A stretch of DNA of 36,011 nt, taken from contig NIVC01003874.1 of the NCBI GenBank assembly GCA_002269645.1, positions 1-36,011 of the forward strand, in the 5' to 3' direction. The translations under genes were made by a program, and so were the position numbers. This document shows, piece after piece, positions 1-36,011 of this stretch. Below the pieces are notes generated by a model. It was not told where the DNA came from, did not search any database, and worked only from the letters and a program-made list of their open reading frames with translations. This DNA is from Macrostomum lignano. Taxonomy: Eukaryota. Numbering within the stretch: the first letter of the stretch is position 1; every line of letters starts with the position of its first letter.

Positions 1-171
1 TCCCACCGGAACAGCACTCTGCGTTTTTATTAACCCACGTTTTAGCAAGAGCAAACTGGTTTTTTCTGACTCTAATCAAAACAGAATAAACGTACCGGAT
101 GAAGAAAACCAACATAACAAGCCAAACACAATGAGTTGAAAGTAACAAAAAAATCTGGTGCCTGCTTTCAT
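1..171 (-). CDS. 5' end (signal-peptide exon 96-171 and start of CUB1 exon 1-18) of a third paralog running off the window
   Basis: ATG at 171-169 gives MKAGTRFFCYFQLIVFGLLCWFSSS, then a 77-nt GT-AG intron (19-95), then ECCSGG. Colinear with 15636-15806. Confidence 0.8.
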
Positions 172-973
172 CGCAGTCTGGTTCAGCTGCAGGGCGCTGC
201 GGGCATGGCATACGAGCTAGTAAGCGGAAAACTGCTGTTTCAATGTGCCTGTTCGTATTTATGCGCGTTAATCTTCTTTCCACTAAATTAAATCAACTTC
301 CAGTAAACAGGCCGAACATCAAATTTAGACAGCTTTTAATTTAAGTATATGAAACCAAATCTGGCAATATCTAGGCAACTTTTCCACAAATGTCTATAGG
401 CTAATTTTGACACAAGACTTCCAATTTTCGCTGATTTTGGTTTCGAGTTTATCCGTATCGAACGTAATAAATCATAAATATTGTGATACAGAATGCCTTG
501 AAGGTAAAAGTGTGCCGTATCTCAACACTTCATTTCAGAAATCACCCCCTGAAGTATTTCTGGTGTTTTGGTCATATCAATATGAGAATCGATATCATAT
601 CTTCATAACTTGCTATCAAAGCATAGCGAAGTTTAGTACATTTTAATTAACTCGTTGGTCTTGCAAGAAATCCCAGGTGCAAATTAAAACTGTTGACTGG
701 GTTGGATGGTTGAAATCAGGACTGGGTTGAAAACACATCACATGTCTTCCAACTGCCAAACAGCTTACTCGTTGTTACTCGTATATAAGTGTCTTCACAG
801 AAACTCTCCGTTTAAAAAAAGTTGGGATGGAAATTTATGCATGCCTGACACATGACAGCATCGTCTGTTTATTCTTCTCGTCTACCTTTTTATTCCATTT
901 TCGTTGCCTTCAAACTTCAGCCTGTACACTCAGCAATCAAGGTGATAGCGTAAAAAATTCAAATAATTTTCAG

Positions 974-1104
974 CCTAACCCTAACCCTAACCTACCTACC
1001 TACCTACCTAGCTACCTACCTACCTACCTACCTACCTACCTACCTACCTAGCTACCTACCTACCTACCTACCTACCTAGCTACCTACCTACCTACCTACC
1101 TACC
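974..1104 (+). repeat. Telomere-like CCCTAA repeats grading into (CCTA)n microsatellite
   Basis: cctaaccctaaccctaacctacctacc... with occasional cctagct variants. Confidence 0.9.
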
Positions 1105-1540
1105 CATTGTACCAGCCTGCTTCTCGTATCTTGCAGATGCTCCAGTCTATAAATCATTTCCTACTTTAAAACTGTCCCTAATAAGTCATGTAATTAGACT
1201 ATTCCGGCTTCATTGGGAACAAGCTTACTTCGTAAAAGCAAAAGTAAACAATTTTACAGTTTTGTTGAAAACTGCGGCAGTATTTTTATTATAAACGAGT
1301 TAATATAATTACAGGTATGACATCTCTAAGCTAATAATATTTTTTTGCGTAATCTACTCTTTGCAACATTGTTAGACGCTGACCCGAAATCGGGCCATTC
1401 CCGTCGGGAACGGGTGTGCTGAGATGATGGTTGATTTGCTATAGACTTTTGCAAACGCGCGGCCGTTCGCTTCGGGGCTGGCGGGATGACCCGAAATCGG
1501 GCCATCTATGTAGCTCGTTCTTCAAAGACAGTGCAGATCG

Positions 1541-1914
1541 GTGAGCGCGTCCACACCATCTCCAGCTCCCGGTCATGGGTCCGAGCTCAGCAGCCGCTCT
1601 CAAATTGCGCCCCGTGGCTGCGCCCCGACATCACTGGCAGCTGAATCAAATTTTCGATACGTTTCAGAGCTTTCCCGTATTCTTAGTTCGTCAGAGCGGC
1701 CATTTTGGTGGCCCTCCGACTCAGTGGAGGTTCGCCACCGCCTGCAGCGTTTGTTTCGCAAGACCGGAATGGAAACTTCCAGCTTCTCTGCGCACTCGCT
1801 CCGACGTGGTGGAGCGACGTTTGCTTTCAATGCTGGGAGATTGGCGCAGCTCGGCGATTTCGCGGGTACATCTCTGCTGGCAGTGCCAGTAACCTAGCGA
1901 AGGTCAGAACCTAG
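1541..1914 (+). mobile_element. Decayed tyrosine recombinase C-terminus (DIRS/Ngaro or Crypton-like)
   Basis: FSAHSLRRGGATFAF (H-x-x-R motif), then after frameshifts LGDWRSSA and FRGYI (position of the catalytic Tyr). No RT sequence, so the family cannot be resolved. Confidence 0.8.
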
Positions 1915-2526
1915 CGGCTCTTCGGTCTATGTCTGCTGGCCTTTACTCGTACCGTTCTTCTCTTGCTCCTTCTTTCCTTTGAGTCGCCTGCTTTTCAGAG
2001 TCTGGGTTGCTTCCTGCTCATTAATTTATACATGTATTCTCCGTCATCCACGTTCTGCTGTTTCTGTCTTCATCAAAGTGCCTAAACCCATAGAAAACTT
2101 TTTAGCAATTGGCATAAACTTCTACGATTCGGTGTCAGCCCTTAATGATGAGTCTAGTGAATGAGGCTTATTAATTCATTAACGAATAGAAACGCTGTAA
2201 TAGTTATACAGATTATACTGATTGTTATACAGACATAATGATTTTTTTACCAAAGTATATCAACTGATTGGCTCAACTGATAATATGGCTTTTTAAAACG
2301 TTCAGATTCTGCATTTTTGTCAAACAAAACTTTGGCCAATCTTTATCATGAGAAAGAAAAGCTGCAATGCAAGTGAACTCCAGGGCTTCTAACCTTCAAA
2401 TATAAGCAGGAAAATGTACCTGACACCCAACATTCGAATTCGCTTAAAGGCTAAAGCGATAAAACATTTACTGCACCGGAAGTGGTAGCCCAGTGGTCTA
2501 GCGCGGCGCTCCGATGTGCCGCGGCC

Positions 2527-2580
2527 AAGCGACTGCACCTGGAATCGAGCCTGGGCCGCTGACCAGTAGGCTACGGCCCT
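2527..2580 (-). mobile_element. SINE head-only fragment
   Basis: Minus strand AGGGCCGTAGCCTACTGGTCAGCGGCCCAGGCTCGATTCCAGGTGCAGTC. Confidence 0.6.
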
Positions 2581-2592
2581 CTTCGCGATGCA

Positions 2593-3215
2593 TGAGCTCA
2601 GCAGCCGCTTTCTAATTGTGCCTTGTTGCTGCGCTCGGACATCTCTGGCAGCTGAATCGCCTTCTCGATGCGTCTCAGAGCTTCCACTTATTCTCAGTTT
2701 TGTCAGAGCCGCAATGTTGGTGGCCCCCCGACTCAGCAGCGTGTCTGACACCGTCTAAATCGCCTGTTTTTCAAGACCGTACTGGAAGCTTTCTGGGAGA
2801 TTGGCACAACTCGGCGGTTTCGTGGGTACATCTCTGAGTGGCAGTGCCGGTAACCTAGCAGCTAGCTCTTTGCTTTTACTCGTACTGTTTTCCCTTTCCT
2901 TTTTGCGCGCCGGTTTTTTTTAGTTTGTGTTGCTTCCCTACTCGTTCATTTATACTCGCTGTCTTTCACGTTATGCTATAATATCAGTCTTCGTCACTTC
3001 GCCTAACCCTAAATAACTTCTACTATTCGAAGTCAGCGTTTAAGATGAGTCTAGTAAATTGAGTTTATAAATTTCGTTCACGAATAGATACACTGTAACA
3101 GTTATTTAGATTGATATACAGAAATCGCGTAATATTATTTTCTTAGTGAAATGCATCAGCTGATTAGTTTAACCGACGATACATGTATGGCCTTTTAAAA
3201 ACTTCAGGTTCTGCA
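2593..3215 (+). mobile_element. Second, more decayed copy of the tyrosine-recombinase fragment plus its 3' non-coding tail
   Basis: gagctcagcagccgct..., ctgggagattggc...gggtacatctct and gatgagtctagt...aacgaataga are paralogous to 1580-2300. Confidence 0.7.
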
Positions 3216-3217
3216 GC

Positions 3218-3500
3218 TAAAACTGCCCATTCCGCCGACTCCCCTGAGCAGGCATACAAGCGCGCGGATACGTACGCAGGCACACACTCACACAGGAGTG
3301 TACAGCGGCCCTAACTTTATTTTATCGTTAGGCATGTACACTTCACTGCGCCTTGGGGGGTTGGCCCTCAAGGCCGTTAATTGCACGAGCAGAGCCAAGC
3401 CGAGATTCCAATTCAGCCCCAAATTAATGTGACTGCACTTGGAATCGAGCCTGGGTTGCTGGCACACCAGAGCCTGCGCTGCCGCTGGGCTACGGCCCCC
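3218..3500 (-). mobile_element. tRNA-derived SINE, unit A ortholog with 3' end deleted
   Basis: GGGCCGTAGCCCAGCGG...GGCTCGATTCC head. One TSD remains (aacatcacggctt at ~3502-3514); the other was lost in a deletion at ~3217. Confidence 0.75.
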
Positions 3501-4223
3501 TAACATCACGGCTTATAAACTTCGATTATAAACAGGAAAATTTACCTGAAAACTAATTTTTCGAATTTTATAAAGAAACAAATAAAGTCAAAGCCGCTGT
3601 ACACTCCTGTGTGAGGGTTGCTCGTGTGTATGCCTGCTCAGGGGAGTCGCTTAAGTGACAATGTCGCTTAAACGCCTAAAGTGCGCCAGGGTTGGATGCA
3701 CGCAGCCTTTAAATAACCGTATGGTAAATCGTTGCTTCTAGACGACAGAAAACTATGCGTGTGCACGTATCGTGCAGTTTTGTATTAACATGCAAAGGAA
3801 GTAAAACGGACATTTCATTTTATCGCAAGCTTTTCGACGGTACCTGTTGTTCCGTTGGCAACGGAATTAAAATGTAAAAACAAACTGTTGCAACACAGAG
3901 CTGCTGCATTAGGAAATTACGTTGTCATTCGTAACTTTTCGCAAGTACAAATATCCAGTATGAAATATGGTATTCTAGCGTACAGTCACCGAGAGTCAAG
4001 GCTGAAAATTATTTGACTTTTTTTACGCTATCACCTTGATTGCTGAGTGTACAGGCTGAAGTTTGAAGGCAACGAAAATGGAATAAAAAGGTAGACGAGA
4101 AGAATAAACAGACGATGCTGTCATGTGTCAGGCATGCATAAATTTCCATCCCAACTTTTTTTAAACGGAGCGTTTCTGTGAAGACACTTATATACGAGTA
4201 ACAATACAACAGCTTCAGCTTAT

Positions 4224-4649
4224 TTGCAGGCTGTCACCAAACATCAAACTTCATCTGCATTCGCACATTCAGGTGACCTCCTGGCGTGTAAATTTGTCGA
4301 CTGGAAGCTAAGCAGCATCAAGACTCTGCATTTGCTGGACACGGCGGGCAAGGCAGAATGCGTTCAGGTTCGCGGTGGTGCAATGCAGGTGGTGCAAAAG
4401 CCTGCCAGCGTGCTTGCCTACTCTTCCAGCATGGCCGGGATTGACCATTTGGACGCCTCAATGCACCCGTATCTCGCGAACCGAAAGAGCATGCGCTGGT
4501 TCCACACGCTGGGATTTCATCTTCTTGCGATGCTTGTGCGGAAATCGTGGGTGATCTACCGACAGTCCGGTGGCACAAAGACCTTTCTGCATTTTGAGGC
4601 TGGCAATAAAGAGTCTGGTGAAGGACACTGGGACCAGTGGGACAACTAA
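4224..4649 (+). mobile_element. piggyBac-family transposase C-terminal fragment
   Basis: KPASVLAYSSSMAGIDHLDASMHPYLANRKSMRWFHTLGFHLLAMLVRKSWVIY matches the PGBD pattern KP...YN..MgGVD..D....Y...rk..kW..... Truncated at the 5' end by the inverted-repeat arm. Confidence 0.85.
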
Positions 4650-5210
4650 GTGGGGCGTACAGTGGGCGGTGTGCGCCCTCGCAGCCGCCTGTGAGGGCAG
4701 TCGGTAAATATTTTTATTTACACTTTACAATGAAATATGATCTGATTTTTCAATGAGAAATGGTGATTTTTTACTCGTAATACTTTATATAGCCTTAATA
4801 TGGACGATTTTTTTAATCCTAATCGAAGCCGCCCGGTGATCGCCCGGCGGCCTATGAGACGGCAACCTAAATTTGGCGTGTTTCATGTTCAAGGCAGCTT
4901 TATTTAATAGCACTGCCCTTTCAGCCTAGCGGGAGAACCGTTTTTTTATCACAAAAATAGGTGGCTACTCTTTACAATAAACGTTAGGGCTATATTTGCT
5001 GTTGCCTAGTGCCAACATTGTGAAATAATTTTTTTCGGAAAGATGTGTGAAGTTTCATAAAATTTAAATGCGCATCAGACTACTTTTAGTAGCGTAGAGC
5101 TAAGAGCCCCCGAGAACAAATTTTTGTTTGCAGTCGAAAGAAAATTAAAAGCATCAAATTGACGATAAATTTATACATGTAAATATTTGCGCTTTTAGAA
5201 AGCGGGCTTT

Positions 5211-5532
5211 TAGAGAGGAGAGAGTAGAGAGGAGAGAGGGTAGAGAGGAGAGAGGGTAGAGAGGAGAGAGGGTAGAGAGGAGAGAGGGTAGAGAGGAGAG
5301 AGGGTAGAGAGGAGAGAGGGTAGAGAGGAGAGAGGGTAGAGAGGATATAGGGTAGAGAGGAGAGAGGGTAGAGAGGATATAGGGTAGAGAGGAGAGAGGG
5401 TAGAGAGGAGAGAGGGTAGAGAGGAGAGAGGGTAGAGAGGAGAGAGGGTAGAGAGGAGAGAGAGAGGGAGAGAGGGTAGAGAGGAGAGAGGGTAGAGAGG
5501 AGAGAGGGTAGAGGGGAGAGAGGGTAGAGAGG
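5211..5532 (+). repeat. 16-bp polypurine minisatellite (AGAGGAGAGAGGGTAG)n, about 20 units
   Basis: Read directly from the sequence; it produces the spurious ORF 5210..5680. Confidence 0.95.
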
Positions 5533-6473
5533 AGTGGAGCAATGCTATGTGGGATTGAGTGAAAAACTGTCTTAGTTTTTTGCTTTTTGGGTTCGAAGAT
5601 TTGAAATTCGGAAATTTGAGGTAGCTTAAAGCCACCTTAGTGAATTTTGGGGGAAGGGGGTTACTAGGCCGAAACTTCACATTGCCGAGTATGCTCTTCC
5701 ATAAGGTTCGGCCTAGTGAAAGAGAGTGCTTTTCGGCAAAGTGAAATTTTTGCCTAATGAAAGCGCCCCGTGAATTTGTTTAGGTTGTAAATTTTTTGGA
5801 GTTTGTAATATTTGTACGTTTGTAACTCAAACTGTAATGTGATTGTGAAAGTATATATTTGCTAAAAATACAAACCCTTTCGTTTCAGATGACACACAAA
5901 TCTCGTATTATAGATAGTTACAAGCAGATACTGTTGTTCATTGTAGTAAATGTAAGACAGGACAAGTATGCAAAACAGATTGGGCGTCGTTGTTGAAAGG
6001 CTAAACTTTGTAATTAAAATGTAAAAAATATAGTAACTGTAACATTCACATGGGTAATAACGGCTTAATAAGCCTTAAAAGAGTTAGTAACCAGTTAATG
6101 AAACACGTTGATAAAAATTTAGTTCAATTATTCGAACATATAGTTCTCAACACTCAAATTTGATCAATTTAACTGTCGTTAATGCTGAAATTATTGACAC
6201 ACCCAACTCAATGCCAAGAAATGAACGAACTTTATTTTCAGAAGAAAGCTCTCTTGGGGGTTCGGATCTGTGGTGTCTTTTGGGAATTTAGCTGGCCTCT
6301 ATTCAGTGGTGTTAGCGCAGAAAAAGGGTGACAGGGGATACAGAAAATGCAAGGGAATGGGGAATCCTATATTTTCGATATTGTACAGGCCCACTCCCTC
6401 CACTCCCCAAGGGATTCAAATTTCTGGCTGGGCCAAATATGTTCCTTTTCGAAGCCATTCATTGAAGGGGGGT

Positions 6474-6630
6474 TTCACAAACTCGAAATTTCACAACGTC
6501 GAAAGCACCTTCTTTCACACAATCGAAATTTCACATGGTCGAAATTTCATAACATCGAAAACTCAAATAGCAGCCACTTTCACAAGGTCGAAACTTCACA
6601 AGGTCGAAATTTCACAACATCGAATTCGAA
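6474..6630 (+). repeat. Degenerate ~16-bp repeat (TCGAAATTTCACAAGG-like), probably internal to a non-autonomous DNA element; unit B copy 22257-22413
   Basis: Repeated tcgaaa(t/c)ttcaca motifs. Similar ccgaaacttcaca motifs occur at ~5670. Confidence 0.75.
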
Positions 6631-8276
6631 AACTTTAGCAAGAGACTTCACCAACTACTTTTAGCAAAAAGCGGGCAGTGTGTTGGTGGGGAAGTATGTA
6701 TCAGTTTATTTCGAACTGTATTGCGAGAGAGATATTATAGCGTTTGTCTTCTTTGTCCATGAGTACGGGCTTGTAAAAACGATTGATTTATCAACTGCGA
6801 GCTTTTGTATGACGGACACTGCATACTTGCCACTAGAATTAGCTGCAAGGCTTCCCGGAATATGGGTGCAGAAGGGAGGTGTTGCCGTCCATTCCGCAGA
6901 CCCCTGGCGATCACGGGCAGCTGGTGCTACTGTGTCGCGCAGGGAGATCCCGTGGTGCCGGTGTTCTCAGTTCTGTCCCCCTCCAGGAGGTGAGTGATCG
7001 GTCGCCCGGTAGCCCTGGACGAGGTGGCAGAAATTCCCGTGCTTGAAACTGTCGAAAAAATCCAGATTTGCGCCGCGGTGAGCCTGTCCTAAATAAAGAG
7101 GAGGCATTCTAAAATTAAATGCTTCCTTGAACTGACCAGCCATGACCTGAGATAGCCGTGGTCACCGCCTTGGTGCCAGACTGCGGTTGATTCCAAGCAA
7201 GGCCTGCGGAGGGCAGGAGGAAGAGGGGATCCTGCCGGCAGAGCTGAACTATCGGCGGTTATCTCTCCTTGTGCTTCGTTGCACCCCCACAAGTGGTTAC
7301 AATAGCAGTGGGATGGAGGCCACAGGCAGGGGGTCAAAGAAAGGGCTAATTGGTGATTGGTCATCTCGTTGTTGGGTTGATCCGAGTGCCCGGGGATCCG
7401 TTGTTGGCAAAGTAAATCATGTTGATCAAACGCTCCCCGAATAAGTTCAGTTCGCTTTGTCATCAGAAGGCCTATTTTGAGTGGCTCTTAATGATCCTGC
7501 TTTCAAAAGAACAACCGTTCTTGATCGAGTTAAGTTTATTGACAGTTTAATTTATTTTTGCGAGCAATTTACCTAGAAACCATAATTGACAATCTGTATG
7601 TATCTAAGGATGAATAGAAACTTAAATAGGAGAATTCAGAATGATAAATTTGAATTTCTGTTGGAATTTCACAGACTCATACAATTTTGTTAATATGCAA
7701 TAAAAAGCTTTGCACATCAACTCGAAATTGAGATAATTAATTTTGCAAAAATCAATATTTTATGGTATTTTGTGTTGACAATTTGTTCATATTCGTTCAT
7801 TCATTAACTGATGACTTTTGAGGTTGATTGTTCTGCAAACAGAAAAACTTGATTTCTTCTATGCATGAACGAAGATCTATGGATGGATGAATATCAGTTA
7901 AAACCGCGCTGTTAGTCAAGGAACTTTAGTGTCTTTTTAGATTTAAATTTTAGAGACTAGATTACGATCAACAATAAGCGCGTGGGTATGTTCAAATTTC
8001 ATTATCGTAAAAAATGTATTCATTCGCGGAGTAATTTTAATGTTTGTTAAAACTCACGAAGTTGCCTTGAAATCGGGGTAGGTTCAATTTCATTGCGTCA
8101 GCTGCCTTGGCTTCCCACCGCTTCATCGATCTGATCGTCCTGACGAGAACGCATTTAAAAACTATGGGGTCGTACTCTAAAGCTGTCGTAGCGTAAGTTT
8201 GATCGTACGTAGGAACTTTTACACTGTGGAGATAGGAGTTAAAAACGATCTTATCGTATATATCGGGCCCTATATA

Positions 8277-8430
8277 CTCAGTAACACCGAAAAGTCTCCA
8301 TCACCGAAGATTCCTTCGAGGTCGTCACTTTTGAGAGTGCAGGTAAAGTCTCTGAATCTTTGCGAGTGACGCAACTTAGCTACGCCACGACAGACTTGAG
8401 TTGATGAATGAAGTGGGGGGAGCGGTGTGC
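8277..8430 (+). mobile_element. Left end of a related Tc1-like element
   Basis: TA followed by ctcagtaacaccgaaaagt resembles the Tc1 TIR at 10524. The motif ttgcgagtgacgcaac is shared (8360-8375 and 10578-10593). Confidence 0.45.
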
Positions 8431-9204
8431 GAGGGTTGGAAGGATTAAAGCTACCCGATCAGTTTTCTAGTATTTTTTTCAGAATTACTAGAAGTTCAAG
8501 AGAAATTGCTCATTGGAGCAAAGAGTGGCGACTTTTCAATGTTGCTGAGTGCAAATAGCATTGCGAACTTATGGGTTCGGAGACCGAGGGAAGTTGATTG
8601 CAAGTTTATAAGACAATAGAGCGTGCCCTTTAGCTGAAGTGCATACGACTAGAGAGTAGCGTGCACAGCCATTATACGGGTTGGTGCGTGACCAAGAAAA
8701 TGAATTACCTAATGAGTCAAAAAACGTTTAAGAGTGAAATTGCACAAACTAAAGAACAAGTAACTGTAAAAAAACTAATTTGATCGAAAGATAAAATAAT
8801 CTCGCGGTGGATCTGACAATCCGACGACACATCTACGATCGTACTTCATTTTATCAAGGCTTTAGGCTTGATAGCTTGAGTATGCTTTATTCTTAGCCAA
8901 GTTTTTTACTCGGCCTGTGTCTTCAGCGTGCCAAAATCTACTGCCAATGAAGTTTTTGCCACCATTGGAGAACTTTTTCATTTGAATGTCGTCGTATACA
9001 TAACCTCCCATGGTTGCAATTTAACTTGGACGCTTACAGGATCTGAGATATCTGCAGGTATGCCCTGATAAGCAAGCTGTCTCGCTGTCGTTTCTGTTTT
9101 TTTATAGTAAGCTGTACAAATGGTATGCTAACAGAGATCAGCTACTAATACATGTGTGCAATACGGGTAAGATAAAAAAATAAGAAAAAAGTTTCGTCAC
9201 AAAA

Positions 9205-9501
9205 CCAGCGAGAGACATTACTGCCCATTCCCACGACTCCCCTGAGCACAATCGCACGGACACGTACGCAGTCACACACACAGGCATACTCTCACACAGG
9301 AGTGTACAGCAGCCCCAACTTTATTTAATTATCGTCTGGAATGTACACTTCACTGCGCCTTGTGATTGGCCCTCAAGGCTGCTAATTGCATGAGCAGAGC
9401 CAAGCTGAGATTCCAATTAGGACTTCAATAAATGTGACTGCACTTTGACTCGAGCCTGGGCCGCAGACACTACCTCACTATAGATCACTGGGCTACGGCC
9501 C
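9205..9501 (-). mobile_element. Diverged member of the same SINE family (unit B copy 25015-25400)
   Basis: GGGCCGTAGCCCAGTG head and a shared body (ttggctctgctc.tgcaatta..gccttgagggcc...aaggcgcagtgaagtgtaca). No clear TSD. Confidence 0.7.
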
Positions 9502-9739
9502 GGTGTAATTAAATTTTTATTGCTTGAGCCATCAAGCGAAATGCGAATGCCTAGTGTCAGGTACGAGCGTACATTACATTTTCCGGTTTATATTTGAAGT
9601 TTATAAGCCCTTGCACCCCTTGCACTGCGGCAAGGAAGAATTTAATGTTTCACATGATAAAAATTGGCCAAAATTCTGTTGGCAAAATGGATGCGCAGCA
9701 TTTTTATGCATAAGCTTTGGTGTTCATGTACAGCTAGAC

Positions 9740-9990
9740 TGTTTGCGAATAAACTGCAGAGCCTAAACGTTTTAGAAAGCCATATTATCAGTAAATTAAT
9801 CGGTTGATGTATTTCAGTAAATAACTTTAATAGCTTGTAGTATAACTCTTATAGTACAGTCTGTATAATTGTTACAGCGTTTCTATTCGTTATTGAATAT
9901 ATTAATAAACTTCGTCACTAGACTCCACCCAAACGCTGACACCGAATCTTAGAATTTCATGCGGTTTTAATGAATACCCGAGTCCAAGCG
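9740..9990 (-). mobile_element. Inverted third copy of the YR-element 3' tail (unit B copy ~25640-25910)
   Basis: ttacagcgtttctattcgtta...cactagactc...gctgacaccgaatc is the reverse complement of 2125-2205 (gattcggtgtcagc...gagtctagtg...aacgaatagaaacgctgtaa). Confidence 0.65.
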
Positions 9991-10523
9991 AACTAAGCTA
10001 ATACTTTTTCTAAGCTAGAGCTACTATACTATCTTTAGTAGGCTGTCACTTCTGTAAGGACAAGAAACATCTATAAATAAAATAACTTATAATAGCAAAC
10101 GGATATACATGTTGCTAAAGACTTGATGCTAAAGATTGATGAAATTTACAGACTTATTAATTTTAAATCTAAATTTCAATTGCAATAATCTCGCAATAAC
10201 TTTAAACACCAAACCAAACAGACGAAAAACTTCAGTAGAAATAAATTGGCGTGATTATACTTCTTATCAAATATTTTAAAACCGTCGATTCGCAATTTCA
10301 AATTTTCATCAAGGTCAAAAACACAGAATTTAATCAATCATTTTATCTATTGGATTGCAAAGTTATTTATTGATGATCAATGTTGTTTTAATTAGTGCTC
10401 TACAGTTGAGCATTACCTACCTTGAGTAAATGACAAGATAATTGGTTTTACTTTATACTATATAAAGCATCAGGACCATCAGGAGTACAGGAGAGGCTAT
10501 TACATCGGGTTAATATTGATATA

Positions 10524-11143
10524 CTCAGCAACAGTCAAAAGTTCCACCCCACTAAGCGTGATGATTTTTTTAACTTATTGCGAGTGACGCAACCTACGGC
10601 ACGCGCAAAGCTTATTGCCGCTTGGGGGTGGCTTGGGTCTGCTTAATGGTCCAGGCCTGGACATTAAGCAGACCTAGCTCAGGAACAACGCCCCGCCACA
10701 CCAAGCCGATGCTGTTAGTCAACTGAAGGAACAGCTACAGCTGCGCACTCTGCGCTGGCCTTCCCGGTCCCCAGACATGAATCCCATCGAGCATGTCTGG
10801 GACTTCCTAAAACGTAGCATTCGAAAAGAGAATCCACCACAGAATGTTGCGGAGAGCTCTGCGTCATGCCATTGAAAACGCTTCGGAGCGGCTTCCCCAG
10901 GACTTTCTGCGCCGCCTCATCATTGGGATGCCCCGCAGAGTCGTCGCACTTACTGCGTGCGAGGGGATCCCACACGCATCGCGATTCTAACTAAATATTG
11001 CATAAAAAATTATGATTTTACTACGAGTATTGATATTCAATCAACTTTCCCTTCCTCGCGGCGGCTTAGTTGCGTAACTTGAGGGTTGAATTGTGTGTGA
11101 AGTTTTTGCAATTTGGAGGGTAGAACTTTTGACTGTTGCTGAG
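10524..11143 (+). mobile_element. Internally deleted Tc1-type (DD34E) transposon
   Basis: TIR ctcagcaacagtcaaaagttc at the left end (after TA) and its reverse complement at ~11116-11143. After a 1-nt frameshift the peptide reads QDNAPPH...WPSRSPDMNPIEHVWDFLKR, with 34 residues between D and E. The right-hand TA is not preserved. Confidence 0.88.
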
Positions 11144-11443
11144 TCAAAAGTTGCCGAATTTATCAGATACATATACACCTAATGTTGAAAGTAATTACTG
11201 ACTTTTAAGCAAAGTAAAACTATAGCAGCAATAGACCTAGGTATTTAAAAATTTTAGAAAAAGTTACTGCCCTAGATTTTTAGGTTTTTTAGCTCGTATC
11301 GATCGTCTTCTGTATGTAGTAATTAGTCATTTTTGGTGGCTCTTTCACGTGACGTAAACTCCGGTTGAGTCATCAGGCTGAAAGTCGGATGCAAGCATGA
11401 TTAATAATTTGACATTGCTGAAAATATGATGAAGTCTGGTGCC

Positions 11444-14400
11444 TCAAATCACATTAAAGCTGCTTACAATGCCTGCTGATTCGCCATAATATTGGTTACT
11501 GACTGTCATTTGCATCTTCATTGACTCATTCACTACTGACGCATCCGGAGATTTTTTCCAAGGTGGCCACCGACCAGATCTCATCAGCACAAAGCAGGCC
11601 ACCACTGCTACCAGTGCAATGATGGCGAGAACAGCCGTAGTTGATGAAGCTGCTAGCAGTGGCCGCTCCCAGACTTCGGCCAGCCTCGTCTCTCCTGTTG
11701 ATGGAGGCGATATTTAAAGCAGGGCTGCTTTCTCGTGTATAACATCTGAAATCAGCTGCGAAACTCACCAAAACCCTTTTCGGGAAGCACGAGCAGCGCA
11801 GAGCTGCCGTTGAGCAGGCGGCACCTCACGGTGGAACCCGCTACGTCTGATGGCTGAGCGAACGCCAAGAACTGCGACATCACCGAGCTGAAGCACTGCG
11901 GCCCGATGGGCTTCGAGACATCCTGAAGTTAAGCAAAGCATACTATCTTGCACAAATAGCGAGCTACATAATGCTGCCAACAGACAAAAACAACCTTCTT
12001 TATTAGCGTCGCGGGAATCGAATAGTTAGTAGCCGTCCTCAGCTCACAGCGGTGCCTCACACTGGGACAGGCGTGTTCGGAAACCGCACGGAACTGAATT
12101 GCTCCGTTGAGTAGCCACAGCTCAGGATCAATCAACTTAAGCTGTAAGTCATTTGGTTCAACTGAAATCAATAAAACGGAGAAACGGTTGTAAATGCATT
12201 AAGAACGCATGTTTTTATGAGCTGTTATGAAATAAATGAATCACAAGAGAGGTCAACAGCAATACCTGGAGGTAATTGGCTGAATTCAATCGAACCGAGC
12301 ATTCCTGGCACAGAGAATGCGCAAGACACATTGCGGCTGCACACTTGACGCTGCCATCGTCCAAAAAACTGGAATACTTTTCCCGAAGATGTCGAGACGA
12401 TTCGATCCTGTGGTAGCAGGTAAAACGACGAGTGAACTTCATAATTGATGGTGTATGCATATTGTGGGAAATATGGCTAGTACTTCGCACAAGAAGTATA
12501 TATCAAATAGTATCAACCTTAATAGACATTAATCGGATGCCAAATATGTTTAGCCAAAATTATTATTTCTTTTTGCCTTCATTAAGTATCAAATATTTTG
12601 ATTATATCTTACAACACGGATCGGGACTTCGATGGTTCCATTCTCGCACTCCTGGTGCAGCCGACATTTCGCTGACAGGCCTCGGATGCTTGCAGCTGTT
12701 GTTAATAAAATGCGCATTGGAGCACCCGCAGCGATCTCAGTAGACTCTGGGAATCTCCATTGAATTTCTCGAACAGCTGATATAAGGAAATGACCATTGT
12801 AAGGAGCCGATCATAATAATACCTTTCTTTATTCGACATTCCAAACATTGAATAAATCAGCTGGTACATATGACATACGTTGAACAAATGATTTAAACTC
12901 TGCAAACCTACTCTCGCAAATGTCACCTTTTTACTTCATTTAAAAACAGAGTCAAATAAGTTAATTATTTGATTAAAAATTAATGAAATTAATCACAAAA
13001 ATAAATCAGTTAAAATCTTTCGTAATCGTTCTCGCTTTTTTTCTATATCGCTAATCATGCTTCTACGCTCGTATGAAGATTCTATAGTTATATATATTAT
13101 ATATTCTAATATATTATATTTATATATATATATATTATATATATATATTTTTATGTATATTTATATATATATACTGTTATATATTCTAACGTAGTGATTT
13201 TATGCGCATACATAAAATTCCTGTTTTTAATGAGCTCTATATACATTATTTATATTATACGCATATATTTATGCATTAACTTCATAATCTTAACTCAACT
13301 CACGCAGTTGCATAGCCGGCAGAGAATAGTTGACTGTTCCGGCTTGCTTGTAACAAATTATCGTAGAATTGACTGTGTCGATGAGCTCAGCCAGCAGAGT
13401 AAAATCTGTTTGAACTCTGCTCACACACTGAGAAATACGTGGCTGTGATGCTTGCTGAAGTTTTGACGTAGCAATTGTATCAGAATAAAAATACGCTAGC
13501 TGGGTATTGTAAATTGAAGGAAAATACAATTGCGTATATCTGCATATCAGTACGGGCCTACAGTGTACATCGTTTAGTTGTACACGCCTATCATAGCAAT
13601 TACTCTAAGTATATTATATTATGCTAAATATTTTAACTACGCATTGTTACATTATTCTTACCCGCTTCACTTGCACAGCAGTGACTGCGCTTCCATTGAA
13701 AAGCCTCAGCTCGCAGCGATGCCTCACTCGCCGACACTCGGCTTGAGACACAGCTCGAAACCGAATCAAACTATCTGAGAGGCTCCACAGCTCAGGCTTT
13801 ATCAGGCTGATTTCAAGTGAAGCTGGCTTAACTGAAAGTTATTCATATGTATGAAGGAAACTAGAGCAGGATAATCAAAATCTGCTACAGTTACTGAACC
13901 GCTTTGCTAATATTGCAATACAGACACTTCGCTTCTTCAAAAACATCTATGCAGAGTCTCAAAAACTGATTGAAGAAAGTTGTTTACCATCAGGTGCTGG
14001 AGTCGATTCAATCAGTTCATTGATACCGCTGCCACGGAATCTGCACGTGATGTTTCGAATGCAGACAGCAGTGTCTGAGATGATTCCAGAAAACAGGTAC
14101 AATTTTTTAACTGATCTTCATTGTGAGTAGATCGTCTGGAGGAATTGCAAAAACAATTCATATATAATCTGAGGCTCTTTAAATTTGTCCAAGCTTTTGA
14201 ATGCAAACTTGAAAGGTCAAGAGATATTACCTTCACTATGCAAAGTTATAAGAAAAACTTAAACCAGTAATTACGCTCGTATATAGCACTTTTTTCGAAA
14301 ATTTAATGCAGATAAATGCCCGGCTTACGGAATTCATTGCGATCTCCGAAGTTTGCCTTCCACATTCAAGATCTAAGTAACACCTAGCTGATACATTTCG

Positions 14401-15806
14401 ATCCATAGAAAGCAGTGAAAAACTGAATTTCGAGCCACCTATGGCCATTCTGGTCCATTTTGAAAAGATCCACAGTAATTCATGATCATCTGTAAAGAGT
14501 ATCAAACTGAGTAAATGTAGCAGCGTTAAGATTTTTTGTGGAAGTTGATAATATTTATGTAATCTAAAGAGAATTTATAAGAGTTCTCTTCTCATTGCTT
14601 AAAACTAATTATCCATTATAATCGATAGGCCGATGGCGCATAATCCGTAGTACAAATAACCTGCATCAACATAAACAATGTTGAGACTTATTCAGATTTA
14701 TGTAACTACGAGTAACTATGGAAACTATGTTGCTTCTCTGTCCGTATCTGGCCGAGAAAAGAAACTATAAACATAAGATTGCATAACTTTTAACTTATAT
14801 TTTCTGCACTGAACAGTTTAACTTCTGAATTGAATAAAACTGAAAAAACTGCCAGATACTGTTGACGTCTTGTATCACTCACGGACATTGAACTCAAATT
14901 CGAACCCTTCACGGACAACAGAGCCGTCAGTAGTGAAAATTAGGGTAACGCTATGCGAAAACGTGTATGACGGATGAAGAATTCTATGATTGCCTGAAAT
15001 CGCTTGCAGAGCCGTGTGTTGATATCGCGGAACAAGTCCTGAATATATCCTAAGATAGTCGCGGCCAGATTCCGTGTTGAACTTTGTGAATCGAATGAAA
15101 ACACGGGAATTTCTGGGCACGTAAATACTCCAAGCTTTTTTGTAGTTATTGCGGTAGGACCCGACATCTGGATGGCTCCGTCTGACACCGCTTCTCTGCC
15201 GAATGACCTCAGTAGCAGCTGAAATTCCATTTTCATCCGAGATCAAATAAATCAGCAAAAGTCAACCAGAGTGCTGTTATAAACGTAAGGCATAAAATTC
15301 ACCTGGAATCGATTCCCACTGGCGTTCGTAAGAAAGCCGAAATCCGGATCTCGTGTGAAACCCGTCACTTCGAAACCGCACAACAAAGGGCGAATTCACC
15401 CAGAACTCAGACTCAGTCGCGTTTGCATGCACAAGTCGAAACTTCTCTGAGCTGCTTGATGCGTAGATTGCGCTTTCATAAATTAAAACTTTGTCGCAGC
15501 ACGAATCCACATCCAGCTTGCTGAATCGGATTCGGCTGACACCACGTGGTCGAATAGACCAGGAAACATCCAAATTGTTTGAATACTGGCCTCCAGAGGA
15601 GGGGCACGCGATCGTTCCAGATGACGAGTAAAGCGTCCTACCGGAACAGCACTCTGCGTTTTTAGTAACCCACGTTTTAGCAAGAGCAAACTGGTTTTTT
15701 CTGACTCTAATCAAAACAGAATAAACGTACCGGATGGAGAAAACCAAAATAACAAGCCAAACACAATGAGTTGAAAGTAACGAAAAAATCTGGTGCATGT
15801 TTTCAT
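11444..15806 (-). CDS. 13-exon gene for a type I membrane protein: signal peptide, 2 CUB domains, four ~105-aa unrecognised Cys modules, TM, short tail; in-frame TGA in exon 5
   Basis: Manual splice model. Exons (minus strand): 15731-15806, 15303-15653, 14883-15218, 14329-14489, 13988-14135, 13662-13831, 13304-13454, 12879-12926, 12613-12776, 12266-12407, 11995-12161, 11769-11922, 11444-11694. All 12 introns are GT-AG and phase-compatible, and the exons total 2319 nt = 773 codons. N-terminus MKTCTRFFRYFQLIVFGLLFWFSPSECC; TM TAVLAIIALVAVVACFVLM followed by RSGRWPPWKK; many N-x-S/T sequons. TGA at 14118-14120 is in frame. Confidence 0.8.
13086..13186. repeat. Degenerate (TA)n tract in intron 7 (unit B ~28994-29096)
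   Basis: Read directly; it carries the 2-bp indel that shifts the offset from 15908 to 15910. Confidence 0.85.
14883..15218 (-). other. CUB domain 2 (exon 3), cysteine-free; same in copy 2 at 30793-31128
   Basis: SG...SHP...YRNNYKKAWSI...VFIRFTKFNTESGRDYLRIYSG...LIFTTDGSVVREGFEFEF follows the CUB consensus; phase 1-1 exon. Confidence 0.9.
15303..15653 (-). other. CUB domain 1 (exon 2); same in copy 2 at 31213-31563
   Basis: CSGRTLYSSSGTIACP...YSNNLDVSWSI...IRFSKLDVDSCCDKVLIY...FRSDGFHTRSGFRLSY follows the CUB consensus; phase 1-1 exon. Confidence 0.9.
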
Positions 15807-16823
15807 CGCAGTCTGGTTCAGCTGCAGGGCGCTGCGGGCATGGCATACGAGCTAGTAAGCGGAAAACTGCTGTTTCAGTGTTCCTGTTCGTATTTATGCC
15901 CGTTAATCTTCTTTCCACTAAATTAAATCAACTTCCAGTAAACAGGCCGAACATCAAATTTAGACAGCTTTTAATTAAAGTATATAAAACCAAATCTGGC
16001 AATATCTAGGCAACTCTTCCACTAATTTCGAGGCTAATTTTGACACAAGACTTCCAATTTTCGCTGATTTTGGTTTCGAGTTTATCCATATAGAACGTAA
16101 TAAATCATAAATATTGTAATACAGAATGCCTTGAAGGTAAAAGTGTGCCGTATCTCAACACTTCATTTCAGAAATCACCCCCTGAAGTATTTCTGGTGTT
16201 TTGGTCATATCAATATAGAGAATTGATTTCATATCTTCATAATTTGCTATCAAAGCATAGCGAAGTGTAGTACATTTAAACTATAATGGTCTTACAAGAA
16301 ATCTCAGGTGAAAACTAAAACTATTGACTGGGTTGGATGGTGCTTTATGGAAAGCAATGAAAACTTGTTAAGACAGTGTACGAGGACTTCTGTCGCTTAA
16401 GTCGAATGCTTTGCTAATTTTAGAACAGATAGAATGTTTAATGAATCTGTGGAGTCGTTTTTTCCTAAAACACATCACATGTCTTCCAACTGCAAAACAA
16501 CTTATTTTTAGTTAATTAAAATGGAACACGACATAATGCTCATACAATGATCATACGTGTTTTTTAGCTTTGAGTAGGACAGAATTTACAAATTTGAACC
16601 TATAAGCTGAAGCTGTTGTATTGTTACTCGTATATAAGTGTCTTCACAGAAACGCTACGCATAAAAAAGTTAGGATGGAAAATTTATGCATGCATGACAT
16701 ATGACAGCATCGTCTGTTTATTCTTCTCGTCTACCTTTTTATTCCATTTTCGTTGCCTTCAAACTTCAGCCTGTACACTCAGCAATCAAGGTGATAGCGT
16801 AAAAAAAGCCAAATAATTTTCAG

Positions 16824-16929
16824 CCTAACCCTAACCCTAACCCTAACCTAACCTACCTACCTACCTACCTACCTACCTACCTACCTACCTACCTACCTAC
16901 CTACCTACCTACCTACCTAAATACCTACC
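16824..16929 (+). repeat. CCCTAA / CCTAA / (CCTA)n repeat, unit B
   Basis: cctaaccctaaccctaaccctaacctaacctacctac... Confidence 0.9.
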
Positions 16930-17353
16930 CATTGTACCAGCTTACTTTTTCGTATCTTGCAGATGCTCCAGTCTGTAAATCATTTCCCTCTTTAAAAATG
17001 TCCCTAATAAATCATGTAATTAGACTATTCCGGCTTCATTGGGAACAAGCTTACTTCGTAAAAGCAATTTTTACAGTTTTGTTGAAAACTGCCGCAGTAT
17101 TTTTATTATAAACGAGTTATTATAATTACAGGTATGACATCTCTAAGCTAATAATATTTTTTTGCGTAATCTACTCTTTGCAACATTGTTAGACGCTGAC
17201 CCGAAATCGGGCCATTCCCGTCGGCAACGGGTGTGCTGAGATGATGGTTGATTTGCCATAGACTTTTGCAAACGCGGGCCGTTCGCTTCGGGGCTGGCGG
17301 GATGACCCGAAATCGGGCCATCTATGTAGCTCGTTCAAAGACAGTGCTGATCG

Positions 17354-18890
17354 GTGAGCGCATCCACACCAGCTCCAGCTCCCGGTCATGGGTCCGAGCT
17401 CAGCAGCCGCTCTCAAATTGCGCCCCGACATCTCTGGCAGCTGAATCTAATTCTCGATACGTCTCAGAGCTTTCCCGTATTCTTAGTCCGTCAGAGCCGC
17501 CATTTTGGTGGCCTTCTGACTCAGTGGAGGTTCGCCACCGCCTGCAGCGTTTGTTTCGCAAGACCGGAATGGAAATGTAGAGTGTTCTACCTCCCGTTAA
17601 AAAAGGTTAAAAGAAGATAATCGTATAATGCTACTATAAGTAAGTAAGTACACGCATGTGCGCCTAAGCTTTGAATGAATCACGCTACCAGGAAAAGATG
17701 TTACCAAAATGATACGCCATGAGCCATTTTCCCCTTTTAGCGCAACACGTGGTTTGTAATGATGCTATTTTGGATCAAAAAGTTGCCTATAAATACAAGC
17801 GGTCCGAAGCGGACCAGGAGCCAACTCCCGACGAGAGGAGAAGCTCCGAAGAGGAAGCCTTAGGAGGACTTCCTGATCACCAAGTCAATCGAGACTCGGT
17901 CGAGTTGTTGCGGTAAGCCTTCCTTATTTGCGCCCGTTGTGTTAGAGACGTCTCGCTCAAGTCTATTGAGACTTGAGTCTATTTGAGTCTGTTGAGACTC
18001 TTGAGTCTGTTTAGACTCCATTGGTTGCAGTCTCCAGAAGGACTGCCCCTGATAGATCTTAGAGGACTATCAGTGGTTTCCGGAGCCATACCTAGAGTGC
18101 ATAAAGGCACTGCTAGAAGAAGGAGGCTTAATTCAAACCGCTGTTCGGCGCAGGGTACCCATTGTTGATACGAGGCCTCTGATTGGTCCTGACTGAAGAT
18201 ACCGGCCGGAGGAACTTATCGGAAGTACAAGAGGAACCAGGACCAGAGCAACTGAAGAATCAAGGCGCCTGATCTACGAGATCACATAGAGACAAGCGAG
18301 ATCTACTCGAAGACTACAGAAGAGATATCTCCAAGCGACGTCAACGTAAGAAGTACCTTTAATTGACTTACTGGGCTGCCTAGCTATTGAGCTAGAAGTG
18401 AGTGTTCTTTGATTACCATAAGTCGGGTAATAAGGGACACATCAGAAACTTTCAGCTTCTCTACGCACTCGCTCCGCCGTGGTGGAGCGACATCTGCTTT
18501 CAATGCTCGGAGATTGGCGCAGCTCGGCGATTTCGCGGGTACATCTCTGATGGCAGTGCCGGTAACCTAGCGAAGGTCAGAACCTAGCGGCTCTTCGGTC
18601 TATGTCTGCTGGCCTCGTTCATTTATACTCGCTGTCTTTCACGTTATGCTATAATAACAGTCTTCGTCACTTCGCCTAACCCTAAATAACTTCTACTATT
18701 CGAAGTCAGCGTTTAGGATGAGTCTAGTAAATTGAGTTTATAAATTTCGTTAACGAATAGATACACTGTAACAGTTATTTAGATTGTTATACAGAAATCG
18801 TAATATTATTTTTTTAGTGAAATGCATCAGCTGATTAGTTTAACCGACAATACATGTATGGCCTTTTAAAAACTTCAGGTTCTGCAGCTA
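17354..18890 (+). mobile_element. Chimeric tyrosine-recombinase fragment and tail (unit B), split by an 869-bp insertion; same in unit C at 33264-34800
   Basis: VEVRHRLQRLFRKTGME breaks at 17575 and resumes at 18445 (gaaactttcagcttctctacgcactcgctccgcc). At gtctgctggc/ctcgttcatttatac it jumps from the first YR copy to the tail of the second. Confidence 0.75.
17576..18444. mobile_element. Probable solo LTR, 869 bp
   Basis: TG...CA ends flanked by a 4-bp GAAA duplication (17572-17575 and 18445-18448). The empty site has a single GAAA in unit A (1772-1775). No recognisable coding content. Confidence 0.65.
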
Positions 18891-19009
18891 AAACAATCTA
18901 GTTACAAATTAACACCAAACTAGTGCATAAAAATTCTGCGTGTCTTTTGTTTTTCCAGCAAAACTTTGGTTCATCTATATTATTTGAAAAAAAGGGAACA
19001 TCACGGCTT

Positions 19010-19372
19010 TTTTATTAGAAACAGGGGGGTTGTGTGCACCCTGGCGCACTTTAAGCGACATAGGCACACAACCGGCGAGAGGCATTACTGCCCATTCCGC
19101 CGACTCCCCTGAGCAGGCATACAAGCGCGCGGATACGTTACGCAGGCACACACTCACACAGGACTGTACAGCGGCCCTAACTTTATCAATTGTTAGGCAT
19201 GTACACTTCACTGCGCCTTGGGGGGTTGGCTCTCAAGGCCGTTAATTGCACAAGCGAGCCAAGCCGAAATTCCAATTCAGCCCCAAATTAATGTGACTGC
19301 ACTTGGAATCGAGCCTGGGTTGCTCTCACACCAGAGCCTGCGCTAGACCGCTGGACTACGCCCCCCCCCCCT
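19010..19372 (-). mobile_element. Full-length tRNA-derived SINE with 13-bp target-site duplication
   Basis: Minus strand GGGCGTAGTCCAGCGGTCTAGCGC...AGCAACCCAGGCTCGATTCC gives A-box and B-box-like motifs; 3' end AATAAAAAA; TSD aacatcacggctt at 18997-19009 and 19373-19385. Confidence 0.8.
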
Positions 19373-20107
19373 AACATCACGGCTTATAAACTTCGATTAT
19401 AAACAGGAAAATTTACCTGAAAACTAATTTTTCGAATTTTATAAAGAAATAAATACAGTCAAAGCCGCTGTACACTCCTGTGTGGGGGTCTGCTCGTGTG
19501 TATGCCTGCCCAGGGGAGTCGCTTAAGTGACAATGTCGCTTAAACGCCCAAAGTGCGCCAGGGTTGGATGCACGCAGCCTTTAAATTACCGTATGGTAAA
19601 TTGTTGCTTCTAGACGACAGAAAACGATGCGTGTGCACGTATCGTACACGTCTGCAGTTTTGCAAAGGAAACATGCAAATAAAGTAAAACGGACATTTCA
19701 TCTTATCGCAAGCTTTTCGACGGTACCTGTTGTTCCGTTAGCAACGAAATTAAAATTAAAAAACTAACTGTTGCAACACAGAGCTGCTGCATTAGGAAAC
19801 TAAGTTGTCATTCGTAACTTTTCGCAAGTACAAATATCCAGTATGAAAAATGGTATTCTAGCGTACAGTCACCGAGAGTCGAGGCAGAAAATTATTTGAC
19901 TTTTTTTACGCTATCACCTTGATTGCTGAGTGTACAGGCTGAAGTTTGAAGGCAACAAAAATGGAATAAAAAGGTAGACGAGAAGAATAAACAGACGATG
20001 CTATCATATGTCATGCATGCATAAATTTTCCATCCTAACTTTTTTTAAACGGAGAGTTTCTGTGAAGACACTTATATACGAGTAACAATACAACAGCTTC
20101 AGCTTAT

Positions 20108-20530
20108 TTGCAGGCTGTCACCAAACTTCAAACTTCATCTGCATTCGCACATTCAAGTGACCTCCTGGCGTGTAAATTTGTCGACAAGCAAAGCAGCATC
20201 AAGACTCTGCATTTGCTGGACACGGCGGGCAAGGCAGAATGCGTTCAGGTTCGCGGTGTTGCAAAGCAGGTGGTGCAAAAGCCTGCCAGCGTGCTTGCCT
20301 ACTCTTCCAGCATGGCCGGGATTAACCATTTGGACGTCTCAATGCACCCGTATCTCGCAAACCGAAAGAGCATGCGCTGGTTCCACACGCTAGGATTTCA
20401 TCTTCTTGCGATGCTTGTGCGGAACTCGTGGGTGATCTACCGACAGTCCGGTGACACAAAGACTTTTCTGCATTTTGAGGCTGGCAATAAAGAGTCTGGT
20501 GAAGGACACTGGGACCAGTGGGACAACTAA
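20108..20530 (+). mobile_element. piggyBac-family transposase fragment, unit B
   Basis: Ortholog of 4224-4649 with several substitutions and a 3-nt indel. Confidence 0.85.
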
Positions 20531-21106
20531 GTGGGGCGTACAGTGGGCGGTGTGCGCCCTCGCGGCCGCCTGTGAGGGCAGTCGGTAAATATTTTTATTT
20601 ACACTTTACAATGAAATATGATCTGATTTTTCAATGAGAAATGGTGATTTTTTACTCGTAATACTTTATATAGCCTTAATATGGACGATTTTTTTAATCC
20701 TAATCGAAGCCGCCCGGTGATCGCCCGGCGGCCTATGAGGCGGCAACCTAAGTTTGGCGTGTTTCATGTTCAAGGCAGCTTTATTTAATAGCACTGCCCT
20801 TTCAGCCTAGCGGGAGAACCGTTTTTTATCACAATAATAGGTGGTTACTCTTTACAATAAACGTTAGGGCTATATTTGCTGTTGCCTAGTGCCAACATTG
20901 TGAAATAATTTTTTTCGGAAAGATGTGTGAAGTTTCATAAAATTTAAATGCGCATCAGACTACTTTTAGTAGCGTAGAGCTAAGAGCCCCCGAGAACAAC
21001 TTTTTGTTTGCAGTCGAAAGAAGATTAAAAGCATCAAATTGACGATAAATTTACACCTGTAAATATTTGCGCTTTTAGAAAGCGGGCTTTTAGAAAAGAA
21101 GTAGGG

Positions 21107-21319
21107 AGAGGAGAGAGGGTAGAGAGGAGAGAGGGTAGAGAGGAGAGAGGGTAGAGAGGAGAGAGGGTAGAGAGGAGAGAGGGTAGAGAGGAGAGAGGGT
21201 AGAGAGGAGAGAGGGTAGAGAGGAGAGAGGGTAGAGAGGAGAGAGGGTAGAGGGGAGAGAGGCTAGAGAGGAGAGAGGGTAGAGAGGGAGAGGGTAGAGG
21301 GGAGAGAGGGTAGAGAGGA
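21107..21319 (+). repeat. Same 16-bp polypurine minisatellite, about 13 units
   Basis: Read directly; shorter than the unit A array. Confidence 0.95.
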
Positions 21320-24300
21320 GTGGAGCAATGCTATGGGGGATTGAGTGAAAAACTGTCTTAGTTTTTTGCTTTTTGGGTTTGAAGATTTGAAATTCGGAAA
21401 TTTGAGGTAGCTTAAAGCCACCTTAGTGAATTTGGGGGGGGGTTACTAAGCCGAAACTTCACATTGCCGAGTATGCTCTTCCATAAGGTTCGGCCTAGTG
21501 AAAGAGAGTGCTTTTCGGCAAAGTGAAATTTTTGCCTAATGAAAGCGCCCCGTGAATTTGTTTCGGTTGTAAATTTTTATGGAGTTTGTAATATTTGTAC
21601 GTTTGTAACTCACACTGTAATGTGATTGTGAAAGTATATATTTGCTAAAAATACCAACCCTTTCGTTTCAGATGACACACAAATCTCGAAGTATAGATAG
21701 TTACAAGCAGATACTGTTGTTCATTGTAGTAAATGTAAGACAGGACAAGTATGCAAAACAGATTAGGCGTCGTTGTTGAAAGGCTAAACTTTGTAATTAA
21801 AATGTAAAAAATATAATAACTGTAACATTCACATGGGTAATAACGGCTTAATAAGCCTTAAAAGAGTTAGTAACCAGTTAATGAAACACATTGATAAAAA
21901 TTTAGTTCAATTATTCGAACATATAGTTCTCAACACTCAAATTTGATCAATTTAACTGTCGTTAATGCTGAAATTATTGACACACCCAACTCAATGCCAA
22001 GAAATGAACGAACTTTATTTTCAGAAGAAAGCGCTCTTGGTGGTTCGGATCTGTGGTGTCTTTTGGGAATTTAGCTGGCCTCTATTCAGTGGTGTTAGCG
22101 CAGAAAAAGGGTGACAGGGGATACAGAAAATGCAAGGGAATGGGGAATCGTATATTTTCGATATTGTACAGGCCCACTCCCTCCACTCCCCAAGGGATTC
22201 AAATTTCTGGCTGGGCCAAATATGTTCCTTTTCGAAGCCATTCATTGAAGGGGGGTTTCACAAACTCGAAATTTCACAACGTCGAAAGCACCTTCTTTCA
22301 CACGATCGAAATTTCACAAGGTCGAAATTTCATAACATCGAGAACTCAAATAGCAACCACTTTCACAAGGTCGAAACTTCACAAGGTCAAAATTTCACAA
22401 CATCGAATTCGAAAACTTTAGCAAGAGACTTCACCAACTACTTTTAGCAAAAAGCGCGCAGTGTGTTGGTGGGGAAGTATGTATCAGTTTATTTCGAACT
22501 GTATTGCGAGAGGATATTATAGCGTTTGTCTTCTTTGTCCATGAGTACGGGCTTGTAAAAACGATTGATTTATCAACTGCGAGCTTTTGTATGACGGACA
22601 CTGCACACTTGCCGCTAGAATTAGCTGCAAGGCTTCCCAGAATATGGGTGCAGAAGGGAGGTGTTGCCGTCCATTCCGCAGACCCCTGCGATCACGGGCA
22701 GCTGGTGCTACTGTGTCGCGCAGGGAGATCCCGTGGTGCCGGTGTTCTCAGTTCTGTCCCCCTCCAGGAGGTGAGTGATCGGTCGCCCGGTAGCCCTTAG
22801 GCATGGACGAGGTGGCAGAAATTCCCGTGCTTGAAACTGTCGAAAAAATCCAGATTTGCGCCGCGGTGAGCCTGTCCTAAATAAAGAGGAGGCATTCTAA
22901 AATTAAATGCTTCCTTGAACTGACCAGCCATGACCTGAGATAGCCGTGGTCACCGCCTTGGTGCCAGACTGCGGTTGATTCCAAGCAAGGCCTGCGGAGG
23001 GCAGGAGGAAGAGGGGATCCTGCCGGCAGAGCTGAACTATCGGCGGTTATCTCTCCTTGTGCTTCGTTGCACCCCCACAAGTGGTTACAATAGCAGTGGG
23101 ATGGAGGCCACAGGCAGGGGGTCAAAGAAAGGGCTAATTGGTGATTGGTCATCTCGTTGTTGGGTTGATCCGAGTGCCCGGGGATCCGTTGTTGGCAAAG
23201 TAAATCATGTTGATCAAACGCTCCCCGAATAAGTTCAGTTCGCTTTGTCATCAGAAGGCCTATTTTGAGTGGCTCTTAATGATCCTGCTTTCAAAAGAAC
23301 AACCGTTCTTGATCGAGTTAAGTTTATTGACAGTTTAATTTATTTTTGCGAGCAATTTACCTAGAAACCATAATTGACAATCTGTATGTATCTAAGGATG
23401 AATAGAAACTTAAATAGGAGAATTCAGAATGATAAATTTGAATTTCTGTTGGAATTTCACAGACTCATACAATTTTGTTAATATGCAATAAAAAGCTTTG
23501 CACATCAGCTCGAAATTAATATCATGAATTTTGCAAAAATCAATATTTTATGGTATTTTGTGTTGACAATTGTTCATATTCGTTCATTCATTAACTGATG
23601 ACTTTTGAGGTTAATTGTTCTGCAAACAGAAAAAACTTCATTTCTTCTATGCATGAACGAAGATCTATGGATGGATGAATATCAGTTAAAACCGCGCTGT
23701 TAGTCAAGAAACTTTAGTGTCTTTTTAGATCTAAATTTTAGAGACTAGATTACGATCAACAATAAGCGCGTGGGTATGTTCAAATTTCATTATCGTAAAA
23801 AATGTATTCATTCGCGGAGTAATTTTAATGTTTGTTAAAACTCACGAAGTTGCCTTGACAATCGGGGTAAGGTTCAATTTCAATGCGTCAGCTGCCTTGG
23901 CTTCCCACCGCTTCATCGATCTGATCGTCCTGACGAGAACGCATTTAAAAACTATGGGGTCGTACTCTAAAGCTGTCGTAGCGTAAGTTTGATCGTACGT
24001 AGGAACTTTTACACTGTGGAGATAGGAGTTAAAAACGATCTTATCGTATATATCGGGCCCTATATACTCAGTAACACCGAAAATTCTCCATCACCGAAGA
24101 TTCCTTCGAGGTCGCCACTTTTGAGAGTGCAGGTAAAGTCTCTGAATCTTTGCGAGTGACGCAAATCAGCTACGCCACGGCAGACTTGAGTTAAGGAATG
24201 AAGTGGGGGGAGCGGTGTGCGAGGGTTGGACGGATTAAAGCTACCCGATCAGTTTTCTAGTAATTTTTTTCAGAATTACTAGAAGTTCAAGAGAAATTGC

Positions 24301-25097
24301 TCATTGGAGCAAAGAGTGGCGACTTTTCAATGTTGCTGAGTGCAAATAGCATTGCGAACTTATGGGTTCGGAGACCGAGGGAAGTTGATTGCAAGTTTAT
24401 AAGACAGTAGAGCGTGCCCTTTAGCTGCTTAGTGGTCGGCTTAGCTGAAGTGCATACGACTAGAGAGTAGCGTGCACAGCCATTATATGGGTTGGTGCGT
24501 GACCAAGAACAATTACTTAGTGAGTCAAAAACGTCCAAGAGTGAAATTGCACAAACTAAAGAACAAGTAACTGTAAAAAAACTAATTTGATCGAAAGATA
24601 AAATAATCTCGCGGTGGATCTGACAATCCGACGACACATCTACGATCGTACTTCATTTTATCAGGGCTTTAGGCTTGATAGCTTGAGTATGCTTTATTCT
24701 TAGCCAAGTTTTTTACTCGGCCTGTGTCTTCAGCGTGCCAAAATCTACTGCCAATGAAAGTTTTTGCCACCATTGGAGCACTTTTTCATTTGAATGTTCG
24801 TCGTATACATAACCTCCCATGGTTGCAATTTAACTTGGACGCTTACAGGATCTGAGATATCTGCAGGTATGCCCTGATAAGCAAGCTGTCTCGCTGTCGT
24901 TTCTGTTTTTTTATAGTAAGCTTGTACAAATGGTATGCTAACAGAGATCAGCTACTAATACATGTGTGCAATACGGGTAAGATAAAAAAGTAAGAAAAAA
25001 GTTTCGTCACAAAACCAGCGAGAGACATTACTGCCCATTCCCACGACTCCCTGAGCACAATCGCACGGATACGTACGCAGTCATACGCACAGGCATA

Positions 25098-25232
25098 CTC
25101 TCACACAGGAGTGTACAGCATCCCTAACTTTATTTAATTATCCTCTCACACAGGAGTGTACAGCAGCCCTAACTTTATTTAATTATCCTCTCACACAGGA
25201 GTGTACAGCAACCCTAACTTTATTTAATTATC
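25098..25232 (+). repeat. 45-bp tandem triplication inside the SINE of unit B
   Basis: ctctcacacaggagtgtacagcaNccctaactttatttaattatc x3; single copy in unit A at ~9289-9333. Confidence 0.9.
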
Positions 25233-26437
25233 GTCTAGAATGCACACTTCACTGCGCCTTGTGATTGGCCCTCAAGGCTGCTAATTGCATGAGCAGAGCC
25301 AAGCTGAGATTCCAATTAGGACTTCAATAAATGTGACTGCACTTTGACTCGAGCCTGGGCCGCAGACACTACCTCACTATAGATCACTGGGCTACGGCCC
25401 GGTGTAATTAAATTTTTATTGCTTGAGCCATCAAGCGAAATGCGAATGCCTAGTGTCAGGTACGAGCGTACATTACATTTTCCGGTTTATATTTGAAGTT
25501 TATAAGCCCTTGCACCCCTTGCACTGCGGCAAGGAAGAATTTAATGTTTCACATGATAAAAATTGGCCAAAATTCTGTTGGCAACAATGAGATGCGCAGC
25601 ATTTTTATGCATAAGCTTTGGCGTTCATGTACAGCTAGACTGTTTGCGAATAAACTGCAGAGCCTAAACGTTTTAGAAAGCCATATTATCAATAAATTAA
25701 TCGGTTGATGTATTTCAGTAAAGAACTTTAATAGCTTGTAGTATAACTCTTATAGTACAGTCTGTATAATTGTTACAGCGTTTCTATTCGGTATTGAATA
25801 TATTATATAATATATTAATAAACTTCGTCACTAGACTCCACCCAAACGCTGACACCGAATCTTAGAATTTCATGCGGTTTTAATGAATACCCGAGTCCAA
25901 GCGAACTAAGCTAATACTTTTTCTAAGCTAGAGCTACTATACTATCTTCTAGTAGGCTGTCACTTCTGTAAGGACAAGAAACATCTATAAATAAAATAAC
26001 TTATAATAGCAAACGGATATACATGTTGCTAAAGACTTGATGCTAAAGATTGATGAAATTTACAGACTTATTAATTTTAAATCTAAATTTCAATTGCAAT
26101 AATCTCGCAATAACTTTAAACACCAAACCAAACAGACGAAAAACTTCAGTAGAAATAAATTGGCGTGATTATACTTCTTATCAAATATTTTAAAACCGTC
26201 GATTCGCAATTTCAAATTTTCATCAAGGTCAAAAACACAGAATTTAATCAATCATTTTATCTATTGGATTGCAAAGTTATTTATTGATGATCAATGTTGT
26301 TTTAATTAGTGCTCTACAGTTGAGCATTACCTACCTTGAGTAAATGACAAGATAATTGGTTTTACTTTATACTATATAAAGCATCAGGACCATCAGGAGT
26401 ACAGGAGAGGCTATTACATCGGGTTAATATTGATATA

Positions 26438-27059
26438 CTCAGCAACAGTCAAAAGTTCCACCCCACTAAGCGTGATGATTTTTTTAACTTATTGCGAGTG
26501 ACGCAACCTACGGCACGCGCAAAGCTTATTGCCGCTTGGGGGTGGCTTGGGTCTGCTTAATGGTCCAGGCCTGGACATTAAGCAGACCTAGCTCAGGAAC
26601 AACGCCCCGCCACACCAAGCCGATGCTGTTAGTCAACTGAAGGAACAGCTACAGCTGCGCACTCTGCGCTGGCCTTCCCGGTCCCCAGACATGAATCCCA
26701 TCGAGCATGTCTGGGACTTCCTAAAACGTAGCATTCGAAAAGAGAATCCACCACAGAATGTTGCGGAGAGCTCTGCGTCATGCCATTGAAAACGCTTCGG
26801 AGCGGCTTCCCCAGGACTTTCTGCGCCGCCTCATCATTGGGATGCCCCGCAGAGTCGTCGCACTTACTGCGTGCGAGGGGATCCCACACGCATCGCGATT
26901 CTAACTAAATATTGCATAAAAAATTATGATTTTACTACGAGTATTGATATTCAATCAACTTTCCCTTCCTCGCGGCGGCTTAGTTGCGTAACTTGAGGGT
27001 TGAATTGTGAGTGTGAAGTTTTTGCAATTTGGAGGGTAGAACTTTTGACTGTTGCTGAG
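26438..27059 (+). mobile_element. Tc1-type (DD34E) remnant, unit B
   Basis: Near-identical to 10524-11143. Confidence 0.88.
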
Positions 27060-27516
27060 TCAAAAGTTGCCGAATTAATCAGATACATATACACCTAATG
27101 TTGAAAGTAATTACTGACTTTTAAGCAAAGTAAAACTATAGCAGCAGTAGACCTAGGTTAAAAATTTTAGAAAAAGTTACTGCCCTAGATTTTTAGGTTT
27201 TTTAGCTCGTATCGATCGTCTTCTGTATGTAGTAATTAGTCATTTTTGGTGGCTTTTCACGTGACGTAAACTCCGGTTGAGTCATCAGGCTGAAAGTCGG
27301 ATGCAAGCATGATTAATAATTTGACATTGCTGAAAATATGATGAAGTCTGGTGCCTCAAATCACATTAAAGCTGCTTACAATGCCTGCTGATTCGCCATA
27401 TATTGGTTACTGACTGTCATTTGCATTTCACCGACTCATTCACTACTGACGCATCCGGCGATTTTTTCCAAGGTGGCCACCGACCAGATCTCATCAGCAC
27501 AAAGCAGGCCACACTG

Positions 27517-30500
27517 CTACCATGCAATGATGGCGAGAACAGCCGTAGTTGATGAAGCTGCTAGCAGTGGCCGCTCCCAGACTCCCGCCAGCCTCGTCTC
27601 TCCTGTTGATGGAGGCGATATTTAAAGCAGGGCTGCTTCCTCGTGTATAACATCTGAAATCAGCTGCGAAACTCACCAAAACCCTTTTCGGGCAGCACGA
27701 GCAGCGCAGAGCTGCCGTTGAGCAGGCGGCATCTCACAGTGGAACCCGCTACGTCTGATGGCTGAGCGAACGCCAAGAACTGCGACATCACCGAGCTGAA
27801 GCACCGCGACCCGGTGGGCTTCGAGACATCCTGAAGTTAAGCAAAGCATACTATCTTGCACAAATAGCGAGCTACATAATGCTGCCAACAGACAAAAACA
27901 ACCTTCTTTATTAGCGTCGCGGGAATCGAATAGTTAGTAGCCGTCCTCAGCTCACAGCGGTGCCTCACACTGGGACAGGCGTGTTCGGAAACCGCACGGA
28001 ACTGAATTGCTCCGTTGAGTAGCCACAGCTCAGGATCAATCAACTTAAGCTGTAAGTCATTTGGTTCAACTGAAATCAATAAAACGGAGAAACGGTTGTA
28101 AATGCATTAAGAACGCATGTTTTTATGAGCTGTTATGAAATAAATGAATCACAAGAGAGGTCAACAGCAATACCTGGAGGTAATTGGCTGAATTCAATCG
28201 AACCGAGCATTCCTGGCACAGAGAATGCGCAAGACACATTGCGGCTGCACACTTGACGCTGCCATCGTCCAAAAAACTGGAATACTTTTCCCGAAGATGT
28301 CGAGACGATTCGATCCTGTGGTAGCAGGTAAAACGACGAGTGAACTTCATAATTGATGGTGTATGCATATTGTGGGAAATATGGCTAGTACTTCGCACAA
28401 GAAGTATATATCAAATAGTATCAACCTTAATAGACATTAATCGGATGCCAAATATGTTTAGCCAAAATTATTATTTCTTTTTGCCTTCATTAAGTATCAA
28501 ATATTTTGATTATATCTTACAACACGGATCGGGACTTCGATGGTTCCATTCTCGCACTCCTGGTGCAGCCGACATTTCGCTGACAGGCCTCGGATGCTTG
28601 CAGCTGTTGTTAATAAAATGCGCATTGGAGCACCCGCAGCGATCTCAGTAGACTCTGGGAATCTCCATTGAATTTCTCGAACAGCTGATATAAGGAAATG
28701 ACCATTGTAAGGAGCCGATCATAATAATACCTTTCTTTATTCGACATTCCAAACATTGAATAAATCAGCTGGTACATATGACATACGTTGAACAAATGAT
28801 TTAAACTCTGCAAACCTACTCTCGCAAATGTCACCTTTTTACTTCATTTAAAAACAGAGTCAAATAAGTTAATTATTTGATTAAAAATTAATGAAATTAA
28901 TCACAAAAATAAATCAGTTAAAATCTTTCGTAATCGTTCTCGCTTTTTTTCTATATCGCTAATCATGCTTCTACGCTCGTATGAAGATTCTATAGTTATA
29001 TATATTATATATTCTAATATATTATATTTATATATATATATATTATATATATATATTTTTATGTATATTTATATAGCTATATACTGTTATATATTCTAAC
29101 GTAGTGATTTTATGCGCATACATAAAATTCCTGTTTTTAATGAGCTCTATATACATTATTTATATTATACGCATATATTTATGCATTAACTTCATAATCT
29201 TAACTCAACTCACGCAGTTGCATAGCCGGCAGAGAATAGTTGACTGTTCCGGCTTGCTTGTAACAAATTATCGTAGAATTGACTGTGTCGATGAGCTCAG
29301 CCAGCAGAGTAAAATCTGTTTGAACTCTGCTCACACACTGAGAAATACGTGGCTGTGATGCTTGCTGAAGTTTTGACGTAGCAATTGTATCAGAATAAAA
29401 ATACGCTAGCTGGGTATTGTAAATTGAAGGAAAATACAATTGCGTATATCTGCATATCAGTACGGGCCTACAGTGTACATCGTTTAGTTGTACACGCCTA
29501 TCATAGCAATTACTCTAAGTATATTATATTATGCTAAATATTTTAACTACGCATTGTTACATTATTCTTACCCGCTTCACTTGCACAGCAGTGACTGCGC
29601 TTCCATTGAAAAGCCTCAGCTCGCAGCGATGCCTCACTCGCCGACACTCGGCTTGAGACACAGCTCGAAACCGAATCAAACTATCTGAGAGGCTCCACAG
29701 CTCAGGCTTTATCAGGCTGATTTCAAGTGAAGCTGGCTTAACTGAAAGTTATTCATATGTATGAAGGAAACTAGAGCAGGATAATCAAAATCTGCTACAG
29801 TTACTGAACCGCTTTGCTAATATTGCAATACAGACACTTCGCTTCTTCAAAAACATCTATGCAGAGTCTCAAAAACTGATTGAAGAAAGTTGTTTACCAT
29901 CAGGTGCTGGAGTCGATTCAATCAGTTCATTGATACCGCTGCCACGGAATCTGCACGTGATGTTTCGAATGCAGACAGCAGTGTCTGAGATGATTCCAGA
30001 AAACAGGTACAATTTTTTAACTGATCTTCATTGTGAGTAGATCGTCTGGAGGAATTGCAAAAACAATTCATATATAATCTGAGGCTCTTTAAATTTGTCC
30101 AAGCTTTTGAATGCAAACTTGAAAGGTCAAGAGATATTACCTTCACTATGCAAAGTTATAAGAAAAACTTAAACCAGTAATTACGCTCGTATATAGCACT
30201 TTTTTCGAAAATTTAATGCAGATAAATGCCCGGCTTACGGAATTCATTGCGATCTCCGAAGTTTGCCTTCCACATTCAAGATCTAAGTAACACCTAGCTG
30301 ATACATTTCGATCCATAGAAAGCAGTGAAAAACTGAATTTCGAGCCACCTATGGCCATTCTGGTCCATTTTGAAAAGATCCACAGTAATTCATGATCATC
30401 TGTAAAGAGTATCAAACTGAGTAAATGTAGCAGCGTTAAGATTTTTTGTGGAAGTTGATAATATTTATGTAATCTAAAGAGAATTTATAAGAGTTCTCTT

Positions 30501-31716
30501 CTCATTGCTTAAAACTAATTATCCATTATAATCGATAGGCCGATGGCGCATAATCCGTAGTACAAATAACCTGCATCAACATAAACAATGTTGAGACTTA
30601 TTCAGATTTATGTAACTACGAGTAACTATGGAAACTATGTTGCTTCTCTGTCCGTATCTGGCCGAGAAAAGAAACTATAAACATAAGATTGCATAACTTT
30701 TAACTTATATTTTCTGCACTGAACAGTTTAACTTCTGAATTGAATAAAACTGAAAAAACTGCCAGATACTGTTGACGTCTTGTATCACTCACGGACATTG
30801 AACTCAAATTCGAACCCTTCACGGACAACAGAGCCGTCAGTAGTGAAAATTAGGGTAACGCTATGCGAAAACGTGTATGACGGATGAAGAATTCTATGAT
30901 TGCCTGAAATCGCTTGCAGAGCCGTGTGTTGATATCGCGGAACAAGTCCTGAATATATCCTAAGATAGTCGCGGCCAGATTCCGTGTTGAACTTTGTGAA
31001 TCGAATGAAAACACGGGAATTTCTGGGCACGTAAATACTCCAAGCTTTTTTGTAGTTATTGCGGTAGGACCCGACATCTGGATGGCTCCGTCTGACACCG
31101 CTTCTCTGCCGAATGACCTCAGTAGCAGCTGAAATTCCATTTTCATCCGAGATCAAATAAATCAGCAAAAGTCAACCAGAGTGCTGTTATAAACGTAAGG
31201 CATAAAATTCACCTGGAATCGATTCCCACTGGCGTTCGTAAGAAAGCCGAAATCCGGATCTCGTGTGAAACCCGTCACTTCGAAACCGCACAACAAAGGG
31301 CGAATTCACCCAGAACTCAGACTCAGTCGCGTTTGCATGCACAAGTCGAAACTTCTCTGAGCTGCTTGATGCGTAGATTGCGCTTTCATAAATTAAAACT
31401 TTGTCGCAGCACGAATCCACATCCAGCTTGCTGAATCGGATTCGGCTGACACCACGTGGTCGAATAGACCAGGAAACATCCAAATTGTTTGAATACTGGC
31501 CTCCAGAGGAGGGGCACGCGATCGTTCCAGATGACGAGTAAAGCGTCCTACCGGAACAGCACTCTGCGTTTTTAGTAACCCACGTTTTAGCAAGAGCAAA
31601 CTGGTTTTTTCTGACTCTAATCAAAACAGAATAAACGTACCGGATGGAGAAAACCAAAATAACAAGCCAAACACAATGAGTTGAAAGTAACGAAAAAATC
31701 TGGTGCATGTTTTCAT
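27517..31716 (-). CDS. Second copy of the CUB-CUB-4-module gene; same in-frame TGA, last exon frameshifted to stop mid-TM (possible pseudogene or non-TM variant)
   Basis: Exons 31641-31716, 31213-31563, 30793-31128, 30239-30399, 29898-30045, 29572-29741, 29214-29364, 28787-28834, 28521-28684, 28174-28315, 27903-28069, 27677-27830, 27517-27602. Exons 1-11 look identical to copy 1. Exon 12 has 6 substitutions. A 1-nt deletion gives ...AVLAIIAW-TAG at 27517-27519. Shared TGA at 30028-30030. Confidence 0.75.
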
Positions 31717-32733
31717 CGCAGTCTGGTTCAGCTGCAGGGCGCTGCGGGCATGGCATACGAGCTAGTAAGCGGAAAACTGCTGTTTCAGTGTTCCTGTTCG
31801 TATTTATGCCCGTTAATCTTCTTTCCACTAAATTAAATCAACTTCCAGTAAACAGGCCGAACATCAAATTTAGACAGCTTTTAATTAAAGTATATAAAAC
31901 CAAATCTGGCAATATCTAGGCAACTCTTCCACTAATTTCGAGGCTAATTTTGACACAAGACTTCCAATTTTCGCTGATTTTGGTTTCGAGTTTATCCATA
32001 TAGAACGTAATAAATCATAAATATTGTAATACAGAATGCCTTGAAGGTAAAAGTGTGCCGTATCTCAACACTTCATTTCAGAAATCACCCCCTGAAGTAT
32101 TTCTGGTGTTTTGGTCATATCAATATAGAGAATTGATTTCATATCTTCATAATTTGCTATCAAAGCATAGCGAAGTGTAGTACATTTAAACTATAATGGT
32201 CTTACAAGAAATCTCAGGTGAAAACTAAAACTATTGACTGGGTTGGATGGTGCTTTATGGAAAGCAATGAAAACTTGTTAAGACAGTGTACGAGGACTTC
32301 TGTCGCTTAAGTCGAATGCTTTGCTAATTTTAGAACAGATAGAATGTTTAATGAATCTGTGGAGTCGTTTTTTCCTAAAACACATCACATGTCTTCCAAC
32401 TGCAAAACAACTTATTTTTAGTTAATTAAAATGGAACACGACATAATGCTCATACAATGATCATACGTGTTTTTTAGCTTTGAGTAGGACAGAATTTACA
32501 AATTTGAACCTATAAGCTGAAGCTGTTGTATTGTTACTCGTATATAAGTGTCTTCACAGAAACGCTACGCATAAAAAAGTTAGGATGGAAAATTTATGCA
32601 TGCATGACATATGACAGCATCGTCTGTTTATTCTTCTCGTCTACCTTTTTATTCCATTTTCGTTGCCTTCAAACTTCAGCCTGTACACTCAGCAATCAAG
32701 GTGATAGCGTAAAAAAAGCCAAATAATTTTCAG

Positions 32734-32839
32734 CCTAACCCTAACCCTAACCCTAACCTAACCTACCTACCTACCTACCTACCTACCTACCTACCTACCT
32801 ACCTACCTACCTACCTACCTACCTACCTAAATACCTACC
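32734..32839 (+). repeat. CCCTAA / CCTAA / (CCTA)n repeat, unit C
   Basis: Same as the unit B copy at offset +15910. Confidence 0.9.
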
Positions 32840-33485
32840 CATTGTACCAGCTTACTTTTTCGTATCTTGCAGATGCTCCAGTCTGTAAATCATTTCCCTC
32901 TTTAAAAATGTCCCTAATAAATCATGTAATTAGACTATTCCGGCTTCATTGGGAACAAGCTTACTTCGTAAAAGCAATTTTTACAGTTTTGTTGAAAACT
33001 GCCGCAGTATTTTTATTATAAACGAGTTATTATAATTACAGGTATGACATCTCTAAGCTAATAATATTTTTTTGCGTAATCTACTCTTTGCAACATTGTT
33101 AGACGCTGACCCGAAATCGGGCCATTCCCGTCGGCAACGGGTGTGCTGAGATGATGGTTGATTTGCCATAGACTTTTGCAAACGCGGGCCGTTCGCTTCG
33201 GGGCTGGCGGGATGACCCGAAATCGGGCCATCTATGTAGCTCGTTCAAAGACAGTGCTGATCGGTGAGCGCATCCACACCAGCTCCAGCTCCCGGTCATG
33301 GGTCCGAGCTCAGCAGCCGCTCTCAAATTGCGCCCCGACATCTCTGGCAGCTGAATCTAATTCTCGATACGTCTCAGAGCTTTCCCGTATTCTTAGTCCG
33401 TCAGAGCCGCCATTTTGGTGGCCTTCTGACTCAGTGGAGGTTCGCCACCGCCTGCAGCGTTTGTTTCGCAAGACCGGAATGGAAA

Positions 33486-34354
33486 TGTAGAGTGTTCTAC
33501 CTCCCGTTAAAAAAGGTTAAAAGAAGATAATCGTATAATGCTACTATAAGTAAGTAAGTACACGCATGTGCGCCTAAGCTTTGAATGAATCACGCTACCA
33601 GGAAAAGATGTTACCAAAATGATACGCCATGAGCCATTTTCCCCTTTTAGCGCAACACGTGGTTTGTAATGATGCTATTTTGGATCAAAAAGTTGCCTAT
33701 AAATACAAGCGGTCCGAAGCGGACCAGGAGCCAACTCCCGACGAGAGGAGAAGCTCCGAAGAGGAAGCCTTAGGAGGACTTCCTGATCACCAAGTCAATC
33801 GAGACTCGGTCGAGTTGTTGCGGTAAGCCTTCCTTATTTGCGCCCGTTGTGTTAGAGACGTCTCGCTCAAGTCTATTGAGACTTGAGTCTATTTGAGTCT
33901 GTTGAGACTCTTGAGTCTGTTTAGACTCCATTGGTTGCAGTCTCCAGAAGGACTGCCCCTGATAGATCTTAGAGGACTATCAGTGGTTTCCGGAGCCATA
34001 CCTAGAGTGCATAAAGGCACTGCTAGAAGAAGGAGGCTTAATTCAAACCGCTGTTCGGCGCAGGGTACCCATTGTTGATACGAGGCCTCTGATTGGTCCT
34101 GACTGAAGATACCGGCCGGAGGAACTTATCGGAAGTACAAGAGGAACCAGGACCAGAGCAACTGAAGAATCAAGGCGCCTGATCTACGAGATCACATAGA
34201 GACAAGCGAGATCTACTCGAAGACTACAGAAGAGATATCTCCAAGCGACGTCAACGTAAGAAGTACCTTTAATTGACTTACTGGGCTGCCTAGCTATTGA
34301 GCTAGAAGTGAGTGTTCTTTGATTACCATAAGTCGGGTAATAAGGGACACATCA
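33486..34354. mobile_element. Probable solo LTR, unit C copy
   Basis: Same insertion as 17576-18444 at offset +15910. Confidence 0.65.
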
Positions 34355-34919
34355 GAAACTTTCAGCTTCTCTACGCACTCGCTCCGCCGTGGTGGAGCGA
34401 CATCTGCTTTCAATGCTCGGAGATTGGCGCAGCTCGGCGATTTCGCGGGTACATCTCTGATGGCAGTGCCGGTAACCTAGCGAAGGTCAGAACCTAGCGG
34501 CTCTTCGGTCTATGTCTGCTGGCCTCGTTCATTTATACTCGCTGTCTTTCACGTTATGCTATAATAACAGTCTTCGTCACTTCGCCTAACCCTAAATAAC
34601 TTCTACTATTCGAAGTCAGCGTTTAGGATGAGTCTAGTAAATTGAGTTTATAAATTTCGTTAACGAATAGATACACTGTAACAGTTATTTAGATTGTTAT
34701 ACAGAAATCGTAATATTATTTTTTTAGTGAAATGCATCAGCTGATTAGTTTAACCGACAATACATGTATGGCCTTTTAAAAACTTCAGGTTCTGCAGCTA
34801 AAACAATCTAGTTACAAATTAACACCAAACTAGTGCATAAAAATTCTGCGTGTCTTTTGTTTTTCCAGCAAAACTTTGGTTCATCTATATTATTTGAAAA
34901 AAAGGGAACATCACGGCTT

Positions 34920-35282
34920 TTTTATTAGAAACAGGGGGGTTGTGTGCACCCTGGCGCACTTTAAGCGACATAGGCACACAACCGGCGAGAGGCATTACTG
35001 CCCATTCCGCCGACTCCCCTGAGCAGGCATACAAGCGCGCGGATACGTTACGCAGGCACACACTCACACAGGACTGTACAGCGGCCCTAACTTTATCAAT
35101 TGTTAGGCATGTACACTTCACTGCGCCTTGGGGGGTTGGCTCTCAAGGCCGTTAATTGCACAAGCGAGCCAAGCCGAAATTCCAATTCAGCCCCAAATTA
35201 ATGTGACTGCACTTGGAATCGAGCCTGGGTTGCTCTCACACCAGAGCCTGCGCTAGACCGCTGGACTACGCCCCCCCCCCCT
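34920..35282 (-). mobile_element. tRNA-derived SINE, unit C copy
   Basis: Same as 19010-19372, with TSDs at 34907-34919 and 35283-35295. Confidence 0.8.
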
Positions 35283-35529
35283 AACATCACGGCTTATAAA
35301 CTTCGATTATAAACAGGAAAATTTACCTGAAAACTAATTTTTCGAATTTTATAAAGAAATAAATACAGTCAAAGCCGCTGTACACTCCTGTGTGGGGGTC
35401 TGCTCGTGTGTATGCCTGCCCAGGGGAGTCGCTTAAGTGACAATGTCGCTTAAACGCCCAAAGTGCGCCAGGGTTGGATGCACGCAGCCTTTAAATTACC
35501 GTATGGTAAATTGTTGCTTCTAGACATCT

Positions 35530-35664
35530 TTTCATCTTCTTGCGATGCTTGTGCGGAAATCGTGGGTGATCTACCGACAGTCCGGTGACACAAAGACTTT
35601 TCTGCATTTTGAGGCTGGCAATAAAGAGTCTGGTGAAGGACACTGGGACCAGTGGGACAACTAA
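35530..35664 (+). mobile_element. Residual 3' part of the piggyBac fragment after a 780-bp deletion, unit C
   Basis: tttcatcttcttgcgatgcttgtgcgg...gggacaactaa matches 20396-20530. Confidence 0.8.
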
Positions 35665-36011
35665 GTGGGGCGTACAGTGGGCGGTGTGCGCCCTCGCGGC
35701 CGCCTGTGAGGGCAGTCGGTAAATATTTTTATTTACACTTTACAATGAAATATGATCTGATTTTTCAATGAGAAATGGTGATTTTTTACTCGTAATACTT
35801 TATATAGCCTTAATATGGACGATTTTTTTAATCCTAATCGAAGCCGCCCGGTGATCGCCGGCGGCCTATGAGGCGGCAACCTAAGTTTGGCGTGTTTCAT
35901 GTTCAAGGCAGCTTTATTTAATAGCACTGCCCTTTCAGCCTAGCGGGAGAACCGTTTTTTATCACAATAATAGGTGGTTACTCTTTACAATAAACGTTAG
36001 GGCTATATTTG

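Follow-up and report, generated by a model that had tools for sequence, protein, structure and literature searches.

An interrupted copy of what is probably a lineage-specific CUB-domain membrane-protein family, in a tandem repeat of Macrostomum lignano

Several described protein families carry CUB domains in arrangements close to the one treated here. Neuropilin-1/2 are built as CUB-CUB-FA58C-FA58C-MAM-TM-short tail, CUZD1 and other membrane proteins combine CUB domains with a zona pellucida module, and NETO1/2, LEV-10 and SOL-1, which are CUB-containing auxiliary subunits of ion channels, have an LDLa domain next to the CUBs. Cubilin, a peripheral protein, has 27 CUB domains and no known TM helix. 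Here we describe a gene of related outline from Macrostomum lignano, found in a stretch of 36,011 nucleotides (the window). The locus is probably an interrupted copy of an uncharacterised, lineage-specific family of CUB-domain membrane proteins.

The gene model was guided by two M. lignano paralogs, PAA61708.1 (P0001; BOX15_Mlig000815g2, 965 aa) and PAA76314.1 (P0002; BOX15_Mlig014562g1, 759 aa), whose own models come from transcriptome-based annotation (PMC5730564). For the copy called B, the following features were obtained:

11345..15806, minus strand: copy B, complete gene of 13 exons, 759 codons plus stop, with canonical splice sites and paralog exon lengths
15806-15731, 15653-15303, 15218-14883, 14489-14329, 14135-13988, 13831-13662, 13454-13304, minus strand: exons 1-7
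12776-12613, 12407-12266, 12161-11995, 11922-11769, 11694-11468, 11377-11345, minus strand: exons 8-13
15731..15806, minus strand: exon 1, signal peptide (MKTCTRFFRYFQLIVFGLLFWFSPS), hydrophobic core read directly from the sequence
15303..15653, minus strand: exon 2, CUB1, residues about 26-142 (Pfam CUB; alignment to cubilin 3KQ4)
14883..15218, minus strand: exon 3, CUB2, residues about 143-254 (same evidence as CUB1)
13988..14489, minus strand: exons 4 and 5, module X1, residues 255-357; the two exons add up to 309 nt, phase 1-1
13304..13831, minus strand: exons 6 and 7, module Y1, residues 358-464
12266..12776, minus strand: exons 8 and 9, module X2, residues 465-566
11769..12161, minus strand: exons 10 and 11, module Y2, residues 567-673
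11468..11694, minus strand: exon 12, encoding the WERPL motif next to the membrane, the TM helix and, with NQYY, the greater part of the cytoplasmic tail
11345..11377, minus strand: exon 13 (33 nt), C-terminal PDDSTGVYVT and stop, the peptide 100% conserved in P0001 and P0002

All splice sites of this gene are canonical (GT in 12 of 12 donors, AG in 12 of 12 acceptors), and a pyrimidine-rich tract lies before most of the 12 acceptors. Exon lengths are the same as in P0002 for 12 of 13 exons and the same as in the corresponding P0001 exons for 12 of 13, and the differences are in frame (P0002 differs by 3 nt in exons 3 and 12, P0001 by 6 nt in its counterpart of exon 11). Compared with the P0002 locus, copy B is 91.6% identical in exons and 79% in introns. 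Cumulative exon lengths put all module boundaries in phase 1. The predicted protein has one TM helix (residues 692-712, Kyte-Doolittle peak 2.99) and a cytoplasmic tail of 47 residues. A preliminary description of this DNA, made from the letters alone, had assembled 13 GT-AG exons into a protein of the order signal peptide, CUB, CUB, four modules, TM and tail; a spliced gene of 13 exons is borne out by the 12 canonical junctions and the paralog exon lengths, and the order is correct. Its length and range need correction: the paralog-supported CDS has 759 codons, not 773, and it ends at 11345, in a 13th exon beyond the proposed range of 11444-15806, whose limit at 11444 is no more than the stop reached by reading through exon 12. 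Nor does a phase-compatible GT-AG chain on its own count as evidence of a gene, since a length-maximising de novo search also yielded a spurious chain of 877 codons, which was over-extended and was dropped for the paralog-guided model.

PF00431 (CUB) matches two stretches with 58.9 bits (cut-off 21.4), the paralogs score 62-67 bits for the same family, and no Pfam match other than CUB was found in the protein. The best sequence match in PDB is cubilin CUB5-8 (3KQ4) with an E-value of 3.6e-10. The Ca2+-binding subtype of CUB is marked by an acidic Glu/Asp/Asp triad plus Tyr. In CUB2 the acidic residues of the motifs FNTE, RDY and TTDG align with those of FDLE, TDY and LTDG in cubilin CUB8, which would be the Ca2+-coordinating ones in cubilin; the alignment of CUB1 is ambiguous.

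Modules X and Y are about 105 aa long with 4 Cys each. When each module and the tail were scanned against Pfam, neither the modules nor the tail matched a family at E<=10, and PDB profile searches with X and Y gave chance-level matches only (best E 0.021). X1Y1 and X2Y2 share 36% identity (E 1e-33), pointing to an internal duplication, and hhalign comparisons of X with Y, and of CUB with X and Y, gave a probability of at most 1.1%. At the level of sequence, X and Y are not detectably CUB-like nor related to one another. The module alignment was made without single-exon fragments, which misaligned X onto Y. Relatives of the modules were found only in M. lignano, by two word-indexed searches of 5.8 billion sequences and by an exhaustive HMMER scan of 1.84 billion representatives, for which the query was the CUB-less gene model P0004, whose in-frame part spans module Y and the second (A) half of X and lacks the first (D) half; all matches at 83-92% identity are from M. 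lignano. The modules had earlier been called novel; at the level of sequence they are indeed unrecognised, as far as Pfam, PDB and the species range of the relatives go. Structure prediction, which had been proposed as a check, brought only CUB-pair proteins among the Foldseek matches and was left out for the modules: AlphaFold2 models of P0002 (3 sequences) and of the gene model P0010 (5 sequences) reached a pLDDT of 39, at which the module models are unusable, and X and Y appear beta-rich in these low-confidence models only.

It turned out that the gene belongs to a family whose intact members follow the plan SP-CUB-CUB-(X-Y)n-TM-short tail, with n = 1, 2 or 3. P0002 and P0001 share with the window gene the domain order and the 13-exon plan, with CDS differences of about 5-8%, and P0001 differs by one extra Y-X exon set. 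A third member, PAA75150.1 (Mlig034133g1; 592 aa), is more distant, with one X-Y unit and an identity of about 30%, and the tail motifs are kept between subfamilies at this level of identity. Proteins of another type, represented by P0011, have CUB followed directly by Y, and a gene of this type lies 6.5 kb downstream of P0002 (locus L002). The gene is no unannotated find: paralogs already stand in GenBank/UniProt as "hypothetical" or "CUB domain-containing protein". In the literature and its supplements, the gene ids returned only positional-expression rows, for Mlig000815.g1 and g8; in the positional RNA-seq the sibling cluster Mlig000815.g1 has low counts and falls into the class "Non-Specific" (supplement of PMC7336406).

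The gene sits in a tandem repeat that fills the window:

1..36011, no strand: tandem segmental repeat, unit about 15.6-15.9 kb, about 2.26 units, head-to-tail
27257..31716, minus strand: copy C, complete, with all 13 exons of copy B; exon 12 carries four single-base deletions (27380-27602)
1..171, minus strand: copy A, 5' fragment at the window edge, with exon 1 (171-96), the intron and 18 nt from the start of exon 2; 94 nt of CDS
4224..4649, plus strand: piggyBac-type transposase remnant in the spacer, recurring in other units (PF13843, E 3e-4, 20.6 bits, just under the gathering score of 22.4)

Each unit is made of one gene and about 11.5 kb of repeat-laden spacer. Of the three or more head-to-tail paralogs claimed before, the head-to-tail copies in a unit of ~15.9 kb stand, while only two are complete and the third is the 94-nt CDS at the edge. 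The TE-rich surroundings come down to the piggyBac-type remnant, satellites and dispersed repeats; Pfam found nothing beyond this remnant in the spacer ORFs, and a recombinase-like ORF at 1541-1897 had no match. Copy-specific variation, a further claim, is small: B and C differ in 22 of 4,606 columns and in none of those of exons 1-10. The differences consist of one P0001-type patch (the 3' 420 bp of copy C are P0001-type) and deletions at paralog-variant sites; the variation is near zero, patchy and conversion-like. Three of the four exon 12 deletions of copy C, and one more just past the stop codon, fall at sites that differ between the B type and the P0001 type, as is typical of mixed-read consensus error, and the exon 12 deletions are probably polishing artefacts.

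Such signs raise the question whether the near-identical B and C, and the copy number itself, stem from mis-assembled haplotypes or homeologs of a hidden-polyploid genome, with fewer real copies than assembled. This would agree with the 10.3 kb shared by 9286-19615 and 25185-35525 at 99.5% identity (27 gap columns and 23 mismatches), and with the redundancy of the published DV1 assembly, in which 180-312 Mb of 764 Mb are duplicated at >=95% identity (PMC5730564). Yet the window has no N bases or gaps, the remaining parts of the units are only 91-97% identical with indels up to about 750 bp, and copy A has a distinct signal peptide (MKAGTRFFCYFQLIVFGLLCWF). Besides, the spacer at the P0001 locus is collinear with the window unit at 95-97% identity, and at the P0002 locus, too, another family member lies in tandem. 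We therefore consider an assembly artefact of this kind unlikely, and at least two distinct units in tandem look real, given the divergence between units, the signal peptide of copy A and the similar P0001 and P0002 loci.

Both complete copies carry the same interruption:

14118..14120, minus strand: in-frame TGA at codon 314, exon 5, inside module X1 (CAG CGA in the paralogs, CAA TGA in the window)

The same TGA is found at 30028-30030 in copy C, so that B and C are both interrupted, whereas codon 314 is CGA in P0001 and P0002, and the position aligns with coding residues of module X2. The window copies thus have the exon plan of the Mlig000815 and Mlig014562 type and full-length identity to it, but not its uninterrupted frame, and the 13-exon gene is not the open frame that the preliminary description had made of it. 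Because of this CGA>TGA nonsense change, copies B and C, as assembled, cannot make the full-length receptor. A consensus error is a less likely source of the TGA: the assembly has signs of mixed-paralog polishing, yet the change is a two-base substitution common to both copies. Hand inspection of the sequence found no in-frame acceptor downstream of the TGA within exon 5, and only weak phase-1 donors in exon 4.

The product of B and C would at most be a truncated, secreted CUB-CUB fragment (313 aa) or an X1-less isoform, CUB-CUB-Y-X-Y-TM, made by skipping exons 4 and 5. That the interrupted gene still functions in one of these forms is quite improbable, although parts of the evidence agree with it. 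Exons 4 and 5 together keep the frame if both are skipped, all other splice sites and exons are intact, and another gene model, P0009, has exactly such a junction of exon 3 to exon 6, from CUB2 to Y1 (...FEFEFNVLDPVSL...), while the P0011-type proteins show a comparable order. However, the gene models with skipped exons are automatic annotations that also hold out-of-frame segments, and exons 4 and 5 have strong splice sites, so that they would not normally be skipped. Exact look-up of the two possible truncated products returned no database entry. Most likely, B and C are a young pseudogene or null copy, duplicated after the mutation.

Selection was assessed pairwise on three sequences. Between the window gene and the paralogs dS is 0.10-0.15, and pairwise dN/dS is 0.37-0.47 overall; among the segments, CUB and module region included, the highest value is 0.51, in the module region. 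This indicates purifying rather than diversifying selection in these sequences. The higher identity of exons than of introns likewise speaks for constraint in the family. Since dN/dS is below 1 against the paralogs, the window copy shows little decay, and it could therefore be a segregating null allele instead of a fixed pseudogene.

An immune or allorecognition role had been suggested from the tandem amplification and the supposed variation between copies. Several observations are in line with an intact, tandemly amplified and diversifying receptor cluster: the protein is of type I with CUB domains, the family has several copies and is confined to the lineage, genes of different subfamilies lie close together (as with the P0011-type neighbour of P0002), the number of X-Y units varies among paralogs, and a dN/dS of 0.4-0.5 lies above what would be expected of most conserved genes. 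What is amplified, though, is a segmental repeat of 15.9 kb, and heavy redundancy runs through the whole assembly. Against such a cluster stand the nonsense codon common to both complete copies, the identity of B and C over exons 1-10 and the confinement of their differences to one patch and a few deletions, every pairwise dN/dS below 1, and the absence of any Pfam domain beyond CUB and of any motif linking the protein to known immune signalling. Neither diversifying selection nor high variation between copies, the marks of immune and allorecognition clusters, was seen among the three sequences. M. lignano is, to our knowledge, a solitary animal in which allorecognition has not been described. 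An immune cluster is thus very unlikely, and the interrupted copy of a lineage-specific family is the reading that we keep.

For this family, a working scheme can be proposed by analogy with other CUB proteins. In each repeat unit lies one copy of the gene, which encodes a type I membrane protein restricted to Macrostomum. The membrane-distal CUB pair may bind a protein ligand, probably by means of acidic residues that coordinate Ca2+, as they do in cubilin, C1r/C1s and MASP, and the X and Y modules, stabilised by Cys and N-glycosylated, may form a stalk whose length would change when the four-exon, phase-1/phase-1 X-Y unit is duplicated. Through its conserved WERPL, NxxY and VYVT, the short tail could couple to sorting or adaptor proteins. 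Alignment and what is known of other CUB proteins are the basis for the proposed ligand binding, Ca2+ binding and tail function. A bolder idea, which we hold to be a long shot, is that X and Y are two new extracellular folds defining a Macrostomum-specific receptor family, which grows by tandem gene duplication, X-Y duplication and gene conversion and serves lineage-specific recognition (of mate, sperm, prey, microbe or self); the TGA copies would then belong to a turnover by gene birth and death, as is usual in families of this kind.

If the family is functional, it would add a CUB-pair receptor with two orphan Cys-rich modules, and the length of the protein, tuned by duplicating a four-exon, phase-1 unit, would be a clear case of shuffled modules in a flatworm model. 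RNAi works in M. lignano. The animal also supports transgenesis (PMC5730564). The locus also illustrates that an in-frame stop may be concealed in a chain of exons whose phases agree, that near-identical tandem copies are the norm in the M. lignano assembly and partly assembly-dependent, and that amplification alone is no sign of immune function.

Compared with the systems named at the outset, the protein shares only the CUB fold with cubilin. It resembles NETO1/2, LEV-10 and SOL-1 in being of type I with at least two CUBs and a short tail, and NETO2 is among the Foldseek matches, all of which are CUB-pair proteins; these families have no X and Y modules, and PF00057 did not match here, so that no LDLa domain was detected next to the CUBs. 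With neuropilins it has in common the type I topology, the N-terminal CUB pair, several modules of about 100-150 aa, one TM and a short tail. The paralog model, itself of low confidence, has neuropilins as its best Foldseek matches, driven by the CUB pair, and the full-length TM-scores of about 0.15 are not meaningful. No match to PF00754 (FA58C) or PF00629 (MAM) was obtained at E<=10, and the C-terminus is GVYVT, not SEA. CUZD1 and other CUB and zona pellucida membrane proteins are alike in having two CUBs followed by some 210-260 aa rich in Cys (here each X-Y unit has 8 Cys), a TM and a short tail. PF00100 had no match at E<=10, no ZP structure appeared in the PDB profile searches, and no furin-type R-x-K/R-R site was read in residues 660-692 before the TM. 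Unlike the CUZD1 type, the M. lignano proteins repeat their X-Y unit one to three times.

The gene lies on the minus strand, where the two long ORFs of the region are its CUB exons. For the gene model, we threaded two M. lignano paralogs, P0001 (PAA61708.1 / BOX15_Mlig000815g2, 965 aa) and P0002 (PAA76314.1 / BOX15_Mlig014562g1, 759 aa), onto their own loci (L001 and L002, respectively) and then transferred the structure to the window. Both NCBI genes are on contigs of GCA_002269645.1, whose annotation is based on transcripts assembled from RNA-seq (PMC5730564), so the exon junctions of the paralogs have transcript support. The structure of copy B, a complete copy, is as follows.

Exons of copy B (minus strand), lengths and encoded parts
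15806-15731: exon 1, 76 nt
15653-15303: exon 2, 351 nt, CUB1
15218-14883: exon 3, 336 nt, CUB2
14489-14329, 14135-13988: exons 4 and 5, 161 and 148 nt, module X1
13831-13662, 13454-13304: exons 6 and 7, 170 and 151 nt, module Y1
12776-12613, 12407-12266: exons 8 and 9, 164 and 142 nt, module X2
12161-11995, 11922-11769: exons 10 and 11, 167 and 154 nt, module Y2
11694-11468, 11377-11345: exons 12 and 13, 227 and 33 nt, WERPL motif, TM helix and tail

All introns are GT...AG, with mostly pyrimidine-rich acceptors. In length, 12 of the 13 exons equal those of P0002 and 12 equal their P0001 counterparts; the discrepancies keep the frame, at 3 nt in P0002 exons 3 and 12 and 6 nt in the P0001 exon that corresponds to exon 11. 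Copy B and the P0002 locus share 91.6% identity in exons and 79% in introns. An unconstrained exon-chain search gave an 877-codon open chain, which differs from the paralog-guided model and is clearly spurious, indicating that phase compatibility alone is weak evidence. The predicted product has 759 residues, so the 773 codons of the preliminary description were not reproduced, while its spliced order of signal peptide, two CUB domains, four modules, TM helix and tail stands. Its range, 11444-15806, ended at the stop met on reading through intron 12 and left out the last exon (11377-11345, peptide PDDSTGVYVT).

The only Pfam domain in the product is CUB, matched twice (58.9 bits; cut-off 21.4). 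The juxtamembrane WERPL motif is followed by the TM helix (692-712) and a 47-residue tail. There are 11 N-x-S/T sequons, and 22 of 23 cysteines are N-terminal to the TM helix, 21 of them in the mature ectodomain. All module boundaries are phase 1 (cumulative lengths 76, 427, 763, 1072, 1393, 1699 and 2020, each 1 mod 3), the classical arrangement of shuffled extracellular modules. In CUB2 (15074-15076 region, “ESGRDYLRIY”), the Cys of the canonical C-D-Y-L motif, present in P0001 and P0002, is replaced by Arg in the window copies; this Cys is probably unpaired and dispensable, because the divergent subfamily also lacks it.

Module X (~103 aa) has two C-x5-C pairs, and module Y (~107 aa) has 4 Cys and a VRHRCELR core. 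X1Y1 and X2Y2 share 36% identity (E 1e-33); P0001 contains a third X-Y unit, and the divergent subfamily (P0014 = PAA75150.1, 592 aa) only one. No match for X or Y was found in Pfam at E<=10, and none of significance among PDB sequences (best E 0.021); by hhalign, X is unrelated to Y and neither is related to the CUB domains of the family. A word-indexed search with the module region and an exhaustive phmmer search of 1.84 billion representatives with P0004, a CUB-less M. lignano model spanning Y and the second half of X, returned M. lignano proteins only, apart from one low-complexity chance match. AlphaFold2 on P0002 and the related model P0010 reached a pLDDT of 39, with X beta-rich and Y essentially unmodelled, and Foldseek with the pLDDT 39 model gave CUB-pair proteins only (neuropilin, PCPE-1, cubilin, C1r/C1s, MASP, NETO2). 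The earlier view of X and Y as unrecognised modules holds at the sequence level, with relatives in M. lignano only in these searches.

The reading frame taken as open in 11444-15806 is interrupted. Codon 314 of copy B is TGA (14120-14118; exon 5, module X1), the same TGA recurs in copy C (30030-30028), and the region of codons 313-314 reads CAA TGA in the window versus CAG CGA in the paralogs. In the alignment, the homologous module X2 has coding residues at this position, so the TGA breaks a domain and not a dispensable linker. Inspected by hand, exon 5 has no in-frame acceptor downstream of the TGA, and exon 4 has only weak phase-1 donors. The frame would be lost if exon 5 alone were skipped but kept if exons 4 and 5 (309 nt) were skipped together. 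An X1-less isoform is conceivable, because the CUB2-to-Y1 junction that such skipping would give is present in the M. lignano gene model P0009, and Y directly follows CUB in P0011-type proteins. Most likely, the window copies with their common nonsense codon represent a pseudogene or null copy that was duplicated recently.

Complete genes are limited to B and C. Copy A (1-171) consists of exon 1, which encodes a different signal peptide, and 18 nt of exon 2; thus, of the at least three head-to-tail paralogs described before, the tandem units are confirmed but one is a fragment. Copy-specific variation is small: B and C differ in 22 of 4606 aligned columns, of which 15 fall in exons 11-12, and exons 1-10 are identical. 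For substitutions in 11521-11906, C has the P0001-locus base in 12 of 12. Exon 12 of copy C (27380-27602, versus 11468-11694 in B) has four single-base deletions, three at sites differing between B-type and P0001-type sequences, and a further one in C, at 11342 just beyond the stop codon, is also at such a site. The pattern fits a conversion tract or a chimeric assembly, together with polishing errors from mixed paralog reads. The exon 12 frameshifts of copy C are not counted as biological.

The window consists of ~2.26 units of a tandem segmental repeat, contains no N bases, and has direct-repeat families spaced mostly 15.6-15.9 kb apart. By self-BLAST, 9286-19615 and 25185-35525 are 99.5% identical, and the rest of the unit is 91-97% identical with indels. 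The unit is collinear at 95-97% with the spacer downstream of P0001. Besides, a divergent member of P0011 type lies in L002 (20819-22571; 96% identity to P0011 over 28 residues, 78% over 69 residues), on the same strand as P0002 and ~6.5 kb downstream of it, so different subfamilies are clustered. Given this collinearity and this neighbour, tandem clustering of the CUB-CUB-(X-Y)n-TM family looks real, while the exact copy number in the window is assembly-dependent. Blocks of at least 95% identity account for 180 Mb of the published DV1 assembly, or 312 Mb when repeats are included (PMC5730564). In the draft-protein search all matches were from Macrostomum lignano, including several fragmentary models in UniProt, some (P0003, P0007) with exactly the window's residues. 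The window gene belongs to an M. lignano family that is already in the databases but uncharacterised.

The surroundings of the gene copies contain further repeats.

Repeats and mobile-element traces
4224-4649, plus strand: piggyBac-type transposase remnant in the spacer between gene copies, repeated in other units (PF13843, E 3e-4, just under gathering score)
772-976 and 3999-4223: inverted repeat pair, ~206 bp, 98.5% identical, flanking a 3.4-kb segment
1033-2536 (L001 6866-8327; L002 6910-8403): ~1.5-kb element
5211-5534: 16-bp satellite TAGAGAGGAGAGAGGG, ~20 copies, with an equivalent region near 21100-21400
990-1104: (ACCT)n microsatellite in the spacer
13089-13182: (TA)n-rich tract in intron 7

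GC-skew peaks in the 5-6 kb and 21-22 kb bins coincide with the satellite, which also gives rise to a spurious 156-aa minus-strand ORF. Inside the 3.4-kb segment, which may be a decayed mobile element, the ORF 1541-1897 has zero Pfam matches and an HSLRRGGAT-like motif that recalls tyrosine recombinases. At all three loci the ~1.5-kb element (~90.6% identical) is found 1-3 kb upstream of the gene, and its orientation relative to the gene is inverted in the window versus L001 and L002; it represents a dispersed repeat or else a local inversion.

Nei-Gojobori dN/dS was 0.42 for B vs P0001, 0.47 for B vs P0002 and 0.37 for P0001 vs P0002, with similar values by segment (CUB, module, tail; 0.37-0.51). 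These ratios indicate purifying, somewhat relaxed selection on the family, and show no sign of diversifying selection at the resolution of pairwise comparison of these three. Intron identity between copy B and L002 is a mosaic (95-100% in introns 2, 6, 10, 11 and 12; ~67-79% in the others), which suggests gene conversion between paralogs.

Among solved structures, the CUB pair is closest in sequence to cubilin CUB5-8 (E 3.6e-10), and FNTE, RDY and TTDG of CUB2 align with FDLE, TDY and LTDG of a cubilin CUB domain. In such CUB domains, these positions make up the Ca2+ site that engages basic residues of ligands. On this alignment, the distal CUB pair would be expected to bind ligands in a Ca2+-dependent way. 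X-Y would form a glycosylated, disulfide-stabilised stalk of variable length, and the short tail, whose WERPL, NxxY (NQYY / NNSY) and VYVT motifs are kept between subfamilies ~30% identical, could serve sorting or adaptor binding. The sole expression hint concerns paralogs of the window copies, namely the cluster whose prefix, Mlig000815, is also that of P0001 and which has at least 8 numbered copies, with transcripts at least 95% identical by the naming rule. In positional RNA-seq, its g1 and g8 have low counts and are classed as “Non-Specific” (supplement of PMC7336406), that is, without enrichment in testis, ovary or tail region.

In conclusion, the immune or allorecognition role proposed in the preliminary description is unsupported by variation, selection, domains or expression. 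The locus reveals a CUB receptor family with orphan modules in a tractable flatworm, yet through an interrupted copy in a genome where duplication is routine. The receptor is closest in architecture to three known groups, each with its own defining non-CUB domains: neuropilins (FA58C and MAM), CUZD1-type CUB-ZP proteins (ZP) and NETO/LEV-10-type auxiliary subunits (LDLa). All of these domains were tested for and are absent.

Follow-up and report, generated by a model that had tools for sequence, protein, structure and literature searches.

A duplicated, phase-symmetric exon cassette encodes two unannotated, predicted beta-sandwich modules in a CUB domain-containing protein of Macrostomum lignano

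The stretch of DNA analysed here ("the window") comprises the 36,011 nt of contig NIVC01003874.1 from the flatworm Macrostomum lignano. It contains a 13-exon gene on the minus strand, which corresponds to an M. lignano "CUB domain-containing protein", and a second, tandem copy of the module-coding region (Table 1). The encoded protein consists, in order, of a signal peptide, two CUB domains, four further modules that we refer to as a1, b1, a2, and b2, a transmembrane (TM) helix, and a short tail. Stretches of UniRef proteins are identical to the translations of the window exons, and all of these matches are M. lignano proteins labelled "CUB domain-containing protein". In our exon model, all splice sites are AG/GT, and the product comprises 759 codons, including one TGA.

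Table 1. Coding features of the two gene copies in the window
Feature	Position	Strand	Phase (start-end)	Basis
Exon 1: start codon and signal peptide MKTCTRFFRYFQLIVFGLLFWFSPS	15731..15806	-	1 at end	tblastn with full-length paralogue P0006; exon model
Exon 2: CUB domain 1, one exon	15303..15653	-	1-1	CUB sequence motifs and P0006 alignment; exon model
Exon 3: CUB domain 2, one exon	14883..15218	-	1-1	Pfam CUB best stretch 185-275; exon model
Exon 4: a1 N-terminal half (SARCYLDLEC)	14329..14489	-	1-0	peptide match, P0006 alignment, exon model
Exon 5: a1 C-terminal half (VCIRNITCRF), in-frame TGA	13988..14135	-	0-1	P0006 alignment, exon model
Exon 6: b1 N-terminal half (LIKPELW, VRHRCEL)	13662..13831	-	1-0	peptide match, exon model
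Exon 7: b1 C-terminal half (QASQPRISQC), spliced straight to exon 8	13304..13454	-	0-1	exon model
Exon 8 (earlier "9"): a2 N-terminal half (SAKCRLHQEC)	12613..12776	-	1-0	peptide match, exon model
Exon 9 (earlier "10"): a2 C-terminal half (VCSRNVSCAF)	12266..12407	-	0-1	peptide match, exon model
Exon 10 (earlier "11"): b2 N-terminal half (LIDPELW, VRHRCEL)	11995..12161	-	1-0	peptide match, exon model
Exon 11 (earlier "12"): b2 C-terminal half (DVSKPIGPQC)	11769..11922	-	0-1	peptide match, exon model
Exon 12: juxtamembrane segment, TM helix AVLAIIALVAVVACFVLM, cytoplasmic tail with NQYY	11468..11694	-		exon model; Kyte-Doolittle 19-residue peak 2.99
Exon 13: terminal micro-exon PDDSTGVYVT*	11345..11377	-		exon model; paralogue comparison
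Second tandem copy, a1-b1-a2-b2 coding region, nearly identical, TGA at 30030-30028	27677..30399	-		

Two alternatives to this exon model were dropped. The ATG at 15798 gave way to the ATG at 15806, as in the paralogue P0006; and a junction between exons 4 and 5 that used the weak donor at 14265 with an acceptor at 14110 or 14074 was set aside, since P0006 shows the phase-0 acceptor at 14135. All eight peptides quoted in an initial annotation of this DNA are found on the minus strand within 11769–14489, with a second set ~15.9 kb away in the second gene copy, and the modules bound that interval exactly, with the first a1 exon starting at 14489 and the last b2 exon ending at 11769. The initial annotation had also aligned exons 4–7 with exons 9–12. 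The pairing holds, but the numbering does not, as the second set is exons 8–11. No extra exon was found between b1 and a2; AMQL runs directly into PVREIQW both in P0006 and in P0001, an older model of this gene that agrees exactly with the window translation over its exon-encoded stretches. Neither this direct junction nor the TGA in a1 figured in the initial annotation.

The Pfam CUB profile (PF00431) matches two stretches of the protein, the best being residues 185–275 (E=7e-16 overall; E=3e-18 for P0006), and the match is limited to exons 2 and 3. Analysis of membrane topology gave a single TM peak, 8–14 N-x-S/T sequons, and conserved motifs in the tail, which has roughly 50 residues. The VY[VL][TN] motif and the separate micro-exon that carries it are kept in three of three paralogue groups. 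The interval 11769–14489 probably codes for the membrane-proximal ectodomain of an M. lignano type I membrane glycoprotein.

The two gene copies are arrayed in tandem, repeating every ~15.9 kb, and are 99.5% identical over 10.3 kb. In both copies, exon 5 (the second, phase-0 exon of a1) carries an in-frame TGA, at 14120–14118 in the first copy, where the intact P0006 has CGA (Arg); this stop codon distinguishes the window copies from their M. lignano paralogues. The TM exon of copy 2 additionally contains four separate 1-bp deletions, all frameshifts, none of which lies in a long homopolymer. The premature stop suggests that the window copies may be decaying. Given the nonsense codon in a1 of both copies and the frameshifts in copy 2, these would be pseudogenes, or genes that express only isoforms skipping a1 (exons 4 and 5), or products of assembly error. 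One reading, then, is that both gene copies at this locus are dead and their modules relics, with function confined to paralogues elsewhere (e.g., P0006). We regard this as a serious possibility, albeit not the one we favor. Besides the stop codon and the deletions, it draws on dN/dS values relative to P0006, which are 0.47 overall, 0.24 for b2, and about 1.1 for b1 on very few changes, and on the transposon remnants that occupy the remainder of the repeat unit. However, 24 of 24 splice sites are intact, all exons but exon 5 are open, and conservation is mostly higher in exons than in introns. Skipping of exons 4 and 5, i.e., of a1, stays in frame, and the older models P0001 (this gene) and P0005 (a paralogue) join a CUB exon straight to exon 6. 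Moreover, a long-read assembly could plausibly contain single-base errors, and older paralogue models also show out-of-frame stretches.

Judged by its sequence, the two-fold repeat of the a-b pair is genuine and appears to reflect a single duplication. The a1b1 and a2b2 units share 34% identity over 205 residues (BLASTP E=2e-32), with shuffling z-scores of 15.7 for a1/a2 and 33 for b1/b2. As had been claimed, all eight cysteines of the ~210-residue repeat are conserved; indeed, they are invariant not only between the two repeats but also across all paralogue groups. The claim that each exon pair has a phase 1-0-1 plan is likewise borne out, with canonical AG/GT sites throughout, identical phases in a1b1 and a2b2 (1-0-1-0-1), and the same phases in three annotated paralogues. 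When P0006, P0014, and P0012 are spliced exactly onto their genomic loci, every CUB domain occupies one 1-1 exon, and every a and every b takes up two exons, 1-0-1.

The paralogues indicate how the repeat may have arisen. Three M. lignano CUB-a-b-TM proteins, PAA76314.1 / A0A267FST9, PAA86082.1 / A0A267GLA2, and PAA75150.1 / A0A267FMX3, belong to the same family as the window gene and share with it the CUB exons, the a/b modules and their two-exon plan, the TM exon, and the terminal VY micro-exon. PAA76314.1 (P0006) is full-length and intact, and it matches the window gene in its SP-CUB-CUB-a-b-a-b-TM-tail layout; exon by exon, the two are 79–98% identical. PAA86082.1 and PAA75150.1 differ from the window gene in having only one a-b pair, together with two or four CUBs. 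In the spliced mapping, P0012 and P0014 each show a single a-b. Since only one a-b pair, built on this same exon plan, occurs in two further annotated paralogue groups, we interpret the repeat as a four-exon cassette that was duplicated in frame. The ancestral gene would have had one a-b pair, as those two groups still do, and the cassette would have been tandemly duplicated inside the gene in this subfamily, remaining in frame because it begins and ends in phase 1. Phase 1-1 symmetry is a mark of shuffled extracellular modules (Patthy's rule), and here too, CUB, a, and b all begin and end in phase 1. Unlike in class 1-1 shuffling, the event here is an intragenic cassette duplication in a lineage-restricted family; no shuffling of a or b into other gene families was seen, with all true matches lying after the CUBs and before the TM helix.

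Modules a and b contain cysteines and are ~105 residues long (a, 102–111; b, 107–110). Module b has a strictly conserved V-[RK]-H-R-C-E-L motif, and module a has two C-x5-C motifs. AlphaFold2 models, computed from substrings of database proteins, suggest that a is a beta-sandwich of uncertain topology and b an Ig-like sandwich, and we think it likely that the two are different modules. The model of b has 8 strands (pLDDT 84.8, pTM 0.76) and falls within the Ig-like beta-sandwich class (7–9 strands, two sheets); its Foldseek neighbors are Ig constant-type domains (TM 0.45–0.61), and its matches include ICAM/CD22 domains. The model of a is all-beta at moderate confidence (pLDDT 72.5), and Foldseek pairs it only weakly (E≥0.012, TM≤0.49) with jelly-roll, lectin, and carbohydrate-binding domains.

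The initial annotation had read the region as a hidden four-fold repeat, in which a and b are themselves related. No significant similarity between a and b was found in pairwise, HMM, or profile-profile tests: pairwise z-scores are 0.07–2.15, hhalign probabilities are 0.17% and 0.72% (the latter for an alignment that is out of register), HMM cross-scores run from −2.7 to +1.3 bits, and column shuffling gives p=0.05 for local and 0.23 for semi-global alignment. The best local alignment spans only five columns, [KRH]-C-x-[LV]-x, and the weak motifs on which the four-fold reading had leaned ([KR]-C-x-L and [VI]-x-C-x-hydrophobic) are no better than chance. Structural comparison through Foldseek neighbors is more equivocal. 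The top-50 PDB sets share no entry and the strand patterns differ (6 long strands versus 8 short strands and 2 helices), yet the strand positions are roughly co-linear, and a is modelled at a pLDDT of only 72.5. The initial annotation had tied the four-fold reading to predicted structures of a and b that superimpose; by that standard, the repeat would count as two-fold only, and the four-fold reading is not supported. That a and b are "different" would mean that they lack detectable similarity in sequence and have distinct neighbor lists for their models.

A common origin of a and b could nonetheless lie beyond the reach of sequence recognition: a single ancestral two-exon module of ~105 residues would have given rise to a-b, and later to a-b-a-b. 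We consider this unlikely, though several features are consistent with it. The modules are similar in length and have four cysteines each, and each is split 1-0-1 over two exons by a phase-0 intron that lies 54–56 residues in, a plan seen in the window gene and three paralogues alike. R-C-x-L at a38/b39 and [VI]-x-C-x-hydrophobic at a84/b90 both fall in predicted strands at matching positions, and the best ungapped diagonal (+6) pairs a84 with b90. Finally, the a profile gives sub-threshold alignments on the b modules of four of four proteins, most of which, including all the longer ones, lie at roughly one offset, with a short alignment on b1 of P0006 deviating. Against a common origin stand the non-significant similarity scores, whose local component is that single five-column motif; the second and third cysteines, which are differently placed in a and b; the differences between the models; and the b profile, which matched two stretches in P0006 rather than four. 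A broader proposal would make a and b two undescribed families of extracellular domains, restricted to Macrostomum (or to macrostomid flatworms) and derived from one ancestral two-exon Ig-like module, of which they would retain the intron position, the size, and the two cysteines at 38/39 and 84/90; it seems to us similarly doubtful.

With a and b taken as two different modules, their relationship to known domains can be considered. The suggestion of a possibly new, IPT/TIG- or Ig-like beta-sandwich fares well in part: the models are all-beta sandwiches, and neither a nor b has a Pfam family, even at E≤10 in searches of four proteins, in which CUB was the sole match. The IPT/TIG and FN3 assignments find no support, with no Pfam match at E≤10 (PF01833, PF00041) and no IPT/TIG structure among the top 50 Foldseek matches; the sole FN3-like neighbor of b is the N-domain of purple acid phosphatase (E about 0.02–0.03). 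Among PDB sequences, the b profile had no match, and the single match of the a profile, to a viral envelopment polyprotein (6h3v, E=0.1), was disregarded. Degenerate CUB domains were also considered and rejected, as hhalign against a profile of the family's own CUBs gave probabilities of 0.07% and 0.3%.

The closest structural neighbors of b are Ig C1-set type domains (TCR, IgA, IgE, and IgM constant domains), the best PDB neighbors of its model with TM 0.5–0.61 at an rmsd of about 4 Å. Both are extracellular, have ~105 residues, and have phase 1-1 boundaries. However, identity is ≤16%, Foldseek E-values are only 1e-3 to 3e-2, and there is no match to Pfam Ig, I-set, C1-set, or V-set at E≤10. 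The cysteines of b (C32, C39, C66, and C90) misfit the single strand B-strand F pair of Ig domains. The model-based likeness of b to Ig domains may therefore be one of fold rather than of family membership. The predicted strands that hold Cys a38 and a84, and b39 and b90, are labelled C and F by position only.

CUZD1-type proteins have a CUB-CUB-ZP-TM layout, and the CUB-CUB-(~210 residues with 8 conserved Cys)-TM arrangement recalls them, with a and b, both predicted beta-sandwiches, as possible counterparts of ZP-N and ZP-C. That a-b is a very divergent version of a known two-domain extracellular unit, chiefly the 8-Cys ZP module, is nevertheless highly improbable, given that there is no Zona_pellucida (PF00100) match at E≤10 in four proteins, that neither ZP-N nor ZP-C structures occur in the 50 best Foldseek matches of a or of b, that the segment linking b2 to the TM helix (LPEKGFGETRLAEVWERPLL) lacks an R-x-[KR]-R furin site, and that a-b has ~210 residues rather than the ~260 of a ZP module, with C-x5-C pairs in a that are unlike the ZP-N pattern. 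Modules a and b appear to be orphan beta-sandwich modules without database annotation.

A search of 1.84 billion (1.84e9) representative proteins, run at full sensitivity with the b profile only, returned nine true matches, all from M. lignano. One non-flatworm match, to a bacterial Big_13 (PF19077) protein (P0011), is considered spurious: it sums, over repeats, five partial hits to "dGxyqFRAV" that are almost the same, score ~7 bits each, and cover 36–39 of 93 profile positions. Word-indexed searches with the a profile and the CUB pair yielded nothing new; they also missed known paralogues and are therefore little informative. In the literature on M. lignano and "CUB domain", only unrelated bioadhesion work was found.

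CUZD1, CDCP1, NETO, and DCBLD have N-terminal CUBs followed by other extracellular modules, one TM helix, and a short, tyrosine-containing tail, an organization that the window protein shares. No sequence or structural match was found between a or b and the non-CUB modules of these proteins (ZP, LDLa, discoidin). The CUB domains are probably ligand binders, the a-b units probably form a glycosylated stalk or a secondary binding surface, and the tail tyrosines, in conserved N-x-Y and V-Y-[VL] motifs, probably have a role in signalling or sorting.

These results do not open long-standing questions, and they would not surprise a specialist in metazoan extracellular proteins. They do provide a fully mapped, clean case of the in-frame duplication of a phase-1-symmetric exon cassette, and the stop codon and frameshifts in the window copies matter to users of these gene models. 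M. lignano paralogues are labelled only "hypothetical" or "CUB domain-containing" in databases, with the a/b region left without annotation. The two modules described here could enter domain databases and improve the annotation of this small M. lignano family.

A conceptual translation of the gene, compared with the protein collection, matched exclusively "CUB domain-containing protein" entries of the free-living flatworm Macrostomum lignano, parts of which are identical to translated window exons. A full-sensitivity HMMER search with a profile of module b, one of the two ~105-residue module types (a and b), recovered P0006 (PAA76314.1), an intact full-length paralogue of 759 aa. An alignment of P0006 to the window, with each splice site verified, gave a model of 13 exons on the minus strand, with GT-AG at all introns. 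Each CUB exon has phases 1-1, and each a pair and b pair has phases 1-0-1. The protein has a single strong hydrophobicity peak, the transmembrane (TM) helix, and 12 N-glycosylation sequons. An AT-rich microsatellite (13060-13180) lies within intron 7.

Exons of the window gene and the parts of the protein that they encode
Exon	Position	Strand	Encoded part
1	15806-15731	minus	signal peptide
2	15653-15303	minus	CUB1
3	15218-14883	minus	CUB2
4	14489-14329	minus	a1, N-terminal half
5	14135-13988	minus	a1, C-terminal half
6	13831-13662	minus	b1, N-terminal half
7	13454-13304	minus	b1, C-terminal half
8	12776-12613	minus	a2, N-terminal half
9	12407-12266	minus	a2, C-terminal half
10	12161-11995	minus	b2, N-terminal half
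11	11922-11769	minus	b2, C-terminal half
12	11694-11468	minus	TM helix and tail
13	11377-11345	minus	PDDSTGVYVT and stop codon

Among the older gene models in UniRef, P0002, P0003, P0004 and P0005 either lack module exons or translate exon 8, 9, 11 or 12 in the wrong frame, and P0001 splices exon 8 onto exon 11. Existing annotation of the family is unreliable, and some annotated "isoforms" may be artefacts.

All eight peptides on which the initial annotation had based a four-fold repeat lie on the minus strand within 11769-14489, and all of them recur in the second unit of a tandem array, ~15.9 kb downstream. A two-fold internal repeat is clear: a1b1 and a2b2 are 34% identical (BLASTP E=2e-32), all eight cysteines are invariant, and splice positions and phases match between the repeats, as had been proposed. 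The exons numbered 9-12 in that proposal are really exons 8-11; no exon separates b1 from a2, and the junction (AMQL/PVREIQW) is direct both in P0006 and in P0001, which here matches the window gene. Exact mapping of P0006 and two further paralogues, P0012 and P0014, to their genomic loci showed one exon plan throughout: a single phase 1-1 exon per CUB; two exons with phases 1-0-1 per a or b module, with an internal intron 54-56 residues in; and a phase 1-0 TM exon followed by a terminal micro-exon encoding …VY[VL][TN]. P0012 has four CUBs, one a and one b; P0014 has two CUBs, one a and one b. Among the mapped paralogues, the a-b-a-b layout is thus restricted to the P0006/window subfamily. On the simplest reading, a four-exon a-b cassette would have been duplicated in tandem within the gene, staying in frame because of its phase-1 boundaries.

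The further claim that a and b are themselves copies of one module was not borne out, since their similarity is undetectable in pairwise, HMM and profile-profile sequence tests. Smith-Waterman comparisons against shuffles gave z-scores of 0.07-2.15 for a-b pairs, as against 15.7 for a1/a2 and 33 for b1/b2. The probability from hhalign for a versus b was 0.17% with two-sequence profiles and 0.72%, in the wrong register, with six-row alignments that hold four or five distinct sequences. In P0006 the b profile hit two stretches rather than four, and the a profile, with all filters off, scored −2.7 to +1.3 bits on the b modules. Column shuffling of the profile-profile alignment gave p=0.05 (local) and p=0.23 (semi-global). 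Of the weak shared motifs noted at the outset, [KRH]-C-x-[LV]-x is present, but these five columns are the whole of the best local alignment. An old common origin of a and b is favored by their equal size and identical exon plan, by two cysteine motifs at matching positions (a38/b39 and a84/b90) within predicted strands, and by weak HMM alignments that mostly, including all longer ones, fall in roughly one register. However, the pairwise, HMM, hhalign and column-shuffle tests indicate that such a relationship is absent or at most undetectable, and the structural proxies (predicted strand pattern and PDB neighbor lists) speak against it, with an a model of only moderate quality; we consider a common origin unlikely.

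AlphaFold2, run on b2 of P0006 with a six-row alignment, predicted eight strands and two short helices (pLDDT 84.8, pTM 0.76). Foldseek matches to this model in the PDB are weak (best E=9e-4, TM 0.45-0.61) and mainly of the Ig constant type (TCR, IgA, IgE, IgM, ICAM-1, CD22), with a few other sandwiches. From the predicted structure, we take b to be an Ig-like sandwich that has no close relative among solved structures. The model of a (a2 of P0006; pLDDT 72.5, pTM 0.59) has six long strands, and its 15 C-terminal residues are disordered. Its weak neighbors (E at least 0.012, TM at most 0.49) differ in kind from those of b: birnavirus VP2, the FedF lectin domain and carbohydrate-binding modules. 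No feature of the family is more strongly conserved than V-[RK]-H-R-C-E-L, a heptapeptide of module b (13710-13730 and 12043-12063 on the minus strand). It lies in a predicted strand and occurs in every b module of three paralogue groups that otherwise share just 34-49% identity.

Pfam identified only two CUB domains in the window protein (E<=1) and no family besides CUB in P0006 and P0012 (E<=10); the few extra weak matches on P0014 are in the TM and tail region, none on a or b. Searches of PDB sequences returned nothing for the b profile and one match at E=0.1, not meaningful, for the a profile. Among 1.84 billion representative proteins, the b profile found its module in M. lignano only, once P0011 is set aside; this bacterial Big_13 repeat protein, the sole non-flatworm protein retrieved, came up through five near-identical 7-bit partial matches, which we regard as spurious. 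A confident match to an existing family is therefore lacking in Pfam, PDB sequences and, for b, the 1.84 billion proteins. The IPT/TIG affinity initially suggested has no support, Pfam giving no family on a or b, and the suggested beta-sandwich fold agrees with the predicted structures: modules a and b are putative orphan beta-sandwiches without a Pfam family. A ZP module, which would make the protein CUZD1-like, was rejected because Pfam gives no match, the best 50 Foldseek matches include no ZP structure, and a furin site is missing ahead of the TM helix. Nor is either module a degenerate CUB, as a profile built from the CUB domains of this family matches neither.

The window is a eukaryotic tandem array with a unit of ~15.9 kb, in which the gene is complete twice; of a third copy only the 5' end is present. 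Segments 9286-19615 and 25185-35525, which span 10.3 kb and contain the gene, share 99.5% identity; elsewhere in the unit, in the neighboring segments, identity drops to 91-97%. The third, partial unit lies at the window start, with the gene's start codon near position 171 on the minus strand, and 1-5442 matches 15636-21320. An open stretch at 4182-4646 and 20066-20527 (plus strand) weakly matches the C-terminal part of DDE_Tnp_1_7, a piggyBac-type transposase family (E=1.7e-4; 21.5 bits, slightly below the 22.4 cut-off), and is probably a transposon remnant within each repeat unit. Immediately downstream of the CUB gene, a short ORF (…LPQDFLRRLIIGMPRRVVALTACEG…) is found at 10844-10990 (plus strand) and in the 26632-26904 region; by eye, it looks like the C-terminal end of a Tc1/mariner transposase. 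Strong GC-skew spikes are due to a 16-bp GA-rich tandem array (5211-5534 and 21106-21320). There are also (ACCT)n microsatellites (990-1104, 16846-16929 and 32756-32839) and a 45-bp repeat, present three times, where the duplicated blocks join (25098-25236).

In the required phase, exon 5 (a1) contains an in-frame TGA (14120-14118, minus strand; TIYSQ-stop-RSVKK…), which the initial annotation overlooked. P0006 has CGA at this site (TIYSQRRSAKK…), and the preceding codon is CAA in the window and CAG in P0006. Both full copies carry the TGA (30028-30030, minus strand, in copy 2). In the TM exon of copy 2, four separate 1-bp deletions (27400-27523, versus 11488-11614 in copy 1), none of them within a long homopolymer, cause frameshifts that abolish the TM helix. 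Differences between the two copies all cluster in 11342-11906, a pattern that poor local assembly or gene conversion could explain. Relative to P0006, conservation is mostly higher in exons than in introns, and the overall dN/dS is 0.47 (b2, 0.24; b1, ~1.1 on few changes). Exons 4-5 can be removed without a frame change, and in the older models P0001 and P0005 exon 6 directly follows a CUB exon. The window copies may be pseudogenes, exon-skipping genes or assembly errors.

The three paralogue groups (the window gene, at 11345-11377 and 11468-11560 on the minus strand, P0012 and P0014) all keep two tyrosine motifs in their cytoplasmic tails: N-x-Y (variants NQYY, NPY and NSY) and a C-terminal …[GE]VY[VL][TN], which has its own terminal micro-exon in every group. 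They may be phosphotyrosine or sorting signals. The repeat in the window is genuine and two-fold: a two-domain cassette duplicated within a CUB membrane protein that is lineage-restricted.
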